NCBI GenBank assembly: GCA_965204375.1
Contig: OZ241986.1
Coordinates: forward strand, 2,464,001 to 2,528,000
Direction of reading: 5' to 3'
DNA length: 64,000 nt
Source of the DNA: Candidatus Latescibacterota bacterium
GTDB taxonomy: Bacteria; Latescibacterota; UBA2968
Both the position numbers and the translations under genes were made by a program. The notes beneath the pieces were generated by a model. The model made no database searches. It had not been told where the DNA came from and saw only the letters and a list, made by a program, of their open reading frames with translations. This document shows positions 1 through 64,000 of the stretch, in pieces; position 1 is the first letter of the stretch; every line of letters starts with the position of its first letter.

Positions 1-4
1 CATT

Positions 5-1105
5 ATGGTAAGTCCGGATCTGGGGATGTTCGTAAGCGTACACCATAGCCGGCAGTATTTCGGATATCGAAAGGATCCTTTCTTTTCACAACATTCTTTT
101 ACCGTCGGGTCGGCTTTCAATCTTCTCGAAGGTCTCAATAGTTTTAAGCCCTTTATTTCCTACACCGGAAACTTTCGCCAACTTATGCGCGACTTCGACG
201 CGAGAATCTACTTTAAGTACTCTGGAATCCAGGTAATTCGGTTCAACGGATTCGGTAACAAAACGAAGATTCCGCATCCGTCTTCCTTCTATAAGGTAGA
301 GCAAAGACATTTCGTTTTCGCTCCAGCCCTCGAACTTCGATCGGGAAAGCGTGAAGGAGATAAGTCCAGTGTTGGTATGGAATCGCTTCGCTCAAAATTA
401 ACCATTGACTTTGGGCCGATCATCAAGTATTCAAACACACCCCTCAGTTCCCATAAGGATAAATTTATCGGCTCGCTTGATTCTCCACTTTACGGTACGG
501 GTTCCTTTGGACAGGTAGGCGCACAGGGGAAAATCATGTACGATACGCGTGACAATCCTGGGTATCCCAACCAGGGGATCTGGATCAGAATTTCTGGATC
601 TGTCTATCCAAGCGTCTGGGATGTGGAATCGACCTTTGGCAGCATAGATGGAGAAGCCAGTACTTACCTGACTGCTCGTATTCCGACTAACCCAACCCTT
701 GCCTTAAGAGCGGGTAGCAAGAAGGTGTGGGGGAATTTTCCTTTCCATGAGAGTGCCTTTTTGGGAGGGACCGGCTTTGCTGGTAGCGGTATATCCAGTG
801 GCAATTTGCGTGGTTTCCGAAAAAACCGATTCGCTGGAGAGACTGCGCTGTATGGAAATTCCGAACTGCGGGTGGTCCTGACCAAAATCAAGCTTTTGGT
901 GCCGGGAGAGTTCGGATTGTTCGGTGCGGCTGATGCCGGGCGGGTAATTTATGACGGAGATCCGGACAACGCTGATAAATGGCACACCAGTATCGGGGGT
1001 GGATTCTGGCTGTCTTTTCTCAAGCGCCGACAGACCATGAGCGCGGCAGTCGTAAAAGGCGATGACTTGACGGGCGTATATCTGCGCGCTGGTTTTATGT
1101 TTTAG
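5..1105 (+). CDS. Omp85/BamA-TamA family outer-membrane beta-barrel, C-terminal part (gene probably starts upstream of the window)
   Basis: YDTRDNPGYPNQG, LRGFRKNRFAG and ADAGRV segments and a terminal aromatic residue (GFMF) are typical of the bacterial surface-antigen domain. Confidence 0.75.
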   Translation: MVSPDLGMFVSVHHSRQYFGYRKDPFFSQHSFTVGSAFNLLEGLNSFKPFISYTGNFRQLMRDFDARIYFKYSGIQVIRFNGFGNKTKIPHPSSFYKVEQRHFVFAPALELRSGKREGDKSSVGMESLRSKLTIDFGPIIKYSNTPLSSHKDKFIGSLDSPLYGTGSFGQVGAQGKIMYDTRDNPGYPNQGIWIRISGSVYPSVWDVESTFGSIDGEASTYLTARIPTNPTLALRAGSKKVWGNFPFHESAFLGGTGFAGSGISSGNLRGFRKNRFAGETALYGNSELRVVLTKIKLLVPGEFGLFGAADAGRVIYDGDPDNADKWHTSIGGGFWLSFLKRRQTMSAAVVKGDDLTGVYLRAGFMF

Positions 1106-1123
1106 CTCATAAAGGAGAATGGG

Positions 1124-2038
1124 ATGCTCAACAACATCATCATACGTCTCGCCATTTACTATGTCACGTGGCTTTTGATTCTCAATGCGATCTTTCACCT
1201 CTTCCCCGAAATCCTCCATTACGTCGCCCAGGAGCGTGAACGCATATTCATAGGAAGATCCCTTGACTCCGGGATCGATTCGGGCATTCCACTTGGAAAC
1301 ATCAAAGAAGGGATAAACCGGCTCGCCGATCCAGAACACACGATTCCAGTTGTGGTCGCTATGGTACTGGCCTTTGGGGTTACCCTCCCAATTACCTGGG
1401 TATATGGCTGGACGCATTCGCCAAAGAAATACAGTCAATCCTTTGCACGCACTCTGCTCGCGATGCCTGTCGTCATATCGCTGGTTGTTTTTTTGGTTAA
1501 AGGTAGTCTTGCCCTTGCGTTCAGCCTGGCGGGTATTGTGGCCGCCGTCAGCTTTCGACTCTCACTCAAAGATACCATGGATGCCGTGTACATGTTTATG
1601 GTCATCGGGATAGGGCTGGCAGCTGGCACCCAGCTTACGACAGTGGCCTACCTCGTATCGTTGGCTTTCGTCACCATAATACTGGGTGTGTGGAAAACCA
1701 ATTATGGCGCGCAGCCACCCGTATTATCCGGTTGGAGAATTGTTTCACCTGATCACTCGGTCCATACTTCTGAAACAAAGACCACTGCCGGGAATCCCTA
1801 TGATGCCCGGATTGAGGTACACACAACGAAGGTCGAAACAGCGCAAAAAGCAACAGCTCAAATCCTGAAATCCGGGACCAAACAGTGGCAAGTAGCAGAT
1901 GTGATCGAGAAAGAAGATGGAACGGCCATCGTTGTATATGATGTTTCATTAAAACAATCCGTCGCTCTGCCTATCCTCATCCGGGATATTGAAAAAAGCA
2001 AAAAAAGTATCAAAAACGCAACGCTGACAAAAGTTTAA
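1124..2038 (+). CDS. DUF4956-like membrane protein
   Basis: SLALAFSLAGIVAAVSFR...KDTMDAVYMFMVIGIGLAAG signature; several TM helices; AAGGAG RBS. Confidence 0.75.
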   Translation: MLNNIIIRLAIYYVTWLLILNAIFHLFPEILHYVAQERERIFIGRSLDSGIDSGIPLGNIKEGINRLADPEHTIPVVVAMVLAFGVTLPITWVYGWTHSPKKYSQSFARTLLAMPVVISLVVFLVKGSLALAFSLAGIVAAVSFRLSLKDTMDAVYMFMVIGIGLAAGTQLTTVAYLVSLAFVTIILGVWKTNYGAQPPVLSGWRIVSPDHSVHTSETKTTAGNPYDARIEVHTTKVETAQKATAQILKSGTKQWQVADVIEKEDGTAIVVYDVSLKQSVALPILIRDIEKSKKSIKNATLTKV

Positions 2039-2108
2039 AATAGGTATCCTCAAAGCCTTCCTGCCACCAGAGAGATCAGGTAGGCCATTCATAACGGTAT
2101 AATTACAA

Positions 2109-3272
2109 ATGAAGAACCACACAGATAAATTTCTCCTGGGCTTCCTTGGTTTTGGCATTATTCTCTACCTGTTGTCGATGGGCTATGGACGGGCTCCATC
2201 TTCAGATTTTAGTGGAAATTCGTCGAACATAATTTCAATTTCAGATACTCCGATCGTCCGCCCTTTGACGGATACGATAGATGTATTAATATCTCCCGAA
2301 AGCTATACACTGAACGAAGAGACCGCTTCAGATACTTCGACCGTCCTTCCTTTGGCGGACACAATGGCTGTATTAGACTATGAAGAGGATTCATCCTCAG
2401 ATCTTAGTGGAAATCCGTCAGACACAAATACAGATACTCCGACCGTCCGCCCGTTGGCGGATGCAATGGCAGTATTACAAAGGAAAATATCTCTCGAAAG
2501 CTATACACTAAAAGAAGAGACCGCGACGCACTGGAAGCTGCCCGATCATCTCGAGGAAATCTCTGGTTTGGCAATGATCAGAGACAACCGACTCCTGGCG
2601 CACAATGATGAAAGAGGGGTCATATTTGAGATCGATTATCAGAATGGATCAATCGCAAAAGCATTCCAACTGACGGATATGAAGAACCCGATTGCCAGTG
2701 ATTTTGAGGGCATTGCAACAATTGATGACCAGATCTATTTGGTCACGAGTTCAGGGCGAATATACGAGTGTCGTGAGGGGGCTGCTGGCGAGTCCGTTCT
2801 CTTCAATGTCTATACGACTGGGGTCGGCAGAAACTGCGAAATAGAGGGCCTGGCGTATGACGAGAGCAAGCGGACACTCTTACTAATGTGCAAGGACGCT
2901 CGCAGTGCAGACATGGAGGGACAGTTGGCAGTATATCATTGGTCAATTGACGACAAACAGCTAAGTGTAGATGCACATACCGTAATACCTGTCGCTGAAT
3001 TCTCTCGGCACATCAAGGGGAAAAAATTCCAACCTTCGGGAATCGAGCGACACCCGATATCGGGGAATTACTTTATCGTAGCTGCTCGTCAGGGGGCTAT
3101 CGCGGAGATCACGCCGAGAGGTCAGATCATTGCAGTCAGAGAGTTTCCCGCCCAGTGGCATCGCCAGATTGAAGGTATTACCTTTGCTGCAGACGGCACA
3201 CTAATCGTTTCCGATGAAGGCGCGGGAAGAAAAGCGAGACTAACCCTTTACCCGGTCTCGGATAGTCAATAA
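2109..3272 (+). CDS. SdiA-regulated/YjiK-like beta-propeller protein with N-terminal anchor
   Basis: EISGL, HNDE, DFEGIA, EIEGLAYD, QPSGI and QIEGITF blade motifs. Confidence 0.7.
   Translation: MKNHTDKFLLGFLGFGIILYLLSMGYGRAPSSDFSGNSSNIISISDTPIVRPLTDTIDVLISPESYTLNEETASDTSTVLPLADTMAVLDYEEDSSSDLSGNPSDTNTDTPTVRPLADAMAVLQRKISLESYTLKEETATHWKLPDHLEEISGLAMIRDNRLLAHNDERGVIFEIDYQNGSIAKAFQLTDMKNPIASDFEGIATIDDQIYLVTSSGRIYECREGAAGESVLFNVYTTGVGRNCEIEGLAYDESKRTLLLMCKDARSADMEGQLAVYHWSIDDKQLSVDAHTVIPVAEFSRHIKGKKFQPSGIERHPISGNYFIVAARQGAIAEITPRGQIIAVREFPAQWHRQIEGITFAADGTLIVSDEGAGRKARLTLYPVSDSQ
2201..2525 (+). repeat. Imperfect intragenic repeats (DT(P/S)xVxPLxDxxxVL x3; ESYTLxEETA x2; SGNxS x2)
   Basis: cagatactccgatcgtccgccctttgacgga (~2242), cagatacttcgaccgtccttcctttggcgga (~2329), cagatactccgaccgtccgcccgttggcgga (~2431). 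Confidence 0.8.
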
Positions 3273-3322
3273 CAGACCAAAGCTATTTCAAAATCGCTCA
3301 TAACCAAAAAACAGGACACACA

Positions 3323-4810
3323 ATGGCGCATTCAAAACCCAACCTGCTCTACATCCACTCCGACCAGCACGACCCTTATGTGACGGGCTGTTATGGAGAT
3401 AAAGTCGTACAAACCCCCAACCTCGACAGCATCGCGGCAAACGGCGTTGTATTTGAAAACTGCTACTGCCCCTCACCGATATGCGTACCCTCGCGCATGT
3501 CCATGCTATCGGGGCGATACCCCTTTGAAAATGAAGTATGGACAAACGGACACATACTCAACTCGAGCATTCCCACATTTGCCCATGCAATGGGCGCGGG
3601 AGGTTACGACCCCGTGCTCGTAGGACGCATGCATTCCAATGGACCCGATCAGCTACACGGATACGCTCAACGCCTCGTAGGCGATCACGGCCCCAATCAT
3701 TCCGGTGGCGGCGGCGTCAACCACGGGATGCTCTCCGGCACAGCAGGTCCTGCCCGCGTCAGCCTGACGAAATCGGGTATTGGGCAAAGTGCGTATCAGG
3801 TACACGACGAAGACGTAACCGCAGCAACCGTCGCGTATCTCGACCGCCTGGGCGTAAAAAAACGCGCGGGACAACCCGCCGAACCCTTCTCTCTCACCGT
3901 TGGCTTTATGCTGCCCCACCAGCCATTTGTCGCGCGCCGCGCCGACTACGAAAGATACGATGGTCGCGTACCTCCCCCGACTGTCTCTGTCCCCTTCTCC
4001 GACGACCTGCATCCCCACATCAAATCCTGGCGCGAACGCTGCGGTATTACAACCGTCACAGAAGCCGAAATCCACCGCGCGCGCACGGCATACTGGGCAC
4101 TTGTGGATCGCATGGATTACATGATCGGGCAGATCCTCACAGCCCTCCGTCAAAACGATTTGATCGACAACACCCTCATCATTTACATGTCAGATCACGG
4201 CGAACAAGCCGGCGAACACGGCCTATGGTGGAAACAAACCTTTTACGAACACTCCGCCAAAGTACCCGCCATCCTCTCCTGGCCCGACCACCTGCCCGAA
4301 GGCAAACACTTTGACAACGTCATCTCTTCCCTCGACCTCAACGCCACCATGATCGACGCCATGCAATGCCCCGAACTCCCCCACTCTCGCGGGCGTTCAC
4401 TGCTGCCTCTTATGCGCGGTGAAAACACATCCTGGGACAACCTCGCCTTCTCCGAATTTTGTCAGGACAGAGCTGGCGGGGGCGGTCCCTTCTCCGCCGA
4501 AGGTGTGTACCAGCGCATGATTCGGCAGGACGAATGGAAATTCAATTACTACCACAACCAGCCCTGCCAATTCTTCAACCTGAAAGAAGACCCCAACGAA
4601 TTGCACGACCGCGCAAACGACCTCGCTTGTCAAAACCTGATCAGAGACTTCACTGCCCGCATCCTCGACGGCTGGGATCCCGACGCCATCGCAACTCAAC
4701 TCGCCGCCCGAAACAGAGACTCCCGCATCCTCACTGCCTGGGCGCGCCACACAAAACCCGCAGACACGATCCGCTGGGACTTGCGCCCCGAAATGGATTA
4801 TCTGGAATAG
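3323..4810 (+). CDS. Cys-type sulfatase (choline-sulfatase-like)
   Basis: N-terminal SDQH, CVPSR (CxPxR), GRMH, SDHGE. Confidence 0.9.
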   Translation: MAHSKPNLLYIHSDQHDPYVTGCYGDKVVQTPNLDSIAANGVVFENCYCPSPICVPSRMSMLSGRYPFENEVWTNGHILNSSIPTFAHAMGAGGYDPVLVGRMHSNGPDQLHGYAQRLVGDHGPNHSGGGGVNHGMLSGTAGPARVSLTKSGIGQSAYQVHDEDVTAATVAYLDRLGVKKRAGQPAEPFSLTVGFMLPHQPFVARRADYERYDGRVPPPTVSVPFSDDLHPHIKSWRERCGITTVTEAEIHRARTAYWALVDRMDYMIGQILTALRQNDLIDNTLIIYMSDHGEQAGEHGLWWKQTFYEHSAKVPAILSWPDHLPEGKHFDNVISSLDLNATMIDAMQCPELPHSRGRSLLPLMRGENTSWDNLAFSEFCQDRAGGGGPFSAEGVYQRMIRQDEWKFNYYHNQPCQFFNLKEDPNELHDRANDLACQNLIRDFTARILDGWDPDAIATQLAARNRDSRILTAWARHTKPADTIRWDLRPEMDYLE

Positions 4811-4818
4811 CGGTGCCT

Positions 4819-5961
4819 ATGAAAACCGAACTCACCAGACTCGATCTGGCTTGTTGGGGCGGGTTTATGATGTTTGCCACCAGCGGTGTCGTCACCCCGA
4901 TATGCCTGCCCGAAATATCCAGCACCCTGTCCATCTCCCTCTCTGAAAGCGGCGGTCTGGAAACCGCGCGAACATGTCTTTTGCTCGTCGTCTTAATCCT
5001 GTCCGGCATCCTCGCGCGCAAATGGGGCAAAAAACATTTTGTGACCTATGGGCAATATCTCCTCGCCATCGGCCTTCTCATGATCAGCTATGCCGACAGC
5101 TATCCCATGCTCATCCTGTCCCTCATGGTCACCGGCATTGGCGGTGGATTCACCGAAGCCCTCATCAATCCCCTAATCATCGACATTCATCCCAAAGACT
5201 CGGGCAAATACCTCAACATCACCAACGCCTTTTACCCCGTCGGCGTCATGGTCTCCGCGCTCCTCTTTGGCGAACTCCTGACCCTCGGTTATTCCTGGCG
5301 GCTCGTGTTTCGCATTGCTGCAGGAGGCGCACTTATCATGGGCATCCTGTTCCACCTATCGCGCTTTCCCATACCCGTAGCAGATCAGCAATCATCCAAA
5401 CACCTGATAGCACAAATCCTCAACACGCCCAAATTCTGGCTCTTTGCCATCGCCATATTTTTGGGCGCAGGTATCGAAGCGGCATTCACATTCTGGAGCC
5501 GCAGCTATGTGGAAACCTATCTACAGGACATGCCCCGCGCCGGTGCAATCGCAGTCGTCGTCTTTGCGATCACAATGGCTCTGGGCCGCTTGCTTTCCGC
5601 AAAATTGTCCCAGATAATCAGCCTGAAAACCCTGATGCTCGGTTCCGCCATCCTCGGTGTCGTCGTCAGCAGCGGCATTCCCTTCTCCGACAATCTGATA
5701 GGATTCTATATTCTGCTCCTTTTCGCTGGATTTGCAACCGCCTGCTTCTGGCCTACCATACTCGCCGAAGCAGCGGAACACCTATCCTTTGATGCCACCA
5801 TGCTCTTTGTAATACTCGCCTGCTTTGGCATTGCCGGATTTGGCATCATCCCCTGGACCATGGGGGTTATCGGTGACAGCGCTGGCCTGAAAGCGGGCTT
5901 CGCTGTTATCCCCGGCCTCTTTGTCGGCTTGATCGTCGTACTCGCCATCACAAGGCGTTAA
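4819..5961 (+). CDS. MFS transporter
   Basis: About 12 hydrophobic helices, GILARKWGKK motif A variant; start placed at ATG 4819, just after the sulfatase stop. Confidence 0.85.
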   Translation: MKTELTRLDLACWGGFMMFATSGVVTPICLPEISSTLSISLSESGGLETARTCLLLVVLILSGILARKWGKKHFVTYGQYLLAIGLLMISYADSYPMLILSLMVTGIGGGFTEALINPLIIDIHPKDSGKYLNITNAFYPVGVMVSALLFGELLTLGYSWRLVFRIAAGGALIMGILFHLSRFPIPVADQQSSKHLIAQILNTPKFWLFAIAIFLGAGIEAAFTFWSRSYVETYLQDMPRAGAIAVVVFAITMALGRLLSAKLSQIISLKTLMLGSAILGVVVSSGIPFSDNLIGFYILLLFAGFATACFWPTILAEAAEHLSFDATMLFVILACFGIAGFGIIPWTMGVIGDSAGLKAGFAVIPGLFVGLIVVLAITRR

Positions 5962-7485
5962 TCACTCCGGCGGCCAAACCGTCTCTTTCGTATATGCCTC
6001 TTTCAAATCGCGCCAATACCGCCTGCCTTTGTGAACCAGATTTGTCGGCGCGAACCGCTTGTTCAAACCTCTCTCGTGACTCGACCGCCCCGTATCGGTT
6101 CGATATTGCAACGTGAACCGCATCAATTGTGCGAGCAAATCAAAACGCACATCTGCATATTCTGGATCGGCCCAAACATTCGCGATCTCACCCGGATCAT
6201 TGCGGTGATCGTACAACTCTCCCTCATCCACACTCTCGTAAAACACCAGCCGAAAATCGCGCGTGCGAATCGCCGACACCTTGCCACCGGGATTGCCCCA
6301 ATCCCACTCGCAAAACGCCGCGTCTTTGCCATCTGCTGTACCATTCACAACGGGAATCAAATCGCGCCCATCGCGCCCATCGGGAATGGGAATATCGCAA
6401 AGACGACACAGCGTGGGATACCAATCGACCGATTCCACAATCGCATCACACCTCGCGCCCGATGGACCACCCGGATAGCGCAAGGCAAAAGGAATGCGGT
6501 GAATCGAATCGTAAATCCCAAAATTCTTGTGAAACAACCCGTGATCACCCGCAAAATCCCCGTGATCCGCGCAATACAAAACAATCGTATTCTCCAACTC
6601 CCCCACCTCGTCCAGATAATCCAGCACCCGCCCAATCTCGGAATCAATCGCCGTAATCAGCGCGTAATAACTCGCCAAACAACGCTTCAAGCGATCGGGA
6701 TTGGGATCGGCCAGTGGATACCCGCCCCCATCGGCCAACCGCTCTTGCATAAACTCGGGCTTGCCGGCAAAGCGACGCTCAAAATAATCAATCGCACTAT
6801 CGGGCAACACCATCTCATCGGGATTGTACATATCAAAATGCTCTGCCGCAGGCGCGATCGGTGCATGGGGCCTTTGAAAACTCATGTGCAAAAAAAACGG
6901 CCGACCTTCATCTCGCTCCTTCAAAAACGCCAGCGACTCATTACCCGTATAATGCTCAATCGAATGCTGATAGGGCAGTTTGGCCGGCGCACTGCCATCC
7001 ATCGTATATTCCTGCCCGGGTCTGGCCGAGCCTTCTTCGTAAAAATCCGACAACCCCAGATCTTCCAAGTACTTAAAATAGTGCGTCTCGGTTGGATCCA
7101 AATGCGTCGCATCGCACAAATCCGTATATCGGATGCGCTCAAAACCATCTTCATCCCAACGCCGAACCATGTGCGCCTTGCCAATCACAGCCGTTTGATA
7201 CCCGTATCTCCGAAACTGACACGCCAGCGTATTGGGATTCGCCTCGGAAATCTCCGAATGATCATTGCCAAACATCCGATGCGTATGACAATACTGCCCG
7301 GTCATAAAACAGATCCGCGACGGCGAACAAATCGGATTATTGCAAAAAGCATGTGTAAACACCACCCCCTCATCCGCAATGCGATCCATATTCGGGGTTC
7401 TGACATTTGGATGCCCGGCAAATCCCGCACAATTGGCATTGTGCTGATCCGACATCAGCCACAACACATTGGGTCTTCGCGCCAT
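5962..7485 (-). CDS. Cys-type sulfatase
   Basis: SDQH, CSPSR, GKAH, ADHGD; AGGAG RBS. Confidence 0.9.
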   Translation of the reverse strand: MARRPNVLWLMSDQHNANCAGFAGHPNVRTPNMDRIADEGVVFTHAFCNNPICSPSRICFMTGQYCHTHRMFGNDHSEISEANPNTLACQFRRYGYQTAVIGKAHMVRRWDEDGFERIRYTDLCDATHLDPTETHYFKYLEDLGLSDFYEEGSARPGQEYTMDGSAPAKLPYQHSIEHYTGNESLAFLKERDEGRPFFLHMSFQRPHAPIAPAAEHFDMYNPDEMVLPDSAIDYFERRFAGKPEFMQERLADGGGYPLADPNPDRLKRCLASYYALITAIDSEIGRVLDYLDEVGELENTIVLYCADHGDFAGDHGLFHKNFGIYDSIHRIPFALRYPGGPSGARCDAIVESVDWYPTLCRLCDIPIPDGRDGRDLIPVVNGTADGKDAAFCEWDWGNPGGKVSAIRTRDFRLVFYESVDEGELYDHRNDPGEIANVWADPEYADVRFDLLAQLMRFTLQYRTDTGRSSHERGLNKRFAPTNLVHKGRRYWRDLKEAYTKETVWPPE

Positions 7486-7702
7486 AAATTTCTCCTTTCT
7501 GTATGTGTTTGCAGACTATAAGACAAAGCATTAAATTAAGCAGGAATAATAAAAGGATTGCCAGGGCTATGACGTCCAGATTATCCACCTGTGCCGCGTT
7601 CATCTGCGGATAGATTTGGGGGGCTGGGCGGCATCCTGTTCATCCTTTCATCCTGACAATTCTGATTCTGACAGTGGTTGCATTTTGCAGAGGAAAAACA
7701 CC

Positions 7703-9046
7703 ATGTTTTTTGACAACATCGCGCTCGGTGTACCCAAAATTTTGCTCCCAAACCCCGAAATCGGCTGTAGCAAATGGGCAGTCATAGCTTGTGACCAGTA
7801 TGTACACGACATATCGTATTGGGAAGAAGTCAAAAGCATTGTGGGAGACACGCCCTCAACCCTGGACCTCATCTATCCCGAAGTCTATCTCTACGACGAC
7901 GATCACGAAGAACGCATTGCCCGCGTACACAACAACATGAAACGCTTTGTCACCGATGGCATTTTCCGCGACGAAATCGAAGGCTTTTTGCTCGTCGATC
8001 GCATGCTGCCCTCGGGAAAATCGCGCAAAGGACTCGTCGTAACCCTCGACCTCGAGCATTACGACAGCCGCAGCCAGTCCAAAACCCTCATCCGCACAAC
8101 CGAGGGCACCTATCCCAAAAATCTCGAAGCGCGTTTTGAAGTTCGGGGCAACGCCTCCCTCGAATCGCCCCATATTTTAGTACTCATCGACGACCCCAAA
8201 AAAGAAATTATCGAACCTCTCTTTGAAGAAGGCCATCCCAACATCGTCGATTTCGAACTCATGATGAACGGAGGACACCTCAAATATCACTTAATCGAGA
8301 ATAAAAAAGACATTGCGCGCATTGCCCAAAAACTCGCCAAACGCATTGAACCCGATTACATCCAGCAAAAATACGGTGTCGAGAACGAAACCCTCCTCTA
8401 CGCGATGGGCGATGGCAACCACTCATTTGCCGCCGCGCAAAAAGCCTGGAAAAAAATTAAATCAACACGCAACAACAGGTCAGCACGACATCCAGCCAGA
8501 CATGCCATGGTCGAATTGATCAATCTTCATGACGACGCGATAGATATAGAACCAATTCACAGACTGATCACCCGCGTTGATCCAAAGACCACATGCAACA
8601 CCCTCGTCGCGCTGCTCAATGCATCGGGCGCCCGGGCGCGTCTGGAAAAAGTCCCATCGCCCGACGCGCAACAACAGCGCACCACAGCCCTATCATCTGC
8701 ATCCACTCATTGCCTCCCCTATCGCGCTGCAGGAGACCTGGGCATACTCGTAATTGAAAAGCCATATCAAAGAACCATACCCGAAACAATGGAAGCCGCG
8801 CTCGACCTGTTCACGCGGGAAAACACCGAAGCCGAAGTCGGATTCATCCACGGCGAAGACGTAATCGACGACCTGAGCAACAAACCCGACGCGCTCGGCT
8901 TTTACATGCCACCCATTTCAAAAGACAGCGTATTCGAATCCATTGTTCGCCACGGCGCCTATCCCCGAAAATCCATATCCATTGGACACGCCGACGAAAA
9001 GCGTTACTATATGGAATGCCGAAGCCTTGTCCCTGTCAAACGATAA
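7703..9046 (+). CDS. DUF1015 family protein
   Basis: WAVIACDQY, TTEGT, LESPHILVLIDD, AMGDGNHS, PRKSISIG..EKRYYMECR; start moved to ATG 7703. Confidence 0.8.
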   Translation: MFFDNIALGVPKILLPNPEIGCSKWAVIACDQYVHDISYWEEVKSIVGDTPSTLDLIYPEVYLYDDDHEERIARVHNNMKRFVTDGIFRDEIEGFLLVDRMLPSGKSRKGLVVTLDLEHYDSRSQSKTLIRTTEGTYPKNLEARFEVRGNASLESPHILVLIDDPKKEIIEPLFEEGHPNIVDFELMMNGGHLKYHLIENKKDIARIAQKLAKRIEPDYIQQKYGVENETLLYAMGDGNHSFAAAQKAWKKIKSTRNNRSARHPARHAMVELINLHDDAIDIEPIHRLITRVDPKTTCNTLVALLNASGARARLEKVPSPDAQQQRTTALSSASTHCLPYRAAGDLGILVIEKPYQRTIPETMEAALDLFTRENTEAEVGFIHGEDVIDDLSNKPDALGFYMPPISKDSVFESIVRHGAYPRKSISIGHADEKRYYMECRSLVPVKR

Positions 9047-9086
9047 TATATGATGATTTCAATTGCAATTCAGATGTAGGAGATAT

Positions 9087-10328
9087 ATGACTGAGATATA
9101 CGACATGATCATTGTTGGTGCGGGACCGGCAGGCGCGACAGCGGCGTTATATGCCCATCGCGCGGGACTCAATGTCTGTCTGGTGGATAAGGCGCGATTT
9201 CCGCGGGATAAAATCTGTGGCGATGCGCTATCGGGCAAAGTCGTATCGATTTTGCACGAACTCGATTTGTTCGACAAGGTCGCGCGATTGCCTGGCGCGA
9301 CCATTCGAGAAGTCGTATTTGGTAGCCCGAATCACGTGGATGCACGCGTGGATCTGCGACGGTATGATCATCAGGATCAGGCCACGGGCAAAATACTGCC
9401 GATGGAAGGATTTGTGATCCGGCGCGAGATACTGGATAATTTTCTCTTCCAAGAAGCGAAAAAAGTTGCGAACACCTGTTATGAGGGATTTGCCGTTAAA
9501 GACCTGATACGAGAAAACGAGCAAATTGTGGGTGTGCGCGGCGTGGTGGATGGCCGAGAACGCGAAATACATGGTCGCACCGTGCTCGGCTGCGATGGTT
9601 TTAATTCAATGGTCGCGCGCAAAGCGGGATTATACGCCCATGAATCCGTGCATTGGGTGGTGGCAATTCGCTGCTATTACGAAAATGTGGCGGAATTGGG
9701 CAATCAAATCGAGTTGCATTTTGTAGATGAAGTCTTGCCGGGTTATTTCTGGATTTTCCCATTGGAAAATGGGACGGCAAATGTGGGCATTGGCATGCGT
9801 CACGATGTGTTGAAGAAGCGAAGGGTGGATTTGAAAGTAGCACTAAGCGAAGTAATCAACCGCTCGCCTTATGCCCACCGATTCAAAAATGCGCGTCCAA
9901 CAGAAGACCCGGTGGGATGGAATCTCCCAGTGGGAAGCACCCGCCGAAAAAGCTATGGGAATGGCGTATTGCTATTGGGCGATGCCGCGGGATTGATCGA
10001 CCCCTTTACGGGCGAGGGAATTGGCAATGCGTTGTATTCCGCGCGTTTTGCTGTGGAGGCCGTGCAGGAAGCCCTTGCGGCAGACAATTATTCAGCGGCT
10101 TTTTTGAAGCGCTACGAAGACCGATTATGGGATGCAATAGGCGATGAATTGGCGACAAGTACGCGAATGCAAAAATTGGGACAATGGCGTCCTCTCCTCA
10201 ATTTTACCATTCACAAAGCCGCACACAACGACAAAGTCCGGGATCTAATCTGCGGCATGATGGCCAATGCCGTCCCCAAAAAGCAACTCACCAATCCCCT
10301 GTTTTATTTGAAGCTATTGTTTAGTTGA
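9087..10328 (+). CDS. Geranylgeranyl-reductase family FAD oxidoreductase
   Basis: GAGPAG, FPRDKICGD, GYFWIFP, GDAAGLIDPFTGEGIG; AGGAG RBS before ATG 9087. Confidence 0.85.
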   Translation: MTEIYDMIIVGAGPAGATAALYAHRAGLNVCLVDKARFPRDKICGDALSGKVVSILHELDLFDKVARLPGATIREVVFGSPNHVDARVDLRRYDHQDQATGKILPMEGFVIRREILDNFLFQEAKKVANTCYEGFAVKDLIRENEQIVGVRGVVDGREREIHGRTVLGCDGFNSMVARKAGLYAHESVHWVVAIRCYYENVAELGNQIELHFVDEVLPGYFWIFPLENGTANVGIGMRHDVLKKRRVDLKVALSEVINRSPYAHRFKNARPTEDPVGWNLPVGSTRRKSYGNGVLLLGDAAGLIDPFTGEGIGNALYSARFAVEAVQEALAADNYSAAFLKRYEDRLWDAIGDELATSTRMQKLGQWRPLLNFTIHKAAHNDKVRDLICGMMANAVPKKQLTNPLFYLKLLFS

Positions 10329-10338
10329 ACAAGCTGAC

Positions 10339-11844
10339 CTAACCAAACGCCTTTTGCAAATACGCCAGATCGAGTTCGGGATAAACCGGGAATCGCGCGA
10401 GAAGATTGGCGATCCTCTGTTGGGCGTCTTCGAGTACACCGTCCTGGACTCTGTATTGGACCTTGCTAAACTGGCCCGCACTTCTGCCCTTCGTGAACTT
10501 CAATGGCCGTGCCTGGGTGAGTACATTGCCCATGACTGCGCCGATCTCCTGCATCTCTTCTGACCCCATACCAAGCGTCGTAAGCGCCGGTGTCCCCACC
10601 CTGAGACCACTGGTGTACCAGGGACCATTGGGATCAAAGGGAATGGTATTTCTATTCAGCGTAATACCGGCGTCGCGGAGCAGAGTCTCGGCCTGGCGCC
10701 CCGTAAGATTAAAGGGGGTAACGTCGATTCGAAGTAGGTGATTGTCAGTACCCCCTGTGAGAACTGTAAGCCCCGCATCTATACACGCCTGTGCGAGCAC
10801 CTGAGCATTATCGACAATACTGGCGGCATAAGCACGAAACTCGGGCGTACTCGCTTCCTGAAACGCGACAGCTTTGGCCGCCATCACATGAGGCAGTGGA
10901 CCGCCGAGCACCATTGGGCAGCCCTTATCGACCTGTTCGGCAAAATCTTCCGTACACAAAACCATACCCCCTCTGGGACCGCGCAGGGTTTTGTGTGTGG
11001 TTGTCGAAACGACATGGGCATGGGCAACCGGATCAAAATCACCCGCAAAAACTTTACCGGCCACCAACCCGGAAAAATGCGCCATATCCACCATAAAAAC
11101 AGCCCCCACTTCATCGGCGATTTCCCGGAAAATGCGGAAATTAATTTTGCGCGGATATGCACTATAACCCGCTAAAAGAATCAAAGGTTTGACGGTTTTG
11201 GCCTGGTCGCGGATTTCATCGTAGTCGATCAGGCCAGATTCTTTATTTACGGAGTACTCATGCGCCTCAAACATACGCCCGGACACATTGATGCGATAGC
11301 CGTGCGTGAGATGCCCCCCGGATGAGAGATCCAGTCCCAGAAGCTTTTGATTGCCCAATTGTTTGCGAAGCGCGTCCCATGCTTCAGCCGAGAGATCAAA
11401 TGGCGATTTTTTCCCCATTTTTTCGAGTGCAACATCTTGAACGCGCCCCGAAAGAATCGCCCAAAAAGCGACCATATTGGCATCTGCACCCGAATGGGGT
11501 TGCACATAAGCGTGATCCGCGCCAAAGAGATCGCACGCCAGTTTTGCAGCCTGGCTTTCAATCGCATCTACGTTGTCACAACCGGCGTAAAAGCGGTGAT
11601 CGGGAATCCCCTCGGCGTATTTGTCAGTAAGCAAATTGCCCATAGCCAGTTGCGTGGGCAAAGAACAATAATTCTCGCTCGCAATCATCTTGAGATTCGC
11701 ACGCTGGTCGGCCAACTCGCCCACAATATTTTTTGCCACATCGGGCGATACGGAAGCGACCTGTTCCAGCGCGGCCAAATAGGCGATAAACCCGGGATTT
11801 GGAGTGGGATTTTGAGACAAATAGTTGGCAAGAGGGCTGGACAT
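10339..11844 (-). CDS. glyA: Serine hydroxymethyltransferase (long ~500 aa type)
   Basis: [56 protein letters not shown]. Confidence 0.97.
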
Positions 11845-11872
11845 GGATATTCTCCTCGTTTTTTGCCCGATA

Positions 11873-11915
11873 CAAAAATAGCCCGGGCTGTGTGTGGATT
11901 TTCATAAGCCCAGGC
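11873..11915 (-). terminator. Intrinsic terminator, expression platform of the ZTP riboswitch
   Basis: GCCUGGGCU pairs with AGCCCGGGC, followed by UAUUUUU; the 5' arm overlaps the 3' end of the aptamer. Confidence 0.8.
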
Positions 11916-11986
11916 GATCGGCTATCGGATGAAGAGCACTGCGCTTCCCCGTGGTCGATTCCACATTCATTCGCCAGTCACGCAGA
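11908..11986 (-). ncRNA. ZMP/ZTP (pfl) riboswitch
   Basis: Minus strand CUGCGUGACUGGCG...GUGG-aaucga-CCACGGGGAAGCGCAG...GCCGAUCGCCUGGGC matches the pfl consensus, with a GGCG/CGCC pseudoknot; directly upstream of glyA. Confidence 0.9.
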
Positions 11987-12001
11987 TCCTTGTCGATAAT
12001 G

Positions 12002-12029
12002 AATATACAGAATTGCAGACCAAAGTCAA
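12002..12029 (-). promoter_or_regulatory. Putative sigma70 promoter for riboswitch-glyA
   Basis: TTGACT-16nt-TATATT on the minus strand, just upstream of the aptamer. Confidence 0.5.
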
Positions 12030-12036
12030 CGGTTTG

Positions 12037-13464
12037 TTAGGGCGTAAAAAAACGCCATCCCCACAAAATGAGGGGATAGCCCGCAACAAAAATGACACGC
12101 GCAATAACACCCTCTATTGACGTATCGTGGAGATGAGGGGATAAAACGACAAAAACAACCGCCCCCGCAACACATATTTTCCCCAAACGTCCGTACTCGT
12201 AGGGAACCGGATAAAACCGGCGCACGATGAGATAGAGCAAAACCGTCATCGTGACATGCGCGATAAGCGTACTATAAGCAGCGGCAATAAATCCAATTTT
12301 GGGCAAAAGAAAAATATTGATAGCGATATTCACACACGCACCCGTCCCCACAATAAACGGCAGAGACCCCGCGCGCCCTTCGGCATATACACCCGCGGTG
12401 AGAATGATATAAAGACCGTGAAAGAAAAATGCCAGTCCCACCAGGGGCACAACCCGTATGCCTTCGAGATAAGTCTCTGCATTGTCACCGGCAATCAGAA
12501 CGATAATTTCGCGTGCAAAAGTGGCTAAAATCAGACAGCCCAAAATGCCGAACAGCGTGAAATACGTAGTGACACGCGCACACATCTGCCGCGTATCTTC
12601 CTCTGTATTTTCATCTTCGGTTTCGTCGAGCACGGCAGGTGCCCAGGCCGAGCGAAACGCTTTAACCACAAAAAAAATGGGCAGACCGAGTTTATAGGTA
12701 ATACCGTAAATACCCAGATCGTCGAGATCCAAAAAAAATCGGATCAGAAAGCGGTCAGATAGGCTAATGATAAGAAAGGAAAAAGCTGAGGGTACAAAGG
12801 GCAGGCCAAAACGCAGAAGTTCGCGCAACGCGCGCATATCAAAAGCTGGACGAATTAACCGCAGACCAACGGGAAACATGACAATAAGTGCAAAGAGAGA
12901 ACTGATGAGATTGGCTTCAAAAACCGCGATTGGCCCCTGTCCGAGAATTGCGATAAAATAAGCGGTAAGACCGAGTTGTAGCGTGTGTTGAATCACCCGC
13001 ACAATCGCATAGTGAAAGGATCTCTGACGAGCGCGACAAAGTGTGAAAAGGGGTTCTGACAGCGCGTCCAAAAGGACAACGGCGGCAATAAGTTCGAAGA
13101 TCGCACTGTAATCCGAACTGCCCAAAAGATGATGCGCGAGACTCCCGGCATTAGTCCAGACCAGACTCGACAGAATAACACCTGTAGCGAACAGTGCCCA
13201 AAATGCGGCGCTAAACGCGGCGCGGTGTTTGTCGAGATCGGTCTTGCCAGATAAGAGGCGAATTAGCGCGGGATTGAGACCGAGAGAATAAAAAACCGCG
13301 CTAAATCCGATAAATGCAAATGCCAGAGACAAAATGCCATTGTCCGCAGGAGTGAGATGCCTGGCATAGATGGGCACGAGCAAAATGGACACTGCGCGAC
13401 CGATCAGATCGCCCATGCCATAGACCGCCGTGTGTTGCGCGAGAGATTTGATTCGAGAGAACAT
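12037..13464 (-). CDS. Oligosaccharide flippase (Wzx/MOP family)
   Basis: Starts MFSRIKSLAQHTAVYG; many TM helices, LLRFGLP, SDRFLI, LGIYG motifs. Confidence 0.85.
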   Translation of the reverse strand: MFSRIKSLAQHTAVYGMGDLIGRAVSILLVPIYARHLTPADNGILSLAFAFIGFSAVFYSLGLNPALIRLLSGKTDLDKHRAAFSAAFWALFATGVILSSLVWTNAGSLAHHLLGSSDYSAIFELIAAVVLLDALSEPLFTLCRARQRSFHYAIVRVIQHTLQLGLTAYFIAILGQGPIAVFEANLISSLFALIVMFPVGLRLIRPAFDMRALRELLRFGLPFVPSAFSFLIISLSDRFLIRFFLDLDDLGIYGITYKLGLPIFFVVKAFRSAWAPAVLDETEDENTEEDTRQMCARVTTYFTLFGILGCLILATFAREIIVLIAGDNAETYLEGIRVVPLVGLAFFFHGLYIILTAGVYAEGRAGSLPFIVGTGACVNIAINIFLLPKIGFIAAAYSTLIAHVTMTVLLYLIVRRFYPVPYEYGRLGKICVAGAVVFVVLSPHLHDTSIEGVIARVIFVAGYPLILWGWRFFTP

Positions 13465-13474
13465 AGTTAATCGC

Positions 13475-15919
13475 TCAAAGCATCGACATCGGATCGACAT
13501 TGATCGCCAGGGTGACACCACGAGATCGGCGTTTATTGGGAGCAAATTGCGTGGCGGCATTTCGGGCGGCGGCATTGAGATGGCTGTGCGAATCAGACTT
13601 GAGCAAAACTTGCCAGCGATAGGTGCCCTGGATACGTGCGAGAGGGGCCTGTACGGGACCCAGAATTTCGACATCGGGAGGTGTTTGTTCGCGCAAAGCC
13701 TGCGCGATTATGCCAGCCGCGCGTGCAACTTCGTGTTCATCTTTGCCCTTAAAAAGCAAAAGCACCACGCGCCCAAAGGGCGGATAACCGAGACTCTGAC
13801 GCGCACTGAGTTCTCGCTGTGCAAAAGTTTCAAAATCGTGGCCCTGCGCGCATTGCACGGCCTCGCCATCGGGCATATAAGTCTGAATAACGACTTCCCC
13901 TGGAATCTCGCCTCGTCCGGCGCGTCCACTGACCTGAGTGAGCAATTGAAATGTGCGTTCGCTGGCGCGAAAATCCGGCAGATGGATACTCGTATCCGCA
14001 GAAATAACGCCGACGAGTGTCACGCCGGGAAAATCGAGACCCTTGGCGATCATCTGCGTACCGAGTAAAATATCGGCCTCGCCTCGGGAAAATCGATCGA
14101 GTATGCGATCATGCGCGCCCTTGCGGCTCGTGGTATCCACATCCATTCGCAAAACGCGCACACCGGGAAACTGTGCTTCGAGGGTCTCTTCAACGCGCTG
14201 CGTCCCCACGCCCAGCAAATGAAAATTACTGCTATTACACGACGGACACGCCGAGGGTGATGGCTCAATATAACCGCAATAATGGCACAGCATCAGGCGT
14301 CGGGTCGCGTGATACGTCAGGGTCACCTGGCAGTGGTCGCACTGGATGCTTTGCCCGCAGTCGGCGCATTGAACCGCAGGCGCGTACCCGCGCCGGTTTT
14401 GAAGCAAGATGGTGCGTTGACCCTTTTCAATGCGTTCGCGCATCTTCTCTCGCAGCGGACGTGAAAACAAACTGCCACCTTCGCGTCGCATATCCACGAG
14501 TGTGACAGTGGGCAGTGAGCGATTGTCGACGCGCTCTGGCAATATGAGAGCGTTGAATTTTTGAGTCTGTGCATTGTGATGCGACTCGAGAGAAGGGGTT
14601 GCCGATCCCAGAACAATGGGCAGATTTTGCAGATGAGCGCGCATCACAGCGACATCCCGCGCATTGTAACGAGGTGCGGGATCGTCTTGTTTGTAAGAAC
14701 CATCGTGTTCTTCGTCGATGATGATAAGGCCCAGATTTTCGACAGGTGCAAAAATAGCTGAGCGCGCACCAATAACAACGGCGCGTTTTCCCCTGCGAAC
14801 CTCGCGCCAAGCATCGTAGCGTTCACCAGGGGACAATGCACTGTGCAAAACCGCGACGCGATCGCCAAAATGGGCGCGAAAGCGGCGGACGGTCTGCGGC
14901 GTCAGAGTGATTTCCGGAACCAGAACAATCGCGCCTTTTCCCAAAGCGAGCGCGTGTGCAACCGCCCGAATATAGACCAGTGTTTTGCCGCTACCCGTCA
15001 CCCCGCGCAAAAGGTGAACCCGAAAGGCGTTTTCATCAATGCTTTGTCCAATCGTCTGGATAGCCCGCGCTTGATGGGGCGTAAGCGTTACATCCTCAGG
15101 CGGGGGAAGATCGACATCGGCATAAGGGTCGCGCACCACTTCGCGGTCAATAAAACATATCAAATTGCGCTTGACCATTTCTCTCAGTACGCCCGATGAA
15201 ATCCCTTCTGCGGATAGTCGTGCGGTCAACAGAGGGCGATTTGCCGAACGCAGAAGGCGAATACACTGCGCCTGGCGGGGTGCGCGTTTTTCCAGTGTGG
15301 GCAATTCCAGGTCAAACCAGCGCGGATCATCGGGCACAAGTGCCACTGCACGCTGGGTCTTGGTTTTTACTGTTGGTGCTGACATCTTTTGAAACGCGAC
15401 CAGAACACCTCGCCTCAAAAGGCCGTATATCGCGGGCTGTACGCCCTGTTTTCCAAGTCGTTTTTGAAGTTGTCGCATCGATGCCGAACCGAGTTCGCCC
15501 AATACAGTGACGACCTCGCGCTGACGCGGCGAAAGCAGGCGACTGATCGCGTCGTCAAAGTTTTTTTCAAGGGCAAAATGCTGCCCACTATCCAGATGAA
15601 TACCCGATGGAAGAGCCGCAGAGAGGACCTCCGAGAGACTGCACAGATAATACCAGGCCATCCACCTGCACAATTCGAGCATCGGTGGTGTCACAAGAGG
15701 ATAAGAATCCAGGATTTGGGCAATGGTCTTGACGCGATTGGAGGGCAGATCGCACGTTTCGCAAAAGCCGACGACAATACCCGTAACCCAGCGTTCTCCA
15801 AAAGGAACGAGAACGCGGTAGCCCGTTTGCAAATCGTCCTGTAGATCGTCGGGAATGCGGTAGGTAAATGTATCGAGGGATGTACCCAGGGGAACGATTT
15901 GTGCGAAAGGATGCGCCAT
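13475..15919 (-). CDS. priA: Primosomal protein N'
   Basis: GVTGSGKT, LVPEI, IIDEEHD, Cys-rich Zn region, GTQMIAKGLDFP, QVSGRAGR. Confidence 0.97.
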   Translation of the reverse strand: MAHPFAQIVPLGTSLDTFTYRIPDDLQDDLQTGYRVLVPFGERWVTGIVVGFCETCDLPSNRVKTIAQILDSYPLVTPPMLELCRWMAWYYLCSLSEVLSAALPSGIHLDSGQHFALEKNFDDAISRLLSPRQREVVTVLGELGSASMRQLQKRLGKQGVQPAIYGLLRRGVLVAFQKMSAPTVKTKTQRAVALVPDDPRWFDLELPTLEKRAPRQAQCIRLLRSANRPLLTARLSAEGISSGVLREMVKRNLICFIDREVVRDPYADVDLPPPEDVTLTPHQARAIQTIGQSIDENAFRVHLLRGVTGSGKTLVYIRAVAHALALGKGAIVLVPEITLTPQTVRRFRAHFGDRVAVLHSALSPGERYDAWREVRRGKRAVVIGARSAIFAPVENLGLIIIDEEHDGSYKQDDPAPRYNARDVAVMRAHLQNLPIVLGSATPSLESHHNAQTQKFNALILPERVDNRSLPTVTLVDMRREGGSLFSRPLREKMRERIEKGQRTILLQNRRGYAPAVQCADCGQSIQCDHCQVTLTYHATRRLMLCHYCGYIEPSPSACPSCNSSNFHLLGVGTQRVEETLEAQFPGVRVLRMDVDTTSRKGAHDRILDRFSRGEADILLGTQMIAKGLDFPGVTLVGVISADTSIHLPDFRASERTFQLLTQVSGRAGRGEIPGEVVIQTYMPDGEAVQCAQGHDFETFAQRELSARQSLGYPPFGRVVLLLFKGKDEHEVARAAGIIAQALREQTPPDVEILGPVQAPLARIQGTYRWQVLLKSDSHSHLNAAARNAATQFAPNKRRSRGVTLAINVDPMSML

Positions 15920-15924
15920 AAAAA

Positions 15925-16896
15925 CTATCGGCCTATCTGTGGGCCAGAAGGCGTGTCGCCGAGTTCTTCGACTTTGATGAGGGTGCGAAAAATAGTCAGG
16001 CGAAGACCGCGATCGGGTGGGCTGGCAACTTCGAGAGACTGGTCCTGCAGTGAAAGCGAAATCGAGCTGGCACGCTGTATCTCCACTTGAAAGCGGTCAT
16101 GTGCCAGCCAGCGTTGCTGCCGCCCTACAGGAAGCACACCTGCAAAAACCCCGCGGTCATCGGCAGTAATGGATAGATGCGCGTTTTCTCTTGCAACGCC
16201 GGAAAGAATCATGATTTCTCCTTCGGCTATGCTGACGGGAATGGGCAAATTATATGTGCTGAGCACAACGGGTGCTGGTTGGAAAGCTGGCGTCTCCTCC
16301 ACAATATCCGATGGCATCATCTGGTTTTCCGATAGGGGTTGCGATGACATAACGGACTCTGTGCTGTCTCGCTGTTGCATCTCTTGTGCGGATTTCGCGC
16401 TATCCTGCATTCCCAGCGGCATCTCCTCTTCGTAAATGCTCAATTGTTCGGGAGGGATCACCGATTCCGTGCTATCTGGTATTGGGAGAGGTGATGTAGT
16501 AGTATCGAGGGGGGCTGTGAGCGGTGTTTCCTCACGCGAGTTGAGAATGATGATCACCACTGCAATCACCGCGAATGCGAGCAATGAGATAAATATTTTG
16601 CTGCGATCTATCCCGCGTTTTGGAGGGGACTGTACTGTGGCCCGCTCACGCGACAGTGAAACGCTTCTTTCAAAGAGAATAAAGATGTCCCGAACATTGA
16701 GGTTGAGTGCTTGTGCATAAGTTTTGAGAAACAAACGCGCGTAGGCTACGGGCAAAAAATCGAATTGACCCGATTCAAGCACCTTGATAAACTCGGGATT
16801 GATCCGCGTGTGTTCATAAATATCACCGATACTCAAACCCAAATTTTCGCGCTGCGTTTTGAGTAATTCACCAATGTCTTGTTTTTTATCTGTCAT
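15925..16896 (-). CDS. RodZ-like HTH/TM/DUF4115 protein
   Basis: N-terminal HTH (IGELLKTQRE...YARLFLKTYA), one TM helix, low-complexity linker. Confidence 0.75.
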   Translation of the reverse strand: MTDKKQDIGELLKTQRENLGLSIGDIYEHTRINPEFIKVLESGQFDFLPVAYARLFLKTYAQALNLNVRDIFILFERSVSLSRERATVQSPPKRGIDRSKIFISLLAFAVIAVVIIILNSREETPLTAPLDTTTSPLPIPDSTESVIPPEQLSIYEEEMPLGMQDSAKSAQEMQQRDSTESVMSSQPLSENQMMPSDIVEETPAFQPAPVVLSTYNLPIPVSIAEGEIMILSGVARENAHLSITADDRGVFAGVLPVGRQQRWLAHDRFQVEIQRASSISLSLQDQSLEVASPPDRGLRLTIFRTLIKVEELGDTPSGPQIGR

Positions 16897-16923
16897 AGGA
16901 TGGTTGTATTTCCCGTTGTATTT

Positions 16924-17538
16924 TTAAATGTCTATCGCATCACTATTTTCGGGTATAATCGCCCAGAGCGATTGCCCGACCAGACGGTGATACAGGCTCC
17001 AAAAGCACGCAAGCGGCAAGCCCACCACATTGTAGAAGCAACCAGATATAGATTGAATAAATGCAGATGCACGCCCCTGCGCGCCATAAGCGCCAGCTTT
17101 GTCCATAGAATCCCCAGTGGCGACATAGCGTGCAATATCCTCCGATGAGAGCACGCGCATGGTGACGTGAGTAGTAGCAACCTCTGTAAGGGTCTGTCCG
17201 GTTTCCGTATCTGTAAGGGCCAGTCCGGTATAGACCTGATGGGTTTTTCCCGAAAGTTGCGCCAGCATGTCTTCGGCGTGTTTGGCATCATTCGGTTTCT
17301 CGAAAATCGCATTTTCCAATACCACAACTGTATCGGCTCCCAAAACGAGCGCGTGGTCAAAACGATGGACAACCGCCTTTGTTTTTCGCTGTGCGATTTC
17401 CCGCACATGTTCGGCAGGTGGCAAGATGGTATCCAGCGCCTCATTGGCATTGCTCGGCGCGATTTCAAACGGAATATCCAACAAGCGCAATAAACTCGCA
17501 CGCCTGGGTGAGGCAGAAGCGAGAATCAGTTTCTTCAT
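16924..17538 (-). CDS. maf: Maf nucleoside-triphosphate pyrophosphatase
   Basis: [29 protein letters not shown]. Confidence 0.95.
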
Positions 17539-17978
17539 ATCTCTGAGTCAATCATCAATGTAACGGGGCCAGTGTTGTGAATTTCAACCTGCATGTACGC
17601 GCCAAAAACGCCGGTTTCAGTGTGAATGCCAAAGGTGCAGAGGCACTGGACAAATTGCTCGTACATGGATTTGGCAATATCTGGTGGAGCAGCCCGATTA
17701 AAACTCGGACGGCGGCCTTTGCGGGTATCGGCGTGCAGGGTAAATTGAGAAACCACCAGCGCCTGCCCACCCGTATCGAGCAGAGATCTGTTCATTTTGC
17801 CCTGATCGTCTTCAAAAATTCTCAAATTTACACATTTCTCGGCAACATATTCCATATCTGAAAGACCATCGGTATCGCTAATACCCAGCAAAATCAAAAG
17901 ACCGCGATCAATTTGACCAACGACTTGTTCTTCAACGCGAACCGTTGCCCTGCATACCCGCTGAATCAATGCCCGCAC
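17535..17978 (-). CDS. dtd: D-aminoacyl-tRNA deacylase
   Basis: [25 protein letters not shown]; GTG start after GGAGG. Confidence 0.95.
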
Positions 17979-18011
17979 GCTACCCTCCAATGCTAAAAAC
18001 GCCTATACCAT

Positions 18012-18150
18012 TTATAACCTATTTGTGGCATGTGTGCAAGGCGAAAGATATAAGAGACGCGGCAAAACAGGTTGGCACCATCCCGGCGCAATCGCAAATA
18101 ACAGGAACAAAATGAGCCAAACTACTTGTATTTTATTGAAGATATTCGTA
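18012..18150 (-). pseudogene. Relic of an internally deleted lptD copy (5' end joined to lptD downstream flank)
   Basis: 18059-18150 matches 30741-30832 at 81/92 nt (start ATG changed to ACG); 18012-18051 matches 28441-28480 at 30/40 nt (manual ungapped alignments). Confidence 0.85.
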
Positions 18151-18288
18151 TTTTCGTACTGGTTATAAACCGCAATTTTCGACGAAGATCCGCACGAATG
18201 AGAGTTCATGGGAGCATCTGGTCCATCTCGGTCCTGCCCGCAGGACTACGGATGATTCCCATCAGCCTGTACTGAAAAGAGAAAAGAG

Positions 18289-19485
18289 ATGAATCGAGGA
18301 AAAAGCTTACTCACGGCTGGTGCCATCCTTCTCATATCCTTGATTGTTGCCTACCTTATGGTCTGGCTTAAGCCCGAGCCGGAAATCCGATCGCTTACTT
18401 CCCGGGCACCTTTCGCAATCACGGCCCCCGCAGTGGTCGGCACCGGTGCAATTCCCGTGTACGGTGCAGGGACAGTTCGACCTGTTGCAAAGATAGATGT
18501 CGCTGCCGAAATCAATGGCAAGGTTATTTGGGTAGATCCGGCCTTTCAGAGTGGCGGACGAGTCCGAAAAGGGCAGGTTCTCTTCCGCATTGATGACGCC
18601 GACTACCGCAACAGAGTACAGCAAGCGCGTGCCAACGTGGCCGCGCAGCATGTCGCACTCCTCCGGGCGCGTGAAGAAGCCCAGATCGCACGCGCTGAGT
18701 ACGCGCAATTCAGACGTGACCAAACGGACATAGCCGAAGCCAATCCCCTTGCGCTGTGGGAGCCTCAGATCGAGGCAGCTCGAGCCGCGGTGGCCAGAGA
18801 TAGTGCGGTGCTCGCCGATGCCGAGTTGGCCTTGGCACGCACAAAAGTCCATGCACCCTTCAGAGGCGTCGTGCAGGCAGAATCAATAGATATGGGGCAG
18901 TTCGTGGTGGCTGGGCAGAGTGTAGGACGACTTTACGCGACCGATGCAGTAGAGGTGGTGGTTCCCCTCTCCGATGCCAACGCGGTTCTCATCCCAGGCC
19001 TCTGGGAGCTAAAAGCGGGCGACGGAGATAGGCAGGTCAGGGCCCGTGTCATCGCTGAATACGGCGATGGAAGCTACGCCTGGGAGGGCTATGTAGATCG
19101 AGCAGAAGCATCCCTGGACGAACAGACGCGGACTATTGACGTCATCGTGCGCGTTCCGAATCCCTTTGCGAGCGGCACCCGAGTTGAGGCGGCAGGCGTG
19201 GATCCTGGCCCGCCCCTTCTCGTGGGCAAGTTTGTGGAAGTGCAAATTGAGGGAATCACCCCAGATCGGTACTTCATCCTGCGGCGGTCAGCACTCAGGC
19301 CGGGCAACGAGATTTGGGCAGTACGCGATGACACGCGATTGACCATCGTCCCGGTGCGCGTCCTTCAGCGTTCCGATGATCAGGTGTTCGTAACCGGCAC
19401 TCTGAAAGCCGAGCAGGCGGTCGTCATAGGCGGGATTCAAGTCGCAACCGAAGGCATGGCTGTGCGGATCGGAGGTGATCCATGA
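18289..19485 (+). CDS. RND efflux periplasmic adaptor (MFP)
   Basis: N-terminal TM, AEINGKV, lipoyl/hairpin region, TKVHAPFRG, LDEQTRT. Confidence 0.9.
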   Translation: MNRGKSLLTAGAILLISLIVAYLMVWLKPEPEIRSLTSRAPFAITAPAVVGTGAIPVYGAGTVRPVAKIDVAAEINGKVIWVDPAFQSGGRVRKGQVLFRIDDADYRNRVQQARANVAAQHVALLRAREEAQIARAEYAQFRRDQTDIAEANPLALWEPQIEAARAAVARDSAVLADAELALARTKVHAPFRGVVQAESIDMGQFVVAGQSVGRLYATDAVEVVVPLSDANAVLIPGLWELKAGDGDRQVRARVIAEYGDGSYAWEGYVDRAEASLDEQTRTIDVIVRVPNPFASGTRVEAAGVDPGPPLLVGKFVEVQIEGITPDRYFILRRSALRPGNEIWAVRDDTRLTIVPVRVLQRSDDQVFVTGTLKAEQAVVIGGIQVATEGMAVRIGGDP

Positions 19486-22400
19486 ACCGAGAAGATGGTT
19501 CCGCACGGGAACGCCCCGGACCGATAGCTTACATGGCGAGCAACAGTGTAGCCGCCAATCTATTGATGTGGGCGATCATCGCCGCCGGGCTGGTGTCGCT
19601 GACCGGTCTCGATCGGGAAGCCTGGCCCACCACCCCTTTCTACCATATCGAAGTCTCCATGGCCTATCCCGGTGCCACACCGGAGGAGATCGAGGAGTCG
19701 ATCGTCGTCAAGATCGAGGATCAGGTCAGCGGGCTCGATGACGTGAAGGCGGTCAAGTCCGTTGCGGCCCCGGGCATGGCCTCCGTGCGGGTTCAAATGG
19801 ATTTCGATACGGACATGGCTCGGGCCTTGGACGATATCGAGTCTGCTGTCAATCGCATACAGTCCTTCCCGGCCGGTGCCGAACGTCCACGGTTCCGGGA
19901 GATGAACAACCGCCTGAGCATGATGCGGCTCATCGTCCACGGCGCCGTCTCCGAGCGCGCGCTGAAGGAACTGGCGTACCAGATCGAGGACGACCTCACG
20001 ACGCTCCCCTCCGTGTCCCAAGTCGAGGTCAGCGGTATTCGGAAATACGAGATATCTATCGAAGTACCGCTTCATCGCCTGAGAGCACTTGGACTCACCC
20101 TCACCGACATCGCCAACACGATTCGTCGCAGTTCCCTGGAACTGTCCGCTGGCAGCATCGATACCCGGGAATCCCAGGTGAGGGTCCGCACCCTCGGACA
20201 GAACTACGACCAGCAGGATTTCGAGGAAATCGTCCTTCTCAGCGGTCGTGACGGCACGGTCCTGCGCCTTGGAGATATCGCCGAGGTCCGCGACGGCTTT
20301 CAGGAAACCGACCTGATTGTGCGGCACCAGAACCAGCCCGCTGTATTCGTCGAGGTCTATCGCGCCGATGGCGAGCAAGTAATGGATGTCGCCACCACCG
20401 TCCGAGAACACCTGGCTAACGAAGTGATCCCGTCCCTGCCCGACGGAGTGGGCATCACCATGTGGAATGACGAATCCCAAGTCTATGAGGAACGCGCCGA
20501 TCTTCTCCTCAAGAACGGTATCCTGGGCCTGTTGCTGGTGCTGATCTCCCTCAGCTTGTTTCTCGAAATCCGGCTCGCGCTTTGGGTCGCCGTGGGCCTC
20601 GCCGTTTCGGGTATCGGTGCCCTCGCCATCATGATGGCATTCGACGTGGCGATCAACACCATCAGCCTTTTCTCCTTTGTCCTCGCCATAGGAATCATCG
20701 TCGACGATGCCATCGTCGTGGCCGAGCACATCCACTACGAACGCAAGCGGGGAACACCCGGAGTCACGGCCGCGATCCGCGGCGTACGGCGGATCAAAGT
20801 GCCGTTGACCTTCGCAGTTCTGACGTCGGTGGTGGCCTTCGTCCCGCTGCTGTTCATCCCCGGCGGCGTAGGTGAGGTGTGGCGGGCCCTGCCGATCATC
20901 ATGATCGCCATGCTGCTGGTTTCCCTGGTCGAATCGCTGCTGGTGCTGCCCAACCACCTGTCCCACCTGCACGGCCCGGAGTGGGTGCCGGCCAATGCCT
21001 TCGACCGGTTCTTCGCACGGCTCCAGGGGCGCGTGGACGAGCTGCTGAACAGATTCGTGCAAGGGCCTCTGGACCGGGCCCTGCGGTTCGCGACGGATCA
21101 GCCCGGGGTGACGATGGCGGGGGCCGCGGGAATGCTCGTGTTGAGCATCTCCCTGTTGCCCGCGGGGATCGTTCCTACCACGCTGGCCGCTGATGTGGAG
21201 GGGGATATCGCGACGGTCGTCCTGGAGATGCCCGATGGGACGACCGCTTTGAGGACGTACGAAGTGGCGCAGGAACTGGAGGCCGCAGGCCACCGGGTCA
21301 TCGAACGACTCTCGCGCAACCGGCCCGCAGACGCGCCACGGCTGCTGACCGGCGTAACAGTGACCGTCGGACAGGGCTCGAGACTCGAGGGCGGGCTCAA
21401 TCCGGAGCCTACCCTCAATCCGGAAGCCAATATCGCCACCATCGAGTTCAAACTCCTGAGCGCCCAACAGAGAGAGATCTCCACCGGAGAGGTCGTGCAG
21501 GCATGGCGCGAGGAGGTGGGTGTGCTGCCCTATGTGCGCGGTATCACCTTCAGCGGCGCGGTCTTCGACCTGGGCAACCCGGTGGAGGCCGTGTTGTCGC
21601 ATCCTGACCCGAAGCTGCTCGCCCGGATTGCAGACTCTGTGGTCGATGGACTCCGAGGAGTGGGAGGCGTCTACGACGTACGCTCGGATCACGCTCCAGG
21701 CATCCCGGAAATTCAGCTCGAGTTGCAGCCGGAAGCGCGAACCCTTGATCTCACACTTGACGACCTGGCCGGGCAGGCACGCGCCGCGTTCTTCGGCGCT
21801 GAGGCGGTCCGGGTGCAGCGCGGCCGGGAAGAGGTCCGGGTCTATGTGCGCCTGCCCGCCGATGAGCGGAATTCCATTACCGATGTCGAAGGTTATCACA
21901 TCCGCACCCCGGGCGGGGCCGAAGTCCCGGTCATGAGTGTGGCTTCGCTGAACCCAGGCGTGTCGCCGCCGGCCATCCGGCGCAAGGACGGCCAGCGCGT
22001 CGTCACGGTCACGGCGGACGTGGACGCTGCGGTGATTTCCGGTGACGAAGCCAACGACATCCTGGCCAATTCGATCCTCGCGGACCTGACCGCCTTGCAC
22101 CCTGGCCTGACATACAGCTTCGGAGGGGAACAACAACAGCAACTCGAATCCCTGGATGCGCTGTACCGCGGGTTCGCGGTCGCCCTGATCATGATTTTCG
22201 CGCTGCTTGCCATCCCTCTCCGCTCATATACCAAACCGTTCATTATTATGGCCGTCATCCCTTTCGGGTTCATCGGGGTGATCCTGGGTCACTGGGTCCT
22301 CGGAGTAGCCCTGAGCGCGGTATCCTTCATGGGCATCTTCGGCCTGAGCGGGGTGGTTGTGAACGATTCCCTGGTCATGATCGATTTCATCGATCAGAAA

Positions 22401-22676
22401 CTCAGGGATGGCGCCCCGGTGCGAACTGCGATCATAGAGGGTGCCAAAGGGCGTTTCCGTCCGATCATGCTCACTTCTGTGACGACTTTCCTCGGCTTCA
22501 CGCCCCTCATTCTGGAACGCGCCATTCAGGCCCAGTTCCTGATCCCCTTTGCCGCATCGCTCGGCTGCGGCATTCTCTTTGTCACGGCCATACTTATGAT
22601 GGTCGTTCCCGCTCTTTCCACCATCCATCTGCGTCTGACTGCGTCGCGGGGCCGTTCCGGCGCCGGTACCGCGTAA
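19482..22676 (+). CDS. RND permease (AcrB/AcrD/AcrF family)
   Basis: 1064 aa; YPGATPEEIE, IGIIVDDAIVV, GVVVNDS, RFRPIMLTS. Confidence 0.95.
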   Translation: MNREDGSARERPGPIAYMASNSVAANLLMWAIIAAGLVSLTGLDREAWPTTPFYHIEVSMAYPGATPEEIEESIVVKIEDQVSGLDDVKAVKSVAAPGMASVRVQMDFDTDMARALDDIESAVNRIQSFPAGAERPRFREMNNRLSMMRLIVHGAVSERALKELAYQIEDDLTTLPSVSQVEVSGIRKYEISIEVPLHRLRALGLTLTDIANTIRRSSLELSAGSIDTRESQVRVRTLGQNYDQQDFEEIVLLSGRDGTVLRLGDIAEVRDGFQETDLIVRHQNQPAVFVEVYRADGEQVMDVATTVREHLANEVIPSLPDGVGITMWNDESQVYEERADLLLKNGILGLLLVLISLSLFLEIRLALWVAVGLAVSGIGALAIMMAFDVAINTISLFSFVLAIGIIVDDAIVVAEHIHYERKRGTPGVTAAIRGVRRIKVPLTFAVLTSVVAFVPLLFIPGGVGEVWRALPIIMIAMLLVSLVESLLVLPNHLSHLHGPEWVPANAFDRFFARLQGRVDELLNRFVQGPLDRALRFATDQPGVTMAGAAGMLVLSISLLPAGIVPTTLAADVEGDIATVVLEMPDGTTALRTYEVAQELEAAGHRVIERLSRNRPADAPRLLTGVTVTVGQGSRLEGGLNPEPTLNPEANIATIEFKLLSAQQREISTGEVVQAWREEVGVLPYVRGITFSGAVFDLGNPVEAVLSHPDPKLLARIADSVVDGLRGVGGVYDVRSDHAPGIPEIQLELQPEARTLDLTLDDLAGQARAAFFGAEAVRVQRGREEVRVYVRLPADERNSITDVEGYHIRTPGGAEVPVMSVASLNPGVSPPAIRRKDGQRVVTVTADVDAAVISGDEANDILANSILADLTALHPGLTYSFGGEQQQQLESLDALYRGFAVALIMIFALLAIPLRSYTKPFIIMAVIPFGFIGVILGHWVLGVALSAVSFMGIFGLSGVVVNDSLVMIDFIDQKLRDGAPVRTAIIEGAKGRFRPIMLTSVTTFLGFTPLILERAIQAQFLIPFAASLGCGILFVTAILMMVVPALSTIHLRLTASRGRSGAGTA

Positions 22677-22707
22677 TGCACTTCATGATGCAGGGAGGCG
22701 AAAACCG

Positions 22708-24735
22708 ATGGCTGATACTACCGAGGGTTTGACGACCCAACCGCTGACTTTGACTCAAGAACTCATCCTGATGCTCCTCAACGAGGAGACTGGCTACTTT
22801 CACCAGGTACCCGGCTGGCATTTGAACTGCGCCGTGGTCGGTGCGGTGCTCGCGGAGCTTTCACTCAGATCTCGCATCGACACGGACATGGAATCCCTGT
22901 TCCTTGTGGACGAGTCGGAAACCGGCAACCCTGCCCTGGACCCCATTCTGAAAGAAATTGCAGCCGAATCTGGTCAACGGGACGCCCAGTACTGGATTGA
23001 ACGGCTCGCTCCCCGTGCGGAGTCGATCATTGATTCGGTTCTGGATCGCCTGGTTGACCTGAAAATCCTGGAATACCACGACGGCGAATTCTGGACGCTG
23101 GCTCCTACCGCTTGGCGTGGGGAACTGTACGGCAAGTCGGAAGAGGGCACTGCAGGCCAATTCATAAGAACGCGGATCAGCAGGGTCATCTTCACCGACG
23201 AGATTCCCGATCCGAGAGATGTCATCATCATCTGCCTCATCAATACCTGCGACGTCTTTCGTTTCATATTCCAGCTGGATGAGGAGGCCGAGAAGCGCAT
23301 CGAGTTCATCTGCAAGATGGACCTGATCGGCCGCTCCCTGGCCGCTGCGGTCTCTCAGAACCTCGCCGGCCCGGCCCTTCGACGTCCTGCCCTTACCAGG
23401 AAGATTCCGACGGTTTCGCTGCCCAAGCTGCTGCTGAACCCGCACATTCGAGACGGCAACCTGAACGCGCTCTTCGGGAACCTTGCGGAGGAGTACGGTC
23501 CGGTGTTCCAGATCCGCCCTCCCTTCTCGTCGCCCATGATCTTCCTGGCCGGACTCGAGACGAATCGCTGGGTGCACAAACGCGGGCGCATGTACCTGAG
23601 AACGAGGGACTACTTCAGCGACTTCGAGAAGGTCTACGGTGCGTCCGGCGTCCTGCCCGCCCTGGACGGTGCCGATCACTTCCGGCTTCGCAAGTCCTTG
23701 TCGCCGGCCTATTCTGCCGGGAGGCTGGGAGGGCAGCTAGATCAGCTCTACAATCAGGGGCGCAAGTACATGGCGAGCTTGACGGTTGGGGACTCCTACC
23801 GCGCCACGTCCATGTGCCGGGAGATGGTGAACGCCCAGCTCTCGCCACTGTTCATCAGCGTCGATACCCAGGACCTCATGGACGACCTGATGAAGTACAA
23901 GGAACGGGCCCTCAGCGTGCACATCGCCAAGCTCCTGCCCGGATTCACACTGAACACCCCGGGCATGAGACGCCGGGCGAAAGCCCTGGATACACTGATG
24001 CAGCGGGTCCAGGACATCCATACCCCTGCCCAACGGGCGGACAGCCCGCGGGACCTGGTGGACGATTACCTCAGTCTGCACGCGAGCGACCCGCAGTTTC
24101 TCCCGGAGTCCAACCTACTGTTCGCCTTTTCCGCGGCCTTGATTGCCAGCGTGTACCTCGGCGATACGTTCAGCCTCATAGTCTACGCCATGGCGTCGCA
24201 GCCCGACCTCTACGCCAGAATCCAAGCCGAAGCAGATGCCTTGTTCGCCAAGGGCGACCCTGAAAGAGAGGACTTCACCCCCGCCAACATCGACGTGACG
24301 CACCGCTTCCTCATGGAGTGCCTGCGCATGTACCCGATCGTCTCCATGTCCATTCGGAACGTGATGAATACGTGCGTGGTCGAGGACTACGAGTTGCCCG
24401 TGGGGGAACGGGTCCACATTGCCATGACCGCCACGCATTACATGAGCGAGGTCTTTCCCGACCCCTACAAGTTCGACATTGACCGCTACCTGCCGCCGCG
24501 CCATGAGCATCGCAGCCCCGGGTACGCCCCGTACGGGCTGGGTACGCACAAGTGTCTCGGCACCCGGTGGATGGAGTTGCACCTGGCGGCCAACTTGCTG
24601 ATGCTGGCGCACTATTTCAAGATTGAGGTGTCGCCGGCGAAGTACAAGCTCCGTTTCAGTCCATTTCCGTCACTGAAACCGAGCAAGAAGCTGAAGTTCC
24701 GCATCACCGAGCAGAGACGGGAGTTGTTCGCCTGA
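22708..24735 (+). CDS. GOLPH3/GPP34-domain::cytochrome P450 fusion
   Basis: aa ~10-215: LTLTQELILMLL, GAVLAELSLRSRI, TGNPALD, YWIERL, RLVDLKIL (GPP34-like); C-terminal part has ECLR (ExxR), FDIDRY and the heme motif YGLGTHKCLG. Confidence 0.85.
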   Translation: MADTTEGLTTQPLTLTQELILMLLNEETGYFHQVPGWHLNCAVVGAVLAELSLRSRIDTDMESLFLVDESETGNPALDPILKEIAAESGQRDAQYWIERLAPRAESIIDSVLDRLVDLKILEYHDGEFWTLAPTAWRGELYGKSEEGTAGQFIRTRISRVIFTDEIPDPRDVIIICLINTCDVFRFIFQLDEEAEKRIEFICKMDLIGRSLAAAVSQNLAGPALRRPALTRKIPTVSLPKLLLNPHIRDGNLNALFGNLAEEYGPVFQIRPPFSSPMIFLAGLETNRWVHKRGRMYLRTRDYFSDFEKVYGASGVLPALDGADHFRLRKSLSPAYSAGRLGGQLDQLYNQGRKYMASLTVGDSYRATSMCREMVNAQLSPLFISVDTQDLMDDLMKYKERALSVHIAKLLPGFTLNTPGMRRRAKALDTLMQRVQDIHTPAQRADSPRDLVDDYLSLHASDPQFLPESNLLFAFSAALIASVYLGDTFSLIVYAMASQPDLYARIQAEADALFAKGDPEREDFTPANIDVTHRFLMECLRMYPIVSMSIRNVMNTCVVEDYELPVGERVHIAMTATHYMSEVFPDPYKFDIDRYLPPRHEHRSPGYAPYGLGTHKCLGTRWMELHLAANLLMLAHYFKIEVSPAKYKLRFSPFPSLKPSKKLKFRITEQRRELFA

Positions 24736-24773
24736 CGACATGGCTCCTTGTGGGGCCAGGAGGGAACCACCAA

Positions 24774-25805
24774 ATGCGACTGGGCAAACTATCGAGAGAG
24801 CTGAGAGACGCGTACCGGGGATCGCGCGTCGCACGTCGGGTGCAGCACTTTGACGGCTGGCTGCGACGGGCGGCGGAGTCCGGTGGCGCGGGCGGGTACG
24901 ATCACACTGAAACTGTGAAAGACTATTACGACCTTTGCAGCGGGTTCATGGTGTGGGGCTGGGGCGAGTCCCTGCACTTCGCGCCCCTCACGCCTCATGA
25001 GAGCCTGGAGGAATCCAAGGTCCGGCATCAGCGGGTGATGATCTCCAAGCTGAAGTTGCAACAGGGTATGACGGTGGTCGACGTTGGTTGTGGAGTCGGC
25101 GGCCCCATGCGCCGCGTCGTCCGTGAGGCTGGTGTCAGGGTTGTAGGAATCAACATCAATGAGATCCAGTTGGAACAGGCGAAAAGGTTGAACGCCGAGG
25201 CAGGGCTCGACCACATGGTCGATTTCGAGACGTGCAGCTTCATGGACATGGACACCATCGAGGACGACACCTTCGACCGGGGTTATGCCATAGAGTCAAC
25301 GTGTCATGCGCCGGACAAGCAACGCTCCTTCGCGGAGATATTCCGCGTACTGAAACCCGGTGCCCTGTTCTGGGGGCAGGAAATGTGTCTGACGGGCCTG
25401 TTCAATCCGAAGGACTACCGGCACCGGGCCATCAAGCAGGATCTCATGCGCGGCATTGCGCTGAACGACATCGCCACCTTCGGGGAAGTGAATCACGCGC
25501 TCGAAGCCGCGGGATTCCACGTCATGGAAGGGATGGACCGGGACGTCCAGAAAGGACCCTCCACACCCTGGTATCACCCCATGAAGAGTCGCCACGGGAC
25601 CTTGGGCAACGCCTTGCGCAGGCTTCCCTGGGGCCGCAAAGCGGTCATCGCAGGATCGAAGCTGGCTGAAGTACTGCGGCTGTTTCCGAAGGGCTCCGCG
25701 GAAGTCGTCCGACTTCTGGACCGGACCGCGGAGGCTTATATCGCAGGCGGCAAGGCGGGTATCTTCACGCCGCTGTACTGTTTCTTAGCTCGTAAGCCTC
25801 TTTAG
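24774..25805 (+). CDS. Sterol 24-C-methyltransferase (Erg6/SMT) homolog
   Basis: WGWGESLHFAP (Region I), DVGCGVGGPMR (SAM binding), YAIESTCHAP, LKPG, and SMT C-terminal GGKAGIFTPLYCFLARKP; GGAGGG RBS before ATG 24774. Confidence 0.88.
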   Translation: MRLGKLSRELRDAYRGSRVARRVQHFDGWLRRAAESGGAGGYDHTETVKDYYDLCSGFMVWGWGESLHFAPLTPHESLEESKVRHQRVMISKLKLQQGMTVVDVGCGVGGPMRRVVREAGVRVVGININEIQLEQAKRLNAEAGLDHMVDFETCSFMDMDTIEDDTFDRGYAIESTCHAPDKQRSFAEIFRVLKPGALFWGQEMCLTGLFNPKDYRHRAIKQDLMRGIALNDIATFGEVNHALEAAGFHVMEGMDRDVQKGPSTPWYHPMKSRHGTLGNALRRLPWGRKAVIAGSKLAEVLRLFPKGSAEVVRLLDRTAEAYIAGGKAGIFTPLYCFLARKPL

Positions 25806-25857
25806 GTCCGGGTGATGGTTTCTGACGCGCCGCTGTCCCCGGTTGCCGTTTGCGAGG

Positions 25858-27222
25858 TCAGCCCCGTGCTCTCTTGAACCGGCAGCCGTACATGATGCGC
25901 CCGTAGTGGTTGAACGAACGCTTTGCTACGGGATCGTCGAAGTGGTAATCCGTTCCGATCTGTCTTGCGGCGGCGAGCCCGGTGATGAGGCAGGTTTCCT
26001 GACTGTTGATCAGCGTGTGAGCGCCGCAGTACCACGTTCGTCTCTTTCCCTGAATGAATCGGAACAAGTTGACGAGCAATGCAACCTGACGCACGTCATG
26101 GACAATGTGTTGAAACCGCTGCTTCTTGATGATCTTTCGTTCTTCAATAGGGCTTACCGCGTTGTAAGTTACCAGACAAGGCTTGTCAGACCGATTAGCC
26201 CAGGGCTGCTGGTTGTGCATGATGTACGTGATTTCATAATTGTCCGGCCTCGCACCGTACAGTTCGATATGATTGCTCCGCGTTGCCAGCGGCTTCACTT
26301 CGTTGTGGGGAAGGACTGAGGAGTCCCAGTGGGCGACCGCAAGCTGGTGGGTGTCGCGGTCGTAACGTATCGACGAGAGAATATAGCGTTCAAGCCTGGT
26401 GGGTCTGTCGAGAATCTTAAGCGTCTGGTCCGCATTGCATGCAAAAACCACCTCGTCAAACGTCTCCCGCACACCGTCTTCATCCTCGACCACGACACAG
26501 GATGCCCGCCGATACACCTTTGATACAGGCCGGTTGAGATAGATATTGTCCTGAAAGTTGGCCGACAGGTTCTCGTAGATGCGCCGTGTTCCCTGGTCCC
26601 ACGTCCACATGGATGTAGCTGTTTCGATGTCGAAGAATTCGAGATACCTCGAAAAGAGTGCTGCAGGCAGATCGAATACGTTCGTTGCCAGAACGAAATT
26701 GAGGAACATGGGTTTCAGAATCTTGTACCTGAAGTCTCCGGAAAATCTTCCCAGATTCAGGACAGTCCCCATGCTGATGTAATTGAACGGGTTGAGAGCG
26801 TTCAGCAATCTGGACTGGGAACGGCTCAGCCAACCAAACCAATGCAGATGCCTCAAGACTCGTTGGAACTTCGCAATCTCGGACTGTAACTGCTCCTTGA
26901 TATCGGAATCGAAATCGTGAGCGTAAACACCGTCCCTATACTTCACGCTGTAGCTGAATCTGGTGTCGATCAGCTTGATGCCGAACTTCTCCATTAACAG
27001 CAGGATGTGGTTATAGACCGATGGGATACAAGCGGTGACGGAGATGTCGAAGGGAATCGAACTGCCGTCATCTTGAGGCATATCGACAGTAACAGCATTC
27101 CCGCCAATCTGTCCCTGGGCCTCGAACAGCCGAAAATCAAATCGGTCCGGGTGATGATGGAGTGCCCATGCGGCCCCCAGCCCTGAAACGCCTCCACCAA
27201 CAATGGCAATTCGCCGTGGCAT
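25858..27222 (-). CDS. FAD-dependent oxidoreductase, COG2907 type
   Basis: IAIVGGGVSGLGAAW, FEAQGQIGGNAVTV, FDEVVFAC, IQGKRRTWYCGA. Confidence 0.75.
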   Translation of the reverse strand: MPRRIAIVGGGVSGLGAAWALHHHPDRFDFRLFEAQGQIGGNAVTVDMPQDDGSSIPFDISVTACIPSVYNHILLLMEKFGIKLIDTRFSYSVKYRDGVYAHDFDSDIKEQLQSEIAKFQRVLRHLHWFGWLSRSQSRLLNALNPFNYISMGTVLNLGRFSGDFRYKILKPMFLNFVLATNVFDLPAALFSRYLEFFDIETATSMWTWDQGTRRIYENLSANFQDNIYLNRPVSKVYRRASCVVVEDEDGVRETFDEVVFACNADQTLKILDRPTRLERYILSSIRYDRDTHQLAVAHWDSSVLPHNEVKPLATRSNHIELYGARPDNYEITYIMHNQQPWANRSDKPCLVTYNAVSPIEERKIIKKQRFQHIVHDVRQVALLVNLFRFIQGKRRTWYCGAHTLINSQETCLITGLAAARQIGTDYHFDDPVAKRSFNHYGRIMYGCRFKRARG

Positions 27223-27270
27223 TATCTCTGCCTCCCTGTTGCTTTGGTGTTTGGTGGTGCTTCGAAAATC

Positions 27271-28356
27271 TCATGTTTCGTTTTCTTGCGAAATTGGCTG
27301 TTCAGGATAGAACTGCCGACAATATCGACGGTATTTCCCTATGGGGCCGTCAGCCCGACACAGCCTGGGAGGAGACCGATACTGCTTCCTTTCCCAGATC
27401 ACCACATCCTGCCGGACATCCCGTTTCTGTTGTGACATCAAAAAGCGATTCATCAGCCTGTGGCGCAGCTTCATCGGCAGAAACCCCAGACCTGAGATGA
27501 ATCGCCGGGGCTTGCGGATCTCCCGCAGTTGGCTGACCAGTACAAGATCGATGAGGGTGCCGTCAATGGGCGTTGCAAGTACCCACAATCTCGCATTCAT
27601 ATCGATAGTCTTCTCGTGAATTTCGACGAAGGAGTAGCCCAGTCCATAGACGTGGGTGATGGCCGAGGTTTCGTACACGAGATCCTTTACACCCAGGATC
27701 TTGCGAACGCGTTTGAAGTCGAAGCAACTCTTCAAATAGGCACCATCTACCGTTACCGAACCGATCGGATTCACATTGTCGTAACCATGCACGTAGGCCA
27801 GATGTCCCAGATCCACGGAGTTCTCTGTCGTTTCCTGGGGATGGCCTCGGAATCGGAGGGTGTGGGATCGCAATTCGGACCACTCCGCGTCCTCCGTCGG
27901 TTTAGCTGGCAACTCCCACTGCGGCGGCCGACCGCCACTCCCAAACCAGGCGAAAACCATGCCGAGGATCTCTCTGATCTCATATACTTTCAGTCTCGCG
28001 GCTTTGGGAGCCGGGGCGTTCGGAGTCGCAACGCATTGGCCGGTCGTATCGTACTCAAACCCGTGAAACGGACAGACGAGGCGACCGTTGCATACCTGGC
28101 CGCCGACCTCCGGCCCCAGGTGCGAGCCCAGGTGCGGACATACCGCGTCGGCCACACAGACACGGCCTGCTTCGTCGCACCAGACGACGATTTCTTCTCC
28201 CAGCCACGTCTTCTCGATCAGTTTCTCTCGCAGAATGGATTCGCGACTTGCGACGAAATACCACCCATCGGGGAACGGCGGTAGCGCACCCGCGTCATTC
28301 ATGGCCGGTTGATCAGTACTTCTGGCTCGTAAATCCGCAGATTCTGTCAAAGACAT
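27271..28356 (-). CDS. Rieske non-heme iron oxygenase, cholesterol 7-desaturase (Neverland/DAF-36)/KshA-like
   Basis: FPDGWY, CPHLG...CPFHG, ENSVDLGHLAYVH, DVVIWERK...DGPIGKYRRYCRQFY. Confidence 0.8.
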   Translation of the reverse strand: MSLTESADLRARSTDQPAMNDAGALPPFPDGWYFVASRESILREKLIEKTWLGEEIVVWCDEAGRVCVADAVCPHLGSHLGPEVGGQVCNGRLVCPFHGFEYDTTGQCVATPNAPAPKAARLKVYEIREILGMVFAWFGSGGRPPQWELPAKPTEDAEWSELRSHTLRFRGHPQETTENSVDLGHLAYVHGYDNVNPIGSVTVDGAYLKSCFDFKRVRKILGVKDLVYETSAITHVYGLGYSFVEIHEKTIDMNARLWVLATPIDGTLIDLVLVSQLREIRKPRRFISGLGFLPMKLRHRLMNRFLMSQQKRDVRQDVVIWERKQYRSPPRLCRADGPIGKYRRYCRQFYPEQPISQENET

Positions 28357-28479
28357 AAAGATCTCATCCTCAGGAGTTTCCCAAAGGCACCCTGAACAGC
28401 GCCGATGTTATGAGATATCCCCATGCAAAATCACCGAAATCTATAAGCCATTTACGGCAGGTGGACAAGGTGAAAGATT

Positions 28480-30831
28480 TTATATTCCAAATCCGCCGCG
28501 TCGGTGCTCAAACTTTATTTGCGGGATGTCCTTAATATTGATCTTAAAAAAGAACCCCTTATTAAAACCCGCGGGATACCACGAAAATCGCGCTTCCCAA
28601 CAGTGCAGGTCGCGGTAAAGCGATAGGCTTTGCGCCGAGATTTTGGCATCGGGTAGAACATCGATATTGATCGAATAGTCAATTCTTATAAATTGGCGAG
28701 GATTGATACCAACATCTGCTTTGATCCAAGATGTTTTGCTCGTTGTATTGCCGAACCGCCGCATCGCAATATAGTGCGAAAGATTGAATCGCCACGGCTG
28801 GCTGGCACCGCCGAAATCGCTGTACAGATCGCGTTCAAAGCCAAAATCTGCGCCATATCCCCCCCTGTATCCACCACCATACCCATCGTCATATCCGCCG
28901 TCATATCCATCAGCAATAGCGGACTGTATAACCCTATTGCCTCGTTCACCTTGACCACCAGAAAAACGGAAATTGGAGGTAATAGTCAGGTTCTGCATGC
29001 GCGGATGCAAAAGCGACCGCTGGCCTGTACTGTCATAGAGCGTATGGGTCATCGCAATGCGGACATCCACGCGGCGATCGGGTTTGAGAGACGCGCTGGT
29101 GCGAAGTGGACGCCATTTTTGTCTCGGCGCGTTAAAATCGTACCCCATTGACAGATTGAGAGTCGCCAGAGTAAAGCGACGCACATCGTCGTCGCGCTGA
29201 GTTTTGAGTTCAAAAGTATTGCCAATATTAAAATTTATGCTGCGTCTGGCATCGTCCCATCTGCGATTGCCTCCAAACCCCATTGTTCCTTGAAAGATGC
29301 TTCCCGATTGGTTGTAATTGAAATTGAGCCGGGGCTGAAAGCGATGCCGAATGCCGCGCAACCGACCAATTTGCGGTTGGAATATGCCGTATAATGTCGT
29401 ACCCGAAGACAGTGCCGCGTTGTAAGACGTGCGTCGGGTTGTAGAATCGGTATCGCTATATATAAATTCTTCGCCAAAATTAAAGCCCGGCGTGAGATCG
29501 AGCCAGCCCAGGGGGCGGTGTTGGCTGTTGACGGTGACGCGATTTTGAAGAGAGACGCGCTCCGTATTGGGCGCAGGATCGGGATTGCGCGCAAAGTTAT
29601 TCGACAAGGTGCTCGAAAAACCGTAATAAAAGGCGCGATACCACGGTCCTGTAGCAGATGTCATTTCATTGTCGCCAAATATGCGGCGTCTATTTTGCCG
29701 AAAGCTGAGGCGGGGAAAGCCCTGAAAGCTATTATTTTTTGTCCTCAGGTCGCGGTAATACGTCAGACTACCATCAATGCTACGCCCGGATTCTGTCCAG
29801 CGTTTATCAAAAGAAAAACTGGACCTCAGTTGCCGATTGAGATAGCGATAGAGATTATTGCTATTGCGTCGGTCAAAGTAGGTACTGGTCGAAAACTGCC
29901 CGCTCCCCCTGATATTGGTCGTGGCGTTGATGCGTTGCTGGTGTTGCAAATTAAAGCGCCAATTGTGAGCCGTCGCATCGCCAGAGGTATCGTGGTCATA
30001 TCCGATATCCATTGAGCCGCTAAACCGATTGCGCCTGGCATAGGCAAATCGCGATTCGAGCAAAAATCCACCGCGCTCGCGCAAAGTGCTCTTAACCGTG
30101 GCATCCCAGTATTCACTCGGCGCAAAATAATATCCCAAATTGTGAACAAAAATGCCATCTCGGCTGTTACTACCCACGCCTGGCGTGAGCAAACCCGATT
30201 GCCGCCCACGCTTGACTGGAAAAACGAAAAAGGGAACCCAGAAAACGGGAATCGGGCCAATGCGAAAGGTGACAGACCGCCCAATCGCTTTGTCGTCTTG
30301 CAAAATACGCACATTTTTGCACAAAAAATCGTAGTGTGCATGGTCGCGATCACAGGTACTCAAAGAGAGATTCAGTGCATTCAGTGCTTTTAGACCGTCG
30401 AGTGCAATACGGGCACCGCGATAGTGTTTGCGCTGATGTGACGCGCGTCCATCTCGCACGCTACCGCGTTCTGTATCGAGGTCATAGACCATGTACTCAC
30501 CCGATATTTTCTCGCTACCGCGGGTAAATTGGGGTGGTCCCACGGTTTTTGCCCCGGTGGAATCGGGCAATGCGCGTGCTGTGACGTGCCGGGTGTTTTG
30601 ATCGTACGTGATATGACCGGCTTTGAGTTGCAGATCGCGATAGCGCAAGGTGGCATTGCCGGCCAATTCCACGCGCCTGGCCTGCACATGATAAACGACC
30701 TCGTCGGCATCAAACACTATAGAATCGCCAGCGGCTTTTTGCGGCAAAACGGGTTGGCACCACCCCGGCGCAATCGCAAATAACAGGAACAAAACGGGCC
30801 ACACGGCTTGTGTTTTATTGTAGATATACAT
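28480..30831 (-). CDS. lptD: LptD-like outer-membrane assembly protein
   Basis: Signal peptide, OstA-like N-domain, STCD..H, RQSGLLTP, GYYF, C-terminal RDLHCWE. Confidence 0.75.
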   Translation of the reverse strand: MYIYNKTQAVWPVLFLLFAIAPGWCQPVLPQKAAGDSIVFDADEVVYHVQARRVELAGNATLRYRDLQLKAGHITYDQNTRHVTARALPDSTGAKTVGPPQFTRGSEKISGEYMVYDLDTERGSVRDGRASHQRKHYRGARIALDGLKALNALNLSLSTCDRDHAHYDFLCKNVRILQDDKAIGRSVTFRIGPIPVFWVPFFVFPVKRGRQSGLLTPGVGSNSRDGIFVHNLGYYFAPSEYWDATVKSTLRERGGFLLESRFAYARRNRFSGSMDIGYDHDTSGDATAHNWRFNLQHQQRINATTNIRGSGQFSTSTYFDRRNSNNLYRYLNRQLRSSFSFDKRWTESGRSIDGSLTYYRDLRTKNNSFQGFPRLSFRQNRRRIFGDNEMTSATGPWYRAFYYGFSSTLSNNFARNPDPAPNTERVSLQNRVTVNSQHRPLGWLDLTPGFNFGEEFIYSDTDSTTRRTSYNAALSSGTTLYGIFQPQIGRLRGIRHRFQPRLNFNYNQSGSIFQGTMGFGGNRRWDDARRSINFNIGNTFELKTQRDDDVRRFTLATLNLSMGYDFNAPRQKWRPLRTSASLKPDRRVDVRIAMTHTLYDSTGQRSLLHPRMQNLTITSNFRFSGGQGERGNRVIQSAIADGYDGGYDDGYGGGYRGGYGADFGFERDLYSDFGGASQPWRFNLSHYIAMRRFGNTTSKTSWIKADVGINPRQFIRIDYSINIDVLPDAKISAQSLSLYRDLHCWEARFSWYPAGFNKGFFFKINIKDIPQIKFEHRRGGFGI

Positions 30832-30867
30832 AATTTTTAGAAATGTTTGCGGATTTTTTGGAGTACA

Positions 30868-30896
30868 AACGTAAATTCGAGGATTGGAAAAGTCAA
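30868..30896 (-). promoter_or_regulatory. Putative sigma70 promoter of lptD
   Basis: TTGACT-17nt-TACGTT on the minus strand. Confidence 0.45.
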
Positions 30897-30982
30897 CAGG
30901 GGTTCCACGACGGAACCACTGGATTAATGCTTGGCTTCCTATCCTCTATAAAGAAGAAAATACCTCAATGGTTCCGTTTTTA

Positions 30983-31011
30983 TTGATATATTTCAGCGGA
31001 ACCTGTATCTT
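30983..31011 (+). promoter_or_regulatory. Putative sigma70 promoter of tRNA-Leu
   Basis: TTGATA-17nt-TATCTT about 20 nt before the tRNA. Confidence 0.45.
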
Positions 31012-31030
31012 TACTTTTCGCGGCAAATAT

Positions 31031-31117
31031 GCGGACGTGGTGGAATTGGCAGACACGCCAGATTTAGGATCTGGTGGGGTAAAACCCGTGGGGGTTCGAG
31101 TCCCCCCGTCCGCACCA
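31031..31117 (+). tRNA. tRNA-Leu (anticodon TAG)
   Basis: GCGGACG/CGTCCGC acceptor stem, D-arm TGGTGGAATTGGCAGAC, anticodon arm CCAGA-TTTAGGA-TCTGG, long variable arm, GGTTCGAGTCC, encoded CCA. Confidence 0.97.
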
Positions 31118-31167
31118 AAGAACAATCAGACGATGCGAGGCCCCACTCCTTGAATCGCTGGCGCGAA

Positions 31168-31195
31168 AACTCCCTTTGGGGAGCTTTTTTATTTA
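31168..31195 (+). terminator. Intrinsic terminator after the tRNA
   Basis: CTCCC-TTTG-GGGAG followed by CTTTTTTATTT. Confidence 0.6.
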
Positions 31196-31242
31196 TTTAA
31201 CAGATCCGATAACAATAAAAACAATGTGAAAGCGAGGAATTT

Positions 31243-32514
31243 GTGGCAGCATTTTTGAATCACGATCAAGTAAGAGCAATTCGAGCGGAATTTGGCACCC
31301 CGGTTTATGTTTACGACCAGCGTACGCTGGAAGCACAGGCCAAGGCAGTGTTAAACTTCCCCAATGCCTTTGGACTTACTGCGCGCTATGCGATGAAAGC
31401 ATTGCCCAACAGCACCGTAATTCGCATCTTAACGCAAAAGGGATTGCACATCGACGCCAGCAGTGGATATGAAGCCGAGCGCGCCATGCGGGCCGGTGTG
31501 CCTGGCCATCACATCATGCTTACGGCACAGCAGATACCAAAAAATTTGAAATACTTGATCGATCGTGGTGTGATTTTTAATGCGTGTTCCCTGAATCAGT
31601 TACAAACATTTGGTGAGCTTTTTCCAGGGCACCCCCTCTCCGTGCGTATCAATCCCGGCATGGGATCTGGGCACAGCAAGCGCACCAATGTGGGGGGACC
31701 TGCGGCGAGTTTTGGAATCTGGCATGAATATATCTCCGATATCCATAAAATTTGTAAACAGCGCGATTTGACAATAACGACCATGCACACGCATATCGGA
31801 TCGGGCAGCGATCCCGAAGTGTGGGAGCGAGTCGCGTTGATGTCATTGAAAATTTGCGTTGGATTTGAAAACACCACCACATTGAGCCTGGGGGGTGGGT
31901 ACAAGATTGGGCGCATACCGGGCGAAGTATCGACGGATTTGCAGGTAATCGGACAACATGTGGCCGAAGCCTTTGAAATGACTGCGAGACAAACCGGACG
32001 GCCGTTGCGTTTGGAAGTGGAACCCGGCACATATCTGGTCGCAAATGCCGGCGCAATCGTTGCAACGGCGATTGATGTGGTAGATACCGGGAAAGACGGG
32101 TACAAATTTATCAAAACCGATACCGGAATGACCGAAGTGATTCGCCCGAGTATGTACGGGGCACAACACCCCATTGAAACCGTACCTGCCCAGGCGGAGA
32201 AACGCGGATTTGACGAATATATTGTGGTGGGACATTGTTGTGAAAGCGGCGATGTGCTAACCCCTGCGCCCGACGATCCCGAAGGACTACTACCCCGGCT
32301 ATTGACAAAAACAAAAGTGGGAGACGCAGTGGTCATTGGTGGAGCGGGTGCGTATTGTGCGGGCATGTCGTCTAAAAATTACAATTCCTTTCCCGAAGCA
32401 GCCGAAGTATTATTGGACAGAGACCGCGCATTGCACTTAATTCGGAAACGCCAGACACTGGATCAGGTCCTGGAAAATGAAATTGTACCGAATTTTTTGA
32501 CCACTAAGAGCTAA
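31243..32514 (+). CDS. lysA: Diaminopimelate decarboxylase
   Basis: FGTPVYVYD, YAMKA, HTHIGS, EPGTYLV, HCCESGD, GAYC. Confidence 0.9.
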   Translation: MAAFLNHDQVRAIRAEFGTPVYVYDQRTLEAQAKAVLNFPNAFGLTARYAMKALPNSTVIRILTQKGLHIDASSGYEAERAMRAGVPGHHIMLTAQQIPKNLKYLIDRGVIFNACSLNQLQTFGELFPGHPLSVRINPGMGSGHSKRTNVGGPAASFGIWHEYISDIHKICKQRDLTITTMHTHIGSGSDPEVWERVALMSLKICVGFENTTTLSLGGGYKIGRIPGEVSTDLQVIGQHVAEAFEMTARQTGRPLRLEVEPGTYLVANAGAIVATAIDVVDTGKDGYKFIKTDTGMTEVIRPSMYGAQHPIETVPAQAEKRGFDEYIVVGHCCESGDVLTPAPDDPEGLLPRLLTKTKVGDAVVIGGAGAYCAGMSSKNYNSFPEAAEVLLDRDRALHLIRKRQTLDQVLENEIVPNFLTTKS

Positions 32515-32517
32515 TCT

Positions 32518-33657
32518 ATGACTTATGACGCAATTGTATTGGGTGCAGGAATCAATGGATGCGGCATTGCTCGTGAACTCGCCGAACGCGGACAACGGGT
32601 GCTGGTACTGGACAAAGGCGCGATTGGCGGGGGCACATCGTCCAAATCGTCGCGATTGGTCCACGGTGGATTGCGCTATTTGGAAACGCGGCAATTTGGG
32701 ATGGTACGAGAGGCTTTGAGTGATCGTCTGGAACTTTTGGGACGCTATCCCGAACTGGTCTCAATGCGACCGTTTTATTTGCCGATTTATCGCAAGAGCC
32801 CGCGTCCCGTCTGGAGGTTGTGGACGGGTATCAAGCTCTACGACGCACTGGCTGGACGGCACAATATCTATCGGTCACGTAAAGTCCCTCGAAAGCGATT
32901 TGTCCGCGAATTTCCCGCATTAAAGCGAGAAGGAATTCGGGCAGTACTACGCTATTACGACGGCAAGACAAACGATCTCGCACTCACAAAGCGCGTAGCA
33001 GAAGACGCACAAGAACTGGGATGCGTATTTCGCGAAGGGATAGACGTTCAACACGTGGCCTGGGAGGAAACTGGATTTGCCCTGTTGGTCGGAGAAAAAA
33101 AATATCGCAGTCACATCCTGATCAATGCAACGGGACCGTGGATTGATGAAGTCATAGCGCGCTATCAGTTCCCCTCGCGCTTTCAGATTCGCAAAGTGAG
33201 CGGCATTCACATTTTTGTAGATAAACTGCTCACACCCCACCCCATGTTTTTACAAACCGAAGGTAAACGCATCTTTTTTCTCATACCCGAACCGGAACGC
33301 GACCAGACAATAATTGGCACAACCGAGCGCGAAGAGCGAGGACGAGTAGATGACGTCGTGATTCAGGAGGAAGATATCGATTATTTAATTCGGGCAGCAA
33401 ATGCGTACCTGACTCCAAACCACCAACTTCAGCGCGCGGATATCACAGATGCCATTGTGGGCGTTCGTCCCCTCGTAGAAAAAAAAGGCGACGCAACCGC
33501 GCTCTCGCGGGAATATGAACTGGACTTGCACACGCGTGGACAAACCCAATTGCTCAATATATTCGGCGGAAAACTGACGACGTACTTATCGCTATCGCGT
33601 CGCGTCGCCAAAACACTCGGCATCAAAGAAATCGCATCGATGGCACTACGCGCTTAA
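32518..33657 (+). CDS. FAD-dependent glycerol-3-phosphate dehydrogenase-like protein (short form)
   Basis: GAGING, GTSSKSSRLVHGGLRYLE, NATGPW, IGTTE, GVRPL, GGKLTTY. Confidence 0.8.
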   Translation: MTYDAIVLGAGINGCGIARELAERGQRVLVLDKGAIGGGTSSKSSRLVHGGLRYLETRQFGMVREALSDRLELLGRYPELVSMRPFYLPIYRKSPRPVWRLWTGIKLYDALAGRHNIYRSRKVPRKRFVREFPALKREGIRAVLRYYDGKTNDLALTKRVAEDAQELGCVFREGIDVQHVAWEETGFALLVGEKKYRSHILINATGPWIDEVIARYQFPSRFQIRKVSGIHIFVDKLLTPHPMFLQTEGKRIFFLIPEPERDQTIIGTTEREERGRVDDVVIQEEDIDYLIRAANAYLTPNHQLQRADITDAIVGVRPLVEKKGDATALSREYELDLHTRGQTQLLNIFGGKLTTYLSLSRRVAKTLGIKEIASMALRA

Positions 33658-33670
33658 CCGGAGAAAATAG

Positions 33671-35083
33671 ATGCTCAAAAAATTAGACAACTTCAAAGCA
33701 GCAGTTATGCCCAAGCGCAAATCGGGCTTCTGGCAAATGGCGGGACCGGGTGCCATCCTGGTCGGACTATCCATAGGAGCGGGCGAAATCATTGTGTGGC
33801 CTCTTGTCGTCGCTGAATACGGCGCGAGCATGATCTGGGCTGCGGTACTCGGTGTGTTTTTGCAAATGTGGATCAACTTTGAGGTCGGACGATGGACAAT
33901 CGCCACAGGTGAGACAGTATATACGGGATTTGCGCGCGTGTGGCGAGGCTTTGCACCCCTGTTTATTTTCATCACATTATTCTCCTGGATCGCCCCGGGA
34001 TGGGGACGCGCTTCGGGATTAGCCCTCAAAGCACTTCTGGTCGGTCCCCATGGTTGGGGGTCGGACACATTTTGGACCGTGATTACATTTATCGGTGTCG
34101 CACTAATATTGTTTGGTCCCAAGCTCATTTACAATTCAATGGAAAAAGCCGTTGAACTGATGGTGGCGATTGTCACCATAGGATTAATTATGGTGGCTTT
34201 TGCCGTGGGCACGGCAGAAACGTGGATCGACCTGGGAAAAGGAATCGCGAATATCGGTTACAAAGATCCGAATATGTCGGTAAAAGCGCTATTCATCGCG
34301 ATCGTATTTGCTGGTGCCGGGGGAACGGCAAATTTGTTTTACACCTTTTATCTGCGCGACAAACACATTGGCATGGGCGCACATGTGCCAATCATGCAAA
34401 ATCCATTGCGGGGCCGTGCAGAAGCCATACCATCTACCGGATTTGTATTTGAAGAAACAGAAGAAAACGCAACGCGGTACAAGGCGTGGTGGAATTATAT
34501 AAAAAAAGATCAGATGTTATTTTTCTGGGGATTAAACTCCATTACAATGATGCTGTTCATCTTTGGATCGCTCGCAGTTCTGCATCCCCAGGGCATCGTG
34601 CCCGCGCAAGGCACACTGATCTGGGATGAAGCCGCTATTCTGGGCGAAATTTGGGGCGACATAGGCCGCGTGATTTTTCTCCTGGTAGGGCTGGCAACGC
34701 TATTTGGCACACAACTCGCCCTCGTAGATGGGGTCGCGCGGTCAATCGCAGACATTGTATATACCAATTTTAAGGGCGCGCAAAAACGAGAACTGAACTG
34801 GTGGTATCTTCTCGTCGCGGGAATATGGATTGTGGCCGGATGTGTGATCACTTTTGTGATGGAACAATACGGTGTAAGCGAATTGGGCTTTCTATTTAAT
34901 GCGGCTTATATGGGCGGATTTGCCATGGCGATTTACGTACCGCTGATGTTGTACATCAATTATCGATACTTGCCAAAAACCGCCCGACCTGGCAAAGGAT
35001 GCACCGCGATGATGGTAATTGCATCGCTGGTCTATGTGGTATTTGCCATAGCCTGTATTCTATGGGAATTGGGAATTGTATAG
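33671..35083 (+). CDS. Nramp-like (YcsG-type) membrane transporter
   Basis: GPGAIL..SIGAGE, RWTIATGE, about 11 TM helices. Confidence 0.7.
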   Translation: MLKKLDNFKAAVMPKRKSGFWQMAGPGAILVGLSIGAGEIIVWPLVVAEYGASMIWAAVLGVFLQMWINFEVGRWTIATGETVYTGFARVWRGFAPLFIFITLFSWIAPGWGRASGLALKALLVGPHGWGSDTFWTVITFIGVALILFGPKLIYNSMEKAVELMVAIVTIGLIMVAFAVGTAETWIDLGKGIANIGYKDPNMSVKALFIAIVFAGAGGTANLFYTFYLRDKHIGMGAHVPIMQNPLRGRAEAIPSTGFVFEETEENATRYKAWWNYIKKDQMLFFWGLNSITMMLFIFGSLAVLHPQGIVPAQGTLIWDEAAILGEIWGDIGRVIFLLVGLATLFGTQLALVDGVARSIADIVYTNFKGAQKRELNWWYLLVAGIWIVAGCVITFVMEQYGVSELGFLFNAAYMGGFAMAIYVPLMLYINYRYLPKTARPGKGCTAMMVIASLVYVVFAIACILWELGIV

Positions 35084-35092
35084 GAGACCTTT

Positions 35093-36244
35093 ATGCCCAG
35101 AGAGCCAGAAGCATCGTGGGAAAATGGGATTCGCAGCGTGCGCCGCGATGAAATGGGGCGTTTGTGTCAGCTACTCGACAACGTATTTTTCGAGGGGCTG
35201 TCAGATATGCAACCACACGCCTTCAATGACGATAATATGCACAATTTGCGCGTAGTCGTGGAAAACGGTGAAGTCGTATCGCACATCGGCACAATTCGGC
35301 GAAACATATCCATTATGGGATGCACACTCCGCGTAGCGTCTCTGGGAGGGGTAGCGACTTGCGAAGCCCATCGGAGCAAGGGCCATGCCACGGCACTCTT
35401 GCGAGATACCATGCGCCACTGTCGCAAAGATGGCGTGGATTATATCCTGGTGTCGGGATATCGCAACATGTATCACCGATATGGATGTCGATATGTAGGG
35501 CGAGACTGGATCTATCACATCTCGCGTGAGAGAGCAACCGATTTTGACGATACTACCTGGACGATATCACAGGCATCAAAAGCAGATGTCGAAACAATTG
35601 GAGCCATTTACCGGCGCGAACCCGTACGCTGGTTGCGCCCGCCTTCGGATATCGCCTTTGGCATAGATGGATGGGTGCAGAACCGCCCGGCAAAAACCTA
35701 CCTGATCCATCGGGATGATCAACCCGTTGCTTTTGGGGTCATACAACAGGCGCGCGAGCGAGATGATGGACAAGTGTACTTGCTCGATTACGCAGGTGAG
35801 CGGTCTGCAATCGTCGGCGCATTGGGCAAATTTATCGACAATCAGCATTTGAATCGGCTGTCTTTGCACGTCAAAAGATTCGACAAAGTATTGCGCGGCC
35901 TGCTTGAAGCCCGCGATTTGACAGGTGAGCCAGCCAATCTGCCCGGCACGACGATGATCATTCATTTTGAACAGTTGCTCGAAAAAATGCGCCCCTATTT
36001 TGTCGAGCGCGTCGGAGAACACGCTGCCCAGGGGTTGGTATTTCGGGAATCAGGTGATGAATATCACATCTACTACGGCGGCGACCGCGTGGTGGCCGAA
36101 AGCCGAGGTGCAGCAGCACAGCTAATTTTTGGTACACTGGAAGGAACTGAGAACGCGATGTTAGATGCAGGCGGACGCGCCGGTGATATCTTGCGCGCCT
36201 GCTTGCCGATCCCTGGGGTTTGGTACGGGGTGAATCATCTCTGA
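35093..36244 (+). CDS. Eis-like GNAT acetyltransferase
   Basis: LGGVATCEAHRSKGHAT acetyl-CoA motif, MYHRYG; tandem-GNAT length. Confidence 0.75.
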   Translation: MPREPEASWENGIRSVRRDEMGRLCQLLDNVFFEGLSDMQPHAFNDDNMHNLRVVVENGEVVSHIGTIRRNISIMGCTLRVASLGGVATCEAHRSKGHATALLRDTMRHCRKDGVDYILVSGYRNMYHRYGCRYVGRDWIYHISRERATDFDDTTWTISQASKADVETIGAIYRREPVRWLRPPSDIAFGIDGWVQNRPAKTYLIHRDDQPVAFGVIQQARERDDGQVYLLDYAGERSAIVGALGKFIDNQHLNRLSLHVKRFDKVLRGLLEARDLTGEPANLPGTTMIIHFEQLLEKMRPYFVERVGEHAAQGLVFRESGDEYHIYYGGDRVVAESRGAAAQLIFGTLEGTENAMLDAGGRAGDILRACLPIPGVWYGVNHL

Positions 36245-36357
36245 GTTCGCCAAATAACTGCTCCGCATCTCAAACTCTATTTTATCTTGCTATCTGATAT
36301 TGTGTGCCTTATACTTACGGTGCATATCGGATTCTCACAAACAGTAAGGATATTTTC

Positions 36358-36765
36358 ATGACAGCTCCAGATGGTGATTCCGCAGATATACTCTATGAGC
36401 AAGTCCTCGATAATGCGCGTCGAGAAATTGAAGATGCATTGACTATAATAGACGAATTGCGCCAATCAATCCGTCAGGTGGAAGCTCGAGTTGAAGCCGC
36501 TCAATCGATTTATAACGCCGTTACCGCGAGATTGAATCTGGAAGATGAACTGGCCGAAGAAGAAATACACCTGGACACCTTACCACCTGTTGAGCTACCT
36601 GAAGTAACGCCGGAACCGTTGCCGCCATCCGAACCACCCGAACCGAAAGAACCCGCGGCGGACGATGAGGCAGAATCCCCATCTGAACAAGATGACGATC
36701 CAATGCTCTCTGAGGCTGAGCGTGCGCTTATCAGTGAACATCTGCTATCAAAGCGCAGAGGATAA
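36358..36765 (+). CDS. Hypothetical acidic coiled-coil/Pro-rich protein
   Basis: AAGGA RBS before ATG 36358; heptad pattern then a PPxEP-rich tail; followed by hairpin AGAACAGGG...CCCTGTTCT (36791-36827). Confidence 0.55.
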   Translation: MTAPDGDSADILYEQVLDNARREIEDALTIIDELRQSIRQVEARVEAAQSIYNAVTARLNLEDELAEEEIHLDTLPPVELPEVTPEPLPPSEPPEPKEPAADDEAESPSEQDDDPMLSEAERALISEHLLSKRRG

Positions 36766-36884
36766 GCTCCTACATATTTATCAGGTTAATAGAACAGGGC
36801 TTCGCATCTTGCAGCATTCCCTGTTCTTTGTATTTTAGGGGAAGGCTTCTATAAAATGCAAACACACCAATCGAAGGAATTTTT

Positions 36885-38327
36885 ATGAGCATGTGTGACA
36901 CGGAGAAATCCGTTGACGAGATGGACGCCCGGGAACGGGCACGCTATATTGACGATCTGACGCCCAGAGGTGGTTTATATACCGAAGTACAGCGCGAGGT
37001 ACATCCCCAGTCGAACAGCTCGTGGCGCGTATCGCCCGACCCTTGGTGGCTACCGCCTCCGGTCCTATCACACCTTGAGGCATTGGGACAGCATCTCTAT
37101 CAGTTTTACAAAGCACTGAATCTATTGTATTCGCAAAGTATAAGGGGCATTCAACCCGCATGGATTGCGCGGTATCTGGACCAGGGCAAATCGGAAGAAG
37201 TGATCAAATTCGGGCAAATGAGCCGATTCAAAAGCCATGTGCCCCTCGTGATTCGGCCCGATGTGATACCCACGCGAGCGGGAATGATTGCGACGGAATT
37301 GGATTCCGTGCCCGGTGGGATCGGATTTACGGCGAGCCTCGCCGAACGATATGCCACACTCGGCGATCAAATTGTGGGCGGTACGAACGGGATGGTCACT
37401 GGATTTGCACAGATGATCCGCGACGTTGCCGGCACAGACGCGCCTGTTTTGGGCATAGTGGTCTCGGAAGAAGCATCGGCTTATCGGCCCGAAATGTCGT
37501 ATTTGGGCGACCGATTGAATGCCATTGGTCTGGAAACTTATGTCATTGGACCCGAAGAAGTATCTTTTGTCGAAGATGGACTATTTGTCAACAGGGCACA
37601 TGGTCGCCAGCGCATAGACGTGATATACAGGTTTTTTGAATTATTCGATTTGCGAAACCTGCCCCAAATCGATTTAATTTTCTACGCGGTACGCAAAGGC
37701 CTCGTCAAGCTCACACCCCCCTTAAAAGCGTATCACGAAGAAAAATTGATGATGGCACTGTTTCACCATCCCCTGTTATCAAATTTTTGGCATCAACATC
37801 TGGGCAAAAAAACCGTGGCCTTTTTGCGGCAAACCTTTCCCAAAACGTGGATCTTAGACCCCGCGCCTTTGCCACCCCATGGCGTTATTGCGGGATTGGA
37901 AATCGGTGGGCAATCCTTTTCCGATTGGCGTGCGCTGGGGCATCTGGGGCAAAAACATCGGCAACTGGTCATCAAACCCTCGGGATATTCTGAAATGGCC
38001 TGGGGCAGTCGCGGTGTAACCATTGGACACGACATGGCCGAGCGAGATTGGCAAGGCGTGATCGACGAGGCACTATGCGCTTTTGAGCAAACGCCCCATA
38101 TCATGCAGGAATTTCACAATGGCGCGACTTTTTCTGCGTCGTATTACGATTACGAAACCGATCAAATCGAAACATTCAGAGGACGGGTGCGATTGCAACC
38201 CTATTATTTTGTCATAAAAAACAAAGCAGTACTTTCGGGCTTACAGGCAACGGTCTGTCCAGCAGACAAAAAAATATTACACGGAATGGTAGATGCAGTG
38301 GTGGTACCTGGCGCGATTAAAAAGTGA
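36885..38327 (+). CDS. Putative circularly permuted ATP-grasp / glutathionylspermidine-synthase-like ligase
   Basis: IRPDVI...ATELDSVPGGIG, IDVIYRFFE, LVIKPSG, IMQEF pattern. Confidence 0.55.
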   Translation: MSMCDTEKSVDEMDARERARYIDDLTPRGGLYTEVQREVHPQSNSSWRVSPDPWWLPPPVLSHLEALGQHLYQFYKALNLLYSQSIRGIQPAWIARYLDQGKSEEVIKFGQMSRFKSHVPLVIRPDVIPTRAGMIATELDSVPGGIGFTASLAERYATLGDQIVGGTNGMVTGFAQMIRDVAGTDAPVLGIVVSEEASAYRPEMSYLGDRLNAIGLETYVIGPEEVSFVEDGLFVNRAHGRQRIDVIYRFFELFDLRNLPQIDLIFYAVRKGLVKLTPPLKAYHEEKLMMALFHHPLLSNFWHQHLGKKTVAFLRQTFPKTWILDPAPLPPHGVIAGLEIGGQSFSDWRALGHLGQKHRQLVIKPSGYSEMAWGSRGVTIGHDMAERDWQGVIDEALCAFEQTPHIMQEFHNGATFSASYYDYETDQIETFRGRVRLQPYYFVIKNKAVLSGLQATVCPADKKILHGMVDAVVVPGAIKK

Positions 38328-38333
38328 GCGAGG

Positions 38334-39173
38334 GTGAAAAACATGACACTTGATAAAAAACTCACACGGCTGAATGATTTGCTCAAAGACATGGGCAGTG
38401 TGGTCGTGGCATTTTCGGGCGGGGTTGACAGCGCGTTTTTGGCCGCGGCAGCACATCGGATTCTGGGCGACCGTGCGCTGGCTGTTACCGCAGTCTCCGC
38501 GAGTTATGCTGCTGGTGAACTCGAAAAGGCTCAAGCACTGGCCGAACAAATTGGCATCCGACTCGACATTGTCTATACCCGGGAGATGGATAATCCCGAC
38601 TACGTAAAAAACGATCCCGATCGGTGTTTTCACTGCAAAAGCGCGCTGGCCGATAAGCTGGACGAAGTAATCAAACACTATACAGGACAATTCGAGTATC
38701 TGCTTTATGGCGCAATAGCCGACGATGTAGGCGACTATCGCCCGGGTATGGCTGCCGCTGAATCTCGAGGTATTCGCGCGCCGATGGTCGAATTGGGATT
38801 CACCAAAGACGATGTCAGAACATTGTCAAAGCGATGGCAACTGCCCACCTGGGACATGCCCGCATCGGCGTGTTTGTCTTCTCGAATCCCTTACGGCACA
38901 GCCGTCACAGAGGAAGCATTGCGCAAAATTGATCGCGCCGAACAATTTTTGAAAGCGCGCGGATTTGTGCAAGTGCGCGTTAGGCACCACGAAGATATTG
39001 CCCGAATAGAAGTTCCACCTGAAGATCTGGTGCGTTTTTTTCAGGATGGTACAAACGAGGCTGTGGCCCAAGCACTGAAAAATATCGGGTATCGCTATGT
39101 AACCCTGGATCTTCAGGGCTATCGCACGGGCAGTTTGAATGAAGCATTATTAGGGATAGAGGTTGGAGACTAA
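38334..39173 (+). CDS. larE: ATP-dependent sulfur transferase LarE family
   Basis: SGGVDS PP-loop, RCFHCK, DYRPG, ACLSSRIPYG, RVRHH, DLQGYRTGSLN. Confidence 0.9.
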   Translation: MKNMTLDKKLTRLNDLLKDMGSVVVAFSGGVDSAFLAAAAHRILGDRALAVTAVSASYAAGELEKAQALAEQIGIRLDIVYTREMDNPDYVKNDPDRCFHCKSALADKLDEVIKHYTGQFEYLLYGAIADDVGDYRPGMAAAESRGIRAPMVELGFTKDDVRTLSKRWQLPTWDMPASACLSSRIPYGTAVTEEALRKIDRAEQFLKARGFVQVRVRHHEDIARIEVPPEDLVRFFQDGTNEAVAQALKNIGYRYVTLDLQGYRTGSLNEALLGIEVGD

Positions 39174-39234
39174 GACGAAACCCGCCCAACCACCCAAAGT
39201 TGTTACAAACTCCGTCGTTGATTCGTTTATAAAT

Positions 39235-39771
39235 ATGGCCTTACTCGAAATAAAAAAATTTGGTTGCCCAACGCTGCGAAAAAAAGCGACGCCTATCCGC
39301 GATATAACCGATGATGTGCGGCAACTTGTTGAGGACATGTTCGAAACAATGTACGAGGCCGAAGGGGTTGGCCTCGCGGCGCAACAGGTGGGTTTTACCG
39401 GGCGACTTCTGGTAATGGATGTTCGCCCGCGCGACCCCATGTCGGAACCTCTGGTATTCATCAACCCGGAAATTTTATGGGAAGAGGGCGAATGTATTGG
39501 CGAAGAAGGCTGTCTGAGCCTGCCGGAAATTGTCGGAGATGTCAAACGTCCGGCACAGGTGCGGGTGCGCGCGGTCAACGAAAATGGAAGTGCATTTGAG
39601 ATGACACTGGATGGCATTGCCGCCAAAGCTCTTCAGCACGAAATTGACCACCTAAATGGCGTATTAATCCTCGAACATTTCAACGCGATCAAGCGCAATT
39701 TGTTGCGCGGTCAATTGCGCAAACTACAGCGCGAAGGCAAAACACAGGCATCGGGATTGACGTACGTATAG
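39235..39771 (+). CDS. def: Peptide deformylase
   Basis: GVGLAA, EGCLS, QHEIDHLNG. Confidence 0.97.
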   Translation: MALLEIKKFGCPTLRKKATPIRDITDDVRQLVEDMFETMYEAEGVGLAAQQVGFTGRLLVMDVRPRDPMSEPLVFINPEILWEEGECIGEEGCLSLPEIVGDVKRPAQVRVRAVNENGSAFEMTLDGIAAKALQHEIDHLNGVLILEHFNAIKRNLLRGQLRKLQREGKTQASGLTYV

Positions 39772-39790
39772 TAATGTCCACTGGTTTTCT

Positions 39791-40612
39791 ATGGCATCTT
39801 ATATTGATTTGCACCTGCATTCGACGCAATCGGATGGTTCCTTCTCTCCAACGCAGGTTGCTCAGCGAGCAGCCGAATTGGGATTATCGGCCATCAGTCT
39901 GACGGATCACGATTCGGTTGCTGGCGTGCAAGAGGCTCAGAATGTCGGTCAGAACATCGGTGTGGAAGTAATTCCCGGCATCGAATTGAGCGCACAGGAA
40001 GCCAGCATAGACATCCACATCCTGGGCTATTTTATCGACCCTGCAAATTCGGATTTACTGGCGTATTTGCAAAAATTTCAAGATGCACGGCACAATCGCG
40101 CTGAAAAAATAGTAGCTCGCCTCAATCGCCTGGGCGTGCGGATCACGATGGCGCATGTGTTACACAAAGCGGGTGATGCCACTATCGGACGCCCCCATGT
40201 GGCGGATGTGCTGGTCGAAGAGGGATTTGTGTTTTCACACGATCACGCATTCCAAAAATATCTGGGATATGGCAAACCCGCGTACCAACCCAAATATGTA
40301 TTGACGCCGCGCGAAGCGGTAGAAGTCATTCACGCGGCTGGTGGATTGGCCAGTCTGGCACACCCCGTTTTGTACCGCCGCGATGCTCTCATTCCCAACC
40401 TGATCAAACAGGGATTGGACGGTATAGAAGTGACGCATGTCAAACACGCCCACACAGATGTGCGTCGCTATTCAGATATGGCAAAACACTATGGCCTGCT
40501 CTCAACTGGCGGATCAGATTGCCACGGTGATGGTCGCGGTCAAGCCGTAATGGGAACCGTTCGGGTTCCTTCGGCATTTTTGGATGCAATGAAAGAAAAA
40601 TTGGCGCAGTAG
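39791..40612 (+). CDS. PHP-domain phosphoesterase (TrpH/YciV-like)
   Basis: DLHLHS, SLTDHD, HILGY, GRPH, LAHP, GGSDCHG. Confidence 0.9.
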   Translation: MASYIDLHLHSTQSDGSFSPTQVAQRAAELGLSAISLTDHDSVAGVQEAQNVGQNIGVEVIPGIELSAQEASIDIHILGYFIDPANSDLLAYLQKFQDARHNRAEKIVARLNRLGVRITMAHVLHKAGDATIGRPHVADVLVEEGFVFSHDHAFQKYLGYGKPAYQPKYVLTPREAVEVIHAAGGLASLAHPVLYRRDALIPNLIKQGLDGIEVTHVKHAHTDVRRYSDMAKHYGLLSTGGSDCHGDGRGQAVMGTVRVPSAFLDAMKEKLAQ

Positions 40613-40651
40613 AGGCGGCGTCTTTTGCCTGCCCAATCCGTATTTTTAGAT

Positions 40652-41635
40652 ATGAATGATATCCCATTCCTGGACAGAAACCGGGCAGATCAGTATTTTT
40701 TAAATACCTTCGAGGTACTCAAAGCCGAAAGCCGCAATCCATCGGTGGTTATGGAGGTATTTCCCAATGCCGATGGCCTTTTATGCGGCATCCGAGAGAT
40801 CCTGGACATTTTGCGCGAGACATTGCCCGAAAATACAGAGATCTGGTCGCTGGATGAAGGATCCGCAATGGCGCGCAAAGAAGTGGTATTGCGCCTTCAC
40901 GCAGATTACTGCGCCATCGGAATTTTTGAAACGGCTTTATTGGGCACGCTCGCGCACGGTAGCGGTTGGGCCACTGCGGCGCGAGCCTGTGTAGAAGCTG
41001 CGGGAGAGATACCCGTGATCAGTTTTGGCGCGCGGCACGTACATCCCGCTGTATCAGACCGCATGGAATACGCCGCATTGATCGGGGGATGTGCTGCCTG
41101 TGCAACACCGGCAGGCGCTGCCCTATCCGACCAAAAGGCATCGGGCACCATGCCACATGCTCTGATGTTGATTTACGGCGATACAGTAGCTGCTGCCCGG
41201 GCTTTTGATACCCACATGCCCGATTCTGTGCGGCGCATTGTACTGGTAGATACCTTTCGAGACGAAGCCGAAGAAAGCGTGCGCGTCGCGCGTGCAATGG
41301 CCGGACGATTGTGGGGAGTCCGCCTGGATACACCCTCAGAGTTAGGTGGGGTTACACCCGATCTGGTCTGGCGCGTACGCAGAGCATTGGATAGCGTGGG
41401 CTTTGACCAGGTGGGGATTTTTGTAAGTGGCGGGTTAACGCCCGAGCGGATTTCAGAATTTGTGCGGTTGAAGTGTCCGATTGCCGGTTTTGGCGTGGGC
41501 AGTGCAATCAGCGGTGCATCCCCGATTGATTTTACGGCAGATATTAAGCAAATCGATGGCAAACCCATCGCCAAACGCGGTCGCAAAGCGGGTATTCAGG
41601 ACAATCCTCGGCTTAAAAAAAGAAGTAGTGGTTAG
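40652..41635 (+). CDS. pncB: Nicotinate phosphoribosyltransferase (short, archaeal-like type)
   Basis: SFGARHVHP, GTMPHAL, LVDTF, GVRLDTPS, SGG, FGVGS, AKRG. Confidence 0.85.
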   Translation: MNDIPFLDRNRADQYFLNTFEVLKAESRNPSVVMEVFPNADGLLCGIREILDILRETLPENTEIWSLDEGSAMARKEVVLRLHADYCAIGIFETALLGTLAHGSGWATAARACVEAAGEIPVISFGARHVHPAVSDRMEYAALIGGCAACATPAGAALSDQKASGTMPHALMLIYGDTVAAARAFDTHMPDSVRRIVLVDTFRDEAEESVRVARAMAGRLWGVRLDTPSELGGVTPDLVWRVRRALDSVGFDQVGIFVSGGLTPERISEFVRLKCPIAGFGVGSAISGASPIDFTADIKQIDGKPIAKRGRKAGIQDNPRLKKRSSG

Positions 41636-41667
41636 TGTTAGTGGTGTCCATCTATGTGGAGTGGAAA

Positions 41668-41913
41668 TTGAATATCAAAGTACTCTTTTTTGCATCTTGT
41701 CGCGACTTGATTGGCACTGGTGAGCGGGCAATGACACTACCAGACGGCGCGACAGTAACGGATTTGATATCAAAGCTCGCAATGGAACAGGCGCGATTTA
41801 CAGACATGGCACCGAGTTTGATGGTATCGGTCAATCAGGCGTATGTAGAACGGGATGTGGAACTTCAAGACGGCGATGAGGTGGCATTCATTCCGCCTGT
41901 GAGTGGTGGATAG
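41668..41913 (+). CDS. moaD: Molybdopterin synthase sulfur carrier
   Basis: IKVLFFA...DGDEVAFIPPVSGG; exact start uncertain. Confidence 0.9.
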   Translation: MNIKVLFFASCRDLIGTGERAMTLPDGATVTDLISKLAMEQARFTDMAPSLMVSVNQAYVERDVELQDGDEVAFIPPVSGG

Positions 41914-41946
41914 GGGCCTACCCATTCGCCTTTAGAGGAAATTATT

Positions 41947-42390
41947 ATGGCTGGCGATGTGTATAAAATTCAGGACAAAGAGATAAAACCAGACGCGTTG
42001 TACAATGCCGTACTGGCAGACTCGGACGGTGCTGTTACCACATTTGCGGGCGTGGTGCGAGACAATACAAAAGGGCGCGGAACCTCCTACCTGGTCTATG
42101 ATGCGTATAGAGATATGGCAGAAAAGAAAATGCGGGAAATTGGAGATGAGGTAAAAGAAAAGTGGGAGATAGATTGCGTGGGAATATTGCACCGCGTGGG
42201 ACGGTTGGAAATTGGGGAAATCAGCGTGCTAATCGCGATTTCTTCCCCACATCGCAAAGCGTCTTTGGAAGCGTGTCACTACGCGATTGATCGGTTAAAA
42301 CAGACCGTGCCGATCTGGAAAAAAGAAGTGTGGACAGACGGGGGTGAAGCCTGGATCGAGGGCGACCCATCTGCCCTGGCCTCGCGCTGA
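41947..42390 (+). CDS. moaE: Molybdopterin synthase catalytic subunit
   Basis: GAVTTFAGVVR, HRVGRL, SSPHR, VPIWKKE. Confidence 0.95.
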   Translation: MAGDVYKIQDKEIKPDALYNAVLADSDGAVTTFAGVVRDNTKGRGTSYLVYDAYRDMAEKKMREIGDEVKEKWEIDCVGILHRVGRLEIGEISVLIAISSPHRKASLEACHYAIDRLKQTVPIWKKEVWTDGGEAWIEGDPSALASR

Positions 42391-42407
42391 GGAAAGGAGT
42401 TCGTTCC

Positions 42408-43778
42408 GTGGACCAAATCACAGTGAAGAACTTCCGATGTTTCCGGGAAAAACAAACCGTCTGCCTGGCACCGCTGACCTTGCTCGTAGGCGAGAACAGT
42501 ACAGGTAAGACTTCTTTTTTGGCCTTAATTCGGGCACTGTGGGATGTCGCGTATTGGCAACGTACCCCGGATTTCAAAGAAGAACCTTATGACCTCGGTA
42601 GCTTCGATGAAATCGCCCACCATCGAGGTGCAAGAGGTGGGCAATCAGATACCTTTGAGGCCGAGTTTCAATCTACAGAAGATGGCTCTTATCGCTTTAA
42701 GGTGACTTTCGCGCGAAACGGAACTGTGCCGATTCCGGTGAGAAGACGCATCGCCGCCAAGAGTGTCTGGATCGAAGATCGTCTCGAAAAGGACCAGACT
42801 TGTCAACTCAGATTTGGGACCCCAAAGGGTGCGTGGCAGCGGCAGTTCCCCGCTTACCCCAGCCCTCGGTTGGATGCAGATCAGGACATACTGCCCCCCT
42901 TTTTCTGGTTTATGAGCATTCTACAGCGTGAGGTTGAAAGCCGAGCAAGCAGATCGCTAACCGCAATGAAAGGCCCTAAGACGCCTACCGACAAAGATTG
43001 GGAACAGATAGAAAAACTTGTTAGTACCCATGAAACAAAAGCCTTTAGTTATCACGAAAAGCGACCCTACGCCAGCGCACCTGTTCGATCCAAACCGCGA
43101 CGGACCTACGACCCTGCGCGTCCAACGCGAGATCCTGAAGGTGATTACATACCTATGTATCTCGCCAATGCGTATTTCCAGAATAAGAGACAATGGAACG
43201 TCCTTAAAGATGCACTCGAAAAGTTTGGGAAAGCGTCCGGCCTTTTCGATGAAATCTCAGTCAAGCCGTTGGGTAAAAAAGATAGTGAACCTTTTCAGGT
43301 GCAAATCAGGAAATTTGGGAAACGGGCAAAGGGGCCGCAGCGCAACTTGATTGATGTCGGCTACGGCGTCAGCCAGGTGCTACCTGTCATAACCGAATTG
43401 CTGCGCCGAGACCTGCGAAGGGATGAAGGGACGAAATCATTACGGCCCATATTTTTGCTACAGCAACCGGAAGTACATCTCCACCCCAGTGCCCAGGCTG
43501 CTTTGGGAAGTTTGTTTTGCCAGATTGCCGGATCAGATCGACAGTTGGTGGTTGAAACGCACAGCGATCACTTGCTCAACAGAGTGCGTATGGATGTCCG
43601 CGACGGTACGACAAACTTAAGCCCCGAGGATGTTTCCATTTTATTTTTTGAGCGCGGCGACCTTGATGTTCGAATTCACTCGCTGAGAATTGACGGAGAG
43701 GGAAATATTGTTGGTGCCCCCGAAGGTTATCGAAAATTCTTTATGGAAGAGACAGCGAGGTCTCTTTGGAAACGATAG
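42408..43778 (+). CDS. ABC-type ATPase (AAA_15/AAA_21, DUF3696-like C-terminus)
   Basis: KNFRCF, GENSTGKT (Walker A), DVGYGVSQVLP, LLQQPEVHLHP, VETHSDHL. Confidence 0.85.
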   Translation: MDQITVKNFRCFREKQTVCLAPLTLLVGENSTGKTSFLALIRALWDVAYWQRTPDFKEEPYDLGSFDEIAHHRGARGGQSDTFEAEFQSTEDGSYRFKVTFARNGTVPIPVRRRIAAKSVWIEDRLEKDQTCQLRFGTPKGAWQRQFPAYPSPRLDADQDILPPFFWFMSILQREVESRASRSLTAMKGPKTPTDKDWEQIEKLVSTHETKAFSYHEKRPYASAPVRSKPRRTYDPARPTRDPEGDYIPMYLANAYFQNKRQWNVLKDALEKFGKASGLFDEISVKPLGKKDSEPFQVQIRKFGKRAKGPQRNLIDVGYGVSQVLPVITELLRRDLRRDEGTKSLRPIFLLQQPEVHLHPSAQAALGSLFCQIAGSDRQLVVETHSDHLLNRVRMDVRDGTTNLSPEDVSILFFERGDLDVRIHSLRIDGEGNIVGAPEGYRKFFMEETARSLWKR

Positions 43779-43799
43779 GAACCTTTGGGGAACCGAGGA

Positions 43800-44273
43800 A
43801 TGTGTGCAATTATTGATGCAAATGTCGCGGCTGAAGTGTTTGGCCCTCATACAGGGCAAGCAGGAGAGAAGTTTTTTGATTGGATTAACACGGGAAGGGG
43901 ACGCCTTGTGGTCGGTGGCAAGTTGCTTGAGGAACTCGAGGCGAGTTCGCGAGGTTTCAGAGAGTGGGCACAGGAGGCGATCCTTGCAGGACGGATAATG
44001 CGCTGCAATAATAATGCGGTGACCGAAAAAACGGAAAAACTCCAAAGCGCGAACTCGTGCCGATCTAATGATGCACATATCATTGCCTTAGCCCAGGTCA
44101 GCGGAGCGCGTTTATTATATTCCAACGATGCTGATTTACAGCGGGATTTCAAGGACAAAAACTTGATCGACAGCCCTCGCGGGAAAGTCTATTCGACGCT
44201 TTCCAACGAAAAATTCCAAGATAGTCATAGACGGCTGCTCGGCAATCGCAGTCTATGCAGAAGTGGACAATAG
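43800..44273 (+). CDS. PIN-domain protein
   Basis: IIDAN, LLEEL, SNDAHIIALA, LYSNDADL give the acidic PIN pattern. Confidence 0.7.
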   Translation: MCAIIDANVAAEVFGPHTGQAGEKFFDWINTGRGRLVVGGKLLEELEASSRGFREWAQEAILAGRIMRCNNNAVTEKTEKLQSANSCRSNDAHIIALAQVSGARLLYSNDADLQRDFKDKNLIDSPRGKVYSTLSNEKFQDSHRRLLGNRSLCRSGQ

Positions 44274-44345
44274 GTCTGGTGTCTCAAGGAAGGATTTCCG
44301 CAATGACGTCGGGATGAAAGTAGCGGGCATGAAAAAAGAAAAGCG

Positions 44346-44380
44346 AACCGCAGGACACTCTAAGTCCTGCGGTTTTTTTT
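44346..44380 (+). terminator. Strong hairpin terminator, possibly bidirectional
   Basis: AACCGCAGGAC-actctaa-GTCCTGCGGTT followed by a T run; A-rich on the other side. Confidence 0.8.
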
Positions 44381-44428
44381 ATATTACTTGCAATGCGGTG
44401 TGAAAAAGGCGGTTCATCACTGAATTTT

Positions 44429-44533
44429 TCAATCAGATTTGTGTTCCGAAGAAATAACGATAAAACCAATGACGAACAGAGTCACTATAAACGTCATAAA
44501 CAGAATCATTCCAATGGGCAGCATGCCAACCAT
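44429..44533 (-). CDS. Small single-TM protein, 34 aa (MVGMLPIGMILFMTFIVTLFVIGFIVISSEHKSD)
   Basis: AAAAGGAG RBS 7 nt before ATG; hydrophobic helix; lies between the NhaC gene and the terminator. Confidence 0.55.
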   Translation of the reverse strand: MVGMLPIGMILFMTFIVTLFVIGFIVISSEHKSD

Positions 44534-44574
44534 TGTGTGTCTCCTTTTGGCTTAATGAATTGTAAAAAATTCTA

Positions 44575-46299
44575 TTACGCGGTGAAGAAAGCGACGACGG
44601 TCCAGCAGATAGCGGCGAGGCCGGCAGCGATAGAAGCTTGTGGGATTTGCGTTTTGACGTGATCCATCAGGTCGCAACCTGTACACATAGAACTCAGAAC
44701 CGTAGTATCTGAAATAGGCGAGCACTGATCGCCGTAAACGCTACCATCTATAACAGCGGCAAAACACAGCGTCATAAAAAGTTCGGGATGTGACAGGCCA
44801 TTTGCCGTTGCGACCGCCCAGGCCAGTGGCATAGCCAGTGGGAAAGCAACCGCATACGTGCCCCAACTCGTACCTGTGGAAAAGGCAATCGCCATCGTGA
44901 GAAGTTGGAGCAAAACCGGCAAAATAAAATATGGAATGGTATCCCCGAGTTGCTCAACCAGAAAGATGCCCCCGCCCGTTTCCTTGCTGATGCCCCCTAT
45001 AGTAATGGCGAGCAAGAGAATAACTGAGCCGAGCACCACACCTTTGAGACCATCGTGAAAACCCGCGACAATATCTTTCAACGACATGCCCTTGGCGAGA
45101 GCCATCCCCACAGCTAAGAGAAGCGCGATGCCAAAAGCCCATTGCACATTGGGGGATCCGCTGACAATAAAAGTCCCGATAGCAACGCCTATAAGCGCGC
45201 CCAGAGGCAGGAAAAATTCGAGGACATGCGGCGTGTAGCCTTCGGGCACATTGCTTCCCTGCAATTCTTTGGCACTCAAAGGATCGGCATCGTCGGCGTC
45301 GAGTTGGCCCGTCTCCCGAGAGCGCTGCATAGCCTCCTTGAGTTGCTTGCCCAAAAAGAGGGGTTTTTCAATACTGAGCAAGAACGTACCCAACACGGCA
45401 AAAATCGCGTAAAAGCAGAACGGAACACTTTTAAAGAAGAAGAGAAGACGATCGGCTTCGGTAGCTAAAAAACTGACGCCAGCGACAAAGATAAAAGCTT
45501 GAACATAGCCGGGCCAGGCATTAAAAGCGAGTTGTGAGGCAATCGGTGAAGCGGTCGAATCGACGATGTACGCAAGTTCTTCGTGGCTGATTTTTTCCTC
45601 GTCGGCAATGGGTTTGACAGTCGTACCGACCAGCACCGTACTGACAGTGCCGCCCTGAAAGAAGATGACACCGAGCATCCAGGCAACGAGCTTGGCACTC
45701 TTGGGACCGCGCACAAAACGCACAGTCATAAACTCGGCAAAAGCTTGCGCCGCCCCCGTGCGAGACCATATCCCCATAAGCCCACCCAGGAGCCACAAAT
45801 AGAGCAATAAGATACTCGCGGCACTTGTCGTCGATAATGAGGGAATTAAGACCTCGCCCGTAAAGTCATAGCGGGTCAAAATAAGCGCGCCAGAGACAAT
45901 ACCGCCCAAAAGAGCTGTGACGGGTTCTTTGGTAATCCAGCACAAGAGCACGGCCACCACCGCGGGCAGCAATGACCAGTAGCCCCAGTGGTGTTTTGCG
46001 AGAAGTTGATAATATTTCGTTTCTCCATCCTCTACTGATGAGACAAATTCTTCTTTAATGGGAGGCGTTTCGCTGGAGCCGTGTATTCTCGAGGGATTGA
46101 GTTGGGCTTGTTCAAGCGGCACCGCATCGAAATAGGCGGGTTTGCCTCTGTAGGTGTAATACAGATTGCCGCTGTCGTCTGTGAGCGCGTGTAAGGTGAT
46201 CTTTTCAACAGTCCATGTGGGCGGCACAGTTGACCCCACAATCCACGATACAATTATGGCGACGACAAAAATGACAAAATTGCGAATACCTGTAGGCAT
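44575..46299 (-). CDS. Na+/H+ antiporter NhaC family protein
   Basis: [38 protein letters not shown]; GGAGG RBS before ATG 46299. Confidence 0.88.
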
Positions 46300-46348
46300 A
46301 TACTTCCTCCAGAATGTGGGTGTAAAAAACGCGGCGAGAAGACGCACC

Positions 46349-46449
46349 AAAATAAGGCGGTAAAATGCACTTGTCAATTGCTTTGGCGCGGGATGAACAT
46401 GGAAAAATGGGATAAAACAAGTTGACTTTGTGCATAAGTTTGTTACATT
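46349..46449. promoter_or_regulatory. Divergent sigma70-like promoters
   Basis: Minus strand TTGACA-17-TATTTT (46377-46349); plus strand TTGACT-16-TACATT with extended TG (46422-46449). Confidence 0.45.
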
Positions 46450-46552
46450 ATCTTCAAATTTATCTCTTGGCCATGATCACTCCTATTTATGGCCGAAAGG
46501 GTTGTGTGCATGGCGAGATTTTTTTAACGACGCCGGTGGAGAGGAGGGTTTT

Positions 46553-46744
46553 ATGGAGCAAGCGTTTCCACAGTGTTTGAAGTGCAACACGGGTATTTTG
46601 CTACCGCTGTCGGATTATGGGCGCGATGGGGCATCTATCATGTACAAAGCATGGGTATGCAACAATCCCAACTGCGGATTTAATTTGCGGATTGACAACG
46701 GTGAAATTAGCACGGGCCGAGATATTACCGAGTCCTACAAGTAG
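46553..46744 (+). CDS. Small Zn-ribbon-like protein (63 aa)
   Basis: GAGGAGG RBS; CLKC...CNNPNC; own promoter and terminator. Confidence 0.7.
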   Translation: MEQAFPQCLKCNTGILLPLSDYGRDGASIMYKAWVCNNPNCGFNLRIDNGEISTGRDITESYK

Positions 46745-46749
46745 AGCTG

Positions 46750-46790
46750 CCATTTCGGTGGGGAATACCTCGCCGAAATGGTTGTTTTTC
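46750..46790 (+). terminator. Intrinsic terminator
   Basis: CCATTTCGGTGGGG-aata-CCTCGCCGAAATGG then TTGTTTTT. Confidence 0.7.
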
Positions 46791-46904
46791 CCCTTACCGG
46801 TTTGCCGTTTCACCTTCTCCAAAAAGGGCGGCACCGGTTTCTTTCTTTTTCCCCTTCGTATGCCGATATACTCCCCTTAATTTCCCAACAACTGATACAT
46901 ACTT

Positions 46905-47954
46905 ATGAGTATTTCTGATCGGCCCATTTTAGGTATTGAAACATCCTGCGACGAAACTGCCGCTGCCGTGGTAGCTGATGGGCATATCTATTCCAACGCG
47001 ATTTTTTCCCAAACAGAACACAGTCTCTACGGCGGCGTGGTACCCGAACTGGCATCTCGCAACCACATACGAACACTCCTGCCCGTCGTCGATCAGGCAC
47101 TTTCAGAAGCCGACCTGAAACTGGACGATCTATGTGGTATCGCTGTAACACAGGGACCCGGCCTGGTCGGCTCCCTGCTGGTGGGCATTTCCGTGAGCAA
47201 AGGGCTTGCACTGGGTTCTGGGCTGCCCCTTGTGGGTGTGCATCACATTGAAGGCCATTTATTTGCAGGCAGTATGGCGCATCCCGACCTGGTGCCACCT
47301 TTTATGGCACTCGTGGCTTCAGGAGGGCACACGGAATTGATTTATGTCTGTGCATGGGGCAATTACGAGCGCTGGGGACGTACGCGCGACGATGCCGCAG
47401 GTGAAGCATTTGATAAAGTGGCTAAAATACTGGGGCTATTGCGCGAAGGCGAGGTCACCATGGGCGGACCGCGCATTTCAATGCTCGCCGAAGAGGGAAA
47501 CCCCAATGCGTTTGATTTTCCGCGTGCATTGATCAACGATCCGGGATTTGATTTTAGTTTTAGTGGGCTAAAAACCTCTGTACTCTATCGGATTCGCGAT
47601 TTCCCTGTGGAGGATATTGAAGCTATTCGAGCGAATATTGCGGCGAGTTTTCAGGCGGCTGTGGTCGATGTGCTCGTGGATAAGACACTCAAAGCGGCAC
47701 GGGAAGTAGGTGCAGAGCGAGTATTGCTTTCGGGTGGTGTAGCCGCCAATCGCGCGCTACGGGCACAACTCGCCGACGGGGCGTCCAAACTCGGGATGGA
47801 TGTGTTTTATCCGCCCACGCTCTTGTGCACGGACAATGCGGCGATGATTGCCGGCGCGGGTGCTTTTCGATTGGCGCGAGGTGAAGTTGCCGGAGGCAAT
47901 TTGAATGCGGCCCCACGGTTGCCGCTGCCTGGACTGCGCGAGCGGCAGGTATAA
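46905..47954 (+). CDS. tsaD: tRNA threonylcarbamoyltransferase
   Basis: GIETSCDET, GGVVPELASR, HHIEGH, DDAAGEAFDK, FSFSGLKT, CTDNAAMI. Confidence 0.97.
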   Translation: MSISDRPILGIETSCDETAAAVVADGHIYSNAIFSQTEHSLYGGVVPELASRNHIRTLLPVVDQALSEADLKLDDLCGIAVTQGPGLVGSLLVGISVSKGLALGSGLPLVGVHHIEGHLFAGSMAHPDLVPPFMALVASGGHTELIYVCAWGNYERWGRTRDDAAGEAFDKVAKILGLLREGEVTMGGPRISMLAEEGNPNAFDFPRALINDPGFDFSFSGLKTSVLYRIRDFPVEDIEAIRANIAASFQAAVVDVLVDKTLKAAREVGAERVLLSGGVAANRALRAQLADGASKLGMDVFYPPTLLCTDNAAMIAGAGAFRLARGEVAGGNLNAAPRLPLPGLRERQV

Positions 47955-47956
47955 CA

Positions 47957-50101
47957 ATGCTGCGCGATATTGGATTTTCCACCTCAGATGGGTGGCTGTT
48001 ATTAATCGTTGGCTGCGCCGGAATTTATCTCGCTTTTCTAATGTATCGCTCGCGCCTTAAGGGCACACAGCGATTGTTGTTGGGTGTGCGCGTCGCGGCA
48101 CTTGTTTTGCTAATTGGCCTTTTGATGGAGCCGATTCTCGCATTGACATTGCATACGCAGCGTTTGCCCCTAGTCGCCCTGCTCATCGACGACAGCGAAA
48201 GCATGAAAATAGCAGATGGGGATACCGCGCGTTTTGAAGTTGTAAAAGCCGTGCTGGCCGATCACTCACTCAAAAATTTGCGCGATCGTGCACGAGTGAC
48301 GCAGTTTCGGTTTTCCGATGTTTTGACGCACATGCGCGAGGAAGAAGAACTTACATGGGCGGGGCGAGCGAGCGACCTGGCAGGTGCATTAGATGCGTTG
48401 CGCGAGCAAACAATGGGTGAAGGGCTTGCCGCCGTGGTGCTCATTTCAGATGGCGGACAAAATTTGGGTGGGAGCCCCGAGCGGGCAGCGGTTGATCTGG
48501 GCGCGCCAGTAATCGCTGTGGGAACAGGTGACCCGGTCGTACCTAAAGATGTATCCATAGTATCGGCGGTTATCGATCCTCTGGGCTATGTGGGCAGGTC
48601 GCTGGTGATGCAAGTGCGCGTACTTTCTTCTGGATTTGAACGAGTGCGCGAGCGGGTGCGCGTACTCCTGGATGATCGGGAAGTGAGTGCCCAAACCATT
48701 GCGCTAACCGATGGTGAGCAGGCCCTTGAATTTGAGATTCGGCCCGAGCGATCCGGACGGCATGCATTTTCGGTACAAATTGCGGCACAAGCAGACGAGC
48801 GTACGGTGGGCAACAACCGCGTAGTGGTCTCGACAGATGTGCTCGAAAGCCGCGTGCGCATTTTAATACTTGCAGGCAGCCCAGGTGCCGATTTGGGTTA
48901 TTTGCGACGCGTGCTACAAAAAGATGCCAATCTGGAAGTTGAGGTGCTGGTACGCACATCAATGGCCGGGTGGCAAAGAGATGTGCAGCGCGCACTGCGC
49001 ACATTGGACGAGCGCGATATAGTCGCGTTGATCAACGCACCCTACGAAGTGCTTGCAGGTGTACCAGAGCAGGCAATTGTCGCCTTTGTGCAAAAAGGCG
49101 GGGGGCTGTTGGCTCTGGGAGGTGATGCAGCTTTTGATAACGGTTACGCGCACTCGGCATTGGCCGATGTTTTGCCAGTGCAGATTTTGAGGTCGTCAGA
49201 CACATTTCAAGAACGCGCTTTTGCCCTTTTGTTTCCCGATTCTCGCCACCCCATTTTGCGCGTATCAGACGATCCATTGAGCGACCGCGACGCCTGGGAA
49301 GTATTGCCGCCACTTCTATCTTATAATCGCGTAGGGACTGCTGTTTCTAACGCAACTGTGTTGGCACATCATCCCACAGAGCGCGTTGATGGCAAACCGA
49401 TGCCAGTGCTGGCAATTCGCCGCGTGGGCGCGGGAAAAACCGCGATTATAGCCTATCAAACATTTTGGCGTCACGGACTGATGATGTGGGGCGATGGCAA
49501 GACCGATGCCGTGGCACGCGCATTTTGGAAAAATATGGTGCGTTGGCTGGTCACGCGCGACGAGATGTCCCGCATAAAAATCATGACCGAAAAACCCGCG
49601 TATCGAAGCGGCGAAGCGGTCGCGGTGCATGCAAGCGTTTTTGACCACCTGTTGCAACCGCGTTCTGGCGCACGAGTTCTGGCGCAAGTCGGCGACAGTT
49701 TGGGTGTGCGAGAAGTTGTTTTGCGCGATTTGGGCGGTGGACGGTATGCTGGCAATTTGGGGCGTTTCCCACAAGGCGATTACGAGCTTCAGGTGCAGGC
49801 ACGGGCCAATGATGGGGACCTGGGCACGGGCGCGGGTCGTTTTACTGTGGGAAGATACAGCCTGGAATACGAAACCGTGCGCCTGCGCGCCGAACTGCTC
49901 GGCGATATTGCCACGCGCAGTGGTGGGCAATATGTGAGACCTGGTGATCTGAAAGCCGTACTCGATTCGCTTGTGTTGGCTCCTGAACCTGTTGTCGCCC
50001 ACCACCGGGTCAGATTGTGGGGGCATGAATGGCCGCTTTTTTTCCTGGTGGGGTTGCTGGTATTAGAATGGACGGTTCGACGAAGATTGGGGATGTTATA
50101 A
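47957..50101 (+). CDS. Membrane-anchored VWA / glutamine-amidotransferase-like domain protein
   Basis: N-terminal TMs, DDSESM MIDAS-like motif, ISDG, FVQKGGGLL, C-terminal LEWTVRRRLG. Confidence 0.7.
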   Translation: MLRDIGFSTSDGWLLLIVGCAGIYLAFLMYRSRLKGTQRLLLGVRVAALVLLIGLLMEPILALTLHTQRLPLVALLIDDSESMKIADGDTARFEVVKAVLADHSLKNLRDRARVTQFRFSDVLTHMREEEELTWAGRASDLAGALDALREQTMGEGLAAVVLISDGGQNLGGSPERAAVDLGAPVIAVGTGDPVVPKDVSIVSAVIDPLGYVGRSLVMQVRVLSSGFERVRERVRVLLDDREVSAQTIALTDGEQALEFEIRPERSGRHAFSVQIAAQADERTVGNNRVVVSTDVLESRVRILILAGSPGADLGYLRRVLQKDANLEVEVLVRTSMAGWQRDVQRALRTLDERDIVALINAPYEVLAGVPEQAIVAFVQKGGGLLALGGDAAFDNGYAHSALADVLPVQILRSSDTFQERAFALLFPDSRHPILRVSDDPLSDRDAWEVLPPLLSYNRVGTAVSNATVLAHHPTERVDGKPMPVLAIRRVGAGKTAIIAYQTFWRHGLMMWGDGKTDAVARAFWKNMVRWLVTRDEMSRIKIMTEKPAYRSGEAVAVHASVFDHLLQPRSGARVLAQVGDSLGVREVVLRDLGGGRYAGNLGRFPQGDYELQVQARANDGDLGTGAGRFTVGRYSLEYETVRLRAELLGDIATRSGGQYVRPGDLKAVLDSLVLAPEPVVAHHRVRLWGHEWPLFFLVGLLVLEWTVRRRLGML

Positions 50102-50102
50102 T

Positions 50103-50960
50103 ATGGATAGAATACAGAATTTAAAAAACAAAATGTATTCAGTAATCAGTGCGCTGTTTTGTTGCACGATCTTGCTGACTATAAAGGCCTCTGCACAAGT
50201 GGTGATCAACGAGGTGATGGCGCGACCCGCCGATGGGCCCGAGTGGGTTGAACTGTACAACCGTTCGCCAGACGCGGTTCACCTATCGGGGTGGACGTTA
50301 TCCGATTTGCGGACAACGGGACAATTTGAAGCAGGTGCGGTCATTGATGGTGGAGGATATGTGATCGTCACACAAGATGCAAATGCTATTGGCCTGCAAT
50401 ATCCTGGCCTCGATGTTCCCATCTTGTCGCTTACCCGCTGGCCCCGACTGAACAATGGGGGCGATGGTCTCATTTTGCGCGATGCGACGGCAACGCTTGT
50501 CGATAGCATCTTTTATCCAGCACAAGCGACTGCCATAAGTCTGGAACGCATTGATCTCACTGTAGTGGGAGATCAAAACAACTGGCTCGACAGCCAGGAT
50601 CCGCAGGGTGCGACCCCTGGAACTGCAAATAGCGTTCGATTTAACAATGACGTATCAGAGTTATCTGTGGTGATTGAACCCAATCCCTTTGTCGATCAAG
50701 TCGCCATTACATATCGGGTGCCCTCCCCCAGACTCCACGCAAATTTGTGGGTGTTTGATCGCACGGGCAGACGCGTGGCATCCTTACTCAAAAGTATTGA
50801 AAGTGGCAGTCAGCGCGTTGTAAATTGGGATGGGAGCAACGATAATGGACAAATTTTGAAGCCCGGTATTTATGTTATCTACCTGGAAGTCAGCACACCA
50901 GAAGGCGAATTATTCCGCGCCCGAAAACCTGTGGTGCTGGCAAAAGGTATAAGCGAATAA
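50103..50960 (+). CDS. Secreted lamin-tail domain protein with C-terminal FlgD-Ig domain
   Basis: VVINEVM, EWVELYN, LNNGGD, TPGTANS; PNPF...WDGSNDNG...PGIY. Confidence 0.8.
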   Translation: MDRIQNLKNKMYSVISALFCCTILLTIKASAQVVINEVMARPADGPEWVELYNRSPDAVHLSGWTLSDLRTTGQFEAGAVIDGGGYVIVTQDANAIGLQYPGLDVPILSLTRWPRLNNGGDGLILRDATATLVDSIFYPAQATAISLERIDLTVVGDQNNWLDSQDPQGATPGTANSVRFNNDVSELSVVIEPNPFVDQVAITYRVPSPRLHANLWVFDRTGRRVASLLKSIESGSQRVVNWDGSNDNGQILKPGIYVIYLEVSTPEGELFRARKPVVLAKGISE

Positions 50961-51062
50961 AGTGTGGTGTTGGGTGGACTTTTTTCTTCTCACTTCTTAT
51001 TTTTATTTGTCGATGTCCCCACATCGAATCTATTCTCCCCTTTGATGCTGTGAGGAACAAAT

Positions 51063-53498
51063 ATGGAACAGTCATCGAAGGCATTACCTGAGACCCTAAA
51101 AGATCAGTCGAGATTACCTTTTCAAATTTTGGGCATATGCTTGATTGCACTCGCGCTATTGATGACTCTGAGCTTGCTATCGCACTCGCCTGAGGACCCA
51201 CCCAATTCGACGCGCCCCAACGAGTTGGCGCAAAATCTGGTCGGATGGCTCGGCGCACACGTATCCTACCATTTGCTATTTAGCGTGGGCTATGGTGCTT
51301 ACGCACTGATCGTTGTGGTATTGGTGTGGGGGTGGAACCGCCTCAGGATGTCGAGCGTCAGATCACTCGTGATGCACAGTATCATTCTGTTTTCACTAAT
51401 GGTGATTTATTGTGGCGCAACAGGCGTGCTCTTTTGGGAACGCCCCACAATGGCCTGGAAATTGGGAGGTGGGCTGGGATTTATGCTATCGTCTTCCCTG
51501 CTGGTACCCTATTTGGGTACTGTTGGGGCTTATATTTCTTTGGCGACGCTATTTGTGGTATTGTTGATGGTTGCCACCGATATTCCGTTTAACCGAATAC
51601 CCGAGTGGACATTCTTAAAAAAACATGCGGAGAAGTCTGACAATAACGGGACATCGACTGAAGTGGCACGCGTTGAGGACTCCGATCAAGTCGAGGATAT
51701 CGATCAAATTGAGGACATTGATCAAAAAAAAAATATAACTGAAGAAGAGATTGTTGACGACCCCATTTTAGATGAATGGGAAAAGGACGAATTGGCCGAG
51801 AGGCCCAGGCCCGTGATCGCCGATGACAGAAAAGAAAAAGACATCGATGAACTATTAGAGAAGCAAACAAAAGAGACAGTAGATGACCCTATTCCAGATA
51901 CGGCACAGGTTGAGCGAGAAGAAGACGAATTGCCTGAGGTGGAATTTGAAATAGTAGATGAAACGTCTGAGCCAGAACCAGAACCTGTTCCGTCAAAACC
52001 AAAAAAGAAAAAGAAAATCAAGCGCAAGCGATCTTCGACATATTTGCTGCCTAATTTGAAGTTGCTGGAAGATCCCCCTCCGGGCGATGGGATTATAGAC
52101 CGCGAAACCCTGTTTAAAGGGGCGCAGGTATTGGAGCAAAGCCTGAGCAATTTTGGCGTTCAGGGCAAAGTGGTGCAGGTCAATCCCGGGCCTGTTATTA
52201 CGACATATGAAGTCGCACCACCTCCGGGCGTGAAAGTCAGCAAAATCGTCGGACTTGCAGACGATCTCGCCCTCGTGATGAAAGCGCAAAGCATTCGCAT
52301 TCAGGCTCCCATTCCCGGAAAAGCTGCGGTCGGCATTGAAGTGCCCAACCCAGAACCTTATACGGTCTTCTTAAAAGAAATTTTGGAATCGCACGCATTT
52401 GAGCAGTCCGATTCAAAACTGATGCTCGGGCTCGGCAAAACAGCTTCGGGTGATCCCTATTGCGCCGATCTCGCAAAAATGCCGCATTTGTTAATTGCCG
52501 GCGCGACCGGAGCTGGTAAGTCGGGGTGTATCAATGCGTTGATTTCCAGCATTTTATTCCGCTGCACGCCAGAAGAAGTGCGTTTTATTATGATAGATCC
52601 CAAAATGCTGGAATTGTCAATTTACAACGATATTCCACATCTCCTGGCCCCTGTTGTCGTCGATCCCAAAATGGCGTCGGGTGCACTCAAGTGGGCGGTA
52701 TCAGAGATGGAGAACCGATATCGCACAATGGCGCAGTTTACAGCGCGCAATATTACTGATTTTAATGCCAAGATGGCGCGGCTGCGAGAAGAAGCACCCT
52801 CCGAGGAAGACCGCGACGAGATTCCCGATGCCTTGCCCTATATTGTCGTGGTGATCGACGAATTGGCCGATTTGATGATGACTGCACCGAGCGATATTGA
52901 AAACTCACTGGCGCGATTGGCACAAATGGCCCGCGCTGTGGGCATCCATCTTATTATTGCAACCCAGCGTCCTTCAGTAAATGTGATTACGGGGACAATC
53001 AAAGCCAATTTCCCAACGCGTATTGCATTTCGCGTGGCATCCAAAGTCGATTCGCGCACGATTATTGACGCCAATGGCGGTGAAAAACTCCTGGGACGGG
53101 GTGATATGCTATTTTTGCCCCCTGGACATCCCGAACCCATTCGCCTTCACGGGGCGTGGATCGATACCGAAGAAACCGAACAATTAGTGGCCTGGGTGCG
53201 CGATCAGGGCGTCGAACTCGATAGCGTTGAGTTTGAAGGCGAAAATAGCGATCTTTCTGTTGTCGATAACGAGCGCGATGCCCGGTTTGATGAGGCATTG
53301 CGATTGGTGGTTATCCATCAGCAGGGCTCGGCATCGCTCCTGCAGCGCCGGATGAAGGTGGGATACTCGCGGGCCGCACGCCTTGTTGATGAACTCGAAG
53401 CCGCCGGTATTGTTGGTCCGTCCAATGGATCGAGTAAGGGACGCGAAGTCCTCGTTGACGAAGACTATTTAGAGGAACTCGAGGAGTTGGATGTATGA
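51063..53498 (+). CDS. ftsK: DNA translocase FtsK
   Basis: 4TM N-terminus, GATGAGKS, IDPKMLE, IDELADLM, ATQRPS, gamma domain SLLQRR...YSRAARL. Confidence 0.97.
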   Translation: MEQSSKALPETLKDQSRLPFQILGICLIALALLMTLSLLSHSPEDPPNSTRPNELAQNLVGWLGAHVSYHLLFSVGYGAYALIVVVLVWGWNRLRMSSVRSLVMHSIILFSLMVIYCGATGVLFWERPTMAWKLGGGLGFMLSSSLLVPYLGTVGAYISLATLFVVLLMVATDIPFNRIPEWTFLKKHAEKSDNNGTSTEVARVEDSDQVEDIDQIEDIDQKKNITEEEIVDDPILDEWEKDELAERPRPVIADDRKEKDIDELLEKQTKETVDDPIPDTAQVEREEDELPEVEFEIVDETSEPEPEPVPSKPKKKKKIKRKRSSTYLLPNLKLLEDPPPGDGIIDRETLFKGAQVLEQSLSNFGVQGKVVQVNPGPVITTYEVAPPPGVKVSKIVGLADDLALVMKAQSIRIQAPIPGKAAVGIEVPNPEPYTVFLKEILESHAFEQSDSKLMLGLGKTASGDPYCADLAKMPHLLIAGATGAGKSGCINALISSILFRCTPEEVRFIMIDPKMLELSIYNDIPHLLAPVVVDPKMASGALKWAVSEMENRYRTMAQFTARNITDFNAKMARLREEAPSEEDRDEIPDALPYIVVVIDELADLMMTAPSDIENSLARLAQMARAVGIHLIIATQRPSVNVITGTIKANFPTRIAFRVASKVDSRTIIDANGGEKLLGRGDMLFLPPGHPEPIRLHGAWIDTEETEQLVAWVRDQGVELDSVEFEGENSDLSVVDNERDARFDEALRLVVIHQQGSASLLQRRMKVGYSRAARLVDELEAAGIVGPSNGSSKGREVLVDEDYLEELEELDV

Positions 53499-54175
53499 TG
53501 TGTGAAATGTACCACAGGCGTAACCTGCATACATTTCTCGCTATTCTCGGTATTTTATTTTTTACGGGAACAGTGCAGGCCGATACGCGCGGCTCAGAGG
53601 TAGTTGCGAAATTGCAAAAAAAATTTGCGGATCTCGAGACGCTTTCCGCTCACTTCGTCAAACAACACTACTGGCGCGTGATGGACCAGCATCAAGAAAT
53701 CAAAGGGAAGTTGCTGGTTCAGCGTCCCGACCAGTTTCGAATGGATTCGGATGTACAGGTGGTGGTAAGTGATGGCAAAACCGTGTGGCATTACGCGCCT
53801 GCCAATGCCCAGGTGCTGGTGAGCGATTACACCGCGATGGAAAACGATCGAAACTATGAAAAATTGTTATTTGATCTGATTTTTTGGGGTGGGTACGACG
53901 AAAATTATGTGCCCGTTTATGTAGGCGAAGAAAAGATACATCGCAAGGCGTGTTACGCGGTCGATTTATTGGCAAAAAAAGAAGATACGTATATCCATAA
54001 AATTCGCCTGTGGATAGACAAACGCCTCTATCTGGTGAGACAGGTAGAATATCGCAATATCCACGAAGATGTGACAACATTTGTATTGTCGGACTTGAAG
54101 GTCAATAAAAAAGCCAGGCCCGATCAATTTACATTTCACGTACCCAGCGGAGTGGAATTGATCGATTTGCGCTGA
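53495..54175 (+). CDS. lolA: Outer-membrane lipoprotein carrier LolA family
   Basis: Signal peptide, SAHFVK, RPDQFR, VSDGKTVWHY, FTFHVPSGV; directly after ftsK. Confidence 0.8.
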   Translation: MMCEMYHRRNLHTFLAILGILFFTGTVQADTRGSEVVAKLQKKFADLETLSAHFVKQHYWRVMDQHQEIKGKLLVQRPDQFRMDSDVQVVVSDGKTVWHYAPANAQVLVSDYTAMENDRNYEKLLFDLIFWGGYDENYVPVYVGEEKIHRKACYAVDLLAKKEDTYIHKIRLWIDKRLYLVRQVEYRNIHEDVTTFVLSDLKVNKKARPDQFTFHVPSGVELIDLR

Positions 54176-54197
54176 TTATAACCGAAAGGAACAAATA

Positions 54198-55308
54198 ATG
54201 GCTGTGGAAATTCAGGTGCGTGAACTGCAAGACGCGCTATCCGATTATAGCGCGCGCGTGGATAAACTCGGGAGGTATCTTTGACCTCGATCAAAGACGA
54301 ACAAAAATCGCTGAATTTGAAAAACTCATGGAAGCACCGAATTTCTGGAATGACCGCGAAAATGCACAGCGGATTATCGACGCCTGTAATGCGGAAAAAT
54401 ACTGGGTTGAAAGTTGGGAAAATTTAAATGCGCAAGCGAGCGATTTGGATGTGCTTTTTGAATTGGCATACGAAGAAGACGATGCCGAATCTCTGTCGGA
54501 AGTCGCCGCTGAATTACCCGGGGTTGGCGCAGCTTTAGACGCGCTTGAATTGCGGCACATGTTGGGCGATCGAGAAGATCGCAACGACGCGATATTGACC
54601 ATTCATCCGGGCGCTGGAGGTACCGAAGCAGCAGACTGGGCGCAAATGTTGATGCGTATGTACACGCGGTGGGCCGAGCGGCGCGGGTTTCAAACCACTG
54701 TCCTGGATACGCTTCCCGGCGAAACGGCCGGAATTAAGAGTGCGACAATTGAAGTGAAGGGCGATTATGCTTTTGGCTATCTCAAGTCCGAATCTGGTGT
54801 ACACAGACTGGTGCGAATTTCTCCTTATGATTCCAACAATCGTCGCCACACATCATTTGCTTCCGTTTTTGTCTATCCCGACGCCGAAGGCGATATCGAG
54901 GTGGAGATCAATCCCAATGATTTGAAAGTAGATACCTATCGCGCTGGGGGCGCTGGCGGACAACACGTGAACAAAACCGATTCAGCGGTGCGTATTACCC
55001 ACGAACCCACGGGGATTGTGGTGCAATGCCAGAACGAGCGTTCTCAGTACAAGAACCGCAATACGGCCATGAAAATTCTCAAAGCGCGATTGTATCAACA
55101 CCTGCGGGAAGAAGAAGACAAAAAACGCGCCGAACTCGAAAGCACAAAAAAACGCATTGAATGGGGCAGTCAAATCCGCAATTACGTTTTTCAACCCTAT
55201 CAGATGGTGAAAGACGCGCGAACGGGCTTTGAGACATCGGATGTTTCGGGGGTTATAGACGGCGATCTCGACCCGTTTATCCGCGCATATTTACTATCGT
55301 CACACTAA
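54198..55308 (+). CDS. prfB: Peptide chain release factor 2 with programmed +1 frameshift
   Basis: ATG 54198 reads 28 codons to GGG AGG TAT CTT TGA C (CTT 54279-81); +1 frame continues with SPY and GGQ motifs. Confidence 0.95.
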
Positions 55309-55341
55309 GTTTTAAGCGGTAATCCCAAACGGGCAACGCGC

Positions 55342-55370
55342 TTGACTTGAATATGCATATTGGTTATAGT
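55342..55370 (+). promoter_or_regulatory. sigma70 promoter of lysS
   Basis: TTGACT-17nt-TATAGT. Confidence 0.6.
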
Positions 55371-55429
55371 TTAATGACCTTTACAACGTTTAATCTTATA
55401 GATATTAGAGGGGTTGGGAGGCTCCAATC

Positions 55430-56962
55430 TTGACTCGGGTTGTGGGACAAACGCCAGAATCTCAATTAATCGAACAGCGCCTGCAAAAACTCGACACCAT
55501 TCGAGATATGGGCATTGAGCCTTATCCGTATCGTTTTGAGCCCACGCACTATTCTGAGGATATTGTCGCGTTTTTTGATGCGCTGAACGCATCGGGCGAT
55601 GAGGTGCGGGTTGCCGGTCGATTGATTGTTACGCGCGGTCATGGCAAAGCGGCCTTTGCCGATTTGCGGGATGCCGTGGGTCGCCTTCAAATTTATGTGC
55701 GGCTCGACAATGTTGGCGATGATGCTTTCGCGCTGTGGAAATTGCTGGATATCGGCGATTTTATCGGCGTATCTGGCCCGGTTTTTAAGACGCGCACAGG
55801 GCAAATATCCGTCCAGGTTCAAACGCTCGTGCTGTTGACCAAAGCCATTCGTCCGCTGCCCGTTCCAAAAGAAGAATTACGCGATGGCGAGCGCGTTGTA
55901 CACGATCAATTTAGCGACAAAGAACTGCGATATCGCCGTCGTTATCTGGACCTGGCACTCAATCCCGATGTGCAGGCGGTGTTTCGCAAGCGCAGCGTGG
56001 TCGTATCTGCGATTCGCGAATTTTTAGATGCACGCGGTTTTTTAGAAGTCGAGACACCGGTACTGCAACCGCTCTACGGCGGGGCTTCAGCCCGTCCTTT
56101 TGTGACACATCACAACGTGCTGGACATGCCGCTGTATCTGCGGATATCCGATGAATTATATCTCAAGCGTTTGATCGTGGGTGGGCTTGATCGGGTGTAT
56201 GAAATCGGCAAAAATTTTCGCAATGAAGGCATCGATCGAACGCATAACCCCGAGTTTTCGATGCTCGAATTGTATCAGGCCTACGCCGATTATTCAGATA
56301 TGATGGCAATAGCCGAGGCACTCTACGCCTTTGTGGCCGAAAAGGTAAATGGCGCGACAACGCTCGAATACCAGGGTCGAGAAATTGATCTTACCCCCCC
56401 CTGGCCGCGCATCCCCATGCTCGACGCCATCGAAAAATACGGCGGTATTGATGTGGCGCGGTCCTCAGATGCCGACCTGCGTGCTGCGTGCAAGCGCTTT
56501 GATTCCGATATCGAACCGGATGCAGAGCGCGGGTTGTTGATCAACGCATTGTTCGAAGCGTGTGTCGAGCCTGAATTGATTCAACCGACCTTTATTACTG
56601 ACTATCCTATTGCGGTGTCTCCCCTGGCCAAACGTCATCGGATTCAAAAAGACCTCACCGAACGATTTGAATTTTTTATCAATGGTTGGGAAGCGGGCAA
56701 TGCGTTTTCCGAACTGAACGATCCGGTTGATCAGCGGCAGCGATTTGCGCATCAAAAAACCTTGCGCGATCGGGGCGACGACGAGGCTCAGATTCTCGAT
56801 GAAGATTTTTTGATGGCCCTGGAACACGGGATGCCACCGACGGGTGGGTTGGGCATTGGTGTTGATCGAATGGTGATGTTGCTCGCAGACGCGCCTTCGA
56901 TTCGAGACGCAATTCTGTTTCCGCACATGCGCCCTAAAGAGGGCCTTGAAGACCATGGATGA
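55430..56962 (+). CDS. lysS: Lysyl-tRNA synthetase class II
   Basis: RYRRRYLDL, GGASARPF, FRNEG, HNPEF, NAFSELND, GMPPTGGLGIG. Confidence 0.97.
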   Translation: MTRVVGQTPESQLIEQRLQKLDTIRDMGIEPYPYRFEPTHYSEDIVAFFDALNASGDEVRVAGRLIVTRGHGKAAFADLRDAVGRLQIYVRLDNVGDDAFALWKLLDIGDFIGVSGPVFKTRTGQISVQVQTLVLLTKAIRPLPVPKEELRDGERVVHDQFSDKELRYRRRYLDLALNPDVQAVFRKRSVVVSAIREFLDARGFLEVETPVLQPLYGGASARPFVTHHNVLDMPLYLRISDELYLKRLIVGGLDRVYEIGKNFRNEGIDRTHNPEFSMLELYQAYADYSDMMAIAEALYAFVAEKVNGATTLEYQGREIDLTPPWPRIPMLDAIEKYGGIDVARSSDADLRAACKRFDSDIEPDAERGLLINALFEACVEPELIQPTFITDYPIAVSPLAKRHRIQKDLTERFEFFINGWEAGNAFSELNDPVDQRQRFAHQKTLRDRGDDEAQILDEDFLMALEHGMPPTGGLGIGVDRMVMLLADAPSIRDAILFPHMRPKEGLEDHG

Positions 56963-57629
56963 GTTGCTGCGCGCAACAGGGGTTTGCAAACACTATGTAT
57001 TGGGGGATACCCATATCGAGGTACTAAAAGGGGTTGACCTCGGGGTTGTTCGCGGCGAAATTGTTGCAGTGGTTGGTGCTTCGGGTGTAGGAAAGAGTAC
57101 TTTGTTACACATTATGGGCGGGTTAGACCATCCGGCTTCGGGGACGGTTGTCATCGATGGCGTCGATATATTTGCCCTTTCAGATACTGATCGCGCCAAA
57201 TTTCGCAATCGCCAGATTGGGTTTGTTTTTCAATTTCACCACTTGTTGCGCGATTTTACTGCGCTTGAAAATGTGATGATGCCCCTGATGATTGCCGGTG
57301 ATTCGCACGATAAAGCACGAGTCCCCGCACAAAAACTACTCTGTGATGTCGGTCTGGAAAAGCGGCTTGCACATTTGCCTTCTGAACTTTCTGGCGGAGA
57401 AGCGCAGCGCGTTGCTGTTGCAAGGGCACTGGTGACACAACCCGCTATTGTTCTGGCCGACGAACCTTCTGGCAATCTCGATGTGGCGCGCAGTGCACAG
57501 CTTCACGCATTAATTTGGGAACTTGCCAGAACCCGGCACCAAACGTGCATTATTGTAACACACGACCAGCATCTGGCTACTCGCGCTGATCGGGTGGTCG
57601 AGATGGAAGATGGTCGTCTCATTATTTAA
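56955..57629 (+). CDS. lolD: Lipoprotein-releasing ABC ATPase (LolD-like)
   Basis: GASGVGKS, GFVFQFHHLL, LSGGE, ADEPSGNLD. Confidence 0.8.
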   Translation: MDELLRATGVCKHYVLGDTHIEVLKGVDLGVVRGEIVAVVGASGVGKSTLLHIMGGLDHPASGTVVIDGVDIFALSDTDRAKFRNRQIGFVFQFHHLLRDFTALENVMMPLMIAGDSHDKARVPAQKLLCDVGLEKRLAHLPSELSGGEAQRVAVARALVTQPAIVLADEPSGNLDVARSAQLHALIWELARTRHQTCIIVTHDQHLATRADRVVEMEDGRLII

Positions 57630-57652
57630 ATAAAAAGGCGTGTGAAACAGTG

Positions 57653-57681
57653 TTGAGTTTTCCTTTATAAACTGTTATACT
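57653..57681 (+). promoter_or_regulatory. Putative promoter of clpC
   Basis: TTGAGT-17nt-TATACT with extended TG. Confidence 0.5.
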
Positions 57682-57731
57682 GGACTCAAACACGCTTCGC
57701 CAGATTTCTCGTTAGGCGAGAGGAGTATTCA

Positions 57732-60338
57732 ATGCAGAACAGTATGTTTTCAGACCAGGTGAAGCAGGTCATGCAACTCGCTCGCGAAGAAGCAGCGCGT
57801 CTGGGACACAATTACATCGGCACCGAGCATTTGCTGCTGGGCATTATACGCGGGGGCAAAAGTACAGCTATTCAGGTGCTGACAAATCTGAACTTAAATC
57901 TCGAAAGTATCAAGCAATCCATCGACGATTTTGTCGCTTCTTCTGGTAGTTCAATGACGATGGGTGAAGTGCCTTTTACACCCCGCGCAAAACAGATTCT
58001 CGAAATTGCTGCCAATGAAGCCAAAGAAATGAAGAGCCGAGTCGTGAGAACCAGCCATCTGCTGTTGGCACTGTTGAAAGATAAAGACGGGGTTGCCGCA
58101 CAGATTTTGGTCACATTCGGCGTAGATCACAGAACCGCCAAGGAGGAGGTGATTGCCGTTTTGCAGGGAAAAACTTCGGGTAGTAAGCGCGAAAAAAGAA
58201 AAAGCAAAACGCCTTTCCTCGATCATTTCGGACGCGATTTAACCGATCTGGCGCGGCAGGGCAAACTCGATCCAACCATTGGTCGCGATCGCGAAATCGA
58301 ACGGGTGTCACAGATACTTGCCAGACGGAAAAAGAACAACCCTGTACTTGTGGGCGAACCCGGCGTGGGTAAAACGCAGATCATCGAGGGATTGGCACAG
58401 CGCATTGTAGAACGGCGGGTCCCACAAATTTTGCTGGATAAGCGCGTAGTTACGCTCGATATGGGCGGGATTGTCGCCGGCACAAAATACCGCGGGCAGT
58501 TTGAAGAGCGCCTGAAAGCTGTGATGAATGAACTTCAGCAAAGCCAGAATGTGATCATTTTTATCGATGAGTTGCACACTATTGTCGGTGCCGGTAGTGC
58601 CGAGGGTACGCTGGATGCATCCAATATGTTTAAGCCCTCACTTTCCCGCGGCGAATTGCAGTGCATTGGCGCAACGACCTTAGATGAATATCGAAAATAT
58701 ATTGAAAAGGATGGCGCGCTCGAGCGGCGGTTCCAAACGATAGTGGTCGATGCCCCTTCAGTGGGTGAGACCATTGAAATTCTCAAGGGCCTAAAAGACA
58801 GTTATGAGGCACATCACAAAGTATCGTTTTTACCTGAAGCGATTGAAGCAGCAGCGCAAATGGCTGACCGCTATATCAGTGATCGCCACTTGCCCGACAA
58901 GGCCATTGATGTGATTGATGAAACGGGAGCGCGGGTGCGATTGTCTCGCCTCAACCCCCCCGAAGAGATCAAAGAAATCGAGATGGCCATTGGTGAGATT
59001 ACGCGAAAAAAGGATATGGCTGCTGAAAATCAGCAATTTGAAGAGGCGGCAAGGTTGCGCGACCGCGAGCGAGAACTCAAAAACGAACTCGAAAATATGC
59101 GCCAGGCGTGGGAAGTACAGGTAACAGATGACGTGGTCGAAGTAACAGAAGAACACATTGCCGAAGTGATTTCGAGCATGACGGGTATTCCCGTGTTTCG
59201 GCTGGCACAGGCCGAATCCGAAAGACTGATCAACATGGCGTCTGAGTTGCAAAAGCGGGTGATTGGGCAAGAGGAAGCGGTTTCTACGGTATGTCGCTCT
59301 ATTCGGCGCACGCGTGCGGGTCTCAAAGATCCCAATCGCCCAATCGGCACGTTTTTGTTCCTGGGCCCCACGGGTATTGGCAAAACGTATTTGGCGCAAG
59401 CACTGGCGCAGTATCTGTTTGACGATGAAGATGCACTCGTAACCGTAGATATGTCGGAATATATGGAAAAATTCGCGGTATCTCGGCTCGTTGGTGCACC
59501 ACCAGGTTATGTGGGATACGATGAGGGCGGACAGCTAACGGAAAAAGTGCGCAGGCGTCCCTATTCAGTGGTTTTGCTCGATGAAATTGAAAAGGCCCAT
59601 CCCGATGTATTCAATATCCTCTTACAGGTGTTGGATGAAGGGCGTTTGACAGATAGTTTTGGGCGCAAGGTAAATTTCAAAAATACCATTTTGATTATGA
59701 CATCCAATCTGGGAACCAAAGATCTGCAAAAGGCAGGTGGTTTGGGATTTGGCCGATCAGACAAAAAATCGATCCGCGAAAAAATGGAAGAGCGAATCAA
59801 CGAAGAGGTCAAAAAGACATTTAACCCCGAGTTTATCAACCGCCTGGATGAAACAGTGATCTTCAATCCGCTGGATCGGAAGGAAATTATTCAGATCGTC
59901 GATATTGAGCTTGAAAAAATTCTCGCTCGTGTTGCAGAACGCGATATCGAAGTGCGTCTCACACAGGGGGCCAAGAGTTTGATCGCCGAAAAGGGCTATG
60001 ATCCGACGTATGGCGCGCGGCATCTGCGGCGCACCATTCAAAAGATGATTGAAGATCCTCTGGCCGAAGAGATCATTGTGGGCCACTTTGCGGATGGCTG
60101 CAAGGTTCGGGTGAGCAAAAAAGGCGATACGCTCAACTTTGAGGGAAATTCTATCGCAAAAGAAGAATCGAAAGAAGAATCGAAAGACACGACCGAAATT
60201 CAGATGAGTAAAAAAGATAGTAATCTCAACACGGCTGATGAGAGCGGAGAGGGTAATCTCGATGAAAAAGTTGGAGATCAGGACAAATCGGGAGATCCTG
60301 TCGGAGAAGAAGAAGTAGTGAACAAGGACAAAGCATGA
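57732..60338 (+). CDS. clpC: ATP-dependent Clp protease ATPase
   Basis: Clp N repeats, [11 protein letters not shown] motif [35 protein letters not shown]. Confidence 0.93.
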
Positions 60339-60360
60339 TCGTGAAGGTGCGGTCAATACC

Positions 60361-60392
60361 CAAACGGCCCGGGCATTAGTCCGGGCTGTTTG
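60361..60392 (+). terminator. Hairpin after clpC
   Basis: CAAACGGCCCGGGC-atta-GTCCGGGCTGTTTG. Confidence 0.55.
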
Positions 60393-60485
60393 TCGTACAG
60401 TCGGAACATTTTTCTCTGCTGGGCGTTTGAGGCTTACAAATCCAAAAAGGGAACACACATCTGTCTTCAGATAGGTATTCGCAAC

Positions 60486-62792
60486 GTGAAAAAATTTTGT
60501 ACGCACAGTTTTTTGGTCCTCATTGTACTATTGAGCGGGCGCACAGGCGCTCAAGAAGGCCCGGTGATTCAAGAGATCCGCATTCGAGGTAATGATTGGG
60601 TCGAGACTTCTTTTATTGAATCTCAAAGCGGTTTATTCAAAGGGCAGAATCTGGCGGAAGGCGAAGCCGCGCGGGTAATTCGCAATCTCTACAAAAGCGG
60701 TCTGTTTTCCGACATCAAAATTTCTATAGATCGAGTGTCTGGCGGTGTAGCCGTTATTATTGATTTGAAAGCCGTACCGCGTTTGGGGGAGATGGTTTTT
60801 AAGGGCAATCGCGCAATAAAGGACAAGACACTAAAACGCGAATTGGAATTGACTAAAGGCCAGTTGATACAGCCGCGAGAAAAAAAGAGAGCGGTCAATA
60901 AACTGGTCGCGCTCTATCGGGAAAAAGGCTATTTGCTCGCCTCAGTGGATGTACAAGAAGAGGCGGTTGATGAAGATGGGCGACTGCCACTGACCTTTGA
61001 AATGCACGAAGGCGAAAAAGTCAATTTGAAAAAAATCCGTTTTCACGGCAACACGGCATTAACCGGAAAACAACTGCGCAAGCAAATGAAAGAAACCAAA
61101 CAAGACGGCTGGTGGTTTGGAGGAGGCAAATACAGCGAGGAAACCTATCCCGACGATAGAGAACTGGTTTTGGCCTTTTACCGGCAAAACGGATATCGGG
61201 AAGCGGCAATTGTATCCGATAGTTTGTCCTATGGCCCTGATAAAAAAAATATGTATCTCGATATCACTATCGAAGAAGGGCCACTTTATCGCTTTGGTGC
61301 AGTGAGTTGGTCGGGCAATGAAAAAATCACAGATGCGGGTTTTTCTCACTTTATTGTGGTCGATTCGGGCGCGGTTTACAACGAGGAGCGCGTCTTAAAA
61401 TCGCGAGAGCAGTTACAAAATGCCTATATGGATATCGGGCATATAGGCGCGCAGATTTTTCCGCAACAAAAACCCATTGAAGGTCAGGTCGTCAATGTGC
61501 ATTTTGACGTAGTCGAAAAAGATCCGTGGACCATTCGCAAAATTTTGATTACGGGCAATACCAAAACCAAAGACCGCGTGATTCGACGCGAGTTGCGCGT
61601 GCGCCCAGGCGATACATTTAGCCGCGCCCTTTTGGAGCGCAGCGTGCGCGAAGTCATGCAACTCAACTTTTTTACCAATGTTTTGCCCGAGCCTATCGCC
61701 GTAGAAGAAACATCAGAGATTGACCTCGAGTTTACCATAGAAGAGAAGTCAACGGGCACGGCGTCTATCGGGGCAGGGTATAGCGAACGCGACAAGCTGA
61801 TTGGTACTATTGGGTTGCAAATTCCCAATTTTAGAGGCAATGGACAACAACTCGATTTCCAGTGGGAATTTGGATCGCGCCGCGAAACCTTTAGAATAGG
61901 GTTTACCGAACCGTGGTTCCGCAACACCCCCACGAGTATATCCGCGTCGCTATTCCGAAGCACCATAAGACTGGCAACGGGTTATGGTGTAGCTGACTTT
62001 GATCAGCGCACAGAAGGCGGTGCATTTCGCCTCGGACGCAGGCTGCGCTGGCCCGATTATTCGCGCATTTCCGGAGGATATCGCCTTGAAAAGGTTGCGT
62101 TTATCCCATTTTCCGACAGTATAGATGTAAGCAATCCCTTTTACGAAGACAATATAACCAGCAGCATCAGTGCAAACTTGACCCGCGACAGCCGCGATTT
62201 GCCGATCTTTCCCACATCGGGCAGCGTGATCACTTATTCGCCTGCACTGGCCGGTGGATTCTTAGGCGGGAATAGAGATTTTCACAAGCACGATATTGTC
62301 ACGAGTTTTTACTTTCCCATATTCTGGCGATTGGCCTTAAATGTGCGGTCACAATTGGGCTTTATCGCCAGTTATGGCACCGAGCGCGTCCCGTATCAGG
62401 AATTGTACTCACCTGGCGGCGTTGACATTTTTGAAGGCACCATGTTGCGCGGTTATCCCGACCGCTCAATTGGTCCTCACGATAGTGGGGGAAATCCGAT
62501 TGGGGGTGTCGCGCAGTTGTTGTTTAACGCAGAGATCAGCATACCCATTGTGCCCAATCAGTTTTATGGTCTCATTTTTGCCGATGCGGGCAATGCTTGG
62601 AACAATCTGGACCGGATCAGCCTGACGGATATGCGTCGGTCAGCCGGTTTTGGCATCCGGATTGTAGCACCTGTGGTGGGTATTATGGGATTTGATTTTG
62701 CATGGGGATTTGACCGTCGGCATATTCATCCTCGGTATGGTCAGTCCGTACAGATGATGACGCATTTCCAATTTGGCCCGCAATTTTATTAG
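60486..62792 (+). CDS. bamA: Outer-membrane protein assembly factor BamA
   Basis: POTRA repeats (GNTKTKDRVIRRE), LRGY, DAGNAW, RSAGFGIR; GTG 60486 is the likely start. Confidence 0.93.
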   Translation: MKKFCTHSFLVLIVLLSGRTGAQEGPVIQEIRIRGNDWVETSFIESQSGLFKGQNLAEGEAARVIRNLYKSGLFSDIKISIDRVSGGVAVIIDLKAVPRLGEMVFKGNRAIKDKTLKRELELTKGQLIQPREKKRAVNKLVALYREKGYLLASVDVQEEAVDEDGRLPLTFEMHEGEKVNLKKIRFHGNTALTGKQLRKQMKETKQDGWWFGGGKYSEETYPDDRELVLAFYRQNGYREAAIVSDSLSYGPDKKNMYLDITIEEGPLYRFGAVSWSGNEKITDAGFSHFIVVDSGAVYNEERVLKSREQLQNAYMDIGHIGAQIFPQQKPIEGQVVNVHFDVVEKDPWTIRKILITGNTKTKDRVIRRELRVRPGDTFSRALLERSVREVMQLNFFTNVLPEPIAVEETSEIDLEFTIEEKSTGTASIGAGYSERDKLIGTIGLQIPNFRGNGQQLDFQWEFGSRRETFRIGFTEPWFRNTPTSISASLFRSTIRLATGYGVADFDQRTEGGAFRLGRRLRWPDYSRISGGYRLEKVAFIPFSDSIDVSNPFYEDNITSSISANLTRDSRDLPIFPTSGSVITYSPALAGGFLGGNRDFHKHDIVTSFYFPIFWRLALNVRSQLGFIASYGTERVPYQELYSPGGVDIFEGTMLRGYPDRSIGPHDSGGNPIGGVAQLLFNAEISIPIVPNQFYGLIFADAGNAWNNLDRISLTDMRRSAGFGIRIVAPVVGIMGFDFAWGFDRRHIHPRYGQSVQMMTHFQFGPQFY

Positions 62793-62887
62793 CAATAAGG
62801 GGTCAGCTATCAGTGGTCGGGTTCCTCCTATACCCATAGATGGGAGGAGGGGCTAAAAGCTGAAAGCTTTATTCACGGAGGGAATTT

Positions 62888-63439
62888 TTGATGACACGCT
62901 GTCGCTTACTTTATGTCGCGCTATCTCTGGCACTAACTGGAATAGCCAGTACTGCCGGCGCGGAGCTAAAGCTGGGGTATATTGATTCGCAGAAAATTTT
63001 GGATCAATACAAGCCCTATCAAGATGCTCTAAGGGAATTTAACCGTTACGAAGAAGAACTCCAGCGCGAGATCAGCACCATGCAAAACGATCTGGCCAAA
63101 ATGCAGGATACCTATGAACGCCAATCTCTGCTTTTGAGTGACAAACGCAAACAAGAAGAGCAGCAGGCCATTTTGAAAAAACAGCAGGAACTACAGCGGT
63201 TTGTGCAAGATGCTACCTCTCCACAAGGCCGTCTCGCGCGCAAAACCGCGGAATTGTCCGAACCTATTATTCAAACGGTGAATGCGATTATCAAACAAGT
63301 GGCAGAAGACGAAGATTTTGATTTTGTGCTCAATTCGACTGCGCTGGCCTATGCGAAAGAGGCACACGATTTGACCGACAAGGTCCTCGAAGCCCTGACC
63401 AAAGATCTCGAGGCCAGGGCAAAAACCGAGGGACCATAA
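62888..63439 (+). CDS. skp: OmpH/Skp periplasmic chaperone
   Basis: Signal peptide, KLGYIDSQKIL, coiled coil, DLTDKVL. Confidence 0.9.
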   Translation: MMTRCRLLYVALSLALTGIASTAGAELKLGYIDSQKILDQYKPYQDALREFNRYEEELQREISTMQNDLAKMQDTYERQSLLLSDKRKQEEQQAILKKQQELQRFVQDATSPQGRLARKTAELSEPIIQTVNAIIKQVAEDEDFDFVLNSTALAYAKEAHDLTDKVLEALTKDLEARAKTEGP

Positions 63440-63469
63440 TAGATCATCTATATATGTTGTTTTTTCTTG

Positions 63470-63510
63470 AAAGTCTCTGATTTATCCCGCGGGGTGATCG
63501 GAGACTTTTT
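63470..63510 (+). terminator. Hairpin terminator between skp and fabZ
   Basis: AAAGTCTCTGAT...ATCGGAGACTTT followed by TT. Confidence 0.6.
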
Positions 63511-63520
63511 AATGTGAACA

Positions 63521-63970
63521 TTGGAGGATGCCGTGACTCTGGACATTAGAGATATTGAAAAAATTCTTCCGCATCGTTACCCTTTTCTCCTAATAGATCG
63601 CGTAACAGAGTTGGTCCCCGGCGAGCGGCTGGTCGCGTACAAAAATGTGTCGGCTAATGAGCCGTTTTTCCAGGGGCATTTTCCCGGCAATCCAGTGATG
63701 CCGGGCGTGCTCATTATCGAAGCACTGGCTCAGGCCGCTGCAATTTTGATGAGTGATGGACAGGAGAGCGATTTGATCCCATTGTTTATGGGCATTGACA
63801 AGGCGCGTTTCCGAAGGCAAGTTGTGCCCGGAGATCAACTCCAGCTAAAAGTCGAAGTAGGACAAAAACGCCGCAATGTGTGCAAAGGGATTGGCGAAGC
63901 CACAGTGGATGGCGAAATCGCCGCACAGGCCGAATTGATGGCAATGTTTGCAAAACTCGAGAATCTATAG
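63521..63970 (+). CDS. fabZ: 3-hydroxyacyl-ACP dehydratase
   Basis: [35 protein letters not shown]. Confidence 0.96.
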
Positions 63971-64000
63971 CACGAACTCGCATGGACTTAATCAAAAAAC

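Follow-up and report, generated by a model that had tools for sequence, protein, structure and literature searches.

The 64,000-nt window analysed here contains a six-gene island of 10 kb that we read, with a probability of roughly 0.55, as a mobile operon pair of sponge-associated bacteria, predicted from its gene families to tailor a sterol or a sterol-like triterpenoid and to move the product out of the cell. Judging from the genes present, the island most likely alters and exports a sterol that the bacterium cannot make; the identity of the substrate is taken from family resemblance and gene neighbourhood. A sequence-only reading of the same DNA had proposed a self-contained cassette that remodels pre-made sterols and exports the product. 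Its core, sterol remodelling and export, is partly supported, by the co-occurrence of the genes in other genomes, the lack of a cyclase and an epoxidase, the pump and the sterol genes next to related loci, while the placement in the SMT clade and the self-containment did not hold up and a non-sterol substrate is possible.

A check on the letters recovered six intact open reading frames at 18289-28356, arranged in two convergent units as had been described, and profile searches confirmed the Pfam families proposed for them (Sterol_MT_C, p450, GPP34 and Rieske/KshA_C all matched). The forward-strand unit encodes a periplasmic adaptor, an RND permease, a GPP34::cytochrome P450 fusion and a methyltransferase, and its spacing is operon-like, with a 4-nt overlap between the first two genes followed by gaps of 31 nt and 14 nt. 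The reverse-strand unit encodes a Rieske oxygenase and an FAD protein, and the two units meet tail to tail, with stops at 25805 and 25858. The description of the island as a GC-richer block applies to 19-26 kb, where the GC content is 0.58-0.66 across the RND, P450 and SMT genes, but not to the FAD and Rieske genes (0.51-0.54, compared with about 0.50 in the surrounding window).

Outside the island, the left flank is dtd, encoding D-Tyr-tRNA deacylase (17535-17990, - strand; Tyr_Deacylase 3.4e-56), and the right flank is lptD (28480-30831, - strand; LptD_2 2.1e-63). That the island interrupts lptD-dtd is borne out by its relatives: maf, dtd and lptD are contiguous in six genomes of the same genus and seven of the sister family, with a maf-to-lptD gap of about 520-780 bp, and seven genomes, the source genome among them, carry an insert of 8.3-11 kb at the dtd-lptD site. 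Of 18 genomes of the same genus, 15 have an lptD copy that is 92-96% identical. Imperfect direct repeats of 41 nt flank the island, an att-like left copy in the dtd upstream region (18009-18049) and a right copy that abuts the lptD stop codon (28438-28478), identical to each other at 31/41 positions. L001, L002, L005 and L084 have two copies each, the empty site in L086 has one (L086:1637), and 20 shuffled windows gave no repeat match of at least 30/41. In L085, the island is located at a second genomic site, with an "R"-type copy of the repeat beside the Rieske gene (L085:8622, 36/41), and L084 contains a variant without the methyltransferase. The empty sites, the second insertion site, the L084 variant and the flanking repeats show that the island is horizontally mobile. 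Within the genus, it is accessory and patchy, with the methyltransferase in 7 of 18 relatives.

The island is common to bacteria of many phyla reported from sponges. Among 63 related loci from many phyla, all with full flanks of ±10 kb, the trio of methyltransferase, GPP34::P450 fusion and KshA-like Rieske oxygenase is complete in 53, and the cluster is thus conserved across genomes as a unit. Counted singly, the P450 fusion is found in 61 of these loci, the Rieske gene in 54, an AcrB-type RND gene in 34 and the FAD gene in 28; all six genes occur together in 12. The FAD gene is a variable member (37 of 80 related loci) that the closest relatives (L001, L002 and L005) lack, and since versions without the flavoenzyme or without the methyltransferase (L084) exist, the chemistry of the island is not fixed. 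The shared island genes encode proteins that are 60-99% identical, with dN/dS values of 0.03-0.41, mostly 0.1-0.3, and a between-phylum dS of about 0.5 for the RND and methyltransferase genes; in the methyltransferase tree, the phyla are intermixed on very short branches. The low dN/dS and the cross-phylum dS indicate recent transfer between phyla under purifying selection. Four RNA libraries contain contigs that cover most of these genes with a likeness of at least 85%, which is weak evidence, as DNA carry-over is possible.

The methyltransferase (24750-25805, + strand) is a divergent SAM-dependent C-methyltransferase of the SMT family, with a match to Sterol_MT_C (9.2e-16, 58.2 bits; cut-off 21.7) and an intact DxGCGxGGP motif. 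Its true start is probably at 24774, giving 343 aa, and most recorded homologues have 343-344 aa. Uncultured bacteria, sponge symbionts among them, are known to have SMTs (Brown et al. 2023, PMC10070321), and a preprint describes all functional SMTs tested there as keeping 84GWGxxFHF91 and T78 (Brown & Welander 2025, doi 10.64898/2025.12.19.695621). The enzyme resembles the bacterial SMTs of these two reports in being SAM-dependent, in its methyltransferase and Sterol_MT_C domains and in coming from the same kind of MAGs; their genes, too, sometimes lie in clusters with sdmA and further sterol genes, as here in relatives. It differs from the functional ones in the preprint in that Region I reads FMVWGWGESLHF instead of the canonical FYE[YF]GWGxSFHF, with L for F89, S for T78, and M and V for the canonical Y81 and E82. 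The earlier placement within the Erg6/SMT clade is not upheld by the tree, in which 29 rows of this "FMVW clade" are separated from 110 canonical SMT rows with a support of 100 and a stem length of 0.62. Judged from its sequence, the enzyme belongs to a sister clade of the canonical SMTs in which the sterol-binding Region I is rebuilt, and C-24 methylation is therefore not to be assumed.

The link to sterols comes from the gene neighbourhood, as the trio adjoins sterol-synthesis genes in 11 of 80 related loci, each with at least one of SE::OSC, CYP51, ERG24, SdmA and FA_hydroxylase; the matches there include a CYP51 (2.7e-102 to 6mcw) and an SdmA (407 bits). In the source genome, a single contig of 6.3 Mb scored as 96% complete, a whole-genome profile search gave no match to SQHop_cyclase_C, SQHop_cyclase_N, SE or ERG4_ERG24, the last of which was found in two cyclase-bearing genomes as a positive control. 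The lack of a cyclase and an epoxidase noted in the window thus extends to the whole genome, and of 40 island-bearing genomes only 9 have a strong cyclase match (E < 1e-100). With cyclase, squalene epoxidase and ERG24 all missing, a sterol substrate would have to be acquired, and the proposal of a pre-made substrate stands if the substrate is a sterol; the island itself has no uptake system. Clusters of steroid genes (CSGs) in Ircinia symbionts consist of ERG24-CYP51-LSS with SMT or FDFT1 as a flanking gene (Kelly et al. 2022, PMC9531527). Like the CSGs of that paper, the island comprises steroid-related genes of sponge symbionts with horizontal spread over many phyla and purifying selection, but it lacks all three core CSG genes, and its genome lacks a cyclase. 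The passages on CSGs in PMC9531527 do not describe the pump and the Rieske enzyme, and its text contains "Rieske" zero times and "P450" once.

A tentative alternative is that the substrate is squalene made by the bacterium itself, or a different isoprenoid that is acyclic or not a sterol. Methylation by the SMT-like enzyme would then take place at a terminal isopropylidene double bond, the chain would be functionalised by the oxygenases and the flavoenzyme, and the pump would export the product. SMT-like enzymes of Botryococcus methylate squalene, and the way Region I is rebuilt points to a substrate that is not one of the usual Δ24 sterols. The source genome, with no cyclase, contains hpnC, hpnD and hpnE above the NCBIfam cut-offs and is predicted to make squalene via hpnCDE. 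A squalene-synthase-family (SQS_PSY) gene is present in all 40 island-bearing genomes tested, and the best match of 10/10 single-copy SQS_PSY genes tested was the squalene synthase TIGR01559, at 98-129 bits, below its cut-off; an endogenous acyclic triterpenoid substrate is thus possible. However, the squalene genes are located about 1.4 Mb from the island and do not co-vary with it, since HpnE is over the cut-off in 29 of 31 relatives, with or without the island, and the methyltransferase is present in 16 of the 31. The cyclase, CYP51, ERG24 and SdmA genes next to the trio in related loci, the sterol-sensing-domain transporters alongside, and the steroid nucleus targeted by the nearest solved relative of the Rieske enzyme also argue against it.

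That enzyme (27271-28356, - strand; 361 aa) is a KshA/Neverland-type Rieske non-haem iron oxygenase (Rieske 1.9e-17, KshA_C 9.2e-25) with the motifs CPH...CPFH and DLGHLAYVH, and it is the sole KshA_C protein in the genome. Its nearest solved structure is KshA (3e-22), in a phmmer alignment that spans only residues 22-190. It shares a Rieske [2Fe-2S] domain and a KshA_C catalytic domain with KshA, a 3-ketosteroid 9α-hydroxylase, but the island has neither a KshB-type reductase nor a steroid-catabolism gene. SdmA, the only NCBIfam equivalog that matched, is ruled out at 36.5 bits against a cut-off of 600, and the nearest atlas clusters are auto-named cholesterol 7-desaturase, a lead only. The FAD protein (25858-27222, - strand; 454 aa) is an amine-oxidase-fold oxidoreductase (Amino_oxidase 2.1e-19, plus NAD_binding_8) with LkcE (3e-24) and chain 2b9w (4e-12) as nearest solved structures; the NCBIfam HpnE profile did not match it at E ≤ 1e-5.

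The adaptor is a membrane fusion protein, MFP (18289-19485, + strand; 398 aa), with matches to HlyD_3 (3.9e-12), HlyD_D23 and TIGR01730 RND_mfp (139.3 bits; cut-off 94.9). The AcrB-type (HAE1-like) RND efflux permease (19482-22676, + strand; 1064 aa) matches ACR_tran over residues 21-1045 (1.6e-157, 526.5 bits) and is closest to the solved AcrB, MexB and MdtB-type pumps (E 1e-59 to 3e-68), and copies that are 69-97% identical occur in 39 of 80 related loci. Where it is missing, an MMPL/sterol-sensing-domain transporter usually replaces it, and the gene maps show that the trio is nearly always accompanied by an RND-superfamily transporter. BstABC of Methylococcus capsulatus is a sterol transport system (eLife 2024, PMC10942540), and the island resembles it and the hopanoid transporter HpnN in that such a transporter is encoded with sterol enzymes. 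The MMPL/sterol-sensing-domain transporters of related loci are weakly similar to HpnN, from which the pump in the window differs in being AcrB-type with a membrane fusion protein. A recurrent TPR protein of related loci matched no solved chain at E ≤ 0.01, and with a best match of only 0.029, a relationship to BstC is not supported. The export component of the proposal agrees with a pump encoded in the same operon as the enzymes, export itself being predicted from the genes. The cassette is not self-contained, as it lacks redox partners and an outer-membrane channel; in 15 related loci, the MFP gene has an OEP gene ahead of it.

AcrB-type pumps are generalists, and this one could serve to protect the cell and not to deliver a product. 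It would then expel membrane-active host steroids or terpenoids that the enzymes detoxify, with no product for the host or the bacterium's own membranes. This explanation, which shares its chemistry with the main reading and differs in purpose alone, fits an AcrB/MexB/MdtB-type permease with an adaptor, the OEP genes in related loci, the patchiness within the genus and the variable gene content. We nevertheless consider it unlikely: SAM-dependent C-methylation is an odd detoxification step, and in cyclase-bearing genomes the same enzymes sit within clusters for sterol synthesis and have as their substrate something that the cell itself makes.

The fusion protein (22708-24735, + strand; 675 aa) contains a GPP34 domain at residues 15-216 (4.2e-30) and a P450 from about residue 230 (p450 1.1e-34), with the ExxR (ECLR), I-helix (LGDTF) and haem Cys loop (YGLGTHKCLG) motifs in its translation. 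An AF2 model (pLDDT 79, pTM 0.75) has a P450 fold with a TM(target) of about 0.8, and CYP51 is, distantly, among the nearest solved relatives of the P450 part; like KshA for the Rieske enzyme, this relative has a steroid or lipid substrate. Two GPP34 + P450 fusion genes and one short GPP34 gene are present in the source genome. Fusions of the same two-domain architecture, GPP34_L, have been reported as exclusive to sponge symbionts and as expressed in A. aerophoba metatranscriptomes, and were proposed to be secreted PI4P-binding effectors that block phagosome maturation (Microbiome 2025, PMC11706023). The flanking-gene analysis in that paper is described for short GPP34 genes of Actinobacteriota, and "sterol" and "methyltransferase" are absent from its main text. 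Such a role, with the neighbouring genes as unrelated passengers, is very improbable here. The GPP34 profile matches GOLPH3 at 8e-12 and is a true homologue, but GOLPH3 W81, R90, R171 and R174 align to P35, V44, E105 and I108 of the fusion, whose GPP34 domain thus lacks the residues of the PI4P pocket, formed in GOLPH3 by three basic residues and a tryptophan (PMC2806290). The N-terminus, read by eye in the translation, is unlike a signal peptide. A P450 requires haem and a reductase chain, a dependence that also argues against an effector. Instead, the fusion is an operon partner of the pump and the SMT-like enzyme, located 31 nt after the pump gene here and 5-50 nt from the methyltransferase gene in most loci, in a neighbourhood kept in 61/63 loci. 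A view of the genes as decaying remnants, without a present function, of a de novo sterol pathway that the bacterium once had would agree with the missing cyclase, epoxidase and ERG24 but is scarcely credible and already disfavoured, as all frames are open with intact catalytic motifs and dN/dS of 0.03-0.41, and the island is a gain at an empty site, not a remnant.

We therefore return to the tailoring and export of a sterol or sterol-like triterpenoid. The sterol would come from the host or from sterol-making neighbours and partition into the inner membrane. The GPP34 domain, without its PI4P pocket, may keep the P450 at the membrane surface, placed at the position of the N-terminal anchor in eukaryotic P450s. 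The P450 and the Rieske oxygenase would oxidise the molecule with electrons from housekeeping ferredoxins, the methyltransferase would methylate a double bond in the side chain but differ from Erg6 in regiochemistry or substrate, and the flavoenzyme, where present, may shift, reduce or introduce a C=C bond. The MFP/AcrB-type pump would then expel the product via an outer-membrane channel encoded elsewhere.

The sequence-only reading knew of no described pathway with this combination, and our literature search found no paper linking the pump, fusion, SMT-like and Rieske parts. The parts themselves are separately in print, as bacterial SMTs (PMC10070321), GPP34 + P450 fusions (PMC11706023) and transferred steroid gene clusters (PMC9531527) have already been published; the novelty is their combination.

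The six genes of the island are all intact, lie where the sequence-only reading had placed them, and each carries an assignment backed by both Pfam and NCBIfam. The plus strand encodes a membrane fusion protein (MFP, 18289-19485), an AcrB-type RND permease (19482-22676), a 675-residue GPP34::cytochrome P450 fusion (22708-24735) and a methyltransferase with a Sterol_MT_C domain (24750-25805), packed in an operon-like manner: the first two overlap by 4 nt, and the next intervals measure 31 and 14 nt. The minus strand encodes an amine-oxidase-fold flavoprotein (25858-27222) and a KshA_C-type Rieske oxygenase (27271-28356). The description of the whole as a GC-richer block is true of the RND, P450 and methyltransferase genes (0.58-0.66) but not of the Rieske and flavoprotein genes (0.51-0.54, with surroundings of about 0.50). 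Pfam identified no integrase or transposase among the six genes. Of the parts of a tripartite HAE1-type RND efflux system, the island contains the AcrB-like permease and the adaptor, while a gene for the outer-membrane factor is absent from it; an OEP/NodT-type gene precedes the MFP gene in 15 related loci. An 860-residue open frame that runs antisense to the RND gene (19560-22142, minus strand) is most likely a by-product of the high local GC and not a gene. Elsewhere in the window, two sulfatase genes with Sulfatase and SGSH_C domains (3323-4810, plus strand; 5962-7485, minus strand) are found in a stretch of raised GC (0.53-0.57) and strongly negative GC skew.

The neighbours of the island are dtd, maf and rodZ to one side and lptD to the other, and occupancy of this site was judged by LptD and Maf protein searches of 30 relatives. 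The gap from maf to lptD is about 520-780 bp, with room for dtd alone, in six genomes of the same genus (G041, G046, G052, G055, G056 and G057) and likewise in seven genomes of a sister family, and it is 8.3-11 kb in the genome studied here (G000) and in G042, G044, G048, G049, G050 and G058. The methyltransferase gene also adjoins lptD in the genome G047, on a short contig. Alignment of the borders revealed a 41-nt repeat that is present in one copy in the empty site of G046 and in two copies in the occupied sites. The two copies in the window (18009-18049 and 28438-28478) are identical at 31 of 41 positions, and no match of at least 30/41 was obtained in 20 shuffled windows. The repeat came from the alignment to the empty site and was missed by a repeat search with default-like seeds. 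The marks of a genomic island, namely an empty site in relatives, flanking direct repeats and deviant composition, are all present. One genome of the same genus, G056, has an empty dtd-lptD site and contains the complete island, with MFP, RND, P450, methyltransferase and Rieske genes, at another chromosomal place (L085:8622-17450), with one copy of the right-hand repeat beside the Rieske gene. Another, G044, contains the MFP, the RND permease, a 74%-identical fusion and the Rieske protein at the dtd-lptD site (L084:2982-10611) and no methyltransferase, which is therefore dispensable to the unit. The flavoprotein gene is missing from the closest related loci (L001, L002 and L005).

Relatives of the methyltransferase were encoded in 549 stretches in a scan that covered one genome per species. 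The best 80 of these loci are 74-96% identical to it and come from MAGs labelled as Latescibacterota, Gemmatimonadota, Chloroflexota/Dehalococcoidia, Nitrospirota, Nitrospinota, Acidobacteriota, Actinomycetota, Verrucomicrobiota, Binatota, Thermodesulfobacteriota, Rhodothermales and Gammaproteobacteria. Among the 63 loci with full flanks of ±10 kb, the GPP34::P450 fusion is present in 61 (49 at an identity of at least 60%), the Rieske protein in 54, the AcrB-type RND permease in 34, the flavoprotein in 28 and the MFP in 22. The methyltransferase, fusion and Rieske oxygenase occur together in 53 of the 63 loci, across many phyla, while all six genes are found in 12 and the methyltransferase stands alone in a single locus (L065). 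Among loci with calls for both genes, most have 5-50 nt between the methyltransferase and fusion genes. Crude ORF maps, for which ORF calling failed in some GC-rich loci, suggest four layouts. The first has OEP-MFP-RND ahead of the enzymes, and the second and third have a transporter of the MMPL/sterol-sensing-domain type in its place. In the fourth, which is mostly from Nitrospirales, the three enzymes lie beside a squalene-epoxidase::cyclase fusion, CYP51, ERG24, an SdmA-like Rieske protein, FA_hydroxylase and a second, canonical SMT. Of the 80 loci, 11 contain at least one sterol-synthesis gene of this kind, and it is mainly because the three enzymes adjoin such genes there that the substrate is called a sterol. 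Two further proteins recur in the related loci and are absent from the window: a 255-residue TPR protein in 16 of 80 loci (e.g. L040:2291-3058), which is not identifiable as the sterol-binding protein BstC since it matched no solved chain at E <= 0.01, and an outer-membrane β-barrel protein in 11 of 80 (e.g. L033:8006-8920).

The genome consists of a single 6.34-Mb contig scored as 96% complete. The absence of a cyclase and a squalene epoxidase, which had been noted for the window, extends to the whole genome, where a six-frame search gave no match to PF13243, PF13249 or PF08491. The same search detected no ERG4/ERG24 reductase (PF01222), for which the positive control was found in two cyclase-bearing genomes. 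The set of cyclase, epoxidase, CYP51 and C-14 reductase that marks a de novo sterol cluster is thus missing, and judging by its gene content the organism is unable to make sterols. It has one Sterol_MT_C gene, one KshA_C gene and two P450 genes, both of which are GPP34 fusions. A strong cyclase match (E < 1e-100) was obtained in only 9 of 40 other island-bearing genomes, many of which are single chromosomes, and none of the nine is labelled as Latescibacterota or Longimicrobiales. Our preferred interpretation, to which we assign a probability of roughly 0.55, is that the island is mobile and serves to tailor and export a sterol which the cell acquires. The sequence-only reading had likewise proposed the remodelling and export of pre-made sterols; the shared gene set and the lack of a cyclase agree with this, whereas the methyltransferase falls outside the SMT clade, and squalene, for which hpnCDE are present, had not been foreseen.

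The same module might instead act on endogenous squalene or another isoprenoid, which we consider a good deal less probable. The hpnC, hpnD and hpnE genes all score over their NCBIfam cut-offs in the genome itself (L092:4652-7814, at about 3.8987-3.9018 Mb of its contig, G000:C1), so that it should make squalene, and an endogenous triterpene is a possible substrate. A gene of the squalene-synthase family is also present in 40 of 40 island-bearing genomes, and for 10 out of 10 classified single-copy genes the best match is squalene synthase, though below the cut-off. However, HpnE exceeds its cut-off in 29 of the 31 relatives, with or without the island, indicating that squalene synthesis is a trait of the lineage that does not co-vary with the island. 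Beside the hpn genes (L092:8080-9989) are two proteins whose sole NCBIfam matches are to LRR-type and ankyrin-repeat effector models, below the cut-offs; they may belong to the eukaryotic-like repeat proteins that are reported as enriched in sponge symbionts. Defensive efflux combined with detoxification is a further reading of the same pump and enzymes, and in our judgement an improbable one.

The fusion protein consists of an N-terminal GPP34 domain and a complete P450 domain, in which the ExxR motif, the I-helix and the haem-binding Cys loop are intact. It thereby has the two-domain architecture of GPP34_L, the GPP34 and P450 fusions of sponge symbionts, of which 656 have been reported as exclusive to such symbionts (PMC11706023). 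The P450 domain is distantly similar to taxadiene hydroxylase, CYP51 and CYP120 (1e-15 to 5e-19). It is not a CYP51, as its best match to that family (1.1e-17) covers residues 410-647, while the plain P450 of the loci with sterol-synthesis genes, the CYP51 of the fourth layout, matches chain 6mcw at 2.7e-102. In the AlphaFold model of the fusion (pLDDT 79, pTM 0.75), the P450 fold is an ordinary one, and Foldseek placed the model among generic P450 neighbours that hold no clue to the substrate. In PMC11706023, GPP34 proteins are proposed to be secreted effectors that bind PI4P and act against phagosome maturation; its main text does not contain the words 'sterol' or 'methyltransferase', and in the sections covered here it describes flanking genes only for the short GPP34 genes of Actinobacteriota. 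Human GOLPH3 does match a profile built from 17 bacterial GPP34 domains (8e-12), while the GPP34 domain alone gave no match to solved structures with phmmer. In GOLPH3, W81, R90, R171 and R174 are needed for PI4P binding (PMC2806290). A profile alignment with the GOLPH3 chains 3kn1 and 9qpq places P35, V44, E105 and I108 of the island protein at these sites, so that in this alignment the residues typical of PI4P-binding proteins of the GOLPH3/Vps74 kind are not kept; HMMER is highly confident for R90 and R174 and moderately so for W81 and R171. Since, on inspection, the N-terminus does not resemble a signal peptide either, an effector role is very unlikely here, and we favour a role of GPP34 in docking the oxygenase to the membrane or handling lipids for it. 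The genome encodes a second GPP34::P450 fusion of 659 residues (L090:6565-11033, at about 5.307-5.312 Mb of G000:C1), which is 35% identical to that of the island. A membrane acyltransferase (Acyl_transf_3) and a glycosyltransferase of the GT1, EryCIII-like type follow it head-to-tail, next to a leucine-rich-repeat protein of 1147 residues; L093 and L094, the two related loci with downstream flank, retain neither the acyltransferase nor the glycosyltransferase as a neighbour.

Pairwise comparisons of the window with loci from other phyla gave dN/dS values of 0.03-0.41, and this purifying selection makes it hardly tenable that the genes are decaying leftovers of a lost sterol pathway. For the RND and methyltransferase genes, dS is about 0.5 and nucleotide identity 84-85% in comparisons with loci from Gemmatimonadota and Acidobacteriota. 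The low dS across phyla along with the low dN/dS fits a recent transfer of genes that are kept under purifying selection. Plus-strand and minus-strand genes of one and the same pair of loci differ in dS; the comparison with L004, a related locus, gave 0.19 (methyltransferase), 0.78 (Rieske gene) and 1.24 (flavoprotein), which indicates that the two units have partly separate histories. The convergent units also differ in GC content, which is about 0.52 at 25858-28356 and about 0.60 at 19482-25805. Together, the contrasts in GC and dS suggest a mosaic island, made up of two modules that were transferred separately.

The methyltransferase scores 58.2 bits against PF08498 (cut-off 21.7) and also matches Methyltransf_11, Methyltransf_25 and CMAS. 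The SAM-binding Region II motif, DxGxGxxGP, is present as VVDVGCGVGGP, and its columns are invariant in both clades of the family. In contrast, the sterol-binding Region I reads FMVWGWGESLHF, while canonical SMTs have FYE[YF]GWGxSFHF. According to Brown & Welander (preprint, doi 10.64898/2025.12.19.695621), 25 residues, including 84GWGxxFHF91 and T78, are kept in every SMT that methylates desmosterol or 24-methylenecholesterol, and SMT proteins that deviate may be inactive or need other substrates. The island protein has S78, M81, V82, W83 and L89 in this region and thus lacks both the motif and T78. Of 40 columns with at least 85% conservation in 77 canonical rows, the clade of the island protein (71 rows) keeps 32, among them all SAM-binding columns, and differs at 8. 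Contrary to the sequence-only reading, the protein does not fall inside the SMT clade. In a FastTree phylogeny of 139 rows, rooted at the midpoint and with SH-like support only, its clade (29 rows, support 100, stem 0.62) is sister to the other 110 rows, which include representatives named as fungal Erg6/SMT and as rice cycloartenol C-24 methyltransferase, algal sequences, and the second SMT copies of the cyclase-bearing loci. A protein homologue search returned close homologues only (75-97% identity), without a functional name, and among 1.84 billion cluster representatives the nearest full-length ones that do not belong to its own cluster share 55% and 50% identity with it, followed by about 41%. 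By motif and phylogeny, the methyltransferase is not a canonical SMT. It is conserved and under selection, is probably active, and probably differs from Erg6 in substrate or regiochemistry. One protein cluster, P0059 (477 residues, 9 member sequences), has SMT domains and a KshA_C Pfam hit and may be either a methyltransferase-oxygenase fusion or a gene-calling artefact.

The Rieske protein contains the Rieske and KshA_C domains, in which the two motifs of the Rieske cluster and the iron site, DxxHxxxxH, are intact. KshA, the oxygenase of 3-ketosteroid 9α-hydroxylase, is its nearest solved relative (3e-22), with a match that covers residues 22-190 only, and none of the six genes is of the KshB reductase, KstD or Hsa kind according to Pfam and NCBIfam. 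It is not SdmA, the Rieske-type bacterial sterol C-4 methyl oxidase, as it scores 36.5 bits against NF052579 (cut-off 600), far below the 407.5 bits of the separate SdmA-like Rieske protein in loci of the fourth layout, which is itself under the cut-off. The nearest solved relatives of the flavoprotein are the amine oxidase LkcE (3e-24) and chain 2b9w, which carries only the label 'putative aminooxidase' and which we take to be a fatty-acid double-bond isomerase. The flavoprotein did not match HpnE at E <= 1e-5, and the true hpnE is located elsewhere in the genome. Cluster-atlas searches returned automatic names only.

Contigs from four RNA libraries, each from a different study, cover most of the island at a likeness of at least 85%, which in itself does not prove transcription. 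A 292-nt contig with two differences spans the RND/P450 junction, and another joins the methyltransferase directly to the Rieske gene, corresponding to the flavoprotein-less form. Such contigs cannot show strand or operon structure, and the parts they leave uncovered are no evidence of silence. DNA runs labelled as sponge metagenome contain about 0.3 of the sampled words.

Bacterial SMTs from sponge symbionts have been assayed in vitro (PMC10070321), and horizontally transferred steroid gene clusters have been described around ERG24-CYP51-LSS (PMC9531527). As the sequence-only reading supposed, the combination itself seems undescribed: a literature search over the main texts of accessible papers gave no paper that joins the fusion, the divergent methyltransferase, the KshA-like oxygenase and the RND pump, nor one that notes these genes in cyclase-less genomes. 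While the parts are already in print, what appears to be new is a sterol-type tailoring cassette that is uncoupled from sterol synthesis, coupled to efflux and mobile. The operon unites two published 'sponge-symbiosis signatures', bacterial SMTs and GPP34-P450 fusions, and gives the fusion a concrete biochemical role that can be tested, instead of that of the PI4P-binding effector proposed for it. Published criteria would set aside this widespread SMT-like clade as non-functional, yet it is under clear purifying selection and is therefore a promising place to look for a new regiochemistry or substrate.

The molecular fossils used for the earliest animals include unusual sponge sterols, and which organism makes these is debated. 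We offer as a speculation, with odds well against it, that the divergent methyltransferase of this clade, the fusion and the KshA-like oxygenase are the missing enzymology of the unconventional side chains of sponge sterols, in which case symbionts of many phyla would act on host-derived sterols and pump the products back. The reactions would include methylation off C-24, such as at C-26 (aplysterol, 26-methylstigmastane precursors), or the formation of cyclopropyl side chains. If true, the 'sponge biomarker' sterol record would in part reflect animal sterols that bacteria have altered. Many symbionts that are unable to cyclise squalene carry a conserved, transferable sterol-type tailoring set that is wired to an exporter, and sterol modification in the sponge holobiont may thus be a trade between host and bacteria, and not only a de novo process.
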